From: a virus
Strand: one strand, 5' to 3'
IMG/VR virus record: IMGVR_UViG_3300021335_000003
DNA: 64,000 nt
Shown here: in pieces, positions 1 through 64,000 of the stretch
How the letters are laid out: every line of letters begins with the position of its first letter
Position numbering within the stretch: the stretch's first letter is position 1
The notes under the pieces: model-generated
What the model was told of the DNA's origin: nothing
Seen by the model: the letters and a program-made list of their open reading frames with translations, nothing else
Databases searched by the model: none
Position numbers and translations under genes: made by a program

Positions 1-551
1 AATGCTTTCAGTGCTTTAGCCTTACGACCCATATCACCTTTCATATCACCTGCTTCAAACTGATTAACTTCAGTTGGTGACATAAGCATACCTAAACTAT
101 CAACTACAAACAATACCTTAGGACGATCTGCTTCGTCCATTGCACGATAGTCATCCATAAATGTTGAGATAGTTTTAGCAACGTCATCGATCATTGCCAT
201 GTTAAGTTTTAAGATTTTGTCTTCTGTTGTTTCTACACCTAGTGCGTGTAGCCACTTTTCGTCAAGAGCATTTTCACTGTCAATTAGTACAACAAAGATG
301 CCTTGTTCTTGTGCTGACTTTACAATGTTGCCAGACACAATGTAAGACTTGCCTGCACCTGATTCGCCTGCAAACACGCTTACTTTACCTAGTGGAATAC
401 CTCTACGGAAATCACCACTGAGCAGATAGTTAAGTGCAAAGTTGCCTGTGCTGATCCAGTCTTGTGGATCGTTAAAGCCTGCACTCATACCTTTAATAGA
501 TTTTGTTAATGAGTTTCGAAACTTACTAGGATCGAATGCTTTTGTAGCCAT
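1..551 (-). CDS. uvsX: UvsX/RecA-like recombinase (3' end runs off the window; absent from ORF track)
   Basis: Manual translation from ATG at 551: MATKAFDPSKFRNSLTKSIKG...ISTGNFALNYLLSGDFRRGIPLGKVSVFAGESGAGKS (Walker A)...LIDSENALD...VVDSLG; AGGAGG RBS upstream. Confidence 0.93.
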   Translation of the reverse strand, partial: MATKAFDPSKFRNSLTKSIKGMSAGFNDPQDWISTGNFALNYLLSGDFRRGIPLGKVSVFAGESGAGKSYIVSGNIVKSAQEQGIFVVLIDSENALDEKWLHALGVETTEDKILKLNMAMIDDVAKTISTFMDDYRAMDEADRPKVLFVVDSLGMLMSPTEVNQFEAGDMKGDMGRKAKALKA

Positions 552-564
552 ATATACCTCCTAT

Positions 565-596
565 AAAAAAGCGAAGGAAAGGGCCGAAGCCCTTTC
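565..596 (-). terminator. Stem-loop (UUCG loop), probable terminator or processing hairpin between gp32 and uvsX
   Basis: Minus strand GAAAGGGC-TTCG-GCCCTTTC followed after 6 nt by a T6 tract. Confidence 0.7.
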
Positions 597-598
597 TA

Positions 599-1600
599 TT
601 ACTGATTCTGTCTTGCACGGATCATTGCTAGAATGTCTTGTGCGCCACCTGCATCTTCTGTTGCTGGTGCTGCTTCTGCTGCTGGAGCAGGAGCAGGTTC
701 TGGCGTTGCTGCTGGAGCAGGATCTTGCCAACCAGTGTCATTTACAGTTTCTGCTGCTGGAGCAGGTGCAGGAGTTGGTGCAGGTGCTGTTACTGGATCA
801 CCAGTACGTGCTTGCATACCTGCTGGTCGGAAATATTGACTCCAACGATCTGCGTCATATGCTTCACCATCTACACTTGCTTCAAACATCTCAGTTAGAA
901 CTTTAAGTTCTACTTCACCTGGCTTTTTAGGAAGGAAGTCATTGAGATTAAACAATCCATGTGTATTGATTGCTGCCATCTCTGCATCACCCAGCGGACG
1001 CTCTCTACGTGCCCAATTACTTGCGCCGTAGTCTGCATATCCACCTTTTGTACCCTTTGACAAACGGAAATCTACACCAGCAGTATAATCTGTTGGTAAT
1101 TCTTCCATATCTGGGTCCATTAGTGCTGCTTTGATTAGTTGGAAGATTTGTGGACCAATAATAAAACGTCTAATTGGATTATCTGGTGTTGTATCTTCCT
1201 TCAATGGATCATCTGTAACAAAACCTTGGAAGATATATGAACGTTTCTTCCAATACTTACGACCCATGTCTTCAAGACTTGGATCTTTAAACCAACCACG
1301 CACTTCTGCTAGGATTGGACACGATTCACCATACATTTCCATACATGGAACTTGTACCTGTACTGGACGTGAATCTGTTTCGCCTTTTACGCCAGCAAAT
1401 GGAAGTTTAATCATCAAACGTTCTTTCCAAAAGAAAGTGTTTGAATCATCGCCGTCAGGCAAAAAGCGTAGCGTTGCTTGCTCGCCTTCTTTCATATTCC
1501 AAAATGGGTAAATTGCGTTATCGCCACCGCCTGTTCGTTGTCCGCCAGCGCCGGCTTCTTGTTCTTTGAGCTTTGCTCTAATTTCTGCTAATGATGCCAT
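599..1600 (-). CDS. gp32: Single-stranded DNA-binding protein, T4 gp32 family
   Basis: LRFLPD, CPIL...KYWKKRSY...V..DP, G.DF.L.K...YADY motifs; acidic/Pro-Ala C-terminal tail; next to uvsX. Confidence 0.92.
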   Translation of the reverse strand: MASLAEIRAKLKEQEAGAGGQRTGGGDNAIYPFWNMKEGEQATLRFLPDGDDSNTFFWKERLMIKLPFAGVKGETDSRPVQVQVPCMEMYGESCPILAEVRGWFKDPSLEDMGRKYWKKRSYIFQGFVTDDPLKEDTTPDNPIRRFIIGPQIFQLIKAALMDPDMEELPTDYTAGVDFRLSKGTKGGYADYGASNWARRERPLGDAEMAAINTHGLFNLNDFLPKKPGEVELKVLTEMFEASVDGEAYDADRWSQYFRPAGMQARTGDPVTAPAPTPAPAPAAETVNDTGWQDPAPAATPEPAPAPAAEAAPATEDAGGAQDILAMIRARQNQ

Positions 1601-1661
1601 AGTTATGCCTCCTTATATATTGCCTATGTACTTGTGCCTAATTATGTGTAGCACAGTTATA

Positions 1662-1690
1662 ATACTACACAATGTTATTTATCTTGTCAA
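1662..1690 (-). promoter_or_regulatory. Composite promoter for gp32: sigma70 TTGACA-17-TAGTAT with a late ATAAATA box in the spacer
   Basis: Minus strand TTGACA agATAAATAacattgtg TAGTAT. Confidence 0.75.
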
Positions 1691-1726
1691 TGATTTTTTT
1701 GACAATATTTTCAAATAGTTAGCCGA

Positions 1727-3814
1727 TTATCTTAAACCGGCTAACGATGTGATTCTATTTAGTTCTTGTGATTCGTTATTTCCAATAGATTGTATATCTT
1801 GCTTTACAAAATCAATAATGAATTTAGGTTCAACTGGAGCAGCTTTCATTACTCTTATCGCTTCGGGATTATCAACTGGACCTGCCATGGCTTGCCTAAT
1901 TAAGCTCATTTGCTGTTGAGCGTTTACCATTGTTTTGTTGCCGCCGCCTAGTTTTTGAATTTCTCTGCTCATATTGATTAACTCCATATAGAGTTGTATC
2001 AAGAATGCGCCGCCTTGTTTTCCATTGAATGGACGATTTAGATCACTTGCTATTTTATTTTTGAATGCAAGATTTTCATATCTTTGAGAAATTTTCGCAG
2101 CTTTATCAACAAAATCTCTAGGTCTTACACCTTCGGCTCCAATCATACGACTTAAAAAGTTTTCTTCTATATCAACTTGGCCTAGTTTTTTCTGTTGGTA
2201 TTGTTCATACGCTTGGCCTAGACGTTCTATAAACTGACTTGCTGGCTTGACATATTGATCGCCGTAGTCTTTTTCTACACTGGTCAATACTGCTGTTTCG
2301 CCTTTTGGAAACTTGCCTGTTTGTCTATCAAAGTAACTTAGGATAAATTCTCCTAATGGTGTTTTCTTTTCTTTTTCTAGTGTAATATCATCTTCGTCAG
2401 AATCAGGATGATCGATTTTATCGCCTTTTTTCTTGCCGTTCATTTTTGCTTGTCTTACAGCGTGTGCATATGCATTGCCTTCGTCCATATCGCCTTCAAC
2501 TTGCGCACTAAAGTTATCTGCAAATTGTCCTAATAATTTATCAAATGCAGCATCAACTTCAGACTCGGTGTTCATAGATGCTGGTTCATCCAAGTACTTG
2601 AATTTTAGCATTTTTAGTGTTTTTGAATCTCCACCGTCTGCATAAGCACCCAAGTTTTTCAAATGTTCTGCTGCTTCTGTGTCGCCTTCTTGGGCTGCCT
2701 TTTGTAATGCTTTGCCTAATGGAGAATTTGATGCACCTAATTTTTTATACGCTGCATATCCTGCTGCGCCCGCTAGTCCTAGCAATCCTAGTATTACTGG
2801 TAGTGCTTCATCAACTCTTGCTTCTGCAACAATATCATCAAAATTTAATTCATTTGCTTTTGTTGATTCGCCTACTAATTTATAAATGTATGGAAATACA
2901 TCTTTTAATTCTTCGTTGAACTGTTTTACAGTTAATTGATCAATCCAGTTTTCTGCAACTTCATCTGGTACTTCTACTGCATCGCTTGGTTCAAAACTCT
3001 CAAATGCAGTTTTGTAATTTGATGGCTTTTGGAGATTTTGGATAGTTTTCTTTACTGCTACAATACGCTCATTTACTGTATCCATATGTTCAGCAAGACT
3101 TTCTGCCATTACACTGCTACGGCCCATATAAGTTTTGAACTTGCGGAGATTAGATAGTTCTTCACTTAGGCTTGTAATGTGCTTGCCAAAATCGTCAAAA
3201 GGATGACCGCCTTCGCTAACATGAATAGCCATTGCTCTAGCACCACTTAGATGTTTAAATGGATATTTAAATTTTTCGCCTTCTGCGTTTTCAATAAAAA
3301 GAGAACCAATCTTTTTAGTTCTGCTTTCGCCTTCGCCAATTGGACCTGTGTGTTTGATTCTCAATTTAGCATTACCAATTTTTTGGAAACTGGTTTTATC
3401 TGTTCCACGTAGTGCTGATTCATTCATTTTAGTTTCTCCGCGATTTGCTGCCATGTAGCTGTAATCTCTTTGAGTAAAGTTTGATTTGTTAATATCTCTT
3501 ACTTCAAAATTTAATAAACGCTTTTTAGCAAAATTTCTCATACCTTTTAAAAAGTTATACCAATTATCTTCCTCATCAATGCCTGCATTTTCAGTAAAGT
3601 CTTTGTTGTACATAATTGTTACACCTGACTTTTCATCAAGCGATACACTAACTTTACCTAATGAATTGCCGTTGCTTTTATAATCAAATTCATAAAAACG
3701 TGCTTGGTAAGGTTCATTAGTTGTGTTACCTTCTCCATCACCGATTGTTACGCTAGGAAAGCGTCCTCTAATCTCATTAAAAAGTTGTTCTGCTACTACG
3801 TTTAAATCTCTCAT
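1727..3814 (-). CDS. Hypothetical late protein, possible head-internal protein (695 aa)
   Basis: Long ORF with ATAAATA late box at 3822-3828; internal hydrophobic helix; C-terminal RITSLAGL. Confidence 0.6.
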   Translation of the reverse strand: MRDLNVVAEQLFNEIRGRFPSVTIGDGEGNTTNEPYQARFYEFDYKSNGNSLGKVSVSLDEKSGVTIMYNKDFTENAGIDEEDNWYNFLKGMRNFAKKRLLNFEVRDINKSNFTQRDYSYMAANRGETKMNESALRGTDKTSFQKIGNAKLRIKHTGPIGEGESRTKKIGSLFIENAEGEKFKYPFKHLSGARAMAIHVSEGGHPFDDFGKHITSLSEELSNLRKFKTYMGRSSVMAESLAEHMDTVNERIVAVKKTIQNLQKPSNYKTAFESFEPSDAVEVPDEVAENWIDQLTVKQFNEELKDVFPYIYKLVGESTKANELNFDDIVAEARVDEALPVILGLLGLAGAAGYAAYKKLGASNSPLGKALQKAAQEGDTEAAEHLKNLGAYADGGDSKTLKMLKFKYLDEPASMNTESEVDAAFDKLLGQFADNFSAQVEGDMDEGNAYAHAVRQAKMNGKKKGDKIDHPDSDEDDITLEKEKKTPLGEFILSYFDRQTGKFPKGETAVLTSVEKDYGDQYVKPASQFIERLGQAYEQYQQKKLGQVDIEENFLSRMIGAEGVRPRDFVDKAAKISQRYENLAFKNKIASDLNRPFNGKQGGAFLIQLYMELINMSREIQKLGGGNKTMVNAQQQMSLIRQAMAGPVDNPEAIRVMKAAPVEPKFIIDFVKQDIQSIGNNESQELNRITSLAGLR

Positions 3815-3827
3815 TATAAACTATTTA

Positions 3828-5408
3828 TCAATAACTGCTACTAACAAAGATTGGCATTGGCATTTCATAATCGTCTTCATGTTCAATTTGACTGAATGTA
3901 TTATACACCGTTGGATCCCAATCTTTCATTACACTCATTACTCTAAGTGTTAATAATAAACTACTTACCAAATCATCATGATGTCCTGGCTTGGCTTGGA
4001 AACTACTACCTGCTGCAATGTATGCTTTTAATTCGCTAATCAATGCTTTGCTACGCACAGTTAGTTTATCATTTTCTACCATGGTTTTTAGTCTAGCACA
4101 GGCAGTTGTTTTTGAACTGTGCGTTGTGTTAAATCCTTTTCGGAACTTTCTAACATGTCCTTTACGTATTGGTTCGCTGATAAACAATCCTGGAATGTTT
4201 TCTTCACCGAAGTCATTTATTACAAGTAATGCTGCTTCACCAATACCGTTGTTTTCTACACTCCAATAAATGTTGCTAGAAGTTTTCATTTCATCAGCAA
4301 GATATTTACATACATCTGCAAGCACACGTATTTGCCCAGGTATAGCAGTTAGGTTGTGTTGCCATTCTCCTACTTGTTCATAAGTAGGCAATTCAATAAT
4401 TTGTATTGCTGCAAAGTCACCGCCTGTGCCCATACTAGGATCTAGTCCTACTACATATGACTTTTTTGCATCAGGCTTTTTATACCAACGTACTTGCCCC
4501 ATACGTATAATAGGATCTAAGCCTTCCATTGCTGCTAGTTTAATTGAATTAATTAGTGTTTCATCAAATACTAGGAATTCACAACCGTATTCACGTCTAA
4601 ACTTTTCTTCACCAATGCGTCCAATTTCGTCTTTTTTCCATTCTTCGTCGCGGTCTGGATGTTCATGCCATTCTGCTCTGAACGCATGGAAGCCGTTGAT
4701 TCCAACTTCACTATCATTACCGTATTCATCAAAACGTTGTTCTGCTTGTTTCCAAATAGTCGCAAAAGTATCTTCGTCACTGTTTGGTGTGCTAGTAATA
4801 ATAGCACGACCACCTGTTGCTAGTGTAGGTGAAATCGAAGTCCAAAATTCTTCTGCAATATTTGGCTGCACAAATGCAAACTCGTCACAGTATAGTAAAG
4901 AAATTGACATACCACGTCCTGTGTTGCCCGTTGTTGTTTGCGATACAATACGTGATCCGTTTTCAAACTCAATACTACCTTTGTTGTAACTAGTAACACC
5001 TGCTCTAATATGATCTGGGCAAGTTTCATATACAAAACGTATGCGAGACATAATTTCTTGCGCACCTGTGTATTTGTGTGCAGCAATTAATACAGTTTGG
5101 TCTGGATTAAACATTGCATACCAAGCAAGATAGATGGCAGCACAGGTTGTTTTACCTGTTTGTCTTGGCATCATATTAATATTAAATCTATATGAATGAT
5201 AACTGTGCATTAGTCGTAATTGATATTCATAAGGATCAAAAATTAATTTGCCTCTCACAGGATGCTGAATGTGTGCAAAGTGTTTTGCAAAGTGCAAATA
5301 CCCTAGTTCAGGATCCATACAAGCCAGTAAATCTTCAACTTGCTCGTTTGTAAATGTTTCTTGTTTATTGGCTTTTTTAATTAAAACGCCGTCTAATGAA
5401 GCTCCCAT
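3828..5408 (-). CDS. gp17: Terminase large subunit
   Basis: PRQTGKTT Walker A, LLYCDEFAF Walker B, ITSTPN, RNase H-like VGLDPSMG and HDDLV motifs. Confidence 0.97.
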   Translation of the reverse strand: MGASLDGVLIKKANKQETFTNEQVEDLLACMDPELGYLHFAKHFAHIQHPVRGKLIFDPYEYQLRLMHSYHSYRFNINMMPRQTGKTTCAAIYLAWYAMFNPDQTVLIAAHKYTGAQEIMSRIRFVYETCPDHIRAGVTSYNKGSIEFENGSRIVSQTTTGNTGRGMSISLLYCDEFAFVQPNIAEEFWTSISPTLATGGRAIITSTPNSDEDTFATIWKQAEQRFDEYGNDSEVGINGFHAFRAEWHEHPDRDEEWKKDEIGRIGEEKFRREYGCEFLVFDETLINSIKLAAMEGLDPIIRMGQVRWYKKPDAKKSYVVGLDPSMGTGGDFAAIQIIELPTYEQVGEWQHNLTAIPGQIRVLADVCKYLADEMKTSSNIYWSVENNGIGEAALLVINDFGEENIPGLFISEPIRKGHVRKFRKGFNTTHSSKTTACARLKTMVENDKLTVRSKALISELKAYIAAGSSFQAKPGHHDDLVSSLLLTLRVMSVMKDWDPTVYNTFSQIEHEDDYEMPMPIFVSSSY

Positions 5409-5422
5409 AAAAATATTTAGCC

Positions 5423-5449
5423 AAAAAAATAGCGCCCTAAGGCGCTATT
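5423..5449 (-). terminator. Rho-independent terminator
   Basis: Minus strand AATAGCGCC-TTAG-GGCGCTATT then T tract; a TAAATA late box for terminase follows. Confidence 0.75.
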
Positions 5450-5465
5450 GAGTCGGGGGGATGTA

Positions 5466-6662
5466 TTACTTTCTTGCTTCTAATGCTGCACGAAGTTGAG
5501 TTTTAATTTGTTCTTCTAGATCTTCGTCTTCAGTATTCATTGGATTATCACCGCCTGCTGTTGCTGGATACGATCCTTTTTCTTTGTGTAAATCGTTTCC
5601 TGCTGGAATACTTGCACTTACATCATTTGCATATTCTTCATCTGGCTCTGTACTAGCATCTTGGAAATCACCATCGTCTGTTTCTTCTTCCATTGCCTCG
5701 CCTGGTGCCATCATACGAATCATGTCGCCCATTTCTGGCTCTTTTGGTTTTGCACCACAGCCGCCCATTGGTTGACTTGGTCCGTGGATCTTACCGCAAA
5801 TTGGGCAAGGTTTTGGACCTGGATTGATATCATCTGGGCCAACTACTTTTGCACCGTCGGCACCTGCTAGTTGCATCATACGTAGTATTTCTGCTACTTC
5901 GCTTGCATCTGCACCATTGATGTTGATGCTTGCTTCATCTAATTGTTTTTTGTCTGTCATAATTGACTCCTTTACGGCACTCATGTCTACTTTATTTGCA
6001 TCTACAGCAAATCCTGCTGCACCTACCATTCCAGTTGGATTGCCTTCTTTGTCCATCATAATTGGACCGCCGCCTGTGTATTTTCCATTTTTTGCTGTAG
6101 GGTTTACAAAGTAAGTACGCTTTCCATCAGTAATTGCAATTTTTCCTGCTTGCATTCCGTAGCCTGGTAATTTAATTGCTCTCCACGGTTTAGGACCTGC
6201 TGCATAACCAGCAGATTTATTTGTAGGTTGTTGCACATTTACTTTGCTTGGATCTTTATCTGGACTATTTGCATATTTTTCAATCATGCCTCTAGTTTCT
6301 GGACCAACAATACCATCAACTTTTGCACCTGAATTCTGTTGAAATGTTTTAACTGCTTTTTCTGTAGCAGGACCAAAAATACCATCAACTTCAGAACCTG
6401 TCATGCCTAAGTTTATTTGTAATTGCTTAACACCTTCGCCTCTGCTGCCACGTTTCATAATTTGATTATAATCTGCGCCTTGCGGTGCTGGTTTAGCTGC
6501 TGCTGGTTGTTTATCTGGATCTTTCCAAGCGCCTGTTTGTGCATCATTAACAGCCTGTGCTGCTGCCTTTTTTGCTTTTTCTTTTTCTAGTCCCATACCG
6601 ACTAGTGCGCCCATTAATGCAATTGCTAATGGATTTTCTGTTAATACTTCTTTACGTTTCAT
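5466..6662 (-). CDS. Peptidoglycan-binding-domain protein with acidic C-terminus
   Basis: PG_binding_1 signature KRGSRGEGVKQLQ...VDGIFGPATEKAVKTFQQ...VDGIVGPETR; CPICGKIH motif. Confidence 0.75.
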   Translation of the reverse strand: MKRKEVLTENPLAIALMGALVGMGLEKEKAKKAAAQAVNDAQTGAWKDPDKQPAAAKPAPQGADYNQIMKRGSRGEGVKQLQINLGMTGSEVDGIFGPATEKAVKTFQQNSGAKVDGIVGPETRGMIEKYANSPDKDPSKVNVQQPTNKSAGYAAGPKPWRAIKLPGYGMQAGKIAITDGKRTYFVNPTAKNGKYTGGGPIMMDKEGNPTGMVGAAGFAVDANKVDMSAVKESIMTDKKQLDEASININGADASEVAEILRMMQLAGADGAKVVGPDDINPGPKPCPICGKIHGPSQPMGGCGAKPKEPEMGDMIRMMAPGEAMEEETDDGDFQDASTEPDEEYANDVSASIPAGNDLHKEKGSYPATAGGDNPMNTEDEDLEEQIKTQLRAALEARK

Positions 6663-7213
6663 GATAACACCGCCTTACTGTTTTCAGCATCGCCGATATC
6701 TTTGCTATCACCTGCAGGTGCTTCACCAACGTAATCGTTGTCTCTTTCTTTACGTGCTGTTTCTAATTCCTTCAACAAGTTCATTACACGATCTGAGCCT
6801 GCGTCTGCTTGTGCGCTTTCACCGCCCATATCTTCTTGAGTCAATTTTGCTGTGTATTCGTCTTTTGCATCTTCTTGCTGATATAGTTCTTGTGGTTCGT
6901 TTGGATTACGTACAATAATGTGACTTTGAGGAACACTGCATACACCGCCTAAGTATTCTTGTAATACTTGTACAGTTGTTGGGTATGTTAGTTCAACTTC
7001 ATAGTACATTACATCTGTGTTTTCTAACTGTGGAAAATCTAATGGACGCTCTTGAATTGGAGTTTTCTTGCCAGCTGACATTTTTGTAATGCCAAACTTT
7101 TGCAATCCTGTTTCAATCATGTCCTCGCATCCGTCAGGTCTATCACCTGCGATGCCAATTTTAAATTCATATGTTTTCTTTGATTCTGTTAAATAATCAG
7201 CAAAATTTTTCAT
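6659..7213 (-). CDS. Hypothetical late protein, candidate head-internal protein
   Basis: Late box at 7237-7243; N-terminus MKNFADYLTES resembles the T4 capsid-targeting sequence. Confidence 0.6.
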   Translation of the reverse strand: MKNFADYLTESKKTYEFKIGIAGDRPDGCEDMIETGLQKFGITKMSAGKKTPIQERPLDFPQLENTDVMYYEVELTYPTTVQVLQEYLGGVCSVPQSHIIVRNPNEPQELYQQEDAKDEYTAKLTQEDMGGESAQADAGSDRVMNLLKELETARKERDNDYVGEAPAGDSKDIGDAENSKAVLS

Positions 7214-7235
7214 TGACGTATCCTAAACTATAATA

Positions 7236-7715
7236 CTATTTATCTTTATCTATGCCTTTTAGACGTTCAAGCAGACTGTTTCTATCTGTTACCACATAGC
7301 CTTCACCGCTTACAATATCACCATCTCCGGGTCCGCTGTCTCTATCCATTTTTTCTTTTTTAAGTTGTAGCTCAACCATTTTAAGTTTTTTATCTAGTTT
7401 TGCAACTTTTGCATCTAAACTGGTTTTTAACATTGTGCCAGCAACTTCAAAAACTCTGCCACTGTAACGACTTTCTACATTCATACCTAAATCCATCAAG
7501 TCGTCATACGCAGTCATTGCTTTGTCTGCAACTTCATTTAATTCTTTGTCTGCCATATCGCCTAAGCCTTTTACAGCAGGCAATGCACTTGCTATTTTAT
7601 CAAACTCGGCTATATCTCTAAATGTGTCTTCGTGCTGGACAACTGGCGTAGGTTCTTCTTCTTTGAGATCCTCGTTGTCAGGCAAATTTAACATTTCTTC
7701 AAGTTTTTTAGTCAT
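7236..7715 (-). CDS. Putative terminase small subunit (gp16-like)
   Basis: Size, helical/coiled-coil character (RVFEVAGTMLKTSLDAK...KLKMVELQLKK) and position upstream of the large terminase. Confidence 0.55.
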   Translation of the reverse strand: MTKKLEEMLNLPDNEDLKEEEPTPVVQHEDTFRDIAEFDKIASALPAVKGLGDMADKELNEVADKAMTAYDDLMDLGMNVESRYSGRVFEVAGTMLKTSLDAKVAKLDKKLKMVELQLKKEKMDRDSGPGDGDIVSGEGYVVTDRNSLLERLKGIDKDK

Positions 7716-7740
7716 AATTGTTATCCATTAAATGCTAGTA

Positions 7741-8277
7741 TTATTTACCCCAGTTTTTATCAGTGTTCATATATGCGGTTATAGTTGCACGCCAATCATT
7801 GCCACTTTCGTAACTGTGCCACGTTTCTCCGTTATTACCAGCAAACACTAAACAACGTCCTGGCTTCCATGGTATTTCTATTTTATCAGTTTGATCAGGA
7901 GAACTCATTACATATGTACCGATACTTTCTTCTGGTCCAATATATGTTACAAAAGTCCAAACTTTGGTTTCATCATCACAATGAGGCTGAAAACTATAAC
8001 CGGCTGGATTAATTGCCAAATGACCTAACGGATATGTTTTTCCTTTCCTAGGAGACTGATAATTTAATTTACGTATTAGCCTTGGCATTTTTCTAATTGC
8101 TAGTTCTAATATTTCGCTTTGAGTTTGCGGCAGATTATCAATATTATAATGTTGTTTAGAATTGTGTTTTTCAATATGACTTTTAGAAAAATCTTGTAAT
8201 GTTTTTACCTGCTGATAGTCTAAAAAATCATCTATAATCCAATGTTTCCAAGGGTTATTATTTTCGTTTATATTCAT
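7741..8277 (-). CDS. 2OG-Fe(II) oxygenase superfamily protein
   Basis: HxD (PHCDD), distal His (TWHSY) and Arg (WRATI); IIDDFL N-terminal strand. Confidence 0.8.
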   Translation of the reverse strand: MNINENNNPWKHWIIDDFLDYQQVKTLQDFSKSHIEKHNSKQHYNIDNLPQTQSEILELAIRKMPRLIRKLNYQSPRKGKTYPLGHLAINPAGYSFQPHCDDETKVWTFVTYIGPEESIGTYVMSSPDQTDKIEIPWKPGRCLVFAGNNGETWHSYESGNDWRATITAYMNTDKNWGK

Positions 8278-8711
8278 CTTCTACGTCCTTGATGGAAAAT
8301 GTCGCCTTCATTTACAACTCTAAAATACATTCCTTTTTGCTTACAATAAGCTCTAGCTGCTCCCCACTTGGCTTGGTTTAACACATAGTGTGCTTTATTA
8401 GCTCTGCTATTGCCAATTTGTTCTTTTACAGTTTGGTTGGCAGGTTTTACTTCAATAAGTTCAACATGTTGTTTGCCATTTCTATCGGCATATACAATAA
8501 AAAAATCAGGTACATAAATTGTATGTTTGCCTGTGAATGGATTTCTATAGGGTATTTTTATTGCTTCACTTGCCCATTGTGATATATTATCGTTTGTATC
8601 ACACATACGCATAAATGCAAATTCCCAACTGCTACGATATGTAGGAGTTCGACCGCCAATATATTTGTCAGGGTTTTTGAGAGTAAATTTACCTTGGGCA
8701 AAACGTCCCAT
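8274..8711 (-). CDS. gp4: Head completion nuclease (T4 gp4 / TnsA-like PD-(D/E)xK fold)
   Basis: GKF..KNPDKYIG...YRSSWE...WASE..IPY...YVPDF...IEVKP...NQAKW.AA. Confidence 0.9.
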   Translation of the reverse strand: MGRFAQGKFTLKNPDKYIGGRTPTYRSSWEFAFMRMCDTNDNISQWASEAIKIPYRNPFTGKHTIYVPDFFIVYADRNGKQHVELIEVKPANQTVKEQIGNSRANKAHYVLNQAKWGAARAYCKQKGMYFRVVNEGDIFHQGRRR

Positions 8712-9085
8712 TACACTCTCACATTTCGATTTTCTGTGGTTTCGATTGTATAATTGTTTTTATAACCTAGAGCACTAATTTTACTACGGTTATTGTTAAG
8801 TATTGCACTTACTAATTGACTTAATTGAACTTCTGTTAAACCTGTTAATGTATCGATAAGTTGAAAAACATTTTTGTTTTCTGCTTTTGCTTGTTGTATA
8901 ATCACAGTAGCAACTGCAATTGATGCATCTTTTGTAAATTTTCTTTTTGTAAAAAATCCAACAACAGTATCAACTTCATTACTAGTGATGTTAATTTGTT
9001 TTGTAAAATATCTATCAAAGAGTTGTCTAACTTCTTTGCCACTGTCTGTTTTTTTATTTTGTTCTTCTGCTGCGTAACTGCTCAT
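8711..9085 (-). CDS. Hypothetical protein
   Basis: ORF translationally coupled to both neighbours. Confidence 0.7.
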   Translation of the reverse strand: MSSYAAEEQNKKTDSGKEVRQLFDRYFTKQINITSNEVDTVVGFFTKRKFTKDASIAVATVIIQQAKAENKNVFQLIDTLTGLTEVQLSQLVSAILNNNRSKISALGYKNNYTIETTENRNVRV

Positions 9086-10389
9086 CCAATTATTCCAATT
9101 TCTTTTAGATCATTTTGGAAGCCCGTAGTGTTTCCAACTGCACCTTTTTCTAAATCATTAAAATTATTCAACGCACTTTGTTCAACCTGTGCTTTTACAT
9201 TAGGAGATAAGTTGTTGTAAAATTGTTTTGATTCTTGCAAGTTTAAACCTGAGAAAACACTGATTTGTATCTGTGCTTTTGATTGTGCATAGTTAGCCAA
9301 CTTTTGTGGATTGCTTTGCAATTGTCTTTTAAACTCCTGATCACTTAAACTTAAATTTTCCTGCTGGAATGCAACAGGTTGTGCAAATGTAGTTATGTTT
9401 TGATTCACAGTAGTTGGAAAAAAGTTTGTTGTGTTTGCAGGCGGATTGGTTGTTTGTGTAATTGGTTGAACAGAAAGTGGTAATTGATTTTGTCTTTGCT
9501 GACTGTTAAATCCTGTCAAATCAACGATATTAGAAAGTAAATCTCTAAATAGCTCTGGCCAAAAAGTATTGTCATCTGTATTCTTTGCAATACCACTTGT
9601 GCTTACACTATTATAAGGACTTGGCACTGTATCATAATGTTGTATATCTCCAAAACTTTGAATATTTTCTTTTGAAGTTATTTCTCGATCATATAAAACA
9701 GTTTCGTATGCTATACGCATATTGTTTTTCATTACACCCGAACCGTTGCTTTGATCTACTCTATCATGACTCCATGAGGTAATTAATGGATTTACTAGTG
9801 TGAAACTTGTAAATGTGCTTTCTTTATTTTGTGGATGTAATTGATGAATTGTAATACTATTAAAAAATGGTATATCGGTAGTACGTCTTCTATTAAAACC
9901 GTGTCTATATGTATTAGCTATATCTGTGTCATATAATTTTGTTGCATATGAACGTGGGCGACTACTTTGATCTGTATAGTTACCATCTTGATAATAATAT
10001 CTGTAATATGCTTCCCAAAGTAATGTTGTAAGTCCTGCATTATCGTCATGGAACTCAATACCCACTTCGTCGTAATTAATCATTGTCTGTATAACTTTTT
10101 TTCTGTTATACTGCGGAAGAGTTTCAGTTTGGATAGTATATGAAGGTAGATCTGCACTACTTGCTAATAAATTAAATTCACGTTTGTTTAGAATATTAAA
10201 AATACTTGAACCTAATGTGCTAAGAGCAGTTGTATTTACATCAACTACAATGTGATATAAAAAACTATTCTTTGGAGCAAGTCTAAAATTGTTACGTCTG
10301 TATAATGCAGAGGCATGAGCAAAGTCACCGACTATGCCTTTGTTTGCATCTAGACTGCTAAAGTTATCATAAAAACTATTCAACGCCAT
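9082..10389 (-). CDS. Tail tube-like / baseplate-tube junction protein (gp54/gp48-like)
   Basis: Tube-fold-like DLPSYTIQTETLPQYNRKKVIQTMINYDEVGIEFHDD; next to tail tube gene; late box at 10394-10400. Confidence 0.6.
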   Translation of the reverse strand: MALNSFYDNFSSLDANKGIVGDFAHASALYRRNNFRLAPKNSFLYHIVVDVNTTALSTLGSSIFNILNKREFNLLASSADLPSYTIQTETLPQYNRKKVIQTMINYDEVGIEFHDDNAGLTTLLWEAYYRYYYQDGNYTDQSSRPRSYATKLYDTDIANTYRHGFNRRRTTDIPFFNSITIHQLHPQNKESTFTSFTLVNPLITSWSHDRVDQSNGSGVMKNNMRIAYETVLYDREITSKENIQSFGDIQHYDTVPSPYNSVSTSGIAKNTDDNTFWPELFRDLLSNIVDLTGFNSQQRQNQLPLSVQPITQTTNPPANTTNFFPTTVNQNITTFAQPVAFQQENLSLSDQEFKRQLQSNPQKLANYAQSKAQIQISVFSGLNLQESKQFYNNLSPNVKAQVEQSALNNFNDLEKGAVGNTTGFQNDLKEIGIIG

Positions 10390-10406
10390 ACTGTATTTAT
10401 CTCATT

Positions 10407-10436
10407 AAAAAAGGAGCCTAAAAGACTCCTTTTTTT
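10407..10436. terminator. Bidirectional-type terminator after tail tube gene
   Basis: AAAAAAGGAG-cctaaaaga-CTCCTTTTTT. Confidence 0.65.
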
Positions 10437-10456
10437 GTAGCAATCTCATTTAAGTA

Positions 10457-11095
10457 TTAAAGAGCTGCGCCGCCTGTAGCACCTGTGCCTGTTTCACTGT
10501 TTCTATCTTGGAAATTGTTTGGTGTGCCTACGCCAACATTAAGTTGAACTGCGTTATCATATGTGATGTTTAGTGCAACTGTCATTGCATCGTTTGTTGC
10601 GTATGACATTGAACCGTAATCAACTTGGTTTAGATAACAACCATATAATTCCCAGGTTTCTAGTACTTGTGGAGTATTTGCGCCGTTTCCACCATCTAAG
10701 ATTTCAATACGTTGTGTAAATTTGTAATCTTGACCTGTTGCAGCACTTGCTTGTTCAAAGAAGTCGAACTGCTTCTGTAGCTGTTCGCCAACTAGTTTTT
10801 GAACGTTGCCGTTAATATCGTCACGTAAATTAATTGTTACAGGCTGCCACGTGTGCTTACCTGCCATCATAATTTTACTGTTATATACATCTAATTGAAT
10901 TGGATCAAACGAAATGTTTGGTCTTGTTGCATCAATTACTTGCTTTGTTAATTCTGTTGTGTTTCCAGTAATACCAAAATTTTCCAGTGTCACTCTAAAG
11001 CGATACTGAAGTTTTGGCATAAGCAAACCTTGGCTACTTGAAGTAGTGTCGTTTGCTAATGGAACTGTTAAATTCAATAGAGTTGAGATTGCCAT
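10457..11095 (-). CDS. gp19: Tail tube protein
   Basis: PKLQYRFRV, AGKHTWQPVTINLRDD, ETWELYGC; directly downstream of sheath; late box at 11121-11127. Confidence 0.88.
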   Translation of the reverse strand: MAISTLLNLTVPLANDTTSSSQGLLMPKLQYRFRVTLENFGITGNTTELTKQVIDATRPNISFDPIQLDVYNSKIMMAGKHTWQPVTINLRDDINGNVQKLVGEQLQKQFDFFEQASAATGQDYKFTQRIEILDGGNGANTPQVLETWELYGCYLNQVDYGSMSYATNDAMTVALNITYDNAVQLNVGVGTPNNFQDRNSETGTGATGGAAL

Positions 11096-11168
11096 CTATA
11101 GTTTCTCCTTAATACACAAGTATTTATCATTTGTAGGGGGTTTTTGTTTCACCCCCTACTTTATGATA

Positions 11169-14100
11169 TTAAAGACCTGCGATCTCGCCTGTGTTTTTGA
11201 TACGTAGTGGAATATAGATAAATTCTACTGCTTTGACTGGTTCAATAGCAATATCTACGTATAGTTCGTTTCTATCGATTCTTGCTGGTGTGTTGTTTGT
11301 TTCATCACATACAACTAAGAAGTCAAATAGTGCTCTAAGTCCAACTAGTTCAACTAGCAAACTTTCTACCTGTTGCTTGATTTCATCACGTGTGATTTTA
11401 TCATTTGGTTCAAATAGATATGGTTTTGCTAGTGTGTTAAGTTGGCTACGTAAATATACTACCAATCTTGCTACGTTGATTCTATCCAATGCACTTGCAT
11501 TTCTTGCACGAGTTTTCTGTCCAAATACAACTAATCCTGCTCCTGTTAGGAATGTAATCGGATTTACGTTGTTTGAGTACAGTGTATCTCTTACGCCTTC
11601 GTTAAGTGCTGTTGCAACAAACTCACCTTCGCCGTTAATATAACCTGTTGATGTTGCGTTTGTTACGCCGCCACGTCTTGTACCTGCTGGTGCAAACCAT
11701 GGATAAGCAACTTGATCATTTAATGCAAATGTGCGTAGTACCATGTGCGATGCTGGAACAACAATGTTGTTGCCTGCGTTGTCACTTGTGAAACCACTTG
11801 GATAATATACACCTAAGTATTCATCTCTACTTACAAGACCGTTATCGTTATCTTCTACAACTGTATTAACGTTTGTTGCCCATTCGTTAAGTGAAGTTGC
11901 ATCTGATGTCAAACGCATTGGAGAGTCACCAATAACAAATGCTGTTAAGCCTCTGTCATAGTTTAGTGTGATCATCTCGCCAATCAGTTCTGGATAACCT
12001 GGAGTTGCAATCAAGTTAAAGATACGTGACTCGTCATCACGGATATCTTGGTTCTCGTTTAGCATTGCTTGTAACGCTTGTACAACAACTTTACGCTGTG
12101 CTTTACGTCCAAAGCTACCTGAGCCATCTGCTTCATTAGCTGACTCTGTTACCCAACGGTGTGGATAGTATCCTGCCATTGAATTGCCGTCGTCACTTCC
12201 TCTGCCATTGTTTGCACTAATATCAATATAGTTACGCTCGAAACGTTTTACGTTGAATCCGCTTCTACGTAGGTTCCATAGCAACATACCTTTTGGATAT
12301 AGTGCTGGATCTGGAGCATCTGGATCTAAGTAATCACTTGCTAGTAGATCTGCAATATCTCCTGCTTCGCCGCTGTTTGCACCTGCTGTATTGTAACGTG
12401 CATCAGCAAAGATAATACCGTTTTCTGTTGTTTGGTCAGTTGTGTCCAACTCAATCCATGAACTCAATGTTGCATTCCAACGATATACTCTTGGGAAGTT
12501 TTCTAAATCTGCTGTGCTTACCCATAAGTCGCCTGTTACTAGATCAGTAGTACCATCTGACTGTTTTGTTGGCTCAGTTGCACTTACAATAGGTCCTGCT
12601 GGATCTGCACTTGCATATTCGTTCAAGTAACCTTTCCAGTCTGATCCGTCATGTACCATGATATCAACTTCGTCAATTACGCTGCTGTACCATAATGCGC
12701 CATCTTCTGCTAGTGCAGTTGGTGCTTCATCACTTGCTGTGTATGTAAGCTCTTTCCAAAGACTTGCAACATAATCACTGCCACCTAAACTATAGAAGTT
12801 TGCAGTTCCTGTGCTGTTTGTGTAGTTCCATGCTGGGAACGCCATTACAAATTTGCTGTTTGTGTCAGTAATTCTAATGTCACCGCCAAGTGCGTGTGTA
12901 ATGATAACTTTGTTACCTGTACCAACACTTGCACTAACATTTGTTAGTCCTGCTGCGTTAATTGCTTCAGCAAGATCATCTGCATCATCTGCTGTACCTG
13001 CTGCTGTAAATGATACTGTAACCGATGTGCTCATTGTTGCACTACCTTTTACACTTTCACTAATTGTAAAGTCGCCAGTACCGCTAGTAATTGTGCCGGT
13101 TCCAATTGCTACGCTTGTTATGCTTGTTGCACCAGCACCATTTCTTTTGAAGATTGTAAAATCTGCTAGATTAGTTGCTGCTTCAGTAACATTAGTTTGA
13201 ATGTACAAGTTTGCACTTGTTAAGTTTGCACCGCCACCTGATAAATCAAGTCCTGCTAATGCTGCATGGTTAGTTGCATAAATTGGTGCTAATGATGTGT
13301 CCCAAAGTGCTGTATCTTCGTTCCATACTTTTACGCTCCAGTTTGCACCTGCGTTTGGTGTTGTTGTTTTAACCCAAACACTGCCTGTTGGTCTTGGAGT
13401 TGTGTCACCTGATTTATATTCTGGAACACTTGTATGCGCACTTGCTTGCAATTTAGGAGCATAATAATCAGTTGCACCTGTTAAACCTGCATCTGCTAAA
13501 ATTGTTCCTGTTGCAGCAAATTCAAAACCATCATGTGACGAACCGTCGTTGTAGAACTCCAGTCTGTTGCTTACAACTGCTGCACTGATACCTGAACCTG
13601 TTGCTGCTGCATTAAAGTCAATTACAAACTGTGCTGGAGTATTTCCTGTTAATGCAAATGTAAAGATTTGCGTTGCACCGTCTGTCTCATTTACAGTGAA
13701 GTTATCACCCGGAACAAAAGGAGTTGGAGTCATAGCATATGATTTAGTGCTTGTCACTGATGGCCAACTTGCTTTCCAGTCTGCACTTCCTACTACTACC
13801 CAAGTGCCTGCTGTGTTTTTATAATATAATGTTGGTACTGTTGTTACTGCAACTAATGCATAGTCACCAACTGCGCCTACTGATCCTTTTGGTGTATAAT
13901 CTTCACCTGCAAAATCTACAACTTTTGTTGTGTCTGTTACAACAATAGGTGTTTTACCTGAGAATGATTGTCCTGTTGTGTTAGAAATATCAACAGCACT
14001 TCCGTTCCATTCAAAGACGCCGTATCTGCTTGTTGCTGTGTCTAACCAGTATGTTCCGCCTGCTGGATCAGCAGTTGTTGCAGTTGAACTTGCATTTAAC

Positions 14101-14453
14101 CCATTCAGATCAATATCTGCACGTACAACGTATGCTCTATTGCTCACACCCAAATATGAGTATGCAGCCTGCAATCCATATTCGTTTTGCTCTCCGCCAT
14201 GGATTGGATTGTTGTTGTTATCAACATAGAATGTTGGATCGCCAAATGTATCTACCAGTTCACGCTGTGAAGTAAGTAGGTATGGTTTTCCAGCATTTGC
14301 TTTTGTGGTACCTGGAGCAATTCCTGTTCCTGCACCATTTAATTTATTCTCGCCTGTGGCGACAAATATAATAGGTACTGTACCTGGTTCAGCCGGAGTA
14401 TAAAAACTCTCGTCAATTACCTGGACATCTACACCTGGTGATACTAATGCCAT
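11169..14453 (-). CDS. gp18: Contractile tail sheath protein (1094 aa)
   Basis: MALVSPGV.V..IDES N-terminus; WFAPAGTRRG, GQKT, DRINVARL, FEPND...R, CDETNNTP..IDRNEL..DI.IEP.KA.EFIYI C-terminus. Confidence 0.97.
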   Translation of the reverse strand: MALVSPGVDVQVIDESFYTPAEPGTVPIIFVATGENKLNGAGTGIAPGTTKANAGKPYLLTSQRELVDTFGDPTFYVDNNNNPIHGGEQNEYGLQAAYSYLGVSNRAYVVRADIDLNGLNASSTATTADPAGGTYWLDTATSRYGVFEWNGSAVDISNTTGQSFSGKTPIVVTDTTKVVDFAGEDYTPKGSVGAVGDYALVAVTTVPTLYYKNTAGTWVVVGSADWKASWPSVTSTKSYAMTPTPFVPGDNFTVNETDGATQIFTFALTGNTPAQFVIDFNAAATGSGISAAVVSNRLEFYNDGSSHDGFEFAATGTILADAGLTGATDYYAPKLQASAHTSVPEYKSGDTTPRPTGSVWVKTTTPNAGANWSVKVWNEDTALWDTSLAPIYATNHAALAGLDLSGGGANLTSANLYIQTNVTEAATNLADFTIFKRNGAGATSITSVAIGTGTITSGTGDFTISESVKGSATMSTSVTVSFTAAGTADDADDLAEAINAAGLTNVSASVGTGNKVIITHALGGDIRITDTNSKFVMAFPAWNYTNSTGTANFYSLGGSDYVASLWKELTYTASDEAPTALAEDGALWYSSVIDEVDIMVHDGSDWKGYLNEYASADPAGPIVSATEPTKQSDGTTDLVTGDLWVSTADLENFPRVYRWNATLSSWIELDTTDQTTENGIIFADARYNTAGANSGEAGDIADLLASDYLDPDAPDPALYPKGMLLWNLRRSGFNVKRFERNYIDISANNGRGSDDGNSMAGYYPHRWVTESANEADGSGSFGRKAQRKVVVQALQAMLNENQDIRDDESRIFNLIATPGYPELIGEMITLNYDRGLTAFVIGDSPMRLTSDATSLNEWATNVNTVVEDNDNGLVSRDEYLGVYYPSGFTSDNAGNNIVVPASHMVLRTFALNDQVAYPWFAPAGTRRGGVTNATSTGYINGEGEFVATALNEGVRDTLYSNNVNPITFLTGAGLVVFGQKTRARNASALDRINVARLVVYLRSQLNTLAKPYLFEPNDKITRDEIKQQVESLLVELVGLRALFDFLVVCDETNNTPARIDRNELYVDIAIEPVKAVEFIYIPLRIKNTGEIAGL

Positions 14454-14517
14454 TTTTGTTTCTCCTAAACAATGTTATTATGTTATTATTTAGCAGATCT
14501 GGTGTAAAATAGCGGTT

Positions 14518-15036
14518 TTAAGGGGTTATGTGCGTACTTAATTGTCCTTTATACAGTTCATCTACCCAGAACTCTAAGTCAGCTAATGTACCATTATTGT
14601 CTATATAAAAATCGGCCATATAAGGCTCGAGTGTCATACTGTCTGTAGATTCTTTGGGCAAGTAGTCACTACGATCAACCCAAATTGCATAATCAAAAAC
14701 ATTGGTGTTACGCATAGCAAAGTATTCACGCTTGTTTCGTAATCCGCAGTAAATATCATGCTCGTTAAATATAGCTCTACCTAATGTTGCTGCATCCTTT
14801 GCATTCATATCACTAATAGCATTATACCATTCAGTTCTATGATTATGCCTATCAGCATAACACTCTTCCTCGCTGTCATAATTGTATTTTTTCTTTAACA
14901 AATCATAGATAAAAAGTTTTGAGCAAAACGCACTACTGCTTTCAAAACTATATCCATATTTGTCTCTAAGTATTTCGCAGACAGTATCTTTACCGTGCCT
15001 GCCATGTCCAATTACCAACAGCTTCTTTTTATTCAT
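14518..15036 (-). CDS. Deoxynucleoside monophosphate kinase-like P-loop protein
   Basis: IGHGRHGKDT P-loop; C-terminal D..IDNNGTL typical of phage dNMP kinases; sigma70-like TTGACA-17-TATTTT at 15042-15070. Confidence 0.7.
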   Translation of the reverse strand: MNKKKLLVIGHGRHGKDTVCEILRDKYGYSFESSSAFCSKLFIYDLLKKKYNYDSEEECYADRHNHRTEWYNAISDMNAKDAATLGRAIFNEHDIYCGLRNKREYFAMRNTNVFDYAIWVDRSDYLPKESTDSMTLEPYMADFYIDNNGTLADLEFWVDELYKGQLSTHITP

Positions 15037-15055
15037 TATTTAAAATAACATTTTT

Positions 15056-15868
15056 TTATTGCTTTGTCAAGATCCATTTTTTAAAAAGTTGTGCCCAATG
15101 TATATGAGCTGGATCTAGTGGATGATCAGATCCTTTTCCACATTCAAAATTATTTGTTTTTGAGTATTCCCAAAATCCCATATTATTTTCTACATGAATA
15201 ATATTAGGCAAATTTAAACGATTTTTCATGTCTTGATAATAGATATTAGGTTTATGATGTTCTAAAGTCATTAAATCATTAAAAGCAGTTGTGTAATAAA
15301 ATTTTAATCCACGTGCCTGTAACCAACTTGTTAAGTATTCAAGTTGTTGTAATGGATAATATATATGATTATCTACAGTTGCTCTACGTGTATAAAATTC
15401 AATTACTGTGCGCACTAAATGTTCAGCAGATAATTTTTCACGTCTTTGAAGTTCAGCTTTTCTGTTATTTCCTCTAGTTGCACCATCGCCATCTGATGGT
15501 AATGTTAATAAAAATTTATCTTCGTCGTCAAAATAAGTTTTGCCTGGCGGATAAATTGTAGGAAATTCTAAACGCAATATACTTGTCCACATCACACATA
15601 CTACAATTTCTTCTGGCTTGTATAATTTTAAATTGCGTTCTGTTTGATAAATTACACGTCTTACAATACTGCCATATCCTGCACCAGACACAGCCACATT
15701 ATCTAATTTTGCATTATAAAATAAAATTCTTTGTAAATTGTTAGCCCATGTTTTTTCACTACGTGGACGAATTATTCCAACGTTACTTTGATTTCCGTTC
15801 CAATCTGATAGTTCATCGCCTGCTGTAAAACTACAACCGCCAACAATAAGTTTTTTTATATTATCCAA
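15056..15868 (-). CDS. SGNH/GDSL hydrolase-like protein
   Basis: GGCSFTAG (block I Ser), N.AVSGAG (block II), DHP...H near C-terminus. Confidence 0.6.
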   Translation of the reverse strand: MDNIKKLIVGGCSFTAGDELSDWNGNQSNVGIIRPRSEKTWANNLQRILFYNAKLDNVAVSGAGYGSIVRRVIYQTERNLKLYKPEEIVVCVMWTSILRLEFPTIYPPGKTYFDDEDKFLLTLPSDGDGATRGNNRKAELQRREKLSAEHLVRTVIEFYTRRATVDNHIYYPLQQLEYLTSWLQARGLKFYYTTAFNDLMTLEHHKPNIYYQDMKNRLNLPNIIHVENNMGFWEYSKTNNFECGKGSDHPLDPAHIHWAQLFKKWILTKQ

Positions 15869-16628
15869 TCAAGAATCCGTAACCTGTTCCACCTGCCACA
15901 GCCATTGCTAGATCCATTTCTAGTTTTTCCATTTCTTGCTGTGCTTCGGCTTTTAGCGTATCACCGTTAAGTGTTGTTCCGCCCCCAGGTCCGGCAATAG
16001 TAGCAAATTTACTACGTGCCTCACCTAGCATGTATTTACAACTTGCTAGTGTGTAATCTTTAATCCATTGACTTGCTTTGTAATCTGACAACAATTGCAT
16101 GTCAGGACGATAGTTATAGCAATACAAAAGTGCTTCTTCTTCTGCCCTCGGACGTTGTAAAATAGTCAGTTTGCTAGTTGTTGGATTCCATTTAAATTCA
16201 ATAAAACTACCAAACATACGTCCTACTAATTCTTGTTGTTGTGCAAAGAAATCATAAGTTGCAAGACCTCCGATACCACTACCTGCTAACAAATATGTAT
16301 TTGTGTATGCTAGGTTAAATGGTTCAAACAAACTACCGCCATCTGCACTACCGCCTAATCTACTGCCAACACTGCGTCTATAAATTTTACGTACCTCAAT
16401 AATTTCTTGTGGTAACTCATAAACGTTTTGGTCTTGATTAAATTTGATAGTTACATAGCTTTCTTCAACACTGTTTTCGCTACGCTGTCTGTACTTGGTT
16501 AATGCCTTTGTAAGTGCAGTTTCGTAATGAATTGGATCAAGTTCAACGTCAACCATTCCTCCGCCAAGGAATGCATTCACATAATCAAATACTTGTTGTT
16601 TTTGTGTTGTTAGGTTACTGTCTGCCAT
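15861..16628 (-). CDS. gp13: Neck protein gp13-like (start reassigned to ATG 16628, MADSNL)
   Basis: LGGGMVDVEL, WIKDYTLA..K..LGEARSKF..I.GP.GG.TLNG; GGAG RBS before 16628. Confidence 0.85.
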   Translation of the reverse strand: MADSNLTTQKQQVFDYVNAFLGGGMVDVELDPIHYETALTKALTKYRQRSENSVEESYVTIKFNQDQNVYELPQEIIEVRKIYRRSVGSRLGGSADGGSLFEPFNLAYTNTYLLAGSGIGGLATYDFFAQQQELVGRMFGSFIEFKWNPTTSKLTILQRPRAEEEALLYCYNYRPDMQLLSDYKASQWIKDYTLASCKYMLGEARSKFATIAGPGGGTTLNGDTLKAEAQQEMEKLEMDLAMAVAGGTGYGFLIG

Positions 16629-16643
16629 CTTGTTCTCCAATTG

Positions 16644-16659
16644 TATTTATCGATAAATA
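16644..16659. promoter_or_regulatory. Back-to-back divergent late promoters forming a perfect 16-bp palindrome
   Basis: TATTTATCGATAAATA between divergent gp13 and gp14. Confidence 0.8.
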
Positions 16660-16664
16660 TGTGT

Positions 16665-17819
16665 ATGCCACGTTTAAGTTTATATAGACCGGAAAGGTCG
16701 CACGATTACGATTTCTTAGACAAAATGATCTATGAACAATTCACTGTAGGTGGAACTGATTTGTTAATACACAAATACTTAGGTCCAAAAACAGTAACAG
16801 AAGATGATGCAACTCCAGAACAGCCTGCATACAATGTTGTTGATGAAACAAACATACAAGATTTGTTGTTTTTGGAAAATCGTGATAGAAAATACGATCC
16901 CGACATCTATAGTGTGCGTGGGCATTACAATGTACAGGATCAAGACTTTGATTTAAGTCAGTTTGGTTTATTTCTACAAAATGACACACTGTTTATGACA
17001 ATTCATATTAATAGCAGTGTAAAAACAATAGGCAGAAAAATCATGCCAGGCGATGTTTTTGAATTGCCGCACTTGATAGATGAATATGCTGCTAATGATT
17101 TAGAAGTTGCACTCAAAAGATATTACGTAGTAGATGAAGTAACTAGAGCAGCAGAAGGCTTTAGTCAAACTTGGTATCCACATTTGTACAGAGTAAGATG
17201 TAAGCAAATACTAGACTCTCAAGAATATAAAGATATTTTAGACTTGCCAACAGGCGACGAAGCGGGTACTACGCTTAGAGATGCACTAAGCACATACAGT
17301 AAAGAACTAGAAATAAATGACGCTATAATTGCACAAGCAGAAGAATATGCAAATCAAAGTGGTTACAGCACAATACAGTTTTACACTTTAAGTTTGAAAG
17401 AAAATGGCGAAGTCAATATTGTATCCAGTGATTATCAAGACTTGTTGGTTGACGGAACTATAACTTCGGATACAGTTTTTGTTACACCAGACGGCAATGG
17501 ATATCAAGGTTATTTGGTAGGAGATGGTATTCCACCTAACGGTGCTCCATTTGGTGCAGGTACAGGATTTCCTGCTGGGTCTAATATAGGATCATATTTT
17601 TTAAGAACTGATTTATCTCCTAATAGATTGTTTAGATATGATGGAAACAGTTGGACAAAGATTGAAGATGCTGTACGTACTTCGATGACACCAGACGATA
17701 ATAAAGATACTCTAAAAGGCACATTTATTAACAACACAACTGTAAATAACATTGGTGGCGAAGACGTTGTTGAAAGACAAGCACTAAGCAAAGCACTAAG
17801 AGCAAAGGCAACTAACTAA
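16665..17819 (+). CDS. gp14: Neck protein gp14-like (likely start MPRLSLY at 16665)
   Basis: DLLFLENRDRKYD, DLSQFGLFL..D.LF, GDV.ELPHL; lies between gp13 and gp15. Confidence 0.75.
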   Translation: MPRLSLYRPERSHDYDFLDKMIYEQFTVGGTDLLIHKYLGPKTVTEDDATPEQPAYNVVDETNIQDLLFLENRDRKYDPDIYSVRGHYNVQDQDFDLSQFGLFLQNDTLFMTIHINSSVKTIGRKIMPGDVFELPHLIDEYAANDLEVALKRYYVVDEVTRAAEGFSQTWYPHLYRVRCKQILDSQEYKDILDLPTGDEAGTTLRDALSTYSKELEINDAIIAQAEEYANQSGYSTIQFYTLSLKENGEVNIVSSDYQDLLVDGTITSDTVFVTPDGNGYQGYLVGDGIPPNGAPFGAGTGFPAGSNIGSYFLRTDLSPNRLFRYDGNSWTKIEDAVRTSMTPDDNKDTLKGTFINNTTVNNIGGEDVVERQALSKALRAKATN

Positions 17820-19510
17820 TGCAGTTTTTTTATGACGGACAAATACGAAGATACTTAACACAAATAGTAAGAGTGTTTAGTAATTTTAGTTATCAAGACG
17901 GCGATGGTGACCTAAAACGTGTGCCTTGCATGTATGGAGACATGACAAGACAAGTTGGTAGCATTATCAAAGAAAATTCAGAAAATAAACTGCCTAGTGC
18001 GCCACGTATAAGTGTGTATGTGACTAGTCTGCAAATGGATAGAGCAAGATTAAGTGATAGCAGTTATATAAGCAAAATTAATTTACGTGAAAAAGAGTTT
18101 GATGAAAATACCAGTAGCTATCTTGCACAACAAGCTAAAGGATATACAGTTGAAAGACTACATCCAACTCCATACACATTAGCAGTCAATATTGATGTGT
18201 GGAGTACTAGTACTGATCAAAAATTACAAATACTTGAACAAATTTTTATGTTGTTTAACCCAGACATGGAATTTCAAACCAACGACAACTATGTTGATTG
18301 GACAAGTTTAACATATCTATATTTGGAAGATATTAACTTCAGCAGTAGAACAATACCAATGGGCACAAATGATGAGATTGATGTTGCTACTGTTGGTTTT
18401 ACTGCTCCAATTTATATTTCACCTCCAACAAAGGTTAAGAAACTAGGTATAATTACAGATATTATCACAAGTATTTTTAATCAAGATGCAGGAACTTTAG
18501 AGTTAGACGGATTTAATCCTCCAACAGATGGCGATTTAGGAGCAAGCAGTGGTACAACTGTATTGCCAGATGGTACTATAGTTAATAACAACAGTATAAC
18601 AGGCATAGGTCCTAACGGTCGTTTAGATGCATTAAATCCAGTTGTGACAAGTTATAGAAATTTTGATTTAATTGTTCAAGAAGAAACTGGTCAATTAGCA
18701 CTAAACGGTAAATTAAGAATTGGCGAAATCACCTGGTTAAACATTTTAGAAGCAGAACTACCTGCAAAATATCAACCTGGTATTAGTCAAATTAGAATAC
18801 GTAGGACAGAATTACCGGGAGAAATAGTAGGAACTTTTGTAGTAAGAAATGGTGATCCTACTTTTATAGACATAGACTGGGATGCTGATACACTGCCAAC
18901 TAACACACTAATTGAAGGACCTACTAAAACCGATGGGACAATAAACTATATTGTAAATCCAATTGAATTCAATCCTACAAGTGTAAAATCAGTTGGAACT
19001 AGAATACTGTTATTAGGACCATTGGGTTTCCGTGTAGATAGAACATTTACTGCAACATACAGTAGCAACAAAATCAACACAGATATAGATTACACAATTG
19101 CTACAAGTTCATTAGGAGATAGAATAGGTGACGAAACTGTAACAAGTTTTGATGTATATGTCAATGGATTGCGTGTTGCTGCTACTGGTGATAATGTTGA
19201 TGATAAATTTGTTATCACATTAGGAACACCGTATGATGCAGGCGATGAAGTTAAGTATGTGTTAAATCTAAATGAAGATGGCGCCGAGGCGTGGAAGAAC
19301 GCAGATAACAGTGACTTTGTTGCTGATGCAAATGATATTGTTGAATGGGATGGATCTAAATGGAATATTATTTGGGACGGTAGTGTAGAGAATAGCACAA
19401 CTTATGTTACTAATGTTACAAACGGTCAGCAGTATTATTGGAATAATTACTATTGGCAACTAGCAGTAGATGGCTATTATCCACGAGGAACTTGGACAAT
19501 AACACTTTAA
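17819..19510 (+). CDS. gp15: Tail sheath stabiliser/terminator gp15-like with C-terminal extension
   Basis: MQFFYDGQIRRY, VP..YG, P.PY.L...D.W...DQKLQILEQI..LFNP. Confidence 0.82.
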   Translation: MQFFYDGQIRRYLTQIVRVFSNFSYQDGDGDLKRVPCMYGDMTRQVGSIIKENSENKLPSAPRISVYVTSLQMDRARLSDSSYISKINLREKEFDENTSSYLAQQAKGYTVERLHPTPYTLAVNIDVWSTSTDQKLQILEQIFMLFNPDMEFQTNDNYVDWTSLTYLYLEDINFSSRTIPMGTNDEIDVATVGFTAPIYISPPTKVKKLGIITDIITSIFNQDAGTLELDGFNPPTDGDLGASSGTTVLPDGTIVNNNSITGIGPNGRLDALNPVVTSYRNFDLIVQEETGQLALNGKLRIGEITWLNILEAELPAKYQPGISQIRIRRTELPGEIVGTFVVRNGDPTFIDIDWDADTLPTNTLIEGPTKTDGTINYIVNPIEFNPTSVKSVGTRILLLGPLGFRVDRTFTATYSSNKINTDIDYTIATSSLGDRIGDETVTSFDVYVNGLRVAATGDNVDDKFVITLGTPYDAGDEVKYVLNLNEDGAEAWKNADNSDFVADANDIVEWDGSKWNIIWDGSVENSTTYVTNVTNGQQYYWNNYYWQLAVDGYYPRGTWTITL

Positions 19511-19523
19511 GATAATTATTTTT

Positions 19524-19958
19524 ATGAACAAAATAATTTGTAGTGGCGCACTATTCTATTCATTAGACACTCAACGTTTTTTATTTTTACATCGTACTCA
19601 AAGTAAAGCAAAAAATCTTTGGGGACTAGTAGGTGGTACCAACGAAGATAAAGAAACACCATGGCAAGGATTACAAAGAGAAATAAATGAAGAAATAGGA
19701 TTTCTGCCAGAAATTAGTAAAACTATACCTTTAGAAACATTTGTAAGTACAGATGAACACTTTAACTTCCATACCTATCTTTGTGCAGTTAAAGAAGAAT
19801 TTATTCCTAAACTAAATGAAGAACATGACGGATATGCTTGGGTAAATTTTGGATCTTGGCCAAAACCATTGCACAACGGATTACAAAACACACTTAGAAG
19901 TAAAACAAACCAAAACAAGTTGAAAACTATTATTCAGCTTGTTGATATAATCGTTTAA
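19524..19958 (+). CDS. NUDIX hydrolase
   Basis: Nudix box GGTNEDKETPWQGLQREINEEIG. Confidence 0.9.
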   Translation: MNKIICSGALFYSLDTQRFLFLHRTQSKAKNLWGLVGGTNEDKETPWQGLQREINEEIGFLPEISKTIPLETFVSTDEHFNFHTYLCAVKEEFIPKLNEEHDGYAWVNFGSWPKPLHNGLQNTLRSKTNQNKLKTIIQLVDIIV

Positions 19959-22545
19959 ACTCTTCTTTTAACCATTCAAAGTCATTGATTTTTGACAGTT
20001 CTTCTACGTTATCTTTATTAAGTTCTCCAAACTCTTTACCTGCCTTAGCACCAGAAATAGCTGCTTTACCGAATGGTTTGTCTGCTCCTCTTGAACACCA
20101 TGCATCTAATCTAAATTCTGTTTCTTCATCTTTTTGTCTAGCAATACTGCGACTTGCTAATTTAGCACACTCTCTAAATCCACTGCGCCACGCACTAAAT
20201 GAATCAGTGTTAAACGCACTAGTGTTACTCATTTCTTCAACACCTTTAAACTTATCACTAATACTTGTTGTCATATCAGTTGTAGATTCGTCTAAGTTTC
20301 TAGTTAATTGTGTGGGTAATAATTTTACACCGCCGTAACCATATACAAGACCATTTACAGGATTTAAACTTCTCCACACATGCACAGTTTCTTTACCATC
20401 AATATCATATGCAGGCACATAATAATCAAAATCAAATCCATCAATAATCTCTGCATCACCATCTACTACCCAAAACATATCTGTTTCTACTAGTTCTGCT
20501 GCACGTTTATGTGCTGCATGGATGCCTTTGATATCCATTACACGTTTTGTTCTTGGAAACTTTTCACTAAGCAAATCAAAATTGTCGTCTGCATTTGGTT
20601 CTCCATTACTAATAAAAACAATATCGTAAGGTTTAGGATAACTGCCTACTTCAGGATATTCTTTTTTAGTAACAAAGAATCTATAATCAATTTCTCTTTG
20701 ACTGATACTTAGTTTTGTACTTGTAAGTGCTATACCATCATAAAAGTCTTCGTTTTTCCAAACATGATTTATTTTACGTTCATATTGGTTATGATGACTA
20801 ATATAGAAGTTCCAATCAAAATCTGGCACCGGTAAGAAACTGTCATTTACCATCCAAAACATATCATAGTTACAATCTTTTTTTGCATTTAAATAATCGG
20901 TATAATCATTTACTGTGTAAATTGGATATGGTTTAGGATTACTTGCTACAACATCCCATTCTTTCTTTTTAATTAAAAATCTATGTTCTATTTCTTTTTC
21001 ACTTACCAGAACGTTTTTACTGAATAACACAATACCATCATAATTTTCACCATTTAAAAATACATGATTAATATTTCTATCATAAGAATTATGATGATCA
21101 AAATACAAACTAAAATTAAAATCTTCTGCAACTTCTACATCGTTAGGAACACCCCAAAACATTTCTGAATGACAATTATATAGTGCTTCTGTATAATCTT
21201 CATAATTGTTGATTGTAAAGCGTTGATAAGGCTTTGGTGTACTTGCTACAACTTTGTGTTCCTTTTTGTTTACATAAAATCTGTGTTCAAATTCTTTTTC
21301 ACTGATTTCAGCTTTAGCACACATTAATGCAACACCGTCATATGAATTACCGTTCAAAAACACATGGTTAGTTTTCATATCAAATGTGTCTTGTTTATGG
21401 AAATATTCATCCCATTCAAAATCTTCTGCAATATCTACATCTTTTGGTATTAACCAAAACATATCAGTGCCACAATGTTCTAGTGCATTTTTGTATTGTT
21501 CATACGTATAAATGGTAAAGCGTTCAAAGTTTTTTGGAACACTTGCAACTTCTTCGTGTTCAATTTTTTCTTTTATATCTCTAAATAATATTTCTTCTTC
21601 AGTTACTTTTTTGTTTTTGCTAAACAAGAAAACACCATTATAATTATTACCATTTAGCCATGCATGATTAGATTTTTTATCACTGCTGTGATGACTAATG
21701 TAATAATCAAACTTAAAATCGTCATTGATTATAATTTGATTACTATAACCCCAAAACATGTCTGTGGTTGATTTATCCATTGCGTTTAAATAATCATAAT
21801 AATTATTGATTTCAAAAATATCATATGGTCTAGGATTACTAGCCATAATTCTAATTTCTTTTTTGTTTACAAAAAATCTATGAGTGATTTCTTTATCTGT
21901 TGCTGCATAATCTTTTGGCAACAAAACAATACCATCTAGTTGATCAATATCACCGTTACCAAAAACGTGAGGCATATCATAACTCCATTCATCTGGAGTA
22001 TAACTAAATTTAAATGTGTCTCTAATCACAGTATCGTCATGTACAATCCAAAACATATCAGTAAATGTACGTTCTTTTGCTTGTTGTATATTTTCTACAA
22101 CTTGTACGTCAAAACCTCTTTCGATTAATTTGTCTAATACAGTTTTATCAGATCCAATATAAAAAATTTCAAATTTGCCTGTTCCTTTTGTAGGATCATA
22201 GTGTCCGCAAATATGTGCATGTTTTTTTACTTCATAATTGCCAGGCGCTGTAGGAACTAGTCTAACCATTTTCCAACTTTTTACTTCACGACTTTTTTCA
22301 AACACATACGGAAATGCATGTATTGCTAAAGCTTCGTCCGGTGCAGGTTTATAAAACCAAGGAAAGCTATCATACACTTTTAAATCTGGATCAACTAACC
22401 AAACATATTCAGCACTGCCTTGCCAATCTGCAATTTCATTTTCATCATATACAACAGGATATTGTTCAAAAATATGATTTTTTAAATAATCTTGTCCATT
22501 ATGAATTGGATTTCCAAAACGTTCAAATCTGTCTATTGCTCTCAT
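19930..22545 (-). CDS. Tandem-repeat glycosyltransferase (GT-A)-like protein
   Basis: Five ~100-aa repeats (TDMFW...NHVFLNG..YDG...HRF..KKE...PKPY) and a full C-terminal domain with WVVDGD (DxD). Confidence 0.6.
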   Translation of the reverse strand: MRAIDRFERFGNPIHNGQDYLKNHIFEQYPVVYDENEIADWQGSAEYVWLVDPDLKVYDSFPWFYKPAPDEALAIHAFPYVFEKSREVKSWKMVRLVPTAPGNYEVKKHAHICGHYDPTKGTGKFEIFYIGSDKTVLDKLIERGFDVQVVENIQQAKERTFTDMFWIVHDDTVIRDTFKFSYTPDEWSYDMPHVFGNGDIDQLDGIVLLPKDYAATDKEITHRFFVNKKEIRIMASNPRPYDIFEINNYYDYLNAMDKSTTDMFWGYSNQIIINDDFKFDYYISHHSSDKKSNHAWLNGNNYNGVFLFSKNKKVTEEEILFRDIKEKIEHEEVASVPKNFERFTIYTYEQYKNALEHCGTDMFWLIPKDVDIAEDFEWDEYFHKQDTFDMKTNHVFLNGNSYDGVALMCAKAEISEKEFEHRFYVNKKEHKVVASTPKPYQRFTINNYEDYTEALYNCHSEMFWGVPNDVEVAEDFNFSLYFDHHNSYDRNINHVFLNGENYDGIVLFSKNVLVSEKEIEHRFLIKKKEWDVVASNPKPYPIYTVNDYTDYLNAKKDCNYDMFWMVNDSFLPVPDFDWNFYISHHNQYERKINHVWKNEDFYDGIALTSTKLSISQREIDYRFFVTKKEYPEVGSYPKPYDIVFISNGEPNADDNFDLLSEKFPRTKRVMDIKGIHAAHKRAAELVETDMFWVVDGDAEIIDGFDFDYYVPAYDIDGKETVHVWRSLNPVNGLVYGYGGVKLLPTQLTRNLDESTTDMTTSISDKFKGVEEMSNTSAFNTDSFSAWRSGFRECAKLASRSIARQKDEETEFRLDAWCSRGADKPFGKAAISGAKAGKEFGELNKDNVEELSKINDFEWLKEEFKRLYQQAE

Positions 22546-23126
22546 AATTGATTGGCCTTTATTCCTATATGTGCAAGTTTTATATCAGCATCTACGTAAG
22601 TATCATATCCATGATGCATTGCTTGATTACAAAAGTATATATCCTCGCCACTGTGTGTATCTAAAGTTTTATTGTATTCGTGTGCAAACCATGGCTTAGG
22701 TAAATCTTCAAACACCTTTCTTGTTACAAGCATACAACCCATGCCTACTGCCCAAACTTTATGTAAGCCGTTTGTTGCAGTAAGTCTTTTATCCATGTTG
22801 TTAGAATCTGTGAATGCTACACTTTGATATGGTGCATATCTAGTACTATAATTTGCTGCTACAATATCTTTTTTGTGAGAAATCAAGTCTAATACAATAT
22901 TTGCAGGAAAATACATATCACTGTCTAACCAAAGCAAGTGTGTTGCTCCACTGTCTAATGCTTCACGTGCTAGTTGTGTGCGTGACTCACAGACAACACT
23001 GCTACTAACAATGTGCAGATTGTATTCTATCGAAAGTTTGGTTAAACGACTAGTTAAATTTGCTAAACTTTGAGCAAATATTGTGTGTACTTTGTCGCCT
23101 GCTGGTACGCAAATACTTAATTGCAT
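22542..23126 (-). CDS. Glycosyltransferase family 2-like protein
   Basis: ISICVP-like start, THLLWLDSDM (DxD), VGMGCMLV, GEDIYFC. Confidence 0.8.
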   Translation of the reverse strand: MQLSICVPAGDKVHTIFAQSLANLTSRLTKLSIEYNLHIVSSSVVCESRTQLAREALDSGATHLLWLDSDMYFPANIVLDLISHKKDIVAANYSTRYAPYQSVAFTDSNNMDKRLTATNGLHKVWAVGMGCMLVTRKVFEDLPKPWFAHEYNKTLDTHSGEDIYFCNQAMHHGYDTYVDADIKLAHIGIKANQL

Positions 23127-23500
23127 TAGAGCATTGTGTTTGGAATTGTTTCCTGATTAAGATCTTTTTCAGCACTGATAGTAAGCTGATTCCAATCACG
23201 TGCTGATCCAGTTGCTACTTTTACACATTCTTGGAAGTCATCTGCTGACAAACTTGCCATTTTGATCATGTTTTCTGGTTGTACTTTTCCAAGTGTTAAC
23301 AGGTCAGCACCTGCTGCTTTGCCAAATGTCATGATCCAATGCAGTCTGTCGTCGTCTTCTGGAATATCCATTGCTGCAATTGCAGTTTTTGCTTCTGCTG
23401 TAAGTTCTCCAGCGTCAAGCGTGGCAAGTTTTGAAAGTTTACGTGCTTTGGTATATTCTTGTGCTAGATCTACGTTTAAAATTTCGTATAGTGTTTTCAT
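23126..23500 (-). CDS. Hypothetical protein (likely start MKTLYE at 23500)
   Basis: AAGGA RBS before ATG 23500; coupled to downstream GT. Confidence 0.65.
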   Translation of the reverse strand: MKTLYEILNVDLAQEYTKARKLSKLATLDAGELTAEAKTAIAAMDIPEDDDRLHWIMTFGKAAGADLLTLGKVQPENMIKMASLSADDFQECVKVATGSARDWNQLTISAEKDLNQETIPNTML

Positions 23501-23510
23501 TGTTGGTTCC

Positions 23511-23693
23511 TTAAGGTAAGATTGGAAAATAGTATCCGCCAAAACTTGAACTCATTGATATTGTAGTACCGGCACTAATACCAATATATGTTCCAAGTAC
23601 GCTGATTGTGTAGCTACTAGCAAAGCCGCCACCCACAAAATAATTGCGAATGTCACTCATTGATATTGTGCTGCCTGTTGCTGGTAATGCCAT
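23511..23693 (-). CDS. Small tail-fibre-associated protein
   Basis: MALPATGSTISMSDI motif typical of small proteins after phage fibre genes; TAAATA box at 23725-23731. Confidence 0.6.
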   Translation of the reverse strand: MALPATGSTISMSDIRNYFVGGGFASSYTISVLGTYIGISAGTTISMSSSFGGYYFPILP

Positions 23694-23771
23694 TACGAAT
23701 CCTATTTTCTATACAATAACACACTATTTACTCTGTGTCAATAAAGGATAGCCAATAAATTGGCTACCCTA

Positions 23772-26700
23772 TTATTTATCTAGTAGTTTTTGTACCATCG
23801 CTTTCAGTTCATCGATTTCTTTTTGCTGCTCTTTGATTGCTTCAATAAGAACAGGAACCATTTTATCATACTTGACTGTTTTATAATCATGCTCACCTTG
23901 TATTGGTGCTTTTTCAATTAGTTCTGGCAATACTGCTTCAACTTCTTGAGCACTGACACCAATTTGTACTCGATCGTTATTATATCCAAGTTCTTTGGCT
24001 TTAGCATTTTCTGTGAACAAGTATCCATTTAGACTCATAATTTTGTCTAATGCATTTGGAACTTTACCTTGGAAATCTTTCAAACGTTCATCTGAGTAGT
24101 AAGCAGTTATTTCGCTTGATGCTTTGAATTGGCCATCTACATACAATACTGTGGTAGGTTCTGTACCTTCAAAGATAAATGCTTCGTTGCCGCCAAGTGA
24201 TTGTGTATCAATGTGCGTATATCTCATTGTACCTACTTGACTTGCACTGCTTTGGTCAGAGAATGTAATACCAACATATCCACCGTTTGTTGTGTTACGC
24301 AAGTTCAGTCTGTTTTGACCGCTGCCGCTAAATGTAATTACACCACTTACACTGTCGTTCGCATCACTTCTTACAAACTGTGTGCTATCAAGACCATCTA
24401 GTGTGTTAGCGTCATCAGCACTAATACCAGTTAGGCCACTACCGTCACCTGTGAATAGGTTTGCAGTTACGTTACCTGTGATATTGATACTACCTGCACC
24501 ACTGATTTCTCCACTGAACGAGTCGTTTGCATCACTGCGTAGGAATGAACCGCTGCTAAGTCCGTCAAGTTGGTCAGCATCTAGTCCGCTACCTGCACCA
24601 TCGTTACCACTGTGCCACACTGTGTATTCTGTACCATCGTAGTTATATTTCAAACCATTTTGACCAGATCTAATATCAACAAAGTCATCGCTAACATCAT
24701 TGTACAAGCGTAGTCTATCACCGCTATCTACATATTGAATGTAAGCTGCTCTTGTACCTGCTTGGTAGAAACTCATGTAAGGATTACCTGTTGCACTTGT
24801 ATCTGTCAAGCGTAACATTTCGTCGCCAGCAAACTCAATTGTGAGCAATGCACTCATTGTGTCTGCTGTATCGCTGCGTAAGAAACTTGTACTGTCAATA
24901 CCGTCTAGTGTTTCTGCATCAACGTTTGTCAATCCACTACCGTTACCAGTGAATGTGCTTGTACCAATGTCGATGTTACCAAAGTTACTTGAGATACTAC
25001 CCGCATCTAGTGCGCCTGTACCAGTTAAGTTGCTGTATGTTCCAGTAATACGTGCATTTGGAACAGTACCTTGATCCAAGTTACTTGCACTTAGATTATC
25101 AATACCGCTACCATCTGCTGTGTTTAATGATCCTGCATACAAGTCACCTGCAACACCCATGCCACCGCCTACACGCACAGCACCAGTTGTAGTGTTAGTT
25201 GCTGCACTAGTATCGCTGAATGTTTTTACACCAGCCATTGTTTGGTTGCCACCTAATCTTGCGCCGTCAACTGTACCAGAATCTAACTCACTTGCATTAA
25301 GTGTTGTTAATCCACTACCATTACCTGTGAATGTGCTTGTACCGATATCAATGTTGCCAAAACTACTTGCAATACTACCAGCAGCAAGTGCACCAACTGT
25401 TGTTAAACTACTGTTCACAACACCTGTACCCAGTGTTGTTGCACTAAGTACATCTGAATTATTCACACGATATACTTTAGTATTAGCTACATTAATACTT
25501 TCGCTAAACTCCCATGCTGCATTTGTTACATTGTACAGCATGGTTTTATTTGTATCACCTAACAATGTAATACCGCCGCCGTTTGCTGTTATATCAGTTG
25601 GAGATGCAACATTACCAAGTTCAATGTTTTTATCTTCAACAATCAATGTTGTAGTATCTAGTGTAGTAGTTGTACCGTTGACTGTTAAGTCTCCAGTAAG
25701 AACCAAGTCACCTGCAATTGTTGTGTTACCAGTAGTGAACGCAATAGTAACTTTATCTAGTGCATCACCAAATTTTAGATCACCATTCTCGTCAATCTGC
25801 ATACGCTGTACGTTTGCAGTAAAGAAGTCCAAGTCGTCGTTGTCGTCGCCACTTGCAGTTTCTGCTCTAATAAATGTGTCTTGGTCGATGTCTTTAACGC
25901 CACCTAGTGTTGCCCATGCTGTGCCATCGTATCCTTCAAATGCTACGTCAGTTGAGTTAAAGCGTATTTGACCAGTCGTTACTGGAACACGTATGCCTGC
26001 TTCGCCTGGACGTTGTGCAGTTGTGCCTAGCGGTACTTTGATTGCTGTTGTATCTGTAAAGTCTGTGTAACCAGTGATATCTGTATCACCATATGTGTCA
26101 ATTGTTAGACGCACAGTTGATGTTTGTTGTAAATCACTTGTTGTGCTTGTTTCACCTGTTTTAACAGTGAATGTTCCGCCTGTTGCGTTACCTGTACCAA
26201 TACCTGCTTCAAGTGTTAAGTTTCCACCTGCTACGTCAGTACCAAAGCCATCTGTACCTTTGATAGTACCATTTGCCGGTGTTGCACTTGATTCGGCATT
26301 ACCAACAACAACAGTTTCATTTTTAAGAATCAATGTGTTGTTGATTGTGTGAGTACCTGCTGGAATATCGGTAACTAGAGCAGTAACAAGGTTATCTGTT
26401 CTAATTGTAAATGAAGTAGCAGTTTCGGTTGCACCACTAACAATCCATGTACCATCTAAGTTTGTTACACCGCTACTACCAATATTAACAGTGTCGCCTG
26501 GTAAAACACCAAGTGTAAATGGTGTGTATTGGAATGCTAGTGTTGTTGCTGATAAGATACTACCTGTTGTATCATTACTCAAATAAATTGCATCATCTGT
26601 AACACCACTAACAGTTGTATTTGAAGGAATACTTGTACTACCAGTAACAATCATACCTGCAAGAATACCAGTAGTGTCTGTCATAATAACTTCGTTGACA

Positions 26701-29700
26701 CCGTTTTGTGTTACTTCACTTGTGCTTTGTGTAATACTTTCTAAGTTTACAGCAACGTCTCTAGCAACAGTTGCTTCGTAGCTTGCAATGAATGGGAACA
26801 AGTCTCTTGGTCCATCTCCATTACCAAGTCTAACATTAGTTGCTGCTCCGCCAATTTGCAAACTGGTTACGTTTTCATTGTAAATTCTACCTGCACCTGT
26901 ACTCTTAGAAGTAAGTGCAGCAGAACCAACATCCAAACCTTCTGCAAGATCAAGTGCTGTACCCCATTCAGGTACGGTGCCATTTGATTTTAGGAAGTTA
27001 TTTCTTCTACCAATGCCTAATTGGTTCAACGTACTTGCAGACTGTGCGTAAATAATATCACCAATACTGTATGTTGCTAGAGCTGTACCACCTTTGTTAA
27101 CTGGTACAACACTGGTCAAGTTTGATGGATTTAAGAAATATGCACTATCTAGTCCGTCTAGCGTACCTGCATCAATAACACCGTCTTTGATAAATACTTG
27201 TCCTGATCCACCAGTATCAACATCAAACTGTGATTGTAGGAATCTAGATACACCCAGTCCTGAGAATGTACCCAGTGGGTCATAATCAACGTTTGCAATA
27301 CCAATATTAACTGGATCGCCATAAAACTCGCCACTTAAACTCGAACCTGTAAGTGTAATTGGGTTATCTGTTGTGTTTGCAACCTTTACACTTTGCACAA
27401 CGGTTTTGTAACTACTGTCACCAAACAATGCAGTGTCACTATTTGGAACACCGCTTGCACCAAGTCTACTAGGCGAAATTGTACCAGAGATAATATTTTC
27501 TGCGTCAATGTTGGTTACAGCAAGTGTATTCCAGTTATCAAGTAATCTACTTGAGGTGTTAATAACACTGTTAACTTGCACATTGTTTTTAATAACTTGT
27601 GCGCTTCCTACACCGGTGCTAATAATATCAATTGCATTTGTAACAAGGTCATTAATACTGTTTAATGCATCTGAACGCAGTGCGTGAATTGTAAACGAGT
27701 TATCTGTCACAGAACCTACAAAGAATCTGCTACCACTGTCAATAGCATCACCTGTTGAAACTGTTGGCAACACGTTTACAGTTGATCCATCTTCTAATGT
27801 TTCAATACGGAACGCATCACCTGTTGTAAATCCATGATTCTCAACAACAATACTGTTATCAGTTATGTTTACTGTTTTACGTGTAATATTGTGATTGTTG
27901 TTTGCAGGAGTGCTTGAGAACTCAACTTGGTTAAGCAGTGCAAAACCTTCATACAATTCAATTGTGTTAACATCAATAACTTTTACGTAATACACTTGTT
28001 CGTTTAACAATCCACCAATTGGTGTGTTTGCAAGTGAATCATATGATACAGGATCGCCTTGTCCAAAACCGTGATTTGGAATTGTAATTCTGTAATCAAC
28101 GTAGTTGACAGCACCGCCGCCACCTGTTGAACCAGCTAGGAAGTTATGTGTAATAACATCATCTAAGTTAATATCTCTAGCAGTAGCAACTGCTGTGTTA
28201 TCTTCAACAAAGTCAATACTTGTTACACTTGCAACAAACAGTTCGCCGCCTAAGATATTAACATATGCACGTTTTGCAACACTCGTAACTTCAATTTCAA
28301 AACCACTACCTGTGCCACCTACGTCACTAGCAAGAACTTCTAACAAGTCGCCTACTTCGTATCCGCTACCACCTCTTGTAATATCAACGTCTGTGATTTG
28401 TCCAGCAGTAATAGTGATGTTACCTTTGGCTCCTGTACCGCTACCTGTTTTTGCTTGGAAAGGTACTGCCTCGTATGTTTTTGTTGCAAGCAATGGAGTA
28501 TAGCCACTACCATTTACAAGGTTAGCATTGTCCAAGTTTTCCGCAATACCTTCTACGTATTCTGTAACAGCACCTTGGGCACCACCGTCAGCACTTGTAA
28601 CAATAGTACGCACTGTACCTGTAGCTGCTGCGCTGGCTTTTGTTGGATCAGCACTGTCAACGTTTGCATATGTAAATGTTGTGCTACTTGGAACACTTAA
28701 AACCAAACCGTTTTCGTTGTAAGATTCATCACTACAAATAATGTTAACGTTGTTGGCAACTTGTAAATTGTGTGCCACATCAGTAGTCACTGTTGCGACA
28801 TCGCTATTACGTTCTATAGTTGTAATATTAACACTAGTAAATGTGTAATCATCAGTTGGATCCAAATTCAAGAACTGGCTTGAGTTTGAACTACGTAGGA
28901 ACCAGTTGTCGATAATTTCTGTGCTTGGACCTTTTGATGCAATTGTTGCACCTGAATCTACACCTTCAACAAACAAACTACCTGCACTAACTTCCCAAGG
29001 ATCGCCAACGCTGTCGTCTTCATCGTTCCATTCACCGCCAATGGTAACAACAAGAAGGTTACCACTTGCAATATAGTTACCTTTAGCATAACCAATAGCA
29101 TCTGCAACACCTGGCTGCGTAATAACATCGCCATCATTTGCTGTGATGTTACCTGTTAGTGTAAGTTCAACTTGCTCATAGTTTTCTGTAGCAATGTCAC
29201 CAGCTTTCAAATCAATTGGAGGAATATCATCAACTTGTTCTAGTCGTGATTGATAACCATCTGTGTTTGTGTTTGTAAACTGTCTAGTAGCAGGAATCAA
29301 GTCTGCGTTCAACTGACCGTTTGTGTTCAACTGAACAATAGCACCTGGAACAGCCGCAGTACTCACAGTTTTGTCAACAAAGCCACCTAGTCTGTTACTA
29401 ATGAAACTTCTAACCGATAACTGTGTTGGAAGTCTGGCATCGCTTGGACCGCCGATTTCATCGTCACCTAAGTTCACACTAGTTGAAATTTCTTCAATAG
29501 CAACATCTGACAAGCTCAGTCTCAACGCATCAAGTTCGTCCACCTGAACTTTGTTTCTAAATGTAATGTTACCAGTTCTGTTAAACGCTGTAATAAAGTC
29601 ACCAACTTTAAAGTCACCAAGTTCGTTTGTACCTGATGAATACACACGACCTGGCAGTTCTTCAAACTGTTCGTATTCTGCTCTTGTGTTACCGCCGTTC

Positions 29701-32700
29701 TGTGGTAGAGCGTTATAGTCTGTACCCGAACCTGCATATTCCCAAGTGTGTGCAGATGAGTTAACAACCGATGGTCGGTGGAACCAACACTGGTTCTCAG
29801 GCAAGTTAATTAAATTAGATAGACTGCTACTACCGTCTGTAGCTGTAACACTAAATGTTGCAGTACCTAAGTTTGTACGAGAAATTGCTTCATTAACACC
29901 GATAGTTGTGTTTGGTACACTTGCGTGGTCTGAATCAATTGTACTTGTTTCATCAAATTGAATACGTAGCAAGCTCTGTCCAACAGCAACTTCTTCGATA
30001 CTCACAACTAGTAATCTGTCTCTTGGTTCCCAACTGTGAACAATAGCACTGTTGTTTTGTGCGCCTGTAGTGCCTGTAATAGCTCTACCAGGAACAAACT
30101 CAAATCCTTCTGATCCAGATTCTAATTCTAGTTGTTGATATGTTGTATGACTGCTTAATATTTCTTCAACATAAAATTCAATAACACCTGATAAGAATTT
30201 ATGTGTTCCTGTGCTTGTACCGATAATATTAACACCAAAATCTAAGCTGTCGTCAAAAGCTAATCTAAATTCATCTTCACTGATCAAATTAATATAATAT
30301 TGTTGTTCAGGATCTAAACCTTGAATTGGCGTATTGCCATTTGGATCATAGATAACTTTTTGTCCATTTGTGAATCCATGTCCTATAATTGTAATAATAT
30401 CTGTAGCTGCATTTACTGCTGTTACACCATCAAATGTAGTTTCAGTTGGTGTTGTTTTAAAGTCGTTTGTAATATCACCTTCTGAACTAACTTCAGTTGG
30501 ATCTGGCAAGTCCAATGGATCATTAATAATTGTAGTTACAATATCAAAACGTGATCCAGCAAAATCTTGTGTAGCAGCACTCAAACTTGAAATATATGTC
30601 AGTGCTTCTACTTTTGCTTGATCAATTGCAGCTATAGTTTGCAATTCTTGTCCACTAATTGTAAGTTGTGTACTGTCCTGCAAGTTACGTGTGTAATATG
30701 CTAGGCCAGCACTACGTGAATATCTGTTACCTGTGTCCCATGTGTCTTTTGCAACAGCTTCAACAATAAGTTGTGTGTCTCTATTACATTTAGACTCATC
30801 ATATGTAAATCCATACCAAATGTTTGCTTGAATTTGTTCATTGATATATTGTGTAACGTTTTGTGCAATGTTGATACGACCTTCTTCGTCAAGTTCGTTG
30901 TAAGCACTATATTCTGCATTACTGTTAACCCAAGTTAAGTCGGGCTCGATCCTTGTAGGTGCAGTTGCACCTTCGCTTTGAATATAATCTATAATTTCTT
31001 GTACTCTATCGCCTGCGTCATCGCTGGCATCTGTGCTACCTGCTGATGCTGCAACGTTTTGTGTTTCAGGGTTACCAGAGCTAACACTAACAGGTGTTGT
31101 TAAAATTACTTCTTGGATAACTGTTTTTAATCTTTCATATGCAGCAACAGTTTCTTCTAACTGTCCGGCACCGTATTGTTGCACTCCATCTACAAAGTAT
31201 GCAAGTGCTGCAATTGTAGTTTGTAAGTTACCACCATATGTTAAATCATATACAAGTGCATCAACAATTAATCCTGTGTCTCTTTCACATTTGTCTTCGT
31301 TGTAAACAAAACCTGTGCTAAACGGATCGATACCTGCACCAACTTGTGTTCCAATCCAAGCAGTGATTTCTTTTTGTATAAACAGTTTGTTGTTCAACAA
31401 TTGTGTTACTGCATTTGCATAACCAGAATCGCTTGCGTTTCCTGTGCCGCCTGTTGGAATTGGTCTAGTGTAAGCATCTGCTACTGCATCACCTGGTACA
31501 GTATTTGCATCACCATTTGTGATAATGTCAATAATTTCATCCCACAGTGCATTTGATCTACTTGTTGCAGTTGCATCACTTAGATAGTTTGCTGTGAGTG
31601 TTTTTGCTTGACCAAATGCTGCAATGTGCTGATCTTTCTGTGCAGCAAAAGTATCAGTATCAAAACTTCCGCTGAAGTAACGTAGTGCAGCACTCACTGT
31701 TCTATAGTTTGAGTTGAAGATGATATCGTATCTAATTGCATCTAGCAAGTCTCTAGTATCTCTACGACACTTGTCTTCGTTGTAAGTAAAGCCTGCCCAT
31801 ATGCTTGGAGTTGCTGCACTGATTTGTGCGTTGATCCAAGTTACTGTGTCGGCGGCAATCAAGTCCTTGTTAGAAATTAACAAGTCGTGTGCTGTTTTAT
31901 AATCTGGTTCTCTAAAACGTAAAACAAATTCTTCAACAGGTGCATCACGATTGATACCTACAATACTGATTGTTTGTTTACCATCAGAAATACCTGTTGC
32001 TGTAACAAAACTTCTGTCAAACGCAAATGCTTTTGGAGAGAAACCTGAACTTCGCAGAGCATACAAACCAAAGTTTGTAGCAGAGTTGGTAATTGAACAA
32101 TATCCGCCTGACTGACAATAAACACCGTTGAGCAGGAAGATTTCAAAACAAGACACGATCTGTGCATAAGCATCGTTGGTTAGTCGCCACGCTGTACCAC
32201 CAAATGATAGAATAGTAAAGGCGTTAGCAACCATTGATTTACCTTGTTCAGGTATCGCACCAACAACTGGATTCTCAGCCTCAATACCGTATGTCGGAAC
32301 GTTGGGAGATTCAACTTTACTACCATCAATCTTAGCACCGTTCATACCTAAGAACGAAATGATCGAAGCGTTCTGAATATATGGTGAAGTAACAATAGTT
32401 GGTCTTGTGTTAGGTAAGTTTGTGTAATCAGCTCTGTCTGTAATAATTGGATCGAACGGATCATCAAATGCCACTGCGTAGTCAGCTGTAATAGTTGGAA
32501 TAAAGTTGTCATCAACGCCGTCACGGAAAGTAAATTCACCAAAGTAACATGCGTTACGAACACGTAGAATATCCAAGTTAGCGTTTGCAGGACGAATAAT
32601 ACAACCACGCAAACCGTCGCCTTTGATAACTGTGTTATCTGGAACAATAACTGGGTTGTCTTCTGTATAGTCACCAACCGCAACTTTGATGTTTACACGT

Positions 32701-33317
32701 TTAAAGTTAATTGTGCCATCACTGTTGTAAACTAGTCCAGAAGCAATTTGACAGGCTCTTTTAACAGTTTTAACCGGAGCACTCTGTCCATCGTTATCAT
32801 CATCACCTTGTTCTTGTGAAACATAAACCACGTTACCACCAAAGATATCCGAGTCTTGGAAGAATAATTGACCATTGCCATCTGTCGCTAAGATTTGACC
32901 TACGGTACCTTGTGACGGAGGCAATGTCAAGTTGTACCCTGCATCTAGTGTGTCTGGTGCTTTAATTGCCACACCGTCATCACCTGATGCTGTAAGTTCT
33001 TTAAACGTTAGTGTTTTTGCATCTTCAATATCTAAGTCATTAAACAAGTTCATACCTGCTGCTGTAAATTGAGCAGTGTCTTGTTCATTTACTCTAATAT
33101 TAATTTCTGCTGCGGCACTATCACCTTTATCAGTAATAGCAATCTCGGTATCGTTATCAAAAATTCTTCTTGTAACATCTTGTACAGTGTTATCATCACG
33201 CAGTAGGAAGATTTTACCATCTGCTGTGTTGATTGCTAATTCGCCTGATTCTAGTTGAGATACTATCGGTTGCTTACCCGCGACCGCACTACGTTTATGT
33301 TTAATTCTTGTTGCCAT
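23772..33317 (-). CDS. Giant tail fibre protein (3181 aa) with C-terminal intramolecular chaperone (peptidase S74-like)
   Basis: N-term KRS...P....LESGELAINTADGKIF; KCxRD helical repeats; LDGxDSxxFLRSD fibre repeats; C-term YSDERLK...IGVSAQEVE.VLPE...V.YDKMVPVLIEAIKE coiled coil. Confidence 0.88.
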   Translation of the reverse strand: MATRIKHKRSAVAGKQPIVSQLESGELAINTADGKIFLLRDDNTVQDVTRRIFDNDTEIAITDKGDSAAAEINIRVNEQDTAQFTAAGMNLFNDLDIEDAKTLTFKELTASGDDGVAIKAPDTLDAGYNLTLPPSQGTVGQILATDGNGQLFFQDSDIFGGNVVYVSQEQGDDDNDGQSAPVKTVKRACQIASGLVYNSDGTINFKRVNIKVAVGDYTEDNPVIVPDNTVIKGDGLRGCIIRPANANLDILRVRNACYFGEFTFRDGVDDNFIPTITADYAVAFDDPFDPIITDRADYTNLPNTRPTIVTSPYIQNASIISFLGMNGAKIDGSKVESPNVPTYGIEAENPVVGAIPEQGKSMVANAFTILSFGGTAWRLTNDAYAQIVSCFEIFLLNGVYCQSGGYCSITNSATNFGLYALRSSGFSPKAFAFDRSFVTATGISDGKQTISIVGINRDAPVEEFVLRFREPDYKTAHDLLISNKDLIAADTVTWINAQISAATPSIWAGFTYNEDKCRRDTRDLLDAIRYDIIFNSNYRTVSAALRYFSGSFDTDTFAAQKDQHIAAFGQAKTLTANYLSDATATSRSNALWDEIIDIITNGDANTVPGDAVADAYTRPIPTGGTGNASDSGYANAVTQLLNNKLFIQKEITAWIGTQVGAGIDPFSTGFVYNEDKCERDTGLIVDALVYDLTYGGNLQTTIAALAYFVDGVQQYGAGQLEETVAAYERLKTVIQEVILTTPVSVSSGNPETQNVAASAGSTDASDDAGDRVQEIIDYIQSEGATAPTRIEPDLTWVNSNAEYSAYNELDEEGRINIAQNVTQYINEQIQANIWYGFTYDESKCNRDTQLIVEAVAKDTWDTGNRYSRSAGLAYYTRNLQDSTQLTISGQELQTIAAIDQAKVEALTYISSLSAATQDFAGSRFDIVTTIINDPLDLPDPTEVSSEGDITNDFKTTPTETTFDGVTAVNAATDIITIIGHGFTNGQKVIYDPNGNTPIQGLDPEQQYYINLISEDEFRLAFDDSLDFGVNIIGTSTGTHKFLSGVIEFYVEEILSSHTTYQQLELESGSEGFEFVPGRAITGTTGAQNNSAIVHSWEPRDRLLVVSIEEVAVGQSLLRIQFDETSTIDSDHASVPNTTIGVNEAISRTNLGTATFSVTATDGSSSLSNLINLPENQCWFHRPSVVNSSAHTWEYAGSGTDYNALPQNGGNTRAEYEQFEELPGRVYSSGTNELGDFKVGDFITAFNRTGNITFRNKVQVDELDALRLSLSDVAIEEISTSVNLGDDEIGGPSDARLPTQLSVRSFISNRLGGFVDKTVSTAAVPGAIVQLNTNGQLNADLIPATRQFTNTNTDGYQSRLEQVDDIPPIDLKAGDIATENYEQVELTLTGNITANDGDVITQPGVADAIGYAKGNYIASGNLLVVTIGGEWNDEDDSVGDPWEVSAGSLFVEGVDSGATIASKGPSTEIIDNWFLRSSNSSQFLNLDPTDDYTFTSVNITTIERNSDVATVTTDVAHNLQVANNVNIICSDESYNENGLVLSVPSSTTFTYANVDSADPTKASAAATGTVRTIVTSADGGAQGAVTEYVEGIAENLDNANLVNGSGYTPLLATKTYEAVPFQAKTGSGTGAKGNITITAGQITDVDITRGGSGYEVGDLLEVLASDVGGTGSGFEIEVTSVAKRAYVNILGGELFVASVTSIDFVEDNTAVATARDINLDDVITHNFLAGSTGGGGAVNYVDYRITIPNHGFGQGDPVSYDSLANTPIGGLLNEQVYYVKVIDVNTIELYEGFALLNQVEFSSTPANNNHNITRKTVNITDNSIVVENHGFTTGDAFRIETLEDGSTVNVLPTVSTGDAIDSGSRFFVGSVTDNSFTIHALRSDALNSINDLVTNAIDIISTGVGSAQVIKNNVQVNSVINTSSRLLDNWNTLAVTNIDAENIISGTISPSRLGASGVPNSDTALFGDSSYKTVVQSVKVANTTDNPITLTGSSLSGEFYGDPVNIGIANVDYDPLGTFSGLGVSRFLQSQFDVDTGGSGQVFIKDGVIDAGTLDGLDSAYFLNPSNLTSVVPVNKGGTALATYSIGDIIYAQSASTLNQLGIGRRNNFLKSNGTVPEWGTALDLAEGLDVGSAALTSKSTGAGRIYNENVTSLQIGGAATNVRLGNGDGPRDLFPFIASYEATVARDVAVNLESITQSTSEVTQNGVNEVIMTDTTGILAGMIVTGSTSIPSNTTVSGVTDDAIYLSNDTTGSILSATTLAFQYTPFTLGVLPGDTVNIGSSGVTNLDGTWIVSGATETATSFTIRTDNLVTALVTDIPAGTHTINNTLILKNETVVVGNAESSATPANGTIKGTDGFGTDVAGGNLTLEAGIGTGNATGGTFTVKTGETSTTSDLQQTSTVRLTIDTYGDTDITGYTDFTDTTAIKVPLGTTAQRPGEAGIRVPVTTGQIRFNSTDVAFEGYDGTAWATLGGVKDIDQDTFIRAETASGDDNDDLDFFTANVQRMQIDENGDLKFGDALDKVTIAFTTGNTTIAGDLVLTGDLTVNGTTTTLDTTTLIVEDKNIELGNVASPTDITANGGGITLLGDTNKTMLYNVTNAAWEFSESINVANTKVYRVNNSDVLSATTLGTGVVNSSLTTVGALAAGSIASSFGNIDIGTSTFTGNGSGLTTLNASELDSGTVDGARLGGNQTMAGVKTFSDTSAATNTTTGAVRVGGGMGVAGDLYAGSLNTADGSGIDNLSASNLDQGTVPNARITGTYSNLTGTGALDAGSISSNFGNIDIGTSTFTGNGSGLTNVDAETLDGIDSTSFLRSDTADTMSALLTIEFAGDEMLRLTDTSATGNPYMSFYQAGTRAAYIQYVDSGDRLRLYNDVSDDFVDIRSGQNGLKYNYDGTEYTVWHSGNDGAGSGLDADQLDGLSSGSFLRSDANDSFSGEISGAGSINITGNVTANLFTGDGSGLTGISADDANTLDGLDSTQFVRSDANDSVSGVITFSGSGQNRLNLRNTTNGGYVGITFSDQSSASQVGTMRYTHIDTQSLGGNEAFIFEGTEPTTVLYVDGQFKASSEITAYYSDERLKDFQGKVPNALDKIMSLNGYLFTENAKAKELGYNNDRVQIGVSAQEVEAVLPELIEKAPIQGEHDYKTVKYDKMVPVLIEAIKEQQKEIDELKAMVQKLLDK

Positions 33318-33423
33318 TAAGGCTGCCTCCTATTTAGGTACGGGTCAAGTCTATATAGACGCCCAATTAAAGCAATAGAAATTGCTTAAAGTATTTATCA
33401 TAGGAGAAAAAGTAGTAGCTTAA

Positions 33424-36400
33424 TTAAAAGCTACCACCGTCTAGTGTATCAGTCCAAACTGGAGTTGCGTCACTGTCACTTGTTACTGTTAGTACTTGAT
33501 AACTGACGCTTGCATCGCTAGTTCCTGCTGCATCAGTGACTTGTACTGGACTGTCTGCATTACCATACAAAATACCATCTTCAGTAAATTCACTTACACC
33601 TGTACCACCATACTGTACTTCAAGATCGTTATTTGTTAGTATTAGTGTTCCATCAACTGTTACGTCAATGTCAAATGTTGTGTTACCATTTACAGTGCCG
33701 CCTGTAAGTTTGTTTAGGTATCTGTTTTCAACATAAGTTGCAACTGCTTTCTGTGTTGGAGCAGTATTGAAGTCTTGAGTACCAATACTTGATACCAAGT
33801 TTGCGTTGTCACTAACCTCTTTTAGTTCAACACCAACTGGTACGCCGTCTCTAATAAATGGACCAACACTGGTTAGACCTGACAAGTCAATTTCATTAGC
33901 ATTCAGTGTAATAGCACCTGTTAGAGCATTAACACCAAAGAAGTTACCAACTCTAAAGTTACCAATTTGGTCCACTGTACCACCAGCAAACACTCTACCT
34001 TGATTACGTTCGATAATCTCTTGTTCTGGTATTGCTGTACCGCCAAAGAACGGAAGTGCATTGTAATCAACACCTGCACCCACATATTCAAAGGCATGAC
34101 CTGATGTACTAATTGTACTCACATTGTACAGAGCTGCTTTCTTATCAGTTGTAACACTTGTTAGTCCTGGGAAGATAGTAATTTCCGCTGTACCACCAAA
34201 TTCTGCATTTAGATCATCAATTGCTGATGTAACAATCGCTTCTTGATTACCTAGTATAATGTTTCTTTCACTATGATAAACTGCGCTTCCTAATTCGTGA
34301 TTGTGAGGAACTTCATGCCAACCTGTTGTTGTGTTTTCTAATACGCTTAGTGCAATTCTATCAACTAGTAGTTTGATATTATCGCCAACTGTGCTAGAAG
34401 CATCATCATTTGTTAAGAATACTTGGTTTTCAAAGTTTGCATAACTCTTAGTTACAGGATCATTGGCTGCAATTTGTTTCATAATTGTGCCGAGATAATA
34501 ATAGCTATATGCAGTTAAGTCACTTTGATTTGGATAATTTGTACCACTTAGATTGTTTAAGATTGCTCCGCTGTAATATGCAAGTCCTGCTCTACGTGAT
34601 TGTTTGTTACCACCGTACATGATATCATAAATTACTGCATCAATAATATATCCTGTATCACGCTTACACTTGTCTATGTTGTATTCAAATCCTAAAATAC
34701 TTTCGTTGATGTAGTCAATTGTACCTTGTTGGATATTTGCTTTTTGTGATAGCAAACCTGCTGCTGCTGATTTAGTTGATGCTGGAAGCCAACTGTAATC
34801 TGCTTCAATTTCGCCTGGAGTACCAACTAGTGTTTGATTATCTACTGCATCTTTTACAATACCAATCAAATCAACTGCAATTGTACTTTCAACACTTGTA
34901 CCATAATCGCCGCTTAGTACTTGGCTTTCGGTGTTGCCTGGCTGCGGTGTTACAGCAATACCTTGAATACAATCTTCTACCACATCTTGTAAGTGTGTGT
35001 ATGCATCTACTGTGATATCTTTTTGTTCATTTGGCAGATAATTAGTAGTTCCTAAGAAGTATGCTCTTGTTGCAATCAATGTTGCAATATTACCTGTGTA
35101 AAGCAAATCATAAACTATAGCATCAATAATCTGTCCTGTGTCTTCTTTACACTTGTCTTGATCATATGAGAATGCATTGTAAGTTGTTTCTAAGAATGTT
35201 ATTGTGCCATCTACAATAGTTGATTTTTGAGCTTGTAAATTATCAATTGCTGCCTGTGCTCCTGCACTTGCCCAAGTTGTATCTGGATATGTAATACTGC
35301 TTGGCAACTGATCGCTACCATTTTCAATTACATCCTGTATAATTTGTAGTAATGTTTCTGCTCTAGTTACTTCAGTTGCACTTGCTGCACCTGCTGTTGT
35401 ATCTTGAGTTTCGACTGTTTGCTCAGGATCTGCTACAACAACGTCTAATAGCACATCTCCTAGTAATGTTTTAACCCATCCTAATGCTTGTGCTGTTTCT
35501 GTTTGTTGTCCGCTAACTTGACTTGCAGTGCCAACATAATAACTTTGTGCAGCTGAGTATGTTGCTGCATTACCACCATAAAGAATATCATAAGTTAATG
35601 CATCTACAATATATTTTGTGTCTCTATTACACTTAGTTGCGTTAAATTCAAATGTTCTTGTGAAGGTAAAGTTAATATAGTCAATTACTAGGTTTTGGAA
35701 GTAACCTGTGTTGTTTGTTAAACTTGTGAAGTCATTTTGTAAAGTTGAACTTGTCCAAGAAATATCTGTGTCAATATCTGCAGGTAGTCCATCTAAGTTG
35801 CCTGCATTAATAACATCTTCTACAATTTGTATTAAGTTGTCTGCAACACCTGCTTCAATAGCACCTGCACTTGGTCTAGTTGTATCTTGCACAACTGTAA
35901 CCTGTTCAAGTGTTGAGTGTGGAGTACCTTGGATAACGTCTGATAAAACATTTGCAAGTTCTTGATACGCTGCCACTGTTGCCGCTTGTTGTCCTGCACC
36001 TAATTGACTTGTTGTGCCTACAAAATAGCTTTCAGCAGCTTGTTTAGTTGCCAAGTTACCTGGATATAGCAAGTCGTATGCAATAGCATCAACAATATAC
36101 TTTACGTCTCTAGCACACTTGTCTTCATCAAATACCAGTGAAAGATAATTGTTTGTAACAAATGCTGTTGTTTCTGCTGCAATGAAGTCTCTGTTTGCTT
36201 GCAAATGTTCTACAGCAACAGGTTTGTTAGCATTTATACCACTATCTGGATAAACAATCGTATCTGCGGCTGTGTCTGTGCTGGTTTCACCGTTTTCAAT
36301 AATATCAATAATTTCGTTAAAGCCTGCTCTAACTCTATTAACAAATAAACTTGATAAACGGAACATTTGTTCAATAATTTGATCACGCAAGTATTTTATA

Positions 36401-39400
36401 GCAAGAACAGTTTGCAAGTTTTGATCACTTAAAACATAACCACTATTTGCTCTTTGGTATGCTAATCCTGCTGTAACACTATTATAGTTTGTACCAATAG
36501 CACCATCATACGCAACTGCCTCTATCATAATGCCAACATCTCTACGACACTTAGCTTCATCGTATTCAAACGATTGGAAATTGTTAGCAATAAAGATACT
36601 GATGTTGGTTTGTACTAGCTCTTTGTTGCCCTTAATTGTGTTGTAGCCTTGGATTTTTTCCTGTGATGCATAAGTGATATTAGGAAGTTGTGTTGCTGGT
36701 AAATTGTCTAAATTACCGTTTGCAATTACTTGTGTAATAATATCAACTAATCCTTCAGCATCGTCAGCTTCTGTTGAGCTTGCTGGAGTGCCGCTTGTAT
36801 CTTGGAATGCGCCATTGCCTGCAGATTTTACAACAGGCTGTTCGATTAGGATATCTCCTACGATATCTCTAAGTCTATCATATGCACCAGCTGTAGCTGC
36901 TTCTTCACTAGGCGAACCTAGTTGGCTAACACCATCTACAAAATAACTGTTGGCTACTGTAATTGTTGCACTGTTACCACCATACAAAATGTCATGGCAT
37001 AATGCATCAACGATATAACCAACATCACGCTCACATTTTGCACTATCATATGATAAACTTGGGAAGTTTACCGCAATCCAAGCAATCACTTCTGATATAA
37101 TAAAGTTTTTATTTGCAATCAATTGATTTTTAGCTTCTACAGCATTTGTTGTTGGTAGTACACCGGGTGTTGGAAATAACAATGGATCTGCTGCATCGTC
37201 TGTGCTTAGATTACCGTTTTCTAAGATATCAATAACTTCGTCAACCGAAGCATTAACAAGTGGTTCAACTACATCTGTTAGTCCTAAAAGCACAAGTTGC
37301 TTTTTAAGTTCTCTCAAAGACGCACTTGTCTGAATTAATTGATTATCTTGTAAATTAGCATTACTTGCTCTTTGATATGCTAAGCCTGCTGTTACACTGT
37401 TGTAATTTGTTCCTAAAGTAAGGTCAAGTGCAACTGCATCCATTATCAAACCAATATCACGCTCACACTTGTCTCTATTGTATGAGAAGTTTTGATAGTT
37501 GTTCTGTATAAACGATACTGCTTCTGCTGCTAAGAAATCTCTGTTGGCTTGCAATTGATCTTTTGCTGCAATAGTTGCTGCTGTTGCACCAGTTGGATTA
37601 GTAAATGTCAAAGGATCAGCTGCTGTATCCGTGCTAACCACACCATTATTTAAAATATCAATTACTTCATCAAAGTTTGCTTCAACTGCTGTCTGTGTTG
37701 CAGTATCTCCTACTGTTGCAATGCTTGCTTCGCCTTTTGCATAAGATAATGCTGCGGCAGTTTCTGCTAATTGATCTGCAATAACTTTTGCGCTATTTGC
37801 ACGTTGATACGCTAAACCGTTTGTAACTGCATTATAGTTGGTGCCGAGTAGTGCATCATAACCAGCACCGTCGATAATGATACCTGTGTCTCTTTCACAC
37901 TTGGCTTGGTCATATGTGAAGTTATTGTTGTTGATATATGCTACAACATCCTCTTGTAAGAACGCTCTGTTTGCAACAACTTGTGCATGAGCATTAATTA
38001 ATTCTGTGCTTGCAGGACCCGGTGTAGGATACAAATTACCTTCACTTGGTTGTTGATCAAATTCAATTATGTTAAAGATGTCTTCAAATAAGTTAGTAAC
38101 TTTTGTTTGGAATATTGCACTTCCATTTGATGCTGCTACTGCAAGATCGCCAGCGTGTCTCAATGCAATGATAGTTGCTGGTCTTTGCTCTGTATTTAGG
38201 TAAGCAACGTTTGCTCTGCTATAACTTAATGCCGCTGTAATACTGTGATGGTTTGTATCAACTAGTGCATCTCGATAAACGGCATCAACTATATAACCTA
38301 CATCACGCTTACATTTTTCAACATCATAGGTTAAGGTAGGATTATTTGCTTTGTTGTAGTCAATAGCATCTTGTATGTAGTTTGGTACTTGTGAAAGCAC
38401 TTGATTGGCTGCATCAACTTGTGGAATTGGTTCATCGCTAATGTCTGGATATCTTTTGGTTGCTAGATTTGTTAATGTTTGTTCATTAATAATTAACTCT
38501 AAGTTTTGAATCAATGCATCTAATTCACTAGCTTCAACTTGTGTGGCTGTACCACTTGAAAAATCTTGTGATTCCACATTTCCTGTGGTTGCTGTAACAG
38601 TAAATCCTCTAACAATACGTTGTACAATAAATCTTACTCTTGCAAATGCATCTTCAATAATTGCAATTTGTGCAGTTGTAAAGCCACTCCATGTTACCGC
38701 ATTGAATATATATTTTGTTTCTTGTACTGTAGCAGTGTTGCCGCCATAAAGTATATCATATGATAGCGCATCAACTAGATTACTAACATAATCTTCCCAT
38801 TCAGCTTGATCATATTCTATTGTGCCACCGTTTAAATCAACGTATGCAACCCAGTCTGCAATTATAAAATCTTTGTTTGCTTGCAATTGATTTTTTGCAT
38901 CAACACCGTTTTGAGTAAATCCGCTATGTGTAGGATATAGACTAACAATACCTGTACTATCGCCGTCATCAACAACGTTTTTTAATGTGTTTATTGTTTC
39001 ATCAACTGCCGCTTGAGCAGGACCGTTTGCTGCAACAAAACTTAGATTTTTAAATTGTGTTCTAAGATATTCAAAACTAGATAACAACATGTCTCTAAAG
39101 CGAGGTCTGTATCTAAATTCTTGTGCTTGACGTACAACGTTGTGTGTTCCTCCGTGCGCAATATAGTATGACATTTCTGTTAATAATTGTGTCAAATCTT
39201 CTGTATATTGTGCTTGATTGTAACTTAATTCTGTAAATTGATCATTGATGTATGCACTTAACTCTTCGATAATAAAATCTCTATTGGCTAAAATATTGTC
39301 TTTTGCTTCGATTACTTCGCCGTCAATTGTGGTTAAATCGTTAAGTGTAGCAGCGTAGTCACTACCTAAATATTCTGTAGCACTACTGTCGCCTGCGTTT

Positions 39401-41016
39401 AATGTATCAACAATAACTGCAAATCTTTGATCAATTTCTTCTTTGAGAGCAAGATTTGTAGTTAATGCTTTCATTTCGTCTCGTGTTGCTTCAATACCGT
39501 AAATAGTAGGAGCCAACTGATCTAAAATAACTTTTCTACTTGTGCTACGCAAATAGCTTGTTGCTGCGGCTGTACTTTGATAATATGTGCCAAACACAAT
39601 ATCACTAGTTACAGCATCAATAATTCTGCGCACGTCTCTTTTACAGGTTTCAACATTATATGTAAAAGGATTTTCTGTAATTTCGTTAGCAGTGATGTAA
39701 TAATATGTTTCGTCGCCTTCAAATTTGATAATACTACCAGTTTGCGGTTTGTCTCTCAAACTTGCAAGTTCAATACTGCTATTAGTTGATAGATTAACAT
39801 CAGCAGTAGCATCAACACTTGCACCGCCGCCAGTGAATCTAACCTGTGGAATTTCGGTATATCCACTACCTTGATTGTCAATAGTGACAGCACTAACTGT
39901 TCCTGTTGTGATGTCAATTTGTGCAGTACCTTGTGCAGTTACACCGCCTGCACCAAGTGGTGGATCAAATGTAACAGTTGGTGCGCTGGTATAACCAATA
40001 CCCGGAAAATCCATAGTAACACTTGCTACTTTTGAGAAATAATCTTGTGTTGGAACAGCTTCAGTGTATGCAATTGGATAGAAGCCATCTGCTACAACAC
40101 CTTCTGTACCAAAGTCACTAACTGAGTTTGAAATACTTAGGTAACCACCTTTGGTAGTTAGGAAACCTACGCTACAGAAAACTGAGAAGCAACTAACAAT
40201 CTGTGTATAACCAAAGTTTGTAATGTGGAAGCCAATACCACCTTGTGAAATCTGTGTAAATGCGTCTGCAACAAATGAGAATACAAGTGATGCAGGATCA
40301 TACTCGTCGCCATCAACAAGTATGCCGCCGCCTCCGCCTGTTAGATTAACTTGTTTTTCAACAGGAAGATCTGGATAGTCTGCAACTTGTAAAGGTCTTG
40401 CACCTGGTTCGATACCTTCAATTTGAACTGTTTCAAATGGTGTAAATTCAGTACCGTCATTCAACCAAGGACCGTTCATGTTAGTACAGTTTTGTACGTA
40501 CGGTGATGTTGTAACAAGTGCGCCTGGACGGATTCTTGCACACCAACCCGGATAACGTAGTCCTCTAAATGTCATTTGGAATAGATAACAACCGTTGCCC
40601 ATAAAGAACAAATCATCTGTATTGTTCTTAGGAAAAATTCTTGTGTTACGTAATTCGCCTTGTCCTGAAACAGTCACAAAGTCTCTAAGTGTAATAGGGT
40701 TATCTTCAACGTAATCACCAGGTGCAACAACAATTAAACTACCTTCAGGTGCTACTTCTGCTGCTTTTTTAATACTAGCAAACGCTCCGTTAGCATCTTG
40801 ACTTCGGCCGTCATTGTTATCACTGCCTTCTTCAGTAACATAATAAATGTTCTGTGTCTTTGGACCTGATGTACTACCATCAACAACAACGTCTGCGTCA
40901 ATTCTAAATTGTTTGCCTTCGTCGAGATTCATTTCTATATTGCCATCTGCGGTCAATATAAAAGTATTGTCTCCTACTTTCCTTTGATGTAATGACTGTC
41001 TCTTTATAAAACTCAT
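33424..41016 (-). CDS. Giant virion structural protein (2530 aa) with many Y(D/N)xxKCxRDxGxIIDAxxYD repeats
   Basis: Repeats visible in translation; shares SPY.QN, AFT, QIVSCF and H.(F/W)EY.G.G.DYNALP blocks with the 3181-aa protein. Confidence 0.8.
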   Translation of the reverse strand: MSFIKRQSLHQRKVGDNTFILTADGNIEMNLDEGKQFRIDADVVVDGSTSGPKTQNIYYVTEEGSDNNDGRSQDANGAFASIKKAAEVAPEGSLIVVAPGDYVEDNPITLRDFVTVSGQGELRNTRIFPKNNTDDLFFMGNGCYLFQMTFRGLRYPGWCARIRPGALVTTSPYVQNCTNMNGPWLNDGTEFTPFETVQIEGIEPGARPLQVADYPDLPVEKQVNLTGGGGGILVDGDEYDPASLVFSFVADAFTQISQGGIGFHITNFGYTQIVSCFSVFCSVGFLTTKGGYLSISNSVSDFGTEGVVADGFYPIAYTEAVPTQDYFSKVASVTMDFPGIGYTSAPTVTFDPPLGAGGVTAQGTAQIDITTGTVSAVTIDNQGSGYTEIPQVRFTGGGASVDATADVNLSTNSSIELASLRDKPQTGSIIKFEGDETYYYITANEITENPFTYNVETCKRDVRRIIDAVTSDIVFGTYYQSTAAATSYLRSTSRKVILDQLAPTIYGIEATRDEMKALTTNLALKEEIDQRFAVIVDTLNAGDSSATEYLGSDYAATLNDLTTIDGEVIEAKDNILANRDFIIEELSAYINDQFTELSYNQAQYTEDLTQLLTEMSYYIAHGGTHNVVRQAQEFRYRPRFRDMLLSSFEYLRTQFKNLSFVAANGPAQAAVDETINTLKNVVDDGDSTGIVSLYPTHSGFTQNGVDAKNQLQANKDFIIADWVAYVDLNGGTIEYDQAEWEDYVSNLVDALSYDILYGGNTATVQETKYIFNAVTWSGFTTAQIAIIEDAFARVRFIVQRIVRGFTVTATTGNVESQDFSSGTATQVEASELDALIQNLELIINEQTLTNLATKRYPDISDEPIPQVDAANQVLSQVPNYIQDAIDYNKANNPTLTYDVEKCKRDVGYIVDAVYRDALVDTNHHSITAALSYSRANVAYLNTEQRPATIIALRHAGDLAVAASNGSAIFQTKVTNLFEDIFNIIEFDQQPSEGNLYPTPGPASTELINAHAQVVANRAFLQEDVVAYINNNNFTYDQAKCERDTGIIIDGAGYDALLGTNYNAVTNGLAYQRANSAKVIADQLAETAAALSYAKGEASIATVGDTATQTAVEANFDEVIDILNNGVVSTDTAADPLTFTNPTGATAATIAAKDQLQANRDFLAAEAVSFIQNNYQNFSYNRDKCERDIGLIMDAVALDLTLGTNYNSVTAGLAYQRASNANLQDNQLIQTSASLRELKKQLVLLGLTDVVEPLVNASVDEVIDILENGNLSTDDAADPLLFPTPGVLPTTNAVEAKNQLIANKNFIISEVIAWIAVNFPSLSYDSAKCERDVGYIVDALCHDILYGGNSATITVANSYFVDGVSQLGSPSEEAATAGAYDRLRDIVGDILIEQPVVKSAGNGAFQDTSGTPASSTEADDAEGLVDIITQVIANGNLDNLPATQLPNITYASQEKIQGYNTIKGNKELVQTNISIFIANNFQSFEYDEAKCRRDVGIMIEAVAYDGAIGTNYNSVTAGLAYQRANSGYVLSDQNLQTVLAIKYLRDQIIEQMFRLSSLFVNRVRAGFNEIIDIIENGETSTDTAADTIVYPDSGINANKPVAVEHLQANRDFIAAETTAFVTNNYLSLVFDEDKCARDVKYIVDAIAYDLLYPGNLATKQAAESYFVGTTSQLGAGQQAATVAAYQELANVLSDVIQGTPHSTLEQVTVVQDTTRPSAGAIEAGVADNLIQIVEDVINAGNLDGLPADIDTDISWTSSTLQNDFTSLTNNTGYFQNLVIDYINFTFTRTFEFNATKCNRDTKYIVDALTYDILYGGNAATYSAAQSYYVGTASQVSGQQTETAQALGWVKTLLGDVLLDVVVADPEQTVETQDTTAGAASATEVTRAETLLQIIQDVIENGSDQLPSSITYPDTTWASAGAQAAIDNLQAQKSTIVDGTITFLETTYNAFSYDQDKCKEDTGQIIDAIVYDLLYTGNIATLIATRAYFLGTTNYLPNEQKDITVDAYTHLQDVVEDCIQGIAVTPQPGNTESQVLSGDYGTSVESTIAVDLIGIVKDAVDNQTLVGTPGEIEADYSWLPASTKSAAAGLLSQKANIQQGTIDYINESILGFEYNIDKCKRDTGYIIDAVIYDIMYGGNKQSRRAGLAYYSGAILNNLSGTNYPNQSDLTAYSYYYLGTIMKQIAANDPVTKSYANFENQVFLTNDDASSTVGDNIKLLVDRIALSVLENTTTGWHEVPHNHELGSAVYHSERNIILGNQEAIVTSAIDDLNAEFGGTAEITIFPGLTSVTTDKKAALYNVSTISTSGHAFEYVGAGVDYNALPFFGGTAIPEQEIIERNQGRVFAGGTVDQIGNFRVGNFFGVNALTGAITLNANEIDLSGLTSVGPFIRDGVPVGVELKEVSDNANLVSSIGTQDFNTAPTQKAVATYVENRYLNKLTGGTVNGNTTFDIDVTVDGTLILTNNDLEVQYGGTGVSEFTEDGILYGNADSPVQVTDAAGTSDASVSYQVLTVTSDSDATPVWTDTLDGGSF

Positions 41017-41349
41017 TTAAACTTCCAAAAAACTCAATGTTGCTGATAAAACTGTAGGTGATCCACCTACACATACGACTGTGTCGCCTTCTTCTAAAAT
41101 CAATCTTTCAGTTGAAAACGTAAATGTATCTGCACTATCAATTGGTAAATCATTGATAATACGATTTGCATCTGATTTAGATTGACCATCGGGTATAACA
41201 TGCACATCTACTTGCGTATCATTTACTCCACTTCCATCATTTACACCATTGTTGCAAATTAGTAGTGTTGTTAGTGCATATTTTTTGCCAGCAGGAACAG
41301 TGAGTAACGTTGTGTCAGTTGTTGCTATTGTTGCATTTACTATTGCCAT
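41017..41349 (-). CDS. Small putative virion protein
   Basis: Beta-rich ORF in the structural operon. Confidence 0.65.
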   Translation of the reverse strand: MAIVNATIATTDTTLLTVPAGKKYALTTLLICNNGVNDGSGVNDTQVDVHVIPDGQSKSDANRIINDLPIDSADTFTFSTERLILEEGDTVVCVGGSPTVLSATLSFLEV

Positions 41350-41358
41350 CTTTATTCC

Positions 41359-42414
41359 TTAAAAAATTATACTATAAAGCAGAGCTTTGTTTCTGCTTAC
41401 AAATTCGTCTTGTGTTCCGTCTTGGTTTGTAAAATACAATCCAGTTCCGCCATCGCCTAAGGCTTTACTGTAAAGTGTGATACCTTCTGAGGGTGGATCT
41501 GCAGGGTCTGATTCTAACAAAAAGTTTTGATAACCATCAATTTCAACTTGACCGGTGCCGCTACCTCTAAGTCTAATTGCAGTATTAATACCATTACTTG
41601 TAATAACACCAACATCACCTGGATCAGAAATAAATCTCAAGTTACCAATTTCAACTCTGGTATCATAAAAGTTTGTGTAATTTACACCATCAAGTGTAAT
41701 AACAACTTTTGTATCTCCGCCGTCGATATCAGCATCAAAAATTTCTACACTACTGTCATCTTTAGCAATCTTAGGTTGGAAGAAATTTGTATGATAACTA
41801 TCAACATATTCTACCAAACTCTTTGCACTAACCAATGCATCATTTTTACCTGCTTGCACAGGACCTGCACTAAAGTTGATTTCTAAATCAAGCAAATCAG
41901 TTGGATTATCGTAAAGGAAAACTTGTCTTTCATAATTGGTTACACCTGTAACTGTTACAGTACCTGTGCCTTGTCCAATTAAGTACAAGTCTTCGTTTGT
42001 ATCAGTGATAATACTACTTGTATGAATACCTTTGTATTCGCCATTTCCTAAACCAAAGTAAAATGCTCCTGGATCTACACCGCCTGAATCAAAACCGTCA
42101 AGGTCTTCATCATAAAAGATTCTAGCATCTACTAGTTCTCCAGGACCTCTACTGATAATAATACCAGCACCGCGATTATATCCATCTAATAGATCTTTAA
42201 TACCACCTACAGTTTCGTTTTTGTTTATTGTGAACGTTTTGTCACCAATAGCAACTTCTGTTGATTCAACAGTTGTTGTTACACCTAATACATCTAAGTC
42301 ACCTTTTACAGTAACTTTACCTACAGCATTACCTGTGTCAAAAACGATTTCTCCAGCGTCATTGACTTCGATTGTGTATTTGTCTGCACCTATACGATTG
42401 AAACGTTCAGCCAT
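41359..42414 (-). CDS. Putative virion/tail structural protein
   Basis: VKGDLDVLGVTTTVESTEVAIGDK resembles the fibre motif GDLTVNGTTTTLDTTTLIVEDK. Confidence 0.65.
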   Translation of the reverse strand: MAERFNRIGADKYTIEVNDAGEIVFDTGNAVGKVTVKGDLDVLGVTTTVESTEVAIGDKTFTINKNETVGGIKDLLDGYNRGAGIIISRGPGELVDARIFYDEDLDGFDSGGVDPGAFYFGLGNGEYKGIHTSSIITDTNEDLYLIGQGTGTVTVTGVTNYERQVFLYDNPTDLLDLEINFSAGPVQAGKNDALVSAKSLVEYVDSYHTNFFQPKIAKDDSSVEIFDADIDGGDTKVVITLDGVNYTNFYDTRVEIGNLRFISDPGDVGVITSNGINTAIRLRGSGTGQVEIDGYQNFLLESDPADPPSEGITLYSKALGDGGTGLYFTNQDGTQDEFVSRNKALLYSIIF

Positions 42415-42425
42415 CTAAGTGCTCC

Positions 42426-42788
42426 TTAAATAGCTGTTAAACGTAAAACTGTATCGGTTGAATCGTCTTCTAAATCCCAAGTGTAACGATTGCTATCAAA
42501 ATCTACTGCTGTTCTGTTGAATAGTTTTTTGATAACTCTGCGCACTCCGCCGGCATCAAAACCTTCGATAACCATTTCGCCTGCTGCTACACTATCAGTT
42601 GCTTTGTTAACCAAACGGCAAACTGCTGTTGCTGTAGCACCGTTGTTTGACACTGTGAACTTGTTTGTTCCTCTTTGGTCTACAATGTATGCTTGCTCGT
42701 CAATACCGCCGCCAACATATGCACGTACTGTGATATTCGTTGCGTCAGCCGGATCTCCGAAATTTCTTTTATTTACTGGACGTCCCAT
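42426..42788 (-). CDS. Hypothetical late protein
   Basis: AAGGAG RBS; late box at 42874-42880. Confidence 0.7.
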   Translation of the reverse strand: MGRPVNKRNFGDPADATNITVRAYVGGGIDEQAYIVDQRGTNKFTVSNNGATATAVCRLVNKATDSVAAGEMVIEGFDAGGVRRVIKKLFNRTAVDFDSNRYTWDLEDDSTDTVLRLTAI

Positions 42789-42911
42789 TTGTTTCTCCTT
42801 TGTTACGTTCTAAGTAATACGCGGTTGGTCTTCCGCATAAGTCCTCATCTAGAGGTTCTCTCTATGACAATAGTATTTATCAAATTAAATAAAATGGGTT
42901 ATAATGTCCGT

Positions 42912-42944
42912 AAAAAAAGGCCTGCAATTATGTTGCAGACCTTT
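42912..42944 (-). terminator. Rho-independent terminator closing the candidate ncRNA
   Basis: Minus strand AAAGGTCTGCAA-cataa-TTGCAGGCCTTT followed by a T tract. Confidence 0.85.
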
Positions 42945-42954
42945 CTCTATTAAT

Positions 42955-43167
42955 GTGATAGGTAGGACTAAGGATTACCTACAAGTGCCGTGACATATCC
43001 TGTCTACATAACTAGCACAACCTCACAATAGAATGGTTAGTTCTACTTTCTCTGCAACGCCTTGTCTCCAAGGTCTTACAGCGCCACCATAGCGTGTGAG
43101 TCAAGTTAATGCCTATGTGAAGCATCGTTTCCTTGCACTATCTAACTCGGACCGTCGTCTTTGTTAT
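42955..43167 (-). ncRNA. Candidate stand-alone structured ncRNA (~215 nt), family unknown
   Basis: No ORF; own promoter and terminator; nested helices, a GAGA tetraloop and a possible loop-loop pairing. Confidence 0.7.
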
Positions 43168-43173
43168 GTACTT

Positions 43174-43201
43174 AATATAGCATATACAAAATAAAAGTCA
43201 A
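43174..43201 (-). promoter_or_regulatory. sigma70-type promoter for the candidate ncRNA
   Basis: TTGACT-16 nt-TATATT with extended -10 TG. Confidence 0.7.
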
Positions 43202-43206
43202 CCTCT

Positions 43207-43401
43207 TTATTCAACTTTTTTTAAATTTTCTGCATGTTTTCTGCCATTTTTTTCTACTGGTTCGTATTCAACTCTATCGCCCAATTTCAAATTATGTTCT
43301 TTTTTTCTGAACAAAACATCAGTCCTATTTTGTCCCCATTCGTCGGGACGTATTAATCCGTGAATACCAATAAATTTATAAACTTGTCCTGTGACTATCA
43401 T
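43207..43401 (-). CDS. Cold-shock-domain (CspA-like OB-fold) protein, divergent
   Basis: TGQVYKF...HGLIRPD...DVLF...LKLGDRVEYE......HAENL follows the CspA pattern (G.VKWF..GFI.PD..DVF...L..G..V.F....A.NV). Confidence 0.65.
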   Translation of the reverse strand: MIVTGQVYKFIGIHGLIRPDEWGQNRTDVLFRKKEHNLKLGDRVEYEPVEKNGRKHAENLKKVE

Positions 43402-44099
43402 TACATCATCTCCAGTTGTAATAGTGTTTGATCTAACTTGCCAAAGTTATACAAGTGTATGGGATTATTTCTTAAATCTCTAACAAACTTTACAGTGTTA
43501 AATCCTTTTGTATTAACATAAGTTAAACCTCGTAAATTGCCTACAGCATACGACACGCTATCAGTAAGTCCGCATAACTTTGCATACTTCCAAAGTCCTT
43601 CTAGTGTGCAATTAGTTGCTATGCCAAAACGTGTTTTCTTTTCCCATTGGTTTAATAATCTTGGATTAAAACATAATTGACTTATACCGCCTTTGAAGTG
43701 CATGTATTTTGTAAAAGCCATATTTGCATATGTTTCTGCTTGAGGATATACACCGCAGTACATATCAAATCCATAATCTTCTATTGCATCTTTTACTTCA
43801 TAAAAAGTTTGATACACTTTGCCTTCGTATGTGCTACCGCCAATTAACAAAACTTTGTCAATACCTGCTTTACGCATTGCAATACAGTTTTCGTGTAATT
43901 CACTTTCACTTTGTAAATTACGTGCTGCAATATGCGCAACTGCTTTTGCACTACCTGCTTGTTGATTTAGTTCAATTGCAGCATCTTTAATACGAGACAA
44001 ATCGGTTTTAGGCAAATGTGTAATACTTACACTAGTTGCTGTGTCAACTGCATATTGACTTAATTTTTGTTTTGGAGTTTTTTCTACACTTATGTCCAT
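43401..44099 (-). CDS. Methylenetetrahydrofolate reductase (MetF)-like FAD-linked oxidoreductase
   Basis: VAHIAARN..SESEL......AGIDKVLLIGG, G.YP and ISQLCFN match the MetF HL..R / L.L.GD / YPE / TQ.FFD blocks. Confidence 0.65.
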   Translation of the reverse strand: MDISVEKTPKQKLSQYAVDTATSVSITHLPKTDLSRIKDAAIELNQQAGSAKAVAHIAARNLQSESELHENCIAMRKAGIDKVLLIGGSTYEGKVYQTFYEVKDAIEDYGFDMYCGVYPQAETYANMAFTKYMHFKGGISQLCFNPRLLNQWEKKTRFGIATNCTLEGLWKYAKLCGLTDSVSYAVGNLRGLTYVNTKGFNTVKFVRDLRNNPIHLYNFGKLDQTLLQLEMM

Positions 44100-44113
44100 A
44101 ATGTAGTTATCAT

Positions 44114-44140
44114 AAAAATAGGCCCCGTAGGGCCTATTTT
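44114..44140 (-). terminator. Terminator after major capsid gene
   Basis: Minus strand AAAATAGGCCC-TACG-GGGCCTATTTTT. Confidence 0.85.
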
Positions 44141-44160
44141 AAAACTGTTTAAACTAAAAC

Positions 44161-45339
44161 TTATGAGAAGCTTAGGTTTGCTGCATTTGTCTGTAGGTCG
44201 ATTAGCGCCAAGTAGTCGGCTGCGTTACCTAGAGACGATGCTGTGTTTGATAGCTCAACATAACCATAACGTGTCATAAATGATACTGTTGGTTCGAATG
44301 TTGATGGATCAAGAACAACACCTGAAGACATTAGTGGGATGTATGGGCAGTAGAACGCTGCTGCGTCTGACTCGCTTGTACCTTTGTATCCAACTAGGAT
44401 GTCGTCGTTTGCTGCATATGTGTTTACATACACTTTCATTGCGCCATTCAATGTACCAACCATTTTTGTGTTTGTTGGTGCTTCAAATGTGCCTTCTGTT
44501 GTACGTGCAAATGCAGAAGTTGTTGCAGATTGTAGGATTGTCAATGTTGTTGGTGAAACAACTGCCCAGTTACCAGCACCGCGGCGAGTACGCTGAGCGA
44601 TTCTGTTTGCTGCACGGTTGACTAGAACTGCTAGAGCAGCATGTTCGTCACCTACGAATGTTGCAGTACCTGAAACAGCAGCTTGATTGTATGTATCTGA
44701 TGCTGTACCAGCTAGTGTTGTTAGAGATGCTAGGACCTCTTGGTCGATCTCTGCTGTGATTTCTTGAGCCAAAGCAGCCATAATTTCTGCTTCAACGTCA
44801 ATACCGTGCTGTGACTGAGCGTCTTGAGCAGCTTCAAAGGTCCAACGTGCTGATAGCTTACGTGTTTTCGCTTCTACAGTCTGTTTCAAGATCTGGATGC
44901 TTAGTCTGTTTCCAGCTTCACCTTCAAGTGCCGCAGTTGCGTCAGCTTTTGCTGTTGTAGCATTACCTGAATATGCTTCTGCGATTTTGAATGGTGATAG
45001 TGCTTCTTCACCAGCTACTGCGCCTGATGCGCCTGAGCCTGCTGTGTCGCTGTAGCGAACACGCAATGTGTGAATCTGACCAACTGGACCAGTCATTGGT
45101 TGTACACCAACTAGTTCGTTTGCAATAACTGTTGGCATAACACGTCTGATCACTGGAAGGATCACACGGTTAAGTGTTGCGATGTTACCGGCAGATGTAG
45201 CACCAGCAGTTGCAGTTTCAGCCAAATACTTGCGAGTATTTTCTAGCGTTGAAGCCATTACTGCTTTCTTATTGCCTTGTAGGCCTTCAAGAAGTGCGCT
45301 TTTTGTATCGTGCCAGCGACTTTCTAATAGTTCTGACAT
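44161..45339 (-). CDS. gp23: Major capsid protein (start reassigned to ATG 45339, MSELLE)
   Basis: VIRRVMP..IANELVGVQPMTGPVGQI, VEAKTRKL.ARWT.EAAQD, EITAEIDQE, FYCPYIPL, F.P...FMTRYG. Confidence 0.97.
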   Translation of the reverse strand: MSELLESRWHDTKSALLEGLQGNKKAVMASTLENTRKYLAETATAGATSAGNIATLNRVILPVIRRVMPTVIANELVGVQPMTGPVGQIHTLRVRYSDTAGSGASGAVAGEEALSPFKIAEAYSGNATTAKADATAALEGEAGNRLSIQILKQTVEAKTRKLSARWTFEAAQDAQSQHGIDVEAEIMAALAQEITAEIDQEVLASLTTLAGTASDTYNQAAVSGTATFVGDEHAALAVLVNRAANRIAQRTRRGAGNWAVVSPTTLTILQSATTSAFARTTEGTFEAPTNTKMVGTLNGAMKVYVNTYAANDDILVGYKGTSESDAAAFYCPYIPLMSSGVVLDPSTFEPTVSFMTRYGYVELSNTASSLGNAADYLALIDLQTNAANLSFS

Positions 45340-45352
45340 TGGTTTCTCCTCT

Positions 45353-46444
45353 TTATAGTCCAGCAAGACGTTTTAAATCAACTACATTGTGATCTACGTC
45401 TGCTTTGATGTCATTTGATTGGGTTCTGTTGCCTGTTACTTCTTTTGCCTCTGCTAATACTGCCTTTTGCTTCGCTGGACCTTTACCGTCAATAACTGCC
45501 GGTAGGTATTTGTCAAACGCAGAACGTAGTCTGTCTGTTTGAACTGATTCCAGTAAGTCTACCATAATTTCACGCTGGTCTTTGCTTAGTGGCGCAACCA
45601 TATCGCTAATTGTGTCTTTGCGTTTTGCACTTTCAGTGATCATTTTATTTTGATGTGCTTGTGCTTCTGCAAGTTTGATTGCTTTAGACGCTGCTTCTCT
45701 TGCTTCTGCTAGTTGTTTGTCTTTAGCACCAACAACTTTTAGAAGTTTTGAAGTTTCACTCTTCTCGTTTAGATATGAGTGTTGATATTCGTTTGCAAAT
45801 GCTTCGAATAGTTTGCGTCCAAAATCATTTTCACGTGCTTGATCGATATCTTCTTTAAGTGCTGAGATCTCTTTTTTAAGACCTTTAGCAACTGTTTCTG
45901 ATACCAACGCTGCACTTTTCTTAATAAAGTCTTGTTTAACTTTATCAACATGAGCTTTGCCTTCACGTACAAGACGTACTTTTGTTTCGGCAAGATCTTT
46001 TTTGTCTTCGTAAAACTCTGCAATTTCTTTTGCAAGTGACTCAACTACAAACTCTTCTAGTGCAACAAACTTGTCAGCCATTGCTTTTTGATCTGAGTGT
46101 AGTTCTTTGATTTCTTTTGCTAGTGTTTCACTAACAAATGATTTCATTAGATTTGCATTTTTACGCTGTGCAATAGCAAATTTAGCTTTTGCTTCTGCTA
46201 GTTGCTTGCGATCTTCTTGGAATTCTGCAATTTCTTCGCTAAGTTTTTCTGTCATCATAGCATCAATGGCTTCAACCATTGTTGTTTTATCATGCTCATA
46301 CTTTTTAGCAAATTCTTCACGTAGTTCCGCAGTCGCTTGTAGGCGATTTTCTTTCACCTTTGCGTTCCATGCTTCTTCTAGTTCTGAGCGCACTTCTTCT
46401 GATAGTGCTGAATTTTCGAAGAGTGATTTTAGTGCATCTAACAT
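45353..46444 (-). CDS. gp22: Prohead core scaffold protein
   Basis: Coiled-coil, Glu/Lys-rich; lies between protease and MCP. Confidence 0.85.
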   Translation of the reverse strand: MLDALKSLFENSALSEEVRSELEEAWNAKVKENRLQATAELREEFAKKYEHDKTTMVEAIDAMMTEKLSEEIAEFQEDRKQLAEAKAKFAIAQRKNANLMKSFVSETLAKEIKELHSDQKAMADKFVALEEFVVESLAKEIAEFYEDKKDLAETKVRLVREGKAHVDKVKQDFIKKSAALVSETVAKGLKKEISALKEDIDQARENDFGRKLFEAFANEYQHSYLNEKSETSKLLKVVGAKDKQLAEAREAASKAIKLAEAQAHQNKMITESAKRKDTISDMVAPLSKDQREIMVDLLESVQTDRLRSAFDKYLPAVIDGKGPAKQKAVLAEAKEVTGNRTQSNDIKADVDHNVVDLKRLAGL

Positions 46445-46461
46445 TTTGTATCCTCTCCTAG

Positions 46462-47085
46462 TTAGCGGAGTTTGTCTATTATATCTAATAGACTCTCTTT
46501 TAAGTATTTTTGTGCCTTTTTATCGCCTTGAACTTCCCTTGATGTTTGGAACGCCCTATAACCGCCTCTGCTATTCATAAGATGTTCGTATATCGGTGTT
46601 GGGTATGCGCCTGGCGCACTTGGTTGCGCCACAACGTCTACAGTGATAATTTCAAAATCTGATACTTCACCGTTACCGCTTTCGCTTACATTTCCACTAC
46701 CTCTCGATGAAACGCCTAGTTTAACACTGCTTTCAAGCATTGTTTTAACTAATTGTCCCATCGGAGTTGGTAGAATTTTTAATTTACCGTAACCGTTTGG
46801 GCCATCCATCCACATTTCTGTAATCATATGGCTTACACGGTCTAAGTTAATGTTTAGTCCATCTGGATGATCTACTTCACCTAACACTGAGTAGCCACCA
46901 CTAATTTGTTCGTTGAGTGTGGTGACAGCCCTGCCAATCTCGTTAACGGGATAAACACGCTGATTTGCGTTGCGTACTCCGCCTTGAATGCAAATACCTT
47001 TCATGTAAAGGTCTTTACCATCGTTGGCAGACTCAACAACCATTCTAGCTTGGTCGAAACTCAGATGTTCGTTTAGTAAATTCAT
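46462..47085 (-). CDS. gp21: Prohead protease
   Basis: N.N.RVYP, LGEVDHP, VSH.I, LGVSSRGSG, D.VAQPSAP.AY. Confidence 0.95.
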   Translation of the reverse strand: MNLLNEHLSFDQARMVVESANDGKDLYMKGICIQGGVRNANQRVYPVNEIGRAVTTLNEQISGGYSVLGEVDHPDGLNINLDRVSHMITEMWMDGPNGYGKLKILPTPMGQLVKTMLESSVKLGVSSRGSGNVSESGNGEVSDFEIITVDVVAQPSAPGAYPTPIYEHLMNSRGGYRAFQTSREVQGDKKAQKYLKESLLDIIDKLR

Positions 47086-47095
47086 CTATCAGTCC

Positions 47096-48115
47096 TTACT
47101 TTGCTCTTTTTGGAGCGCCATTTAAAGGTGAGCCTGCGCCTTTGTCAGCTGCTTCTGGCTTACCTTTTTTCTCGGCACCATGGCCGGGTTGCGATGCCAT
47201 TTTAGTAGCACCTTTTGCGCCTGGAACATTTACATTCCCTGCGTTATCTTCTTTAGTTGATGGTTGTGCTAGACCGCCTGCTGTTCCGCCTGCTCCGCCG
47301 TCGCCGCCTTTTGCGATATTTGCTGTTGTTCCGCCCATATCGTTTTTACCTGCAACTGTTGATTTTGTGTTTGCGCCGTTGTCGCCCATTGTTGCTGTGA
47401 CTTTATCTGTGTATTCACGCATAATTTCTGTTTGTGACTTTGGTGCTTTTGACTCTTCTACTTCTTCGTCAGCTGCTTCTTCCACTTCTTCGTCTTCGAA
47501 AGCAATTGCTTCTTCTTCAGCTTCTTCGTCATCGTCGCCTTCTTCTGAGTCCATGTCCATTGGCATGTCGTCTGCTGGCTCTTCATCACCTGCTTCTTCG
47601 TCGCCCATCATAGCTTCGAATTCTGCTTTTAGTGCTTCTAGCTCGTCTTCTAGGTCTGCAACACGATCTTCTACGTCACCGTCTTCGTCGCCCATACCCA
47701 TGTCGTCGTCACCCATTTCTGGTTCCATGTCGTCACCGCCCATGTCTGGGTCTTCGATGTCGCCCATCATGTCGTCTACTGGGTCACCTTCTGCCATATC
47801 AAAAAAGTTTTCATCTACTTCTTCGTCTGCTTCGTCTAACTCTTCGTCTGACTCATCTAGATCTTCGTCTGATGCTTCATCAACTTCTTCATCAGTTGCT
47901 TCGTCTAGGTCTTCTTCTGATTCATCTACTTCTTCATCTGTAGCTTCATCAACTTCTTCATCAGTTGTTTCTTCTACTTCTTCATCTTCAAGTAGTGATT
48001 CGTAAATATCTCTTGATTTTTCTACCACGATTTCGTGGAATAATGCTTCTGCACCTTCTCTGTCTTCATTGACGAGGCGCTCAAGCATTTCTTCAAACTT
48101 GTTGCGATCAGTCAT
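47096..48115 (-). CDS. Highly acidic prohead core-like protein (likely start MTDRNK at 48115)
   Basis: Repeated (A/T)DEEVDE units; lies between portal and protease as T4 gp67/68 do; late box at 48149-48155. Confidence 0.65.
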   Translation of the reverse strand: MTDRNKFEEMLERLVNEDREGAEALFHEIVVEKSRDIYESLLEDEEVEETTDEEVDEATDEEVDESEEDLDEATDEEVDEASDEDLDESDEELDEADEEVDENFFDMAEGDPVDDMMGDIEDPDMGGDDMEPEMGDDDMGMGDEDGDVEDRVADLEDELEALKAEFEAMMGDEEAGDEEPADDMPMDMDSEEGDDDEEAEEEAIAFEDEEVEEAADEEVEESKAPKSQTEIMREYTDKVTATMGDNGANTKSTVAGKNDMGGTTANIAKGGDGGAGGTAGGLAQPSTKEDNAGNVNVPGAKGATKMASQPGHGAEKKGKPEAADKGAGSPLNGAPKRAK

Positions 48116-48208
48116 GTCATTCTCCTTTATTGTCAAGGCTGTCTATTATATTTACACTTTTTAGAAAATATACGTGTAAAATGGGGTCAAAACAGCCCAT
48201 TTTACCGA

Positions 48209-48802
48209 TTATTGGAAATTTTTCGCAAAATCATCCACTGTGATATGCGATAAATTGGTTAAATCTTTGAGATGATCAGGAATATAATCATTCATAGACT
48301 TTAATATTCGATAGTATTTAGTCTTTGGAAACTGATTTATACACATCATAGTTTGTCTTTGCCAGTTTCCATAATAGGTTGCTCTATCGTTGATGCCTTT
48401 ATAATTTTTTGTGCCTGCGTATATATTATTTACTTTTTCTTGTTGTTCGCCAATACCAACATAATCAAAACCCATTATATAGATTACTTTATGTCCATGC
48501 TGACTTGCAATCATTAATGCTGTTGGTCCACTGCTCCAACCTTTGTTAGGATCAATAATTTTAATACCAGGTGTGCGTTCTGTGAGTTTGTTTCGATTAC
48601 TCCAAACATTGTGTTTGTGCTGATATTGTGCATCATTTATTTCGGTAACCATTTTGGTATCTACGCATACCAAATGATCAGGTGCAAACTCTCTAAACAG
48701 TGCATTACAACCATACACTGTTCCATATCTTTTTAAATTATGATGATTAATGTCTTTGCGACTAGTACCGTTACCTAGTACAAACGCTATTTTGCTTGCC
48801 AT
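48209..48802 (-). CDS. Hypothetical protein, sialyltransferase/MAF(DUF115)-like Rossmann fold
   Basis: VLGNGTSR, YGCNA, D.LVCVD, SSGPTAL, IYIMGFD motifs. Confidence 0.55.
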   Translation of the reverse strand: MASKIAFVLGNGTSRKDINHHNLKRYGTVYGCNALFREFAPDHLVCVDTKMVTEINDAQYQHKHNVWSNRNKLTERTPGIKIIDPNKGWSSGPTALMIASQHGHKVIYIMGFDYVGIGEQQEKVNNIYAGTKNYKGINDRATYYGNWQRQTMMCINQFPKTKYYRILKSMNDYIPDHLKDLTNLSHITVDDFAKNFQ

Positions 48803-49050
48803 TAAACTCCGCCAAGTGCTGCCTGTGCTGCTAATCCATACATTTGTCTGATATAGTTTAGATCTTTTGCTTTTTGATCTCTATGGGCGTCACTTGCCTT
48901 GCGGGCACGATTGATATCTTTAAGAGTTAGACGACTTTTACGATCGTCATCAACTTTAATCACACTGGTATCTGCTTGAGGATCGTATGTTTCGTCCTCT
49001 TCTGGCTCCATTGTTTCTTTGTTAAAGTAATATAGTTCTCTTAGTATCAT
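48802..49050 (-). CDS. Hypothetical late protein
   Basis: Perfect TATAAATA at 49056-49063 directly upstream. Confidence 0.7.
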   Translation of the reverse strand: MILRELYYFNKETMEPEEDETYDPQADTSVIKVDDDRKSRLTLKDINRARKASDAHRDQKAKDLNYIRQMYGLAAQAALGGV

Positions 49051-49058
49051 GTTAGTAT

Positions 49059-50816
49059 TTATATAGTTTGTGCTGTTTCGTCGCCGCCGCCTAGATCAGC
49101 GCCTAAGTCTGTCTCTGTGTTTGTGTCCACACCTTCGCCTGTGCCGCCGTCGATGCCACCTGCATCTCCGCCTAGGTCAGTTTCAATACCGCCTAAGTCT
49201 CCTGCAAGGTCAGCACCGCTTAGTCCTGCGCCACGCATTTCGCCTGCCATATCGTCATCGACTAGATCAACTAGATTCTCATCATTTTCTTCTTGCCATA
49301 GACGTTCATTCTCAGCAATCTCTTCGTCACTAAGTCCTAAGAAACGTTTTAGTGCAAATCTATTTGAGATATATGGTATAGCTGCCATGCCTGTAAATGT
49401 GCTGATTCTGTTGTTATCAAGTTCTGCTTGTCTGTATGCTGCAAAGTTTTGTGGAGGTGTTAGTCTCAAGTCAAACATACTAAAATCTACGTTTGCACCT
49501 TTGCTTTGCAAGAACAATTTGAATTCTTTGTTGAATTCTTCTTCAACCATGCTTTGCAGACGTTCGCAATATTTGTTAAAGCGTAATTCTTGAATATATG
49601 CTGTGCCTACTCGTCCATCATTATACTGCGATGCGCCATCATCAGCGCCTGTGGGTAGATAACTAGAAGGTATGCGTAAGCCACGTACCAATTTATTAGT
49701 AAAGTATCTAAGGTCATCAATCTCTCCTAGGTTAGTACCGCCCGGTAGAGTTTCAACTTTTGATCCACGTCCTTCAGCAGTTTGTGGAAAGAAGTAGTCT
49801 TCGTTGATTGACAGTGGATTATATGAACTGTCTATGACATTTGTGCCACCACCTGTCTTGGATGGGATTCGTCTTTGGTGTATTTCCGTTTTGACTCTCT
49901 CCACAAACTGCATCGCAAGGTGTGAAGGCATGTTACCCACATCAACGTAGAATACTCTGCGCTCTGGCGCACGTTGGACACGATAGATGATAATCGCATC
50001 CTCAAGCAATTCCTTTTGCTTATAAACTTTAAAAATACTTTCGAGCAAACTGTTACCAAATGGATAGTTTTGATCAAGTCCTTCACTCATTGACAAATGC
50101 AATACGTGATTAGCATCTACATAAGTTTCGTCGTGTTCTTGTGCAAATCTACTGGTATTACCACTTGGTGTATGATTACCGCCTGTCATACCCTGTTGTT
50201 TGACTTGTTGATAACCGTTTGTACCACCTGGACCATAACTATTTTGTGTGTTAAGCGGTGTTGCTTCTAATGCTTCAAATGCAAAGTTTAGATTTTTTAC
50301 AACATACTGCTCGGGCTTTTTGCCTTCGCTTTCATTTACAATAATTTTTGTAACTTGACTAGGATCAACATGGAACAATTTTTGTGTTTCAGGATCTCTA
50401 ATAAAGAACTGATCGCCATATTTAAACGCATTACGAATAGTTCTAAACATACGTGTTTCAAACTTGTTTAGTTTGCACCACTGCTGCAAATACTGCCCAA
50501 TAACTTGTATTTCACTGTTAGTTGGACTACCTTTAAAGTCTATGTTGAAGTGTGTATCGTTTTGTTTATTCTTTTGTGTGCAGAATTCTGCAAGGATGTC
50601 TAGTGCAGCATTCACTTCTGAATCACTGTCCATTGTGTTGTATTGATTGTAACGTTCGATACGATTAGGTGATCCAACATATACGTCTGGAAGGTGTGAG
50701 GAATAGTTTGCAGCAGCAGGGCCTACACCGTTGTTGCCTTTCAAACTAAATGGTGAATATCCACCATTTCTATTGTCCGCAGTTGGAACGGGAGTAAAAT
50801 ATTTCTTCCAACTCAT
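49059..50816 (-). CDS. gp20: Portal protein
   Basis: LLEDAIIIYRVQRAPERRVFYVDVGNMP, EDYFFP....GRGSKVETLPGG.NLGEIDD..YF..KL.RGLRIP.S. Confidence 0.97.
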   Translation of the reverse strand: MSWKKYFTPVPTADNRNGGYSPFSLKGNNGVGPAAANYSSHLPDVYVGSPNRIERYNQYNTMDSDSEVNAALDILAEFCTQKNKQNDTHFNIDFKGSPTNSEIQVIGQYLQQWCKLNKFETRMFRTIRNAFKYGDQFFIRDPETQKLFHVDPSQVTKIIVNESEGKKPEQYVVKNLNFAFEALEATPLNTQNSYGPGGTNGYQQVKQQGMTGGNHTPSGNTSRFAQEHDETYVDANHVLHLSMSEGLDQNYPFGNSLLESIFKVYKQKELLEDAIIIYRVQRAPERRVFYVDVGNMPSHLAMQFVERVKTEIHQRRIPSKTGGGTNVIDSSYNPLSINEDYFFPQTAEGRGSKVETLPGGTNLGEIDDLRYFTNKLVRGLRIPSSYLPTGADDGASQYNDGRVGTAYIQELRFNKYCERLQSMVEEEFNKEFKLFLQSKGANVDFSMFDLRLTPPQNFAAYRQAELDNNRISTFTGMAAIPYISNRFALKRFLGLSDEEIAENERLWQEENDENLVDLVDDDMAGEMRGAGLSGADLAGDLGGIETDLGGDAGGIDGGTGEGVDTNTETDLGADLGGGDETAQTI

Positions 50817-52928
50817 TTATACACCTCTCAACATATTACCAGTTAGTCCTTTTGTTGCCTTCAACTGTCTGCTTTGTGTTCCTACAGCCATATTTTCAAC
50901 TTGTATTAGTTGTCCTAAAAGACCAATCATAGTATCTAATTTTTTATTACTTTCTATAGCACCCAAGCTAGGTTCATTATTAGTACTTATGCTATTTTCC
51001 ATTGCAGATTGCACTTCTTGAACATTCATATCCAATCCTCTAATGCTTTTCATTAATGTCTGCATAACACCCATACTGGTTCTAGCACTCATTACATTGG
51101 CAGGACCAGAAACAAATTCAGGACCAGCTTCACCTACAATGCCAAACCCGCCTTTAGGAATATTGCCGCCATCGGCATATGTTTTGCCACCTAAATTAGC
51201 AATACCAGCAGCTTTCATACTAACTGCGGCTTGTTCTCTTGCTGCTGCTTCAGCTGCTACCTTTGCAGCTTCAGCTGCTGCTCTAGCTTCTCTAATTTCA
51301 GGTATCATACCTGCTTCTACTGCTTCTTGTAATGTAGCAGTTGCACTAGCTAATTCGGCTTGAGCATTTAGTACTTTTTCATTTGCTGCTTCAACTTTTT
51401 CTTGTGTTTCTTTTGCTGCTGTTTTAGTTGCTTCAGTTGTTTTTTCTGCACCTTCGACATTTGAATTTACAACATTAGCGCCAGCTGTTTCAATTGCAGC
51501 AGTTTGAGTATCTGTTTTGTTCAACATATCACTGCGATAACCATCTGCTGCATTTCTTGCATCAGTAAGCTGTGCAATGTCAAACAAACTATCAACACCT
51601 TTGTTTATACCAGCAATAATATCTTCTTTACTAGGTAATGCTGCTTGGAATGCTTCTAATCCTGCAATAGCAACACCTTCAATTTTTTCAATTGAATTAG
51701 ACATAACAGCACTTGACACCACCCTCAAGTTTTCTTGTATTTCCATAGTCTTGTCGAATATGCCAGTAGTTTGTTCCATTTGTCTTAGTTGCTCATTAGC
51801 AATAGATGTTCTAATTTCACGTTCTGCGTCAGCAGAAGTCATTGTATCATCTTTACTTGAATCTACTGCATTTTTAAAATCAAATGCTGCTTGGCTAGCT
51901 TTTGCAAAACCATCTGATACACCAGTAACACTGCCTAATATAGCTGTGTTTCTAAATTCTTCTGTGTCTTGATAATCAAGTGCAGCACCTCTAGCGTCTA
52001 TCATAGACTGAGTAAATGCTCCAATGTCACCACTGTTGAATTGTTCTGCTGCTGCATATAATTGATCTGCACCATCGCCCATTGCAAGCATTGCGTTTCG
52101 AGCACCTTCAGTTGTAGGCGCCCCTCTTAGAGCAATATCAACAAACGCATCAGCCGCATCTTGACCCATTGTTGCTTGCATTGTTGTTAATTGATCCATA
52201 AATGCTTTTTGTTCTTCTGCACTCTTGCCCATTAGGAACGCATTTACATCACCTTGACGCCTACGTGCTCGCATTTCGTCAGCAAGCTCTTTTCTATTCT
52301 TACCTGTAAGTTTTGCAAGACCATCTAACTGTACCATTAATTCTTTAGCTGATGCAGCTTGTTCTTGAACACTCATTCTTTCAGTGTTAGCATTACCTCT
52401 TGTTATTTCACCAAATAACGAAAGTCCTTCTGAAATATCTTTGGTAGTAAAACCTAATCTACGTAGTTCCATGCCTAATTCTTTTGAATCAAGAATAGTT
52501 GTGTTCAATGCTTTAAATCTTGCAATTGCTTGGTCAGTAGTACCACCAAATGCTCTTAATGCTTGGGTATTATTCTGTAAGAAACTGGTCATGTCTTCTA
52601 CAGTCATGCCCATTTCTGCTGCTGCTACTTTTACATCTGCAATTTCTTTGTTAAATGTAGCACCAACTGTTGTAAGTGCTTGATATTCAGCTAAACTTGA
52701 TTCAGCAAACTTGGTTAAACCATCTACAACTTGACCAACTGCGCCGCCAACGGCGCCAAATGCTTTGGTGTTTTTTTCTAAAGCACCACTGTAGGCACTA
52801 AGTTGTTGCTGCCCTGTGAGAAGCGCACCGCCTAAACCAATAGCAGTATTAGCAGTTCCTGAGAGAGATTTTTTAAGGAAATCTAAGCTGTTTCCAAATA
52901 AACCTGCTGCTGCGCTTTCTTCAGCCAA
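50817..52928 (-). CDS. Tape measure-like protein (probable TTG start at 52928)
   Basis: Long Ala-rich helical protein; C-terminal ADGG.I......IVGEAGPEFV motif; AGGAG RBS spacing favours the second TTG. Confidence 0.75.
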   Translation of the reverse strand: MAEESAAAGLFGNSLDFLKKSLSGTANTAIGLGGALLTGQQQLSAYSGALEKNTKAFGAVGGAVGQVVDGLTKFAESSLAEYQALTTVGATFNKEIADVKVAAAEMGMTVEDMTSFLQNNTQALRAFGGTTDQAIARFKALNTTILDSKELGMELRRLGFTTKDISEGLSLFGEITRGNANTERMSVQEQAASAKELMVQLDGLAKLTGKNRKELADEMRARRRQGDVNAFLMGKSAEEQKAFMDQLTTMQATMGQDAADAFVDIALRGAPTTEGARNAMLAMGDGADQLYAAAEQFNSGDIGAFTQSMIDARGAALDYQDTEEFRNTAILGSVTGVSDGFAKASQAAFDFKNAVDSSKDDTMTSADAEREIRTSIANEQLRQMEQTTGIFDKTMEIQENLRVVSSAVMSNSIEKIEGVAIAGLEAFQAALPSKEDIIAGINKGVDSLFDIAQLTDARNAADGYRSDMLNKTDTQTAAIETAGANVVNSNVEGAEKTTEATKTAAKETQEKVEAANEKVLNAQAELASATATLQEAVEAGMIPEIREARAAAEAAKVAAEAAAREQAAVSMKAAGIANLGGKTYADGGNIPKGGFGIVGEAGPEFVSGPANVMSARTSMGVMQTLMKSIRGLDMNVQEVQSAMENSISTNNEPSLGAIESNKKLDTMIGLLGQLIQVENMAVGTQSRQLKATKGLTGNMLRGV

Positions 52929-52955
52929 ATCCAAATACTCCTAGTTTATGATACA

Positions 52956-52977
52956 ATAAATATACTATAGTATTTAC
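52956..52977. promoter_or_regulatory. Face-to-face late promoter pair for tape measure (-) and gp26-like (+)
   Basis: ATAAATA on + at 52956-52962 and GTAAATA on - at 52971-52977. Confidence 0.65.
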
Positions 52978-52992
52978 CTAATAGGAAAACAC

Positions 52993-53826
52993 ATGGAAAA
53001 CTCTCAAAGTCCATTAAGACAATTTCAAAGACAACCAAAACTTTATATTGATTTACCAAGTCAAGGAAAATGGTATAATGAAAACATTGTTGCTGATGGA
53101 ACTTCAACTTCATTAGCAGTTTTTAGTATGACTGCAAACGACGAAATTGGATTTAAAACACCAGATGCAATGGTTAATGGTGAAGCAACAGTAAGAAATG
53201 TAAAAAGTTGCATTCCTGCAATATTAGATCCTTGGAGTATTAGAACTGTTGATACAGACACTATTTTGCTTGCAATACGTATTGCCTCATATGGACAAAT
53301 GATGTCAGTAAGTAGTCCTTGTAAAAAATGTTCAGAAGATAATGCGTACGATGTTGATTTACAAAATTATCTTGATTATTTTGCAATGAAAACTTATAGT
53401 GATACAGTTGTATATGAAAACTTTACTGTAAAATTGCATCCTTTGACATATAGACAATGGAATGAAATACAGAAAAAACAAACAGGTTTCCAACGGGCGT
53501 TGAACTTTCAAGTGCCACAAATAAAAGACGAAGACCAAAAAGAAGAAGCAATACAAAATATCATTGATCAAATTAATGAACTTACTGTATTGAGTATTTT
53601 AGATCAAGTTGCAAGTATTGAAGTTGATGGTCAAATAGAAACTGACAAACAAGAAATTGTCAATTTTTTAAACAACCAAGACGTAAAATTCTTTCATGCT
53701 ATTAAAGCACAAATTGAACAAAATATCAAAGAATGGGAAATACCCACAGAAGATATCAAGTGTGAAAAGTGCGGTTATGAAGATCAAATAAAAGTTTCGT
53801 TGGATCAATCAAATTTTTTCGCATAA
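52993..53826 (+). CDS. Baseplate hub assembly protein, gp26-like
   Basis: P..YIDLPS.G, MTA.DE, D.D.ILLAIRIASYG, two CxxC (CKKC, CEKC), ends NFFA. Confidence 0.75.
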   Translation: MENSQSPLRQFQRQPKLYIDLPSQGKWYNENIVADGTSTSLAVFSMTANDEIGFKTPDAMVNGEATVRNVKSCIPAILDPWSIRTVDTDTILLAIRIASYGQMMSVSSPCKKCSEDNAYDVDLQNYLDYFAMKTYSDTVVYENFTVKLHPLTYRQWNEIQKKQTGFQRALNFQVPQIKDEDQKEEAIQNIIDQINELTVLSILDQVASIEVDGQIETDKQEIVNFLNNQDVKFFHAIKAQIEQNIKEWEIPTEDIKCEKCGYEDQIKVSLDQSNFFA

Positions 53827-53873
53827 GGCTATCGAAACTAGACGACACCCAAATATTATCGTTAGCCAAAGAT

Positions 53874-54053
53874 ATGGAAAATGAAATTAAACAAATCAAA
53901 GAAGGGTGTTATAGACTTGCATGGTATATGCGAGGTGGCATAACTGTTGATAAATTGATGTATGATACAGATTTAGAAGATCAAGAAGTTATGACACGTA
54001 TTGTAAAAGAAAACATAGAAAACACTAAAAACACTAAAATGCCGTTGCTATGA
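53874..54053 (+). CDS. gp51-like small baseplate assembly ORF (59 aa; missed by ORF track; possibly made by -1 frameshift from gp26-like)
   Basis: MENEIKQIKEGCYRLAWYMRGGITVDKLMYDTDLEDQEVMTRIVKENIENTKNTKMPLL; frame open from 53781; no SD before the ATG. Confidence 0.7.
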   Translation: MENEIKQIKEGCYRLAWYMRGGITVDKLMYDTDLEDQEVMTRIVKENIENTKNTKMPLL

Positions 54054-55580
54054 TTAGACTGTTGCAGGTTGCGGTTGAGCTGCTGCATTGTCACTGTCCA
54101 TTTTATTAGATATAGCAGTGTCAGCAGCATCTTGAGAGGTGTCTTTTTGTTCTAGCGTCATTATTGAATTTAACAAATCCTCACGTTTTTGTTGTGGCAT
54201 GTAAGGAACAAATTTTGTTTTATCACCTTTAGGAAATAGCAGAGCTCCAAAAACTTTTTTAGCCCACTCGCTTTCAGAAAAATATTCGCCATCAGGTCCT
54301 TTATTAATCGTTTGTTCAATGGTTAATTTATCTGCTAAGAAACCTGTGCCAAATGCTCCAGCAAGTGATTCGTCTGCTGCTTTTAACAAAAAGTCAAAAC
54401 CTTGACCTAAATATCCAAAATAATCGCCCAACCAAGAGTTTTGAAGTATTTGTGCTACTAATCTTTGTACTGGAGGAAGTGAAACAACTATATAGAATAA
54501 AACATCCAATCCTTGTCCTGCAATTATGCCAAGTATTCTACCTGCTCGGTTACCAGCAAGTGCTCCTTTGGCTCCTCCTGCTATAGTGCCTACAGGTCCT
54601 ACTCCAGTGCCTACCACAGCACCACCGACTGCACCTACTCCTGTTCCAATTGTTGCTAATCCTATTTTTATTGCAGCTCTAACCCAACTAGTAAGTATTT
54701 TAATTGATTTAATATCTTTTAAAAGAGTTACTGCAAATATACCAAATTGAATAACAGCTTGACCTTGCAAAATACTATACTCTTCAGCTAATTTGCCATC
54801 TGGATCGCCTGTTTCAATTATTTCAGCTTCTACCTGTGCTAAGGCAAAACTAATACCATAAAACAACATCAACGCTGCAAGAGCTTTTCCAACTACTGCT
54901 CCTGCCTTTCCTGAGAAAGCTGCAAAATTAGAAGATTGTACCCATCTTCCTATTTTGGTATTCCCTAGTTGTTGTCCTGGTGCAATTCCTTTTTTAAATT
55001 CATCTAATGTCATAGATGTAATTTTGCGACTAATAGGATTGTTTCTAATTTTTCCTTCGATGCTTTTTGCGTCTATACCTGCATTTTTTAAAAATTTAGC
55101 TTGCTTTTTCTTAAGTGCATTTGTAATGTCTTTGGGCTTTTTTCCTTCAGCTTCAAGTTGCTCAATGTACTTTTGTAATCTAGCAGCGTCATCTCCGTCA
55201 TTTAAAGTTACAATGCTTTTTCCATCAGGCATAACGACCTTCCAACGATTGGTATCAGTTTGGAACATGCCAGGTGCTAACTTAACATTTGGAGGCACTG
55301 CTTTTGCAGTAGGAGCAGGAGTTTTTGTTCTAGGAGAACTATTTCTTCCACTGCTAGATTTAGTAGTGGTCTTGGTATCTTTAGGTTTAGGAGGAGTTGG
55401 ATTCCTCAACTGGTCTGCTTTGATATTTGCTTGATTTTTTGTTTTATGACTTGAAATCAAAACATTTGGAGTCACAGTAGTATTATACACCCCCCATGTT
55501 CTTCCATTAGGATTTTTACGTATTTCAAATTTATCTTCTAAAAGAATTTGTGATTCAAAGATTAGTTCAGACAGTTTCAT
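54054..55580 (-). CDS. Hypothetical late protein with hydrophobic/glycine-zipper segments
   Basis: Perfect TATAAATA at 55586-55593; MKLSELIFES start; GTGVGAVGGAVVGTGVGPVGTIAGG. Confidence 0.65.
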   Translation of the reverse strand: MKLSELIFESQILLEDKFEIRKNPNGRTWGVYNTTVTPNVLISSHKTKNQANIKADQLRNPTPPKPKDTKTTTKSSSGRNSSPRTKTPAPTAKAVPPNVKLAPGMFQTDTNRWKVVMPDGKSIVTLNDGDDAARLQKYIEQLEAEGKKPKDITNALKKKQAKFLKNAGIDAKSIEGKIRNNPISRKITSMTLDEFKKGIAPGQQLGNTKIGRWVQSSNFAAFSGKAGAVVGKALAALMLFYGISFALAQVEAEIIETGDPDGKLAEEYSILQGQAVIQFGIFAVTLLKDIKSIKILTSWVRAAIKIGLATIGTGVGAVGGAVVGTGVGPVGTIAGGAKGALAGNRAGRILGIIAGQGLDVLFYIVVSLPPVQRLVAQILQNSWLGDYFGYLGQGFDFLLKAADESLAGAFGTGFLADKLTIEQTINKGPDGEYFSESEWAKKVFGALLFPKGDKTKFVPYMPQQKREDLLNSIMTLEQKDTSQDAADTAISNKMDSDNAAAQPQPATV

Positions 55581-55599
55581 ATTACTATTTATATGTTAT

Positions 55600-56005
55600 T
55601 AGTTGAACTACGTTCAACTGTGTTATCGCTATCGCTCAACACGATGTTTTTTAAGGCATATGCAAAGCATATGCTTTTAGTATCATTCAGATTGTGAAGT
55701 CATAATTCGCCCGTTGCCGGGCGAAGGTAGCTTTTGAGCTTCATTCGAGTCGCTTCAGCCATCTTGTTAAAAGAGATTCAACTTATGTTGTCGGAGGCGG
55801 TTGACCTGTATCCCCCTACTCTAGCTTCGTCATATCAACGGAAGGCAGTTATTCCCTAACAAGCGAAAACACTTACCACGTGGTTGCTTTTTCTCAGAGC
55901 CACTATCTTTTAAAGCCTATCGTATACTTCTTCACGTGAGCATTCCACACCACCGGCCACGAGCATTACCTCGGCTGGATCTTGGAGTTTAATTAGAGCT
56001 CAATA
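55600..56005 (-). ncRNA. Candidate large structured RNA (or structured DNA element) downstream of GIY-YIG nuclease
   Basis: ~400 nt without an ORF, visibly more GC-rich than other spacers, many helices including a GCAA tetraloop hairpin and long-range G-U-containing pairing. Confidence 0.6.
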
Positions 56006-56011
56006 TATAGC

Positions 56012-56437
56012 CTATTTGTGTTCTAGTAGTGCCTGGCGTAATTTATTTGAACCACCAACTCTTACATTGATTATGCCATTGTAGTATTCGTCTGTTTCTA
56101 ATACTCGCCTGTCAAACTGTTCTCGTGCTTCAATGTAACTCATTTCTGCTCTGCTTTTGCAGAAGTAAAGTATTTCACGAGTAAAGTTTTTTTCGCCTAG
56201 TGTTTTTACATCTTCGTTCAGTCTATCTGAACTTCCCCAGTATTCACGCCAATCGCTTTCTTTGTAGCCTCGACGCTTGTTCTTTTTGCCTTTTAATGGT
56301 GGCTTGGTTGTTTTAAATTTTGCTAACTTCTTGCCTACGTATTTTTGTTTTGTCTTTTTGTTTGTAATTAGATATACAAACCCTTCGTATTCGTCAGGTA
56401 TTGATTCTACAGTTTTGCCTTTGTATGTCCAACTCAT
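56012..56437 (-). CDS. Minimal GIY-YIG (Seg-like) endonuclease, catalytic domain only
   Basis: GFVYLITN......YVGKK, YWGSS, F.REIL, catalytic E (YIEAREQ), YYNG. Confidence 0.88.
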   Translation of the reverse strand: MSWTYKGKTVESIPDEYEGFVYLITNKKTKQKYVGKKLAKFKTTKPPLKGKKNKRRGYKESDWREYWGSSDRLNEDVKTLGEKNFTREILYFCKSRAEMSYIEAREQFDRRVLETDEYYNGIINVRVGGSNKLRQALLEHK

Positions 56438-56455
56438 AATATGTTTAGCGTTGGA

Positions 56456-58111
56456 TTAAATTTGTGATTCCGTTTTTGGTTTGCCTACGTGTGATTGCCA
56501 ACCCTCACGACTAAACATTTTACTGAAATAGTCCAAGGGCCATTTGTTTAAGCCTTTGTCGTGTTCTTGTACATTGTTATACATTTGCATAAACTTGTCA
56601 ATCGATTTTTTATTTTTATTTGCTTGATTTTCGTGTGTTGATTTTTCATTACGCATTCTTGTAATGTACTCTTGTTGTTGTTCAGCTGTTGATTTTACAG
56701 GCCAACTTGCTAGGTCTTCTTTAGTCATCCAGTTGTTTGCAATATCAATCCAATTTACATCTGGAAATGCTGTGCGGTATCCTATGACACCATCCATACA
56801 GTTTGCCTTGTCATAATATTTTTGTTTTACAAGTTCTTTGTGATTTAGTTCTTCGCCAATGCGTCTCATGTCATTCCAAAAATGATTGTCGCCTTTGGGT
56901 GATAATGTGTAATGCACAGCAAGATAATCTGCTATGTCTTGGAAATAGTGATCCATTTTTTCATTGTAATAGTTTTTATCATAGTCACGTTGCAACATCC
57001 ATGCAATGTTTTTGATGCTTGCAATGATACTGACTACTGCGTTTGCTTCTAGTGGATCAACAAAACTTGCTGCCATACCAATAGCAAAACAGTTTCCAAC
57101 ATTTGGTTTTGCCAATCTACCTGGCTTCCATTTTAACTGTTTAGGCGGACGTAGATTCCTGCCTTCTACTTGTTCCAACAACCAATCTCTTGCTTCGTCG
57201 TCACTGAAGTATTCATCACTGTAAATAATACCTGTGCCTATTCTAGCATCTAAACAGATTTGGAACTGCCAGCCCATGTCTTGTCTAATACTTCTTGTGT
57301 AATTTACATATTCAGCATCTTTGTCTTTGTAACTAATAGGACATACCCAAGCACTGTTCATTTTGTTAGCAGGTGTTTGGATAAACTCATCTGTTAGTTT
57401 GCCAATCAACAACCTACCTAAACCTGTGCAGTCCATCCACAAGTCGCTGGTAACTTCTGTTCCATCTTCTAGTACAATACTGCTGATGCCGTTGTCATCT
57501 GTATTCACAGTTTCGATATGCGCAATAGTTTCCACTACGCCATATTCTTTACAAACATTTTCAATCAGCCAAGGCGCACATTTTTCTGCATCAATATGAT
57601 AAGCATAGGTTGCTGTTGCACTGATCAAATAGTTTCCGTTGTCGTCAAACGGCATCTTTCTATCTTTGAGATAATGATAACCTTCACCGTTGTGATGATA
57701 AACATCCAAGTCTGGTGCTGCGCCACTGCGATACACATCCAACCAAACATCGCTTGTTCTCAAGTCATCTGGTCCAACACTGCAAACATTTTTCCAAGTT
57801 GTTTCTTTGTTGTGCCAGTTGCTCCAATGGAACATTCTAATTACATCAGGCTCGCCTTCAGCTGTGTCAGTCCAGTTTTCCATACGATTAGCATATTTAA
57901 AAACTGCATTTGTTTCTCGCATAAAACGTTTTTCATCTACGCCTAATGCACCAAGCACACCCGGCAAGTGTGGTGTAATACTTTCACCTACACCAATTGT
58001 AGGAACCTTGTTGCTATGAATCATTTCAACTGTAGAGTTTGGAAGTTCTTTTTTTAAAAATGCACTTGTGAGTGCTCCTGCAAATCCACCACCTACAACT
58101 GTAATCTTCAT
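56456..58111 (-). CDS. Flavin-dependent tryptophan-halogenase-like protein
   Basis: VVGGGFAG, TIGVGES, YAYHIDA, D.WMDCTG, GWQFQI (WxWxIP variant), F.DPLEA, HY. Confidence 0.85.
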   Translation of the reverse strand: MKITVVGGGFAGALTSAFLKKELPNSTVEMIHSNKVPTIGVGESITPHLPGVLGALGVDEKRFMRETNAVFKYANRMENWTDTAEGEPDVIRMFHWSNWHNKETTWKNVCSVGPDDLRTSDVWLDVYRSGAAPDLDVYHHNGEGYHYLKDRKMPFDDNGNYLISATATYAYHIDAEKCAPWLIENVCKEYGVVETIAHIETVNTDDNGISSIVLEDGTEVTSDLWMDCTGLGRLLIGKLTDEFIQTPANKMNSAWVCPISYKDKDAEYVNYTRSIRQDMGWQFQICLDARIGTGIIYSDEYFSDDEARDWLLEQVEGRNLRPPKQLKWKPGRLAKPNVGNCFAIGMAASFVDPLEANAVVSIIASIKNIAWMLQRDYDKNYYNEKMDHYFQDIADYLAVHYTLSPKGDNHFWNDMRRIGEELNHKELVKQKYYDKANCMDGVIGYRTAFPDVNWIDIANNWMTKEDLASWPVKSTAEQQQEYITRMRNEKSTHENQANKNKKSIDKFMQMYNNVQEHDKGLNKWPLDYFSKMFSREGWQSHVGKPKTESQI

Positions 58112-58365
58112 TTTTTCTTTTTCCTTTCGTGGTTAGCCTTGCCAATATTGACAGCCCACTTGCCGCTGGCACGTATTTCGGCTAACTCCTCTTTGTATCT
58201 CTGTTTAGCCTCTTCGGCTCTTTCTCTGCATAAGGTAACTAGCTCACGTAGCTCTCTACGTATTCGTCTTTTACTACGCTCACTTGGCAAACGTTCGAAG
58301 TCTTCGCTTGCTGCCAAGTAGTCTAGTACCTTTTGCATTAATTTATCATGCGTGTCGTCTGTCAT
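58108..58365 (-). CDS. Hypothetical protein
   Basis: ORF coupled to gp46 and the halogenase by 4-nt overlaps. Confidence 0.65.
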   Translation of the reverse strand: MTDDTHDKLMQKVLDYLAASEDFERLPSERSKRRIRRELRELVTLCRERAEEAKQRYKEELAEIRASGKWAVNIGKANHERKKKK

Positions 58366-60137
58366 TCTACAATATCGATATCGTTTTCATATGATGTAAA
58401 GCCATTCTCTTTGATAACTTTCATTACATGATTGACTCTACCAACAAGTTCGTCTTTGTGTGAGATGAGGAAAACATTTTTGCTACGCTCTCTACCCATC
58501 TTCTTGAGTACAGCGAGCGCATTTTCAACACCAGCAGTGTCCATACCTGAGTCAATAAGCTCGTCAATGAACAACAAGTTGATGCCTTGATACAACGATT
58601 CCCAAACATCACGGAATGCAAAACTCATGCCTAGTATCAGCCTGTTGCGTTCGCCTCTAGATAAGTTATCAAAGTCCAAGTCTTGTCCTAGTTGTGTAAT
58701 CTCAACTGACAAATCATTTTGGAATTCTACTTGATGTGGTAAGCCTAGTTTGTCTAAATAGTATGTGAGCCTATTGTTCAAGTACGCCAAGTTCTGATCA
58801 ATGATCTTTTTGCGGATGAACGAGTCTTTGTTTGTCAAAAGTTTCAGTAGAAACTCTTGATGTTCACGCAAGTTGGTAAGATCATTTACAGGTTGCCAAT
58901 CAATTTCTTGTAGTGCTGTTGTCTTCAAGTCCTCAATTTGTGCTTCGTAAGGATCTTCTTCTTGCGTTTTACTTATCAGTGTTTGTTTTAAATTATCTAC
59001 ATTGTTTCTGTGTTCATATGCTTCTTTGGCACTCTCATAAAACGTGTTAGGACGTCCGTTGATGTCACCAATTTCGTTGAGAAACTCCATAGTTGCTTCT
59101 AATTTGTCAGCAACTTCTGTTTGATAAGCAAGTGCATCACTTAATTCTTTTTGTTTTTTAGTTTCGATCTCTGCTTTCTTGTCTGCATGAAGCGTTTGAC
59201 CGCAAGTGTAACAAATAGCATCGTCAAGTTCTTTGATATCCTTTTCTGCTTTGTCAACACCTTTGGTTGCTCGCATCAATGCTGTTTCCAGTGTTGCTTT
59301 CTCTTTGTTCAAACTAGTTATACGATTATTCAATTCTGTCCAGTTGGTAAGTTTGTCGTGTGCTTCTAATTCTGCATCAATATCTAGTTTTTCTAGTTCT
59401 TCAAGTGCAGTTTGCATTCTATCTGCATCAGTTTTGCGTTTTGCAACCCAAGCACGTTGTCTTCCAGCAAGTGTTTCAATACTTTGTTCGATCTTTTTGT
59501 TACTTGCTTCTATTGCATTGATCTTTAGTGTTTCTTCTGTGATAAAGTCTTTGGTTTGTTTAACTTTTTCCTTCAACAAGTCTGCTTTTTCAGTAAGAAT
59601 GGTAATACCAAGTAGCTGTTCAATGATTGCACGTTGGTCATTTGCTCTCATACTGAGAAAAGGCTCTGTGTAAGTGTTGAGTGCAACAATATGTTTGAAC
59701 ATATCGTGACTCATATCTAACAAACTGTCAATATCTTTTTGTGTTTGACGACTATCGCCTTGTGATTCGTCAATATCTTCTTTTTGTTCGTGGTCATTTA
59801 TGTAAAACTTGAGAACATTTGGCGATCGACCACGTTCGATCCGATATTGATTGTTGCCTTTCTCAAAGTTAAGGGTAACCAACATGCCTTTGGAATTGGT
59901 CTTGTTAATAAGATTGTTCCGTTTGATGTTGGTTAGTGCTTGGCCGTACAAGGCGTAGGATAATGCATTGATTATCGTTGTTTTACCTGTACCGTTGCGT
60001 GATCCTGTATCGTCACCTCCTTGGTCTAAGTTTTCACCAAGCACAAGAGTGAGTTGCTCCTTGTTGAAGTCAACTGCTTGGGTAACATTACCCACACTCA
60101 TAAAGTTTTTTACTGTTAGGTCTTTAATTTTAATCAT
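58362..60137 (-). CDS. gp46: Recombination endonuclease ATPase subunit (Rad50/SbcC-like)
   Basis: KNFMSVGN, NGTGKTT, CYTC zinc hook, LSRGE signature, LLFIDE, ISH. Confidence 0.95.
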   Translation of the reverse strand: MIKIKDLTVKNFMSVGNVTQAVDFNKEQLTLVLGENLDQGGDDTGSRNGTGKTTIINALSYALYGQALTNIKRNNLINKTNSKGMLVTLNFEKGNNQYRIERGRSPNVLKFYINDHEQKEDIDESQGDSRQTQKDIDSLLDMSHDMFKHIVALNTYTEPFLSMRANDQRAIIEQLLGITILTEKADLLKEKVKQTKDFITEETLKINAIEASNKKIEQSIETLAGRQRAWVAKRKTDADRMQTALEELEKLDIDAELEAHDKLTNWTELNNRITSLNKEKATLETALMRATKGVDKAEKDIKELDDAICYTCGQTLHADKKAEIETKKQKELSDALAYQTEVADKLEATMEFLNEIGDINGRPNTFYESAKEAYEHRNNVDNLKQTLISKTQEEDPYEAQIEDLKTTALQEIDWQPVNDLTNLREHQEFLLKLLTNKDSFIRKKIIDQNLAYLNNRLTYYLDKLGLPHQVEFQNDLSVEITQLGQDLDFDNLSRGERNRLILGMSFAFRDVWESLYQGINLLFIDELIDSGMDTAGVENALAVLKKMGRERSKNVFLISHKDELVGRVNHVMKVIKENGFTSYENDIDIVE

Positions 60138-61147
60138 ACTAGCTCGTTGTATATGTCTAATAACAGTTTTTTGTTGAACTGTTCGCTGTCAATTGCTTGG
60201 ATTTCGTTGCTAACAATTTGATCTACGCTTTCAAATTGTTCAATATCCAAGTCTGTGTTGATTTCCTCAATGTGTTTCTGGGGAATCAGTGTGATCTCTC
60301 TACAGTTGTATGTGTCAATAAACGTTTCTTTGATGTATGTCGCTTCTTCAAAGCTGATATCGATATCAAGTGTAACTCTTAGGTACATGCTTGGCTTGAT
60401 CAGTGTGTCTTTCTCATCAATCAACTGTGATAACTTGACTGTACGGTACTTAGGACAGTCTGGCCAGTTGATATACTCTGGTTCTGCATCGTTCTCACGG
60501 TCCAGTATCATCATACCACGGTCGTCATCCCAAGCATCTGCATAGTTGTGTGGGAAAGCATTGCCGATATAGTGGATCTTACCCTGCCGTTGTCGCTTGT
60601 GAAAGTGGCCACTAAACACATACTCTTGATTCTTGAAGTGTTCTGATTTTAGTTCACCGTGATCTGGCATTTGTACCATAGCATTCATGTAAAACGATGG
60701 TAGTTCAAAGTGTCCAAACAGATATTTGGATTGTAACTTCTCAATACGCCGCCATTCCTCACCTACTAACCACGGAACCAGTGCTACATCTTCAATAACC
60801 TGTATCTCATCTACCACTGTAATGTTAGGAATGTGTTTTGCAAACTCAGTTGACTTAACATCACGCTTGTCTTTGTAGTACAAGTCGTGGTTACCAGCAA
60901 ACATATAGAACTTTTCAAACGATTCACCTAGTTTCTCCAACAACCGTATGGTTGTATCCATAGTTGTAAGGTTCAAACTGTTCCTATTATGGTGCCAGTC
61001 GCCGCAAAAGATGCCTGTTTCGCAATTGTTTGCTTTTGCTGTTTCAATATACCAATCGATATAGTCTTCACAGTCCTGATTATGGACACGTGAGTTGCCT
61101 TTCATACCTAAATGTATGTCAGTAAATACTGCTGCCTTTTTAAACAA
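60134..61147 (-). CDS. gp47: Recombination endonuclease nuclease subunit (Mre11/SbcD-like)
   Basis: TDIHLG, GDWHH, GNHD, GHFE, SGHFH. Confidence 0.95.
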   Translation of the reverse strand: MFKKAAVFTDIHLGMKGNSRVHNQDCEDYIDWYIETAKANNCETGIFCGDWHHNRNSLNLTTMDTTIRLLEKLGESFEKFYMFAGNHDLYYKDKRDVKSTEFAKHIPNITVVDEIQVIEDVALVPWLVGEEWRRIEKLQSKYLFGHFELPSFYMNAMVQMPDHGELKSEHFKNQEYVFSGHFHKRQRQGKIHYIGNAFPHNYADAWDDDRGMMILDRENDAEPEYINWPDCPKYRTVKLSQLIDEKDTLIKPSMYLRVTLDIDISFEEATYIKETFIDTYNCREITLIPQKHIEEINTDLDIEQFESVDQIVSNEIQAIDSEQFNKKLLLDIYNELV

Positions 61148-61169
61148 TAGAATACTCCACTTCTAACAC

Positions 61170-61198
61170 AGTATAGCGGAGATTGATTTAGAAATCAA
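61170..61198 (-). promoter_or_regulatory. sigma70-type promoter for the gp47-gp46 operon
   Basis: TTGATT-17-TATACT; -35 lies within the inverted repeat TTGATTT-ct-AAATCAA. Confidence 0.65.
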
Positions 61199-62022
61199 CC
61201 TTTATTTGCGTTTTCTCTGCGCTGTGCTGCTTCCCATTCGCCACTATGTAAGCGTGTATGCGATGGATTCATATCATTCATTTCTAAAATGTCGTCTCTA
61301 ATGTTTTGATTACGTTTTTCAATGTTGATTACACGTACAAAACTGTTTGTAACGGCTGCTGTGTAGTAAGCAAATGGGTTTTGCGACTTTGATTCGTCGA
61401 ATTGTAGTCCAATTTGAGCAAGTTGTAGGATTGCTTGTCCTCTCATTTCATCATTGTATGTGTATCCACGCACATTGCCTCTTGTTGCGTAGCGATCACA
61501 CAGTTTCATCCACATGCGGGCAAGTTCGTTAGTAGCTTTGCCGTGTGTTTTATCAAAGTAACCGTTTTCCATTCCGCCTACCCAATGACTTTTACCTACA
61601 CAGACTAGGTTGTTGTTATCATCAAACTTGTAATGTTGGAATGGAGGAAAGTTTAATTTTGTTTTATGATCTGCAACTGTCTTAGGATTTTTCTTGCGTC
61701 CTGGCTCGTCTGGAATATGATCAAATGTCATTATACGGAACACAAGGTCTGTTTTTTCAATTTTTCTATAATCAACTTCAAATTCTGCCTGCTTTACTTT
61801 TTTACCAGCAGCTTTTGCAGCTTCATATGCTTGTGTTCCTTGTTTCTTTGCCTTGTTACGTTTTGCTTCTGCTATAGTTCTGATGTTTATTTTGTCAATA
61901 TCAGTAAGTATGATATCATAATTTGCATATTCAGGTGCTACATAACTACAAAACGTTGCTTTTGACTTGTGTATTTCCGCTAACATGTCCTTGTTGTTTA
62001 AATAATTTACTTTTCTTGCCAT
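61195..62022 (-). CDS. gp55: Late-transcription sigma factor, gp55-like
   Basis: NYLNNKDML.EI, N.RGYTY.DEM, FDESKS.NPFAYYT....NSF.R.I..EK; directly upstream of gp47 as in T4-like phages. Confidence 0.88.
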   Translation of the reverse strand: MARKVNYLNNKDMLAEIHKSKATFCSYVAPEYANYDIILTDIDKINIRTIAEAKRNKAKKQGTQAYEAAKAAGKKVKQAEFEVDYRKIEKTDLVFRIMTFDHIPDEPGRKKNPKTVADHKTKLNFPPFQHYKFDDNNNLVCVGKSHWVGGMENGYFDKTHGKATNELARMWMKLCDRYATRGNVRGYTYNDEMRGQAILQLAQIGLQFDESKSQNPFAYYTAAVTNSFVRVINIEKRNQNIRDDILEMNDMNPSHTRLHSGEWEAAQRRENANKG

Positions 62023-62044
62023 ATTTAGATCAATCCTTTTTTAC

Positions 62045-62073
62045 ATTATAATATACGCACATATTTTTGTCAA
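62045..62073 (-). promoter_or_regulatory. Consensus sigma70 promoter for gp55
   Basis: TTGACA-17 nt-TATAAT exactly. Confidence 0.85.
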
Positions 62074-62096
62074 CTAAATACTATGTAGGAGTGAAT

Positions 62097-62906
62097 ATGG
62101 CTAATAATCCAAGACAAGCAAACAATTTGGGCAATGTTGATGCACAAACAAGAACCTTTGTTGGTTCTCGTGGGTCGAGAGATATTGTTATTACAAATCC
62201 TGGCGATATTACCAGACAAAGAAGATTAAACAATCTTCCAAATGGTGCTGAACCGTCACAATCATTATCTCAAACAGCAACTTTTTTGCCTACTGATGAT
62301 ACACAACCAGACTGGAGGGTAAAAATCAGTGTTCCTGCATTATCTACCTATAGAACAAGTTCAATTTTACAACCTTTGGCAAAAACTGGTTATAATGTTG
62401 TATTTCCTGTAACTCCTATGATTAACTTAGTAACAAGTGCTATGTATGAAGATTTCTCTCCTGTACATAGTAATTATCCTTTTCCTTCATATGTTAATAG
62501 TAGGACAGAAGATATAACAATATCTGGAAGTTTTCCTGTGCAAACACAAGAAGATGGATTGTATTGGTTAGCAGCTATTCACTTTTTTAGGAGTTTAACC
62601 AAAATGTTCTATGGAGAGACTAGTGAAAAAGGTGCTCCGCCTCCTGTTGTAAAGTTAAGCGGTTATGGAAGTTATGTTATGAATAATATTCCAGTTGTCA
62701 TTACACAAATGACATTTGATTTGCCAAATAATGTTGATTATTTGCAAGTAGGTGCTGCTGGTATCACACCTGACAAATATCAAATGGTTCCAACAAACAG
62801 TACTATTGCTGTATCTTGCAGACCTGTGCATAGTAGAGCAAAAATTAGTGAATTTTCTTTGGATAACTTTGTTTCTGGTAATCTTTCAGATAAAGGATTT
62901 ATCTAA
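62097..62906 (+). CDS. Baseplate/tail-tube-initiator-like protein (start reassigned to ATG 62097)
   Basis: Late box TAAATA at 62075-62080 plus AGGAG RBS; FP.TP, HSNY, G.PPPVV.LSGYG motifs. Confidence 0.6.
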   Translation: MANNPRQANNLGNVDAQTRTFVGSRGSRDIVITNPGDITRQRRLNNLPNGAEPSQSLSQTATFLPTDDTQPDWRVKISVPALSTYRTSSILQPLAKTGYNVVFPVTPMINLVTSAMYEDFSPVHSNYPFPSYVNSRTEDITISGSFPVQTQEDGLYWLAAIHFFRSLTKMFYGETSEKGAPPPVVKLSGYGSYVMNNIPVVITQMTFDLPNNVDYLQVGAAGITPDKYQMVPTNSTIAVSCRPVHSRAKISEFSLDNFVSGNLSDKGFI

Positions 62907-63208
62907 TGGCGCAATATGGAAAAACTAGTCCTTGGGGAAACACAGATTTTACCAACACAGGTGAATTAGATATATTAAGGATACGTCCTGTACCAGCAGA
63001 AGATGATGATATTTTATATACAATAGAACCGCAATATACATATAGACCTGACTTGCTTGCTTTTGACTTGTATGGCACTGCAAAGTTGTGGTGGATATTT
63101 GCTCAACGCAATATTGATACATTAAAAGATCCTGTGTTTGATTTTATACCAGGTACCAAAATATATCTACCTAAGTCGTCAGCAGTCAAAAAAGGTCTTA
63201 ATTTATAA
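62906..63208 (+). CDS. Baseplate wedge protein gp53-like (LysM-like)
   Basis: Y.YRPDLLA.DLYG...LWW.FA.RN...DP.FDF..G..IY.P. Confidence 0.8.
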   Translation: MAQYGKTSPWGNTDFTNTGELDILRIRPVPAEDDDILYTIEPQYTYRPDLLAFDLYGTAKLWWIFAQRNIDTLKDPVFDFIPGTKIYLPKSSAVKKGLNL

Positions 63209-64000
63209 TGGCAATAGAAACAAACAGCTTACATCAGTTTAGCAGTTTTAACAATATCTTCACTTTTAGTTGTTTAACACGTGAAGAAATTGCTGTTCCC
63301 AACGAAACCTATAGAAATTATGGCCCTGCTAATGTTATTTTCCAAAGTGGCGGTACATATGAAAATAAAGTCACAACAGAATATGAAACAGCAATAGGCG
63401 GCAAATTAGAATATTATATTGATAATGTAATGATAGAAGCATTATGTGTTCCTAATACAAAATCACGTAGTACAAATGCAACATACATAGAGTTTACAGT
63501 AACAGAACCATACAGTATGGGTCTATTTCTGCAAACTTGTCAAATAGCAGCAAACATGAGCGGCTATACAAACTATCAACGTGCGCCTTACATGCTTAGT
63601 ATTGAATTTATTGGCTATGATGATGACGGTGATATTATTGTTACAGAAAGCGGACAAAATTTACGCAGAGATATTCCTGTAAAAATTACAAATATTACAT
63701 TTGAAGTTAATCAAGGCGGAACAGTTTATACTGTTGAAGCAATGCCTTGGAATGAACAAGCATATTTAGATGATAAAACAGGTGTTCCTATTGATATTGC
63801 ACTCAAAGGCAACAGCATAGAAAAATGTTTGCAGAGTGGAGAGCAAAGTTTATGCACAGTTATGAACGGACACTTTGAAGAATTAAAACAGCAAAACAAA
63901 CTTATCGAAGCTGACGAATTTGTTGTTACTTTTCCTAAAGATATTGCAACAAAATTTAATCCAGCACAAGTTGCAAGCACTAGTGACGTAGGAGCAACTA
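63208..64000 (+). CDS. Putative baseplate hub/tail protein (partial, runs off the window)
   Basis: ATG overlaps the gp53-like stop; MAIETNSLHQFSSFNNIFTFSCL...FTVTEPYSMGLFLQ...APYMLSIEFIGYDD. Confidence 0.6.
   Translation, partial: MAIETNSLHQFSSFNNIFTFSCLTREEIAVPNETYRNYGPANVIFQSGGTYENKVTTEYETAIGGKLEYYIDNVMIEALCVPNTKSRSTNATYIEFTVTEPYSMGLFLQTCQIAANMSGYTNYQRAPYMLSIEFIGYDDDGDIIVTESGQNLRRDIPVKITNITFEVNQGGTVYTVEAMPWNEQAYLDDKTGVPIDIALKGNSIEKCLQSGEQSLCTVMNGHFEELKQQNKLIEADEFVVTFPKDIATKFNPAQVASTSDVGAT

Follow-up and report, generated by a model that had tools for sequence, protein, structure and literature searches.

Comparison with relatives points to a probable free-standing manA-family RNA gene in an uncultured, giant T4-like phage

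The large 'ornate' RNAs ROOL, GOLLD and OLE are phage- or prophage-associated, free-standing RNAs of several hundred nucleotides that self-assemble by loop-loop contacts into dihedral assemblies, and cryo-EM work of 2024-2025 reportedly revealed them as RNA-only multimers. RNAs of the manA family differ from them in length (about 200 nt) and in forming pentamer-based closed shells, and no homology is implied. The cis-regulatory call made for manA in 2010 was based on its location in front of genes that are not homologous to one another, and no overlap with terminators was flagged (Weinberg et al. 2010, PMC2864571). In vitro, manA RNAs form RNA-only closed assemblies, namely a 60-subunit icosahedral cage, decamers and octamers, which are built from pentamers and joined through kissing loops between molecules, L5-L7' and L8-L9' (Ren et al. 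2026, bioRxiv 10.64898/2026.07.01.735769). In that study, the L8-L9' kissing loop was found by cryo-EM in the 60-mer cage; the contacts of the Photobacterium-type decamer are L5-L7', L3-L8' and an L6 GNRA loop-receptor interaction. The 60-mer RNA, manA_A0F1 (Table S3 of the same preprint), has a GACG loop in its 5' hairpin, GUGGUG in L5, GAAA in L6, CAACCA in L7 and CUGU/ACAG in L8/L9. The preprint calls manA putative cis-regulatory, and offers no genomic or in vivo analysis.

The locus described here lies in a stretch of 64,000 nucleotides from IMG/VR virus record IMGVR_UViG_3300021335_000003, referred to below as the window, in the head-gene region of a T4-like phage. The neighbouring genes all lie on the minus strand and are, in order:

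46462-47085, minus strand: prohead protease (Peptidase_S77), the first in order
after the prohead protease, minus strand: gene for a scaffold-like protein
44161-45366, minus strand: Gp23 major capsid protein (Pfam E 6e-101)
between the capsid and 64-aa genes, minus strand: gene for a 232-aa protein
43207-43401, minus strand: 64-aa cold-shock-domain-like gene (Pfam CSD E 0.002, below the curated cut-off; Atlas 0.90 to CSD clusters)
3' of the RNA, minus strand: genes for proteins of 120, 351 and 110 aa, in that order
33424-41016 and 23772-33317, minus strand: giant ORFs past the 110-aa gene (2530 and 3181 aa)

In its capsid protein the phage shares 66-70% identity with three jumbo phages, PA5oct, Vibrio phage 2.275.O and Sinorhizobium phage Phosso. 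Among related IMG/VR contigs, lengths of 155-187 kb go with completeness ratings of 44-53%, which would correspond to genomes of roughly 350 kb. The phage is an uncultured, giant, T4-like virus with a PA5oct-resembling capsid protein, unlike the marine cyanophages and Photobacterium from which manA is known, and it comes from estuarine or freshwater-type samples, again unlike known manA. A blastn search of the locus against 50,697 phage records gave no match, and no manA was detected at E values up to 1 in the cultured capsid-protein relatives PA5oct, Vibrio phage 2.275.O and Sinorhizobium phage Phosso. The 64-aa gene ends just before the manA promoter and occupies the same position, at 42-86% protein identity, in eight further unique loci (L031, L039, L047, L048, L050, L051, L054 and L066); its product may be an RNA-binding partner of the RNA, or the arrangement may be plain synteny.

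Between the 64-aa gene and the 120-aa gene, we identified the following features:

43174-43201, minus strand: sigma70-type promoter (-35 TTGACT at 43201-43196, 16-nt spacer, extended -10 TGcTATATT at 43182-43174)
42952-43167, minus strand: manA-family RNA core (5' hairpin with GACG loop, closing helix P1, helices P2-P9)
43143-43166, minus strand: 5' hairpin (outer stem UAAC/GUUA, inner stem GAC/GUC, GACG loop at 43156-43153)
43085-43091, minus strand: loop L5, UAUGGUG, in which AUGGU is complementary to L7
43065-43068, minus strand: loop L6, GAGA (GNRA tetraloop), capping a long P6 (43081-43052)
43034-43040, minus strand: loop L7, CUAACCA, in which ACCAU is complementary to L5
42996-43001, minus strand: loop L8 region, AGGAUA, in which AGGAU is complementary to L9
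42967-42977, minus strand: loop L9, UAAUCCUUAGU, in which AUCCU is complementary to L8
42912-42941, minus strand: intrinsic terminator (9-bp stem, 5-nt loop, U7), beginning about 16 nt past P1
42874-42881, minus strand: likely late-promoter box GATAAATA of the downstream gene, between the manA terminator and the freshwater-2 leader
42786-42857, minus strand: freshwater-2 motif (RF02980; 51.6 bits, above the gathering score of 49.9)

The extended -10 element has its TG at 43182-43181 and TATATT at 43179-43174, and in a consensus scan the promoter scored 10/12 with the TG. A match of this quality is by itself at chance level (15 sites found versus 17 expected in a 7-kb scan); we judged the promoter to be real because relatives keep it at a fixed distance, where the background frequency is 0.2%. 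Transcription is predicted to start near A43167-A43169. The terminator consists of a GC-rich stem, 42941-42933 pairing with 42927-42919, and seven U at 42918-42912. The Rfam Thr_leader model aligns to this hairpin by its terminator part only, and Thr_leader, MicC and other weak Rfam matches were rejected as terminator or low-score similarity. The minus strand folds more stably than 200 of 200 dinucleotide shuffles (z = -4.0).

A previous sequence-only reading of this DNA had described a sigma70-type promoter, a structured RNA and a strong intrinsic terminator, and all three are present on the minus strand. It had also described the region between promoter and terminator as ORF-free, which is not strictly the case: ORFs of 37 aa (43125-43012) and 32 aa, and no others, lie inside it. 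Yet the ATG of the 37-aa ORF is kept in only 4 of 72 relatives among the matches listed, and substitutions are compensatory for helices; on these grounds a small-ORF reading was rejected. In the mechanism that we propose, host sigma70 RNA polymerase would initiate near 43167, transcribe the nine-helix RNA and be stopped by the intrinsic terminator near 42913, releasing a discrete RNA of about 250 nt. Both the transcript ends and the early timing are predictions from the DNA, and the suggestion that the RNA is made early follows from the sigma70-type promoter only.

The RNA had initially been described as not assignable to a family, a statement that no longer holds. Comparison with Rfam by cmscan, the check suggested at the time, gave a match to manA (RF01745) at 43161-42952 that spans the whole model (positions 1-192 of 192) with E = 2.8e-12 when 901 nt were searched and 2e-10 when the whole 64-kb window was, though its 52.0 bits are 3.2 bits under the Rfam gathering score of 55.2, which is a curated annotation threshold and not a structural feature. 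At gathering thresholds the region yields freshwater-2 only, and manA appears with E-value reporting. The long P6 and the interrupted 5' hairpin are the likely reasons why the window copy narrowly misses the threshold. We also looked for manA at the same upstream position in the 23 IMG/VR loci that encode relatives of the 120-aa protein. Same-site copies were found in L009 (89.3 bits; divergent, syntenic), L018 (60.8 bits; syntenic), L008 and L014 (55.5 and 55.4 bits; each 96-97% identical to the window RNA), L004 (43.8 bits) and L002 (34.3 bits). The full-length model match and same-site copies at 55.4-89.3 bits identify the RNA as manA.

The window RNA shares with the Rfam motif, which also occurs in T4-like phages, the nine-helix plan, the 5' hairpin and the closing P1, as well as a GUGGUG-type L5, an AACCA L7 and a UUG-NNGGUA...UCC-NNCC 3' hairpin. 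Conserved manA loop and junction sequences are present, as seen in the cmscan alignment and in the invariant columns of an alignment of relatives, namely UAUGGUG (L5), CUAACCA (L7) and UUGUAGGUAAUCCUUAGUCCUACC, as are the UUG ahead of P9 and the GGUA...UCC frame of L9. It differs from the Rfam family in its longer P6 and in a score just below the gathering threshold.

To sample relatives more broadly, we scanned IMG/VR with the pattern AGTGCAAGGAA-N-AACTTG, which returned at least 120 loci; 102 of the matches listed have the family spacing. Scan matches from this list and the 120-aa-protein loci were combined into a MAFFT alignment (A1) of 72 sequences less than 93% identical to one another. 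RNAalifold predicted 29 pairs from A1, 22 of them with compensatory changes, and a hand-drawn structure of 61 pairs exceeded 500 of 500 column shuffles on every measure. The sole slid control to approach the 61-pair structure was -1, a consequence of the window row being out of register by one column. This shift affects P4 and P8, so that per-helix percentages understate pairing and the RNAalifold table is cleaner. In the resulting structure P1 encloses P2/P3, a P4 three-hairpin domain (P5, P6 and P7), P8 and P9. Compensatory changes occur in P1, P3, P4, P5, P6, P7, P8 and P9 across the 72 relatives; P2 is invariant in the sampled subfamily. Both stems of the 5' hairpin covary in A1, and its GACG loop is shared with manA_A0F1 and with Photobacterium manA constructs.

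The helices that had been folded by hand in the sequence-only reading thus find support in the 72 relatives from RNAalifold and the column shuffles. GAUAG/CUAUC (which is P1), CAAG/CUUG and AUGCUU/AGGCAU are real helices, the invariance of P2 noted, and so are CUCACA/UGUGAG, CUGUAA..CCUUG-GAGA-CAAGG..UUGCAG, GUAGAA/UUCUAU, GUGC/GCAC with GACA/UGUC, and GUAGG/CCUAC. The proposed CGCUA/UGGCG helix survives in part: CGC/GCG is a stem, and the remainder belongs to loop L5.

An additional helix, absent from the Rfam manA model, was observed in several subgroups (for example in L035, L036, L018 and L019), where the 6-8 nt that open the transcript are paired to the tail just past P1. This helix, P0 (A1 columns 1-9 with 235-250), covaries at p 5e-4, with examples such as AUAAUGC/GCAUUAU, AUAUAGC/GCUAUAU and AUAAGC/GCUUAU. 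It was not found in the window's subgroup in A1.

Two pairs of loops covary as well. Among the 72 relatives, cognate L5 and L7 are more complementary than swapped pairs (p 2e-6), and the same is true of L8 and L9 (p 1.6e-7); the control pairings L5-L9 and L8-L7 were not significant in this test. Covariation of this kind fits intramolecular and intermolecular pairing alike. The tertiary pairing between AGGAU (43001-42997) and AUCCU (42975-42971) suggested from the single sequence is borne out by the L8-L9 result, whereas the suggested pairing of CUAAC with GUUAG fared poorly (p 0.03): the supported partner of the L7 ACCAU is the AUGGU of L5.

Compared with manA_A0F1, the window RNA has the same GACG loop, the same L5-L7 UGGU/ACCA and a GNRA L6, and its L8-L9 complementarity is AGGAU/AUCCU where manA_A0F1 has CUGU/ACAG. 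It combines a long P6 like that of the Photobacterium decamer type with L8-L9 complementarity like that of the 60-mer type, and because of this combination its stoichiometry is not predictable. Cage assembly was observed in vitro, with other manA sequences and in one preprint. Because L5-L7, L8-L9 and the GNRA L6, which are intermolecular contacts in other manA RNAs, are all kept, we propose that the window RNA most likely self-assembles into a multimer that would act in trans. The conserved manA loops, read as sites of RNA-RNA contact, fit the in vitro cages and not the riboswitch label.

The surroundings of manA were compared across loci. In 69 of the 90 untruncated relatives among the matches listed, the AGUGCAAGGAA block is preceded at 61-71 nt by a promoter of the form TTGAC-N16-19-TAnnnT; in equivalent windows of these loci the background frequency of the pattern is 0.0019. 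The spacer sequences differ among relatives. Eight further relatives among these matches have a variant -35 (TTGAT, TTGCT or TTGCA) with the same TGnTATATT. At the other end, a hairpin followed by a T-run is found at a fixed offset, 11-30 nt past P1, in 46 of 90 relatives (again among the matches listed). The terminator does not overlap the aptamer, as a riboswitch expression platform would; the terminator arms of a locus show no greater complementarity to its own aptamer, as an antiterminator would, than swapped arms do (p 0.62 and 0.12); and in the window, L008 and L014 one aptamer is followed by a different terminator stem each time.

The manA cassette is present or absent as a unit, and it is missing from L010, L022 and L023. 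Its history is mosaic: L001 and the window have leaders that are 100% identical and genes that are 95.6% identical, with RNAs that are 76% identical, while for L014 the corresponding values are 82.8% (leader), 70% (gene) and 96.8% (RNA). The genes downstream of manA belong to at least 21 unrelated families and do not form the coherent set expected of a riboswitch. Among the matches listed, the commonest is the 120-aa family (27 of 75 loci), followed by gp32 (12 loci, behind a TATAAATA box and without a terminator), a 304-aa family (6 loci), mannose-6-phosphate isomerase/cytidylyltransferase (3 loci) and Hsp20 (3 loci); rubrerythrin, radical SAM and other families also occur. The downstream neighbours already known for manA, mannose-6-phosphate isomerase, Hsp20/IbpA and gp32, therefore recur among the relatives here. 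In L078 the gene beyond manA is convergent with it and ends at its 3' end.

The commonest position of the cassette, in 30 of 85 unique loci among the matches listed, is just downstream of a gp23-family major capsid gene and its terminator, either directly behind it or after one small gene. A conserved, apparently non-coding stretch of about 200-250 nt separates manA from Hsp20 in L042, L117, L107, L080 and L096, and lies upstream in L078 and L123; it has a recurring GGGG-CCACGGTYA-CCCC hairpin and matches no Rfam family at gathering score. The manA-bearing phage contig L042 also carries a permuted tmRNA gene (RF04321, 118 bits) at 12888-13275.

Downstream of manA, the 120-aa gene appears to be served by signals of its own. 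The GATAAATA box occurs on the minus strand of the window at 42881, 33399, 23780, 16651, 11128, 10401, 7244, 3829 and 1683, and all nine sites are 4-86 nt upstream of minus-strand ORF starts; the two plus-strand sites in the window both fall within genes. This distribution suggests that GATAAATA is likely a late-promoter box, a variant of the T4 box TATAAATA. It is kept in all related loci with or without manA. About 17 nt past the box begins the freshwater-2 motif, which supplies the 120-aa gene (42788-42426) with its 5' leader, Shine-Dalgarno sequence and AUG included, and which is found in 23 of 23 loci related to that gene, whether manA is there or not. In L010, L022 and L023 the capsid-gene terminator is followed directly by the GATAAATA box and freshwater-2. 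In the window, the manA terminator and the GATAAATA box separate manA from the freshwater-2 leader and the gene, placing manA outside that gene's 5'-UTR. The late mRNA of the 120-aa gene would then start at its own GATAAATA promoter and carry its own freshwater-2 leader, without manA. The 120-aa protein has no match in Protein Atlas, Pfam or PHROGs. Freshwater-2, known mainly from metagenomes, thereby gains a biological source and a transcript context as the leader of a conserved late gene of giant T4-like phages.

Two variants of this site were observed. L009 has a glutamine riboswitch aptamer (RF01739, 49.7 bits, 2298-2345) before a small ORF directly upstream of the manA cassette, and so contains three RNA motifs in series: glnA, manA and freshwater-2. 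L019/L064, which are one contig, have a radical SAM/SPASM gene inserted after the manA terminator and ahead of the freshwater-2 leader, which indicates that the site takes up extra genes.

Other copies of manA lie among tRNA genes. In promoter-less cyanophage-like contigs, manA is situated within tRNA arrays: the L056 copy (58.5 bits, above the gathering score) occupies 3277-3472, between tRNA genes at 3187-3257 and 3480-3550, a tRNA-Met ends at the first base of manA in L052 and L060, and a tRNA-Gly begins at its last base in L038 and L057. L056 carries more than 20 tRNA genes; the window has none. Promoter plus terminator, promoter plus tRNA, and flanking tRNAs are layouts each of which would be predicted to release a discrete RNA. 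The tRNA cluster of phage T4 likewise encodes small stable RNAs, species 1 and 2 (rnaC and rnaD), that are co-transcribed with the tRNAs and processed out. They resemble the tRNA-flanked copies of L052, L056, L057 and L060 in layout, and unlike them the window copy has its own promoter and terminator.

Three other explanations of the locus have to be set against a free-standing RNA gene. manA could be the ligand-sensing aptamer of a riboswitch or attenuator leader whose expression platform is the terminator, in which case polymerases starting at the sigma70 promoter would read through in a ligand-dependent manner, and the 120-aa gene would be expressed early or conditionally besides its expression from the late promoter. 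The order promoter-aptamer-terminator-gene is the classic transcriptional layout, and manA is placed among candidate cis-regulatory riboswitches both by Rfam and by Weinberg et al. (2010, PMC2864571). Of the genes that follow manA, those of the 120-aa family are the most frequent (27 of the 75 loci, among the matches listed), and some relatives have arrangements compatible with cis-regulation: a Shine-Dalgarno sequence and AUG lie 10-20 nt past manA in L041, L049, L053, L082, L093, L094 and L109, and in L027 a mannose-6-phosphate isomerase gene directly follows the terminator. Location upstream of genes, on which alone the original call rested with no terminator overlap flagged, is however a weak criterion in phage genomes, where nearly all genes are co-oriented. 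The terminator is outside the aptamer, its cognate arms have no extra complementarity, and one aptamer occurs with different terminators just as one terminator occurs with different aptamers. The downstream gene keeps its own promoter and leader where manA is absent, the cassette is exchanged independently of its flanks, and copies exist between tRNA genes and before a convergent gene. Given these observations, we regard a riboswitch as unlikely, and its proposed control of the 120-aa gene with it.

The interval from the stop of the 64-aa gene (43207) to the RNA contains no terminator, and manA could therefore be included as a 3' tail in late read-through transcripts. The RNA might then be mainly a 3' element of the upstream late operon, made by read-through from the 232-aa and 64-aa genes, stabilising or terminating their mRNAs, with the manA terminator ending the operon and the promoter-like site incidental. 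Such an account, including the stabilising or terminating role, is very improbable in our view: the promoter is at a fixed distance in most relatives, and it is kept even behind a capsid gene that has a strong terminator of its own (L004, L008, L014 and L020). A phage RNA that is free-standing and highly structured and has a host-type promoter could also be a self-cleaving ribozyme, or a decoy or sponge for host defence or a host factor, and a decoy role is compatible with a monomer or with an assembled particle. Against these possibilities, the region matched no Rfam ribozyme family at E up to 10, a conserved cleavage-site signature was not seen, no defence gene was linked in the loci examined, and the conserved loops are accounted for by RNA-RNA contacts; we give this last group of explanations hardly any credence.

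Together, these comparisons favour a free-standing RNA gene over the 'cis-regulatory' label. With its family membership, structure, loop pairings, cassette architecture and independence from its flanks as documented above, the locus is probably a free-standing manA-family RNA gene that yields a discrete RNA of about 250 nt, independent of the mRNA of the next gene and likely acting in trans as a multimer. The window manA runs from promoter to terminator as a cassette and gives no sign of a cis-regulatory link, in contrast to its Rfam label, 'Cis-reg'. The sequence-only reading had taken the RNA for a discrete, stand-alone transcript with a host-type promoter and terminator and not for the leader of the next gene; conservation of the cassette and the separate downstream late promoter agree with it, and presence or absence as a unit, mosaic exchange and the copies between tRNA genes strengthen it further. 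A more speculative picture, rather unlikely as a whole, is that this would be an early, free-standing phage RNA that switches no gene and self-assembles in cells into RNA-only shells or rings serving as compartment, scaffold or decoy, perhaps assisted by the cold-shock-domain-like protein, and encoded by a mobile, swapped cassette that often lies behind the capsid gene.

Taken singly, the locus is an ordinary member of a known family, and its added value lies in the comparative evidence. Since 2010 manA has been listed as an orphan riboswitch candidate. This locus and its roughly 90 relatives argue that in one large phage group manA is a gene of its own, with its own promoter, often with its own terminator or tRNA flanks, and exchanged as a cassette. 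They turn the search for its function away from ligand sensing and towards an RNA that acts in trans and is probably multimeric, for which the locus provides a defined, predicted natural transcript suited to tests in vivo.

What the first reader, a model, noticed from the sequence alone, without database searches (positions are those of the whole stretch)
55600..56437. Minimal GIY-YIG nuclease directly followed by a ~400-nt highly structured non-coding region: candidate nuclease-RNA system
Seen: the 141-aa GIY-YIG ORF is only a catalytic domain plus a very basic insertion (KFKTTKPPLKGKKNKRRGYK), with no recognisable C-terminal DNA-binding module. No terminator follows its stop. Instead ~400 ORF-free nt follow, in a genome where most spacers are under ~120 nt. 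On the minus strand these pair into many helices: GCCGAG/CUCGuGGC, GUGG-GCU..AGC-CCAC (55880-55903), a long-range CUUGUUAGGG/UUUUAACAAG helix (55853-55863 with 55763-55774), GGGGG/CCUCC enclosing GGU-CA-ACC (55793-55816), CAAC-AUAA-GUUG, and UUCGCCCG-GCAA-CGGGCGAA (55706-55725) inside UGAAG/CUUCA. The G-U pairs and GNRA loop favour the strand co-oriented with the nuclease. Known: Seg/I-TevI-type GIY-YIG enzymes take specificity from appended DNA-binding domains, while HEARO/OMEGA systems pair a compact nuclease with an adjacent large RNA. Inference: the RNA may be a scaffold or guide for the nuclease. Alternatives are an independent large ncRNA or ribozyme, or a replication-origin/packaging element.
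Basis: partly seen in the sequence, partly recalled or inferred. Interest (0 to 1): 0.88.

Follow-up and report, generated by a model that had tools for sequence, protein, structure and literature searches.

The report
Twin-box structured RNA behind phage nuclease
The gene-free stretch behind a small DNA-cutting enzyme gene of this uncultured aquatic T4-like phage encodes a real, knotted non-coding RNA of about 355 bases from a family missing from RNA catalogues; it carries one short word twice, its job is unknown, and the enzyme looks like a neighbour, not a partner.

Summary
Observation confirmed. The 141-aa ORF (56012-56437, minus) is a SegE-type GIY-YIG nuclease. The 430 ORF-free bases after it are GC-enriched.

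They encode a structured RNA on the same strand, about 56011-55656. It is homologous in more than 300 fetched viral contigs. On 32 close relatives, 85 pairs are 97% paired, and 17 pairs change on both sides against 7.3 in shuffles. The 3' core also covaries across subfamilies, and a loop-to-tail pseudoknot is kept. G-U pairs fix the strand.

There is no Rfam hit in the window. Relatives carry Rfam Polynucleobacter-1 (RF01718) as an alternative 5' domain on the same core.

The hallmark is two boxes (GAAUGA at 55741-55746 and 55683-55688). They are identical to each other in every genome but take 12 forms between genomes. I found no complementary third box.

The nuclease-guide reading is not supported:
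- The same RNA family sits in two bacterial contigs with no nuclease nearby.
- One phage has a PD-(D/E)XK nuclease in the GIY-YIG gene's place.
- Homologous GIY-YIG genes in isolates have no such RNA.

Function remains unknown. This scan has met the same family many times before on other DNA ("twin-box RNA").

The parts
56012..56437 (-). SegE-type GIY-YIG nuclease gene, 141 aa, catalytic domain only
   Evidence: Pfam PF19835, E 4.9e-33. Y22, Y33, G35, E103 and N120 are invariant in 83 homologues. The fold is closest to the I-TevI catalytic domain, Z 8.3.
55656..56011 (-). Twin-box structured RNA, about 355 nt, from the nuclease stop codon to the hairpin after box 2. The true 5' and 3' ends are not mapped.
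   Evidence: Homologous in all downstream regions of GIY-YIG relatives. 85 pairs are 97% paired, with 17 double-change pairs against 7.3 in shuffles. Strand set by G-U pairs.
55937..56002 (-). 5' domain: one long irregular hairpin (UGAGC/GCUCA closing helix, UCCA/UGGA, GCCGAG/CUCGuGGC). In some relatives the Polynucleobacter-1 motif takes its place.
   Evidence: Three double-change pairs in the closing helix: CG/UA, AU/GC, GC/AU. L073 has RF01718 at this position.
55880..55903 (-). Hairpin GUGG...CCAC with a small inner stem
   Evidence: GUGG/CCAC, GCGG/CCGC, UGGG/CCCA and GCAGG/CCUGC in relatives.
55851..55870 (-). Hairpin GUUUUC/GGGAAU. Its loop 55857-55863 (CUUGUUA) pairs with 55763-55769 (UAACAAG): pseudoknot 1.
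   Evidence: Hairpin: GU/GC/AU, UA/AU and CG/UA pair types. Loop pairing: 7 pairs 100% paired, with 11 G-C to G-U or A-U to G-U changes.
55793..55816 (-). Hairpin GGGGG/CCUCC. Its loop GGUCA (55802-55806) pairs with UGACU (55698-55702): pseudoknot 2.
   Evidence: G-U 20 / A-U 12 in the stem. Pseudoknot 99.2% paired in 80 sequences of all subfamilies, GU 70 / GC 7.
55779..55790 (-). Variable stem CAAC-AUAA-GUUG, replaced by hairpins of 30-70 nt in relatives
   Evidence: Alignment A3, columns 250-307.
55741..55746 (-). Box 1, GAAUGA, preceded by ACUC
55706..55725 (-). Hairpin UUCGCCCG-GCAA-CGGGCGAA (GNRA loop) between the two boxes
   Evidence: Seven of 9 pairs change on both sides between subfamilies.
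55683..55688 (-). Box 2, GAAUGA, preceded by AUCU. Identical to box 1 over 6 nt here and over 7-10 nt in relatives.
55656..55674 (-). Hairpin GCAUAUGC-UUU-GCAUAUGC, 8 nt after box 2. Probable 3' end of the RNA; the U tail is weak in this copy.
   Evidence: A hairpin at this place in 106 of 116 distinct relatives, with a U-rich tail in 76 of the 106.
55601..55642 (-). Two small conserved hairpins between the RNA and the late promoter (GUGUU..AACAC around GCGAUAGC, and AGUUGAAC-GUA-GUUCAACU)
   Evidence: Covarying stems in relatives. Role not tested.
55586..55593 (-). T4-type late promoter box TATAAATA, 5 nt before the ATG of the next gene
   Evidence: Read from the sequence. TAAATA is conserved in relatives about 25 nt before the ATG.
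54054..55580 (-). Downstream late gene (508 aa, no family). Its N-terminus is conserved and the rest is hypervariable among relatives. Context only.

Best explanation
**What it is**
The spacer is a gene for an autonomous, highly structured non-coding RNA of about 355 nt. It is transcribed from the minus strand, probably as the tail of the early gp46...GIY-YIG transcript, and probably ends at the hairpin 55656-55674.

**Architecture**
- A variable 5' domain.
- A conserved core of about 150 nt held together by at least two pseudoknots.
- The core presents two single-stranded copies of the same short word (GAAUGA here). One copy lies in a multiloop in front of a GNRA hairpin. The other lies 8 nt in front of the terminal hairpin.

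**How it probably works (inferred, not shown)**
The two words stay identical to each other while changing between genomes. No cis partner co-varies with them. My best reading is that both are read by base pairing with the same trans partner, or with two copies of it, so the RNA acts as a two-site scaffold, sponge or clamp for that partner. The partner and the biological role are not identified.

**The nuclease**
The GIY-YIG gene is a conserved syntenic neighbour, a stand-alone nuclease of a very common family. It is not an RNA-guided enzyme.

**What is shown:** a real RNA, its strand, the family, the pseudoknot, the twin boxes, and independence from the nuclease in other genomes.
For: **Conservation**
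- About 60 distinct downstream regions of GIY-YIG relatives are ORF-free over 450-650 nt, GC-enriched and all linked by homology.
- 105 of 105 testable subfamily-B contigs keep the arrangement.
- 105 of 120 contigs with a Polynucleobacter-type 5' domain keep it too.

**Structure**
- Alignment A3: 97% of 2707 cells paired. 17 pairs have double changes against 7.3 +/- 1.4 in shuffles (0/500). Slid controls give 0-5 such pairs and 42-46% pairing.
- Core model R1 hits the window once, 55679-55830 minus strand, 90.8 bits.
- Cross-subfamily alignment A4: 19 double-change pairs against 11.7; covariation score 0.272 against 0.115 (0/500). The pseudoknot, which was not in the model, is 99.2% paired.
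- Strand: seven pairs are mostly G-U.

**Twin boxes**
- 12 six-nt variants, each the same in both copies.
- Each variable position of box 1 has its highest mutual information with the same position of box 2, equal to its entropy at five of six positions, with no third column close.

**Autonomy**
- L309 and L356, bacterial contigs with an integrase/Fic island and with a His-kinase/type IV pilus context. Both have RF01718 (46 and 64 bits) followed by twin boxes, and no GIY-YIG homologue.
- L389 has a PD-(D/E)XK nuclease gene instead.

**RNA libraries**
Metatranscriptome libraries of three studies hold the stretch.
Against: - No transcript ends, strand or abundance could be read from the RNA runs, which are contigs only. 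DNA carry-over is not excluded.
- No promoter of its own was found.
- The trans partner is hypothetical. No complementary 10-mer stands out in the 64-kb window or in a 105-kb relative. Words of 6-7 nt are too short to search for.
- Within the close phage clade the RNA is never seen without the GIY-YIG gene, so a functional link there is not excluded.
- Several helices around the boxes have competing alternatives: UGAAG/CUUCA against GUGAAG/CUUCAC, and AGAG/CUCU against UAGA/UCUG. A conformational switch is therefore possible.
- A3 is shallow (81% mean column identity). A4 is fitted to the model's structure.
Confidence: 0.6

Rival explanations
1. **Nuclease-RNA system.** The RNA binds the adjacent small nuclease and guides or scaffolds it. 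The twin boxes would be short guides to two copies of a DNA word.
For: - Strict adjacency and co-orientation in every testable contig of the close clade and in 105 of 120 contigs of a more distant group.
- In L389 the gene in front of the RNA is again a small stand-alone nuclease, of another fold (PF24608). This could be read as an exchangeable effector.
- The GIY-YIG protein has no separate DNA-binding domain.
Against: - Bacterial copies have no nuclease gene next to them. The neighbours are a His kinase, an SDR, pilus genes, DUF6641 and Fic.
- L438 has an unassigned 197-aa gene in front of the RNA.
- L053-type loci have an ORF in between.
- Homologous nucleases in isolates lack the RNA. Thousands of same-sized relatives exist.
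- The boxes are only 6-10 nt.
- No Rfam HEARO or other OMEGA-type match.
- Adjacency is explained by vertical synteny: gp46 is 74-98% and GIY-YIG 83-99% identical across the same loci.
Confidence: 0.08
2. **Cis-acting element.** It would be a riboswitch- or attenuator-like switch, or a 3'-UTR stabiliser of the early transcript. The two boxes would be alternative partners of one segment, as in attenuators.
For: - Weinberg et al. 2010 (PMC2864571) scored Polynucleobacter-1 as a likely cis-regulatory RNA.
- Competing helices exist around both boxes.
- Box 2 lies 8 nt before a terminator-like hairpin.
- The RNA sits at the 3' end of an early operon, in front of a late gene.
Against: - No third segment co-varies with the boxes. 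An attenuator model needs one.
- A late promoter lies between the RNA and the next gene.
- Downstream genes differ completely between phages and bacteria.
- 350-500 nt with several pseudoknots is far larger than known attenuators.
Confidence: 0.12
3. **Self-assembling or self-processing RNA.** Either an RNA-only multimer like ROOL, GOLLD or OLE, or a ribozyme or processing substrate cut at two identical sites to release the roughly 58-nt segment between the boxes.
For: - Size, pseudoknots, carriage by phages and genomic islands, and unknown function resemble the ornate RNAs. Those were shown to form homo-oligomers (bioRxiv 10.1101/2024.12.08.627333, seen).
- Two identical words flank a conserved hairpin.
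Against: - No match to any Rfam ribozyme or ornate RNA family.
- The boxes are not self-complementary in most variants, so they cannot pair with each other.
- RNA contigs run across both boxes without joints there.
Confidence: 0.1
4. **DNA-level element.** A replication origin, packaging site or homing-endonuclease target, with the boxes as iterons.
For: - Direct repeats beside hairpins.
- Position next to recombination and nuclease genes.
- Many metagenome contigs break inside the region.
Against: - Long-range compensatory changes and dominant G-U pairs on one strand only point to RNA.
- The family also sits in an ordinary chromosomal context in bacteria.
- Contig breaks are expected where a conserved core is flanked by hypervariable DNA.
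Confidence: 0.04

Closest known systems
Polynucleobacter-1 RNA motif (Rfam RF01718; Weinberg et al. 2010, Genome Biol 11:R31, PMC2864571)
   Same: Relatives of this RNA carry the motif as their 5' domain, directly in front of the same twin-box core. These are L073 (71.8 bits), L356 (64.4 bits), L309 (46 bits) and more than 100 further viral contigs fetched with a pattern derived from the motif. The habitat is the same (fresh and estuarine water, Pseudomonadota) and the function is unknown.
   Different: - The window's copy has a different 5' domain, a single long hairpin, and gives no RF01718 match even at E <= 10.
- The Rfam model covers only 141 nt.
- The conserved twin-box core, the pseudoknots and the total length of 350-510 nt are not part of it.
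GOLLD, ROOL and OLE: large ornate RNAs (Rfam RF01998, RF03087, RF01071)
   Same: Large, multiply pseudoknotted, no known function, often carried by phages or mobile islands.
   Different: No sequence or structure match. None of these is known, to my knowledge, to carry two co-varying identical boxes. Oligomerisation was not tested here.
OMEGA/HEARO systems (IscB, IsrB or TnpB with omega RNA)
   Same: A compact nuclease gene next to a large structured RNA.
   Different: - The nuclease here is GIY-YIG, not RuvC/HNH.
- There is no long variable guide.
- No HEARO match.
- The RNA occurs without any nuclease gene in bacteria.
- Transposon ends were not looked for.
T4 Seg-type free-standing GIY-YIG endonucleases, such as SegB in the tRNA gene cluster and SegE (my knowledge of the T4 literature)
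   Same: The same protein family by Pfam (SegE_GIY-YIG). A small nuclease gene lies beside RNA genes in a T4-like genome.
   Different: Seg genes are sporadic and selfish. This gene is present in every relative and is as conserved as gp46. Homing was not tested.
Earlier notes of this scan on a 'twin-box structured RNA' (e1-5365248, e1-5766013, e1-5411554 and others; unpublished AI notes)
   Same: The same family and the same features.
   Different: This window is one more member. Its subfamily has the hairpin-type 5' domain and the box GAAUGA.

Membership tests
Polynucleobacter-1 RNA (RF01718) | Covariance-model score at or above the gathering score of 37 bits | tested here: not met
   No match in window 55400-56200 even at E <= 10, and none in the whole window. 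Met in relatives L073, L309 and L356.
Twin-box RNA family (not catalogued; defined in this scan) | Two copies of one 6-10-nt word, the first after ACUC and the second after AUCU, 30-110 nt apart | tested here: met
   GAAUGA at 55741-55746 and 55683-55688.
Twin-box RNA family (not catalogued; defined in this scan) | Conserved core with a loop GGUCA to UGAC pseudoknot and a GNRA-type hairpin between the boxes | tested here: met
   Core model R1 scores 90.8 bits, but the window was among the sequences the model was built from.
OMEGA / HEARO RNA-guided nucleases | IscB, IsrB or TnpB (RuvC-type) nuclease | tested here: not met
   The adjacent protein is GIY-YIG.
OMEGA / HEARO RNA-guided nucleases | Omega RNA family match and a variable guide of about 15 nt or more at one end | tested here: not met
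   No Rfam match. The ends of the RNA are conserved or structured, and only the 6-10-nt boxes vary.
Group I intron with an intron-encoded GIY-YIG endonuclease | Rfam group I match and a host gene split into two exons | tested here: not met
   No Rfam match. The flanking ORFs are separate, complete genes that differ between relatives.
GIY-YIG nuclease superfamily, SegE-type (PF19835) | Profile match above the cut-off; GIY and YIG tyrosines, catalytic Glu and Asn conserved; GIY-YIG fold | tested here: met
   114.4 bits against a cut-off of 25. Y22, Y33, G35, E103 and N120 invariant. I-TevI catalytic domain Z 8.3, rmsd 2.6 over 82 residues. Catalysis itself cannot be tested with these tools.
T4 endonuclease II (DenA)-like host-DNA nuclease | Closest structural or sequence relative is EndoII (PDB 2WSH) | tested here: inconclusive
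   No sequence match in the PDB. Structural Z is 5.5, below I-TevI and the PD-T4-3 restriction endonuclease, PDB 9u75.

The most novel reading that the evidence does not exclude
The twin boxes are programmable recognition words. The RNA would bring two copies of one short nucleic-acid sequence together, like a two-armed guide or bridge. In phages it would work with whichever small nuclease is encoded in front of it: GIY-YIG in most, PD-(D/E)XK in L389. That would make it a new kind of RNA-directed DNA or RNA processing module with exchangeable effectors.
Probability: 0.07. Interest if true: 0.9.

Novelty: new variant of a known kind. Interest (0 to 1): 0.5.

Why it matters
If the family is what it seems, it is one of the larger orphan RNAs of aquatic phages and Pseudomonadota. 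It is present in hundreds of uncultured T4-like phages. Only a third of it was ever catalogued, as Polynucleobacter-1, and only for some members.

The two boxes stay identical to each other while drifting between genomes. This is a rare kind of covariation. It implies a reader that recognises sequence by pairing, which gives a concrete handle for experiments.

For this finding in particular, the result is a caution. A compact nuclease next to a big RNA is not by itself an RNA-guided system.

Tried and rejected
**Known RNA families and isolates**
- Rfam at gathering and permissive thresholds on the window and eight relatives: nothing for the window's RNA.
- tRNA or tmRNA: none.
- blastn against 50,697 phage isolate records: no match to the RNA.

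**Coding and folding**
- Coding potential at the boxes: the AUG-started mini-ORFs are not conserved.
- Single-sequence folding gives only z about -2 on both strands, so it does not decide the matter.

**Search for a partner of the boxes**
- Third box in cis: none found as perfect 6-mers, as 5-6-mers with G-U allowed, or by mutual information.
- Trans partner: the complement of the 10-nt box occurs only at chance level in the 64-kb window (24 hits against 32.6 expected). The same holds for a 105-kb relative (20 hits against 18 for the control).

**Collection scans**
- The first genome contigs pattern (core of subfamilies A and B) found nothing.
- The second pattern (Polynucleobacter-type) returned 120 mostly chance hits. 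Only two carried the RNA.

**The nuclease**
- T4 EndoII as the closest relative of the nuclease: not borne out.

**RNA runs**
- The runs are contigs only. They show that RNA libraries of three studies contain the stretch. They give no ends, strand or level. Coverage gaps and depth differences are not interpreted.

**Ideas set aside**
- K-turn, C/D-box, hammerhead, T-loop and start-codon readings of the boxes were considered by eye and dropped. Variants such as AUAA, GUGA and ACUUAA do not fit them.

**Tools**
- mafft-qinsi was not usable.

Full report
**1. What is there**

The window is part of an uncultured aquatic T4-like phage. It holds a gp46-type recombination nuclease subunit at 58362-60137, a T4 baseplate protein domain (PF12322) at 52993-53826, and a freshwater-2 RNA elsewhere.

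The ORF 56012-56437 (minus) encodes a 141-aa protein. It matches Pfam SegE_GIY-YIG over almost its whole length (E 4.9e-33). Its model (pLDDT 97.4) is closest to the I-TevI catalytic domain (Z 8.3), then to a GIY-YIG restriction enzyme, UvrC-N and T4 EndoII. Y22, Y33, G35, E103 and N120 are invariant in 83 diverse homologues.

The next 430 bases (55581-56011) have no ORF on that strand. GC is 0.42-0.47 against about 0.30-0.40 in the flanks. Neither Rfam nor ARAGORN finds anything there. Folding the single sequence is only marginally better than shuffles on either strand.

**2. Comparison shows a real RNA**

More than 598 viral contigs encode close relatives of the nuclease. In about 60 distinct loci the gene is followed by 450-650 nt that are free of co-oriented ORFs, GC-enriched and all linked by homology.

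There are two main subfamilies, plus forms whose first 140 nt are the Rfam motif Polynucleobacter-1 (L073, 71.8 bits). Subfamily A is the window's type. Subfamily B is the other main one.

I tested a hand-built structure with two pseudoknots on 32 distinct subfamily-A sequences:
- 97% of cells are paired.
- 17 of 85 pairs have changes on both sides, against 7.3 +/- 1.4 in shuffles (0/500).
- With the 3' partners slid, only 0-5 such pairs remain and pairing falls to 42-46%.
- Seven pairs are predominantly G-U. That fixes the RNA on the minus strand, the strand of the nuclease gene.

A covariance model of the 3' core (156 positions) hits the window exactly once (55679-55830, 90.8 bits). It also finds the distant L073 and the bacterial L309. 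On the resulting cross-subfamily alignment:
- 19 of 34 pairs have double changes against 11.7 in shuffles.
- The covariation score is 0.272 against 0.115.
- The pseudoknot GGUCA/UGAC, which was not in the model, is 99.2% paired.

Two caveats apply. The subfamily-A alignment is shallow. The second alignment is fitted to the model.

**3. Anatomy in the window** (offsets counted from the stop codon; window coordinates are in the parts list)

- A long 5' hairpin.
- A small hairpin, GUGG/CCAC.
- A hairpin whose loop CUUGUUA pairs 90 nt downstream (pseudoknot 1).
- A hairpin GGGGG/CCUCC whose loop GGUCA pairs with UGACU 100 nt downstream (pseudoknot 2).
- A variable stem.
- Box 1.
- A GNRA hairpin.
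- Box 2.
- A terminal hairpin.

A hairpin stands about 8 nt after box 2 in 106 of 116 distinct relatives. In 76 of those it has a U-rich tail, so the RNA probably ends there. The window's own U tail is weak.

Between this hairpin and the next gene lie two small conserved hairpins and a T4-type late promoter box. No sigma-70-type promoter precedes the RNA. It is therefore probably the tail of the early gp46-to-nuclease transcript.

Some helices near the boxes have competing alternatives that I could not resolve.

**4. The twin boxes**

I checked them independently.

- Box 1 follows ACUC and box 2 follows AUCU.
- In the window both read GAAUGA.
- Across about 330 fetched loci there are 12 six-nt variants: ACAUGA, ACAUAA, ACGUGA, GUAUGA, GAAUAA, GAAUGA, AGAUAA, AGAUGA, GGAUGA, GGAUAA, GCAUAA and ACUUAA. 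In each genome the two copies are the same, often over 7-10 nt.
- Each variable position of box 1 has its highest mutual information with the same position of box 2. At five of six positions this equals its entropy. No third column comes close.
- Positions 4 and 6 are always U and A.

Tests of other readings:
- The boxes are not conserved ORF starts.
- No complementary third box exists within -800 to +600 nt.
- The complement of the 10-nt word is at chance level in the 64-kb window and in a 105-kb relative.
- The first one to three box positions pair with different upstream strands in the two modules. The rest of each box has no partner in the RNA.

Identity without complementarity points to a common external reader that works by pairing. 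I could not identify it.

**5. Is the nuclease a partner?**

Points in favour:
- In the close clade the RNA is never seen without the gene. All testable subfamily-A contigs have it, as do 105 of 105 subfamily-B contigs.
- 105 of 120 contigs with a Polynucleobacter-type 5' domain have it directly upstream.

Points against:
- The whole locus is syntenic: gp46, a small ORF, an optional tryptophan-halogenase-like gene, the nuclease, the RNA, variable late genes, then baseplate genes. The nuclease is as conserved as gp46 (83-99% against 74-98% identity). Adjacency is what vertical descent gives.
- Two bacterial contigs carry Polynucleobacter-1 plus the twin-box core with no GIY-YIG homologue in 8 kb. 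One lies among a hybrid histidine kinase, an SDR and type IV pilus genes. The other lies in an island with an integrase and a Fic protein.
- In phage L389 (gp46 60% identical) a PD-(D/E)XK nuclease (PF24608, E 2.5e-29) takes the GIY-YIG gene's place. In L438 an unassigned 197-aa gene does.
- In L053-type loci a 101-aa ORF lies between the nuclease gene and the RNA.
- The homologous nuclease genes of Melnitz, P-HM1 and S-SRM01 have no such RNA after them.
- Same-sized stand-alone relatives number in the thousands. The lack of a DNA-binding domain is therefore normal for this family and is no argument for a guide.

The L389 case can be read two ways: as an exchangeable effector, or as a hot spot for small nuclease genes beside a conserved RNA gene. 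I keep the first as the novel case, at low probability.

**6. Expression**

Metatranscriptome libraries from three studies (marsh, seawater, salt marsh) contain contigs covering the nuclease gene and the RNA at 88-100% identity. These are contigs. They give no strand, ends or level, and DNA carry-over cannot be excluded. This is compatible with transcription but does not prove it.

**7. Verdict**

There is a large structured RNA on the predicted strand, but nothing shows that it guides or needs the nuclease, and several findings argue against that.

The RNA belongs to a widespread phage and bacterial family. It is absent from Rfam except for the Polynucleobacter-1 domain that some members carry. 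This scan has met it many times before on other DNA.

Its function is unknown. My best mechanistic guess is a scaffold that offers two copies of one word to a pairing partner. That is an inference.

Noticed in passing
window 42786-42857 (-): Match to the Rfam freshwater-2 RNA (RF02980): 51.6 bits against a gathering score of 49.9. It is the only Rfam hit in the window.
   Followed up: no
window 56456-58111 (-): A tryptophan-halogenase-like gene (PF04820, E 5.9e-78) lies between the gp46 region and the nuclease gene. It is present in only a minority of syntenic relatives, so it is an optional accessory gene.
   Followed up: partly
L389:3963-4484 (+): In a related phage a PD-(D/E)XK endonuclease (PF24608) occupies the GIY-YIG gene's position directly in front of the same RNA family. 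This is a non-homologous replacement of the neighbouring nuclease.
   Followed up: partly
L053:3419-3724 (+), also L041, L059, L061: An extra ORF of about 100 aa, with only a faint QSregVF_b-like match, is inserted between the nuclease gene and the RNA in some relatives.
   Followed up: partly
L309:3021-3523 and L356:3102-3618: Bacterial copies of the RNA (Polynucleobacter-1 domain plus twin-box core) lie in a genomic island with an integrase and Fic, and in a chromosomal context with a histidine kinase and type IV pilus genes. L356 has a 10-nt twin box, ACUUAAAGAG.
   Followed up: partly
viral contigs: Many metagenome contigs end inside or within 0-200 nt of the RNA. This probably reflects assembly breaks where a conserved core meets hypervariable flanks.
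   Followed up: no
window 54054-55580 (-): The downstream 508-aa late gene has a conserved N-terminus (MKLSELIFE...) and a glycine-rich hydrophobic middle, and matches no family. Its length and sequence vary widely among relatives.
   Followed up: no
window 55737-55746 and 55679-55688: In subfamily A the similarity of the two modules extends beyond the box, to about 20 nt (box, RYU, AAAAGC). Position 9 (C or U) usually changes in both copies together. Position 8 is always G in module 1 and A in module 2.
   Followed up: partly
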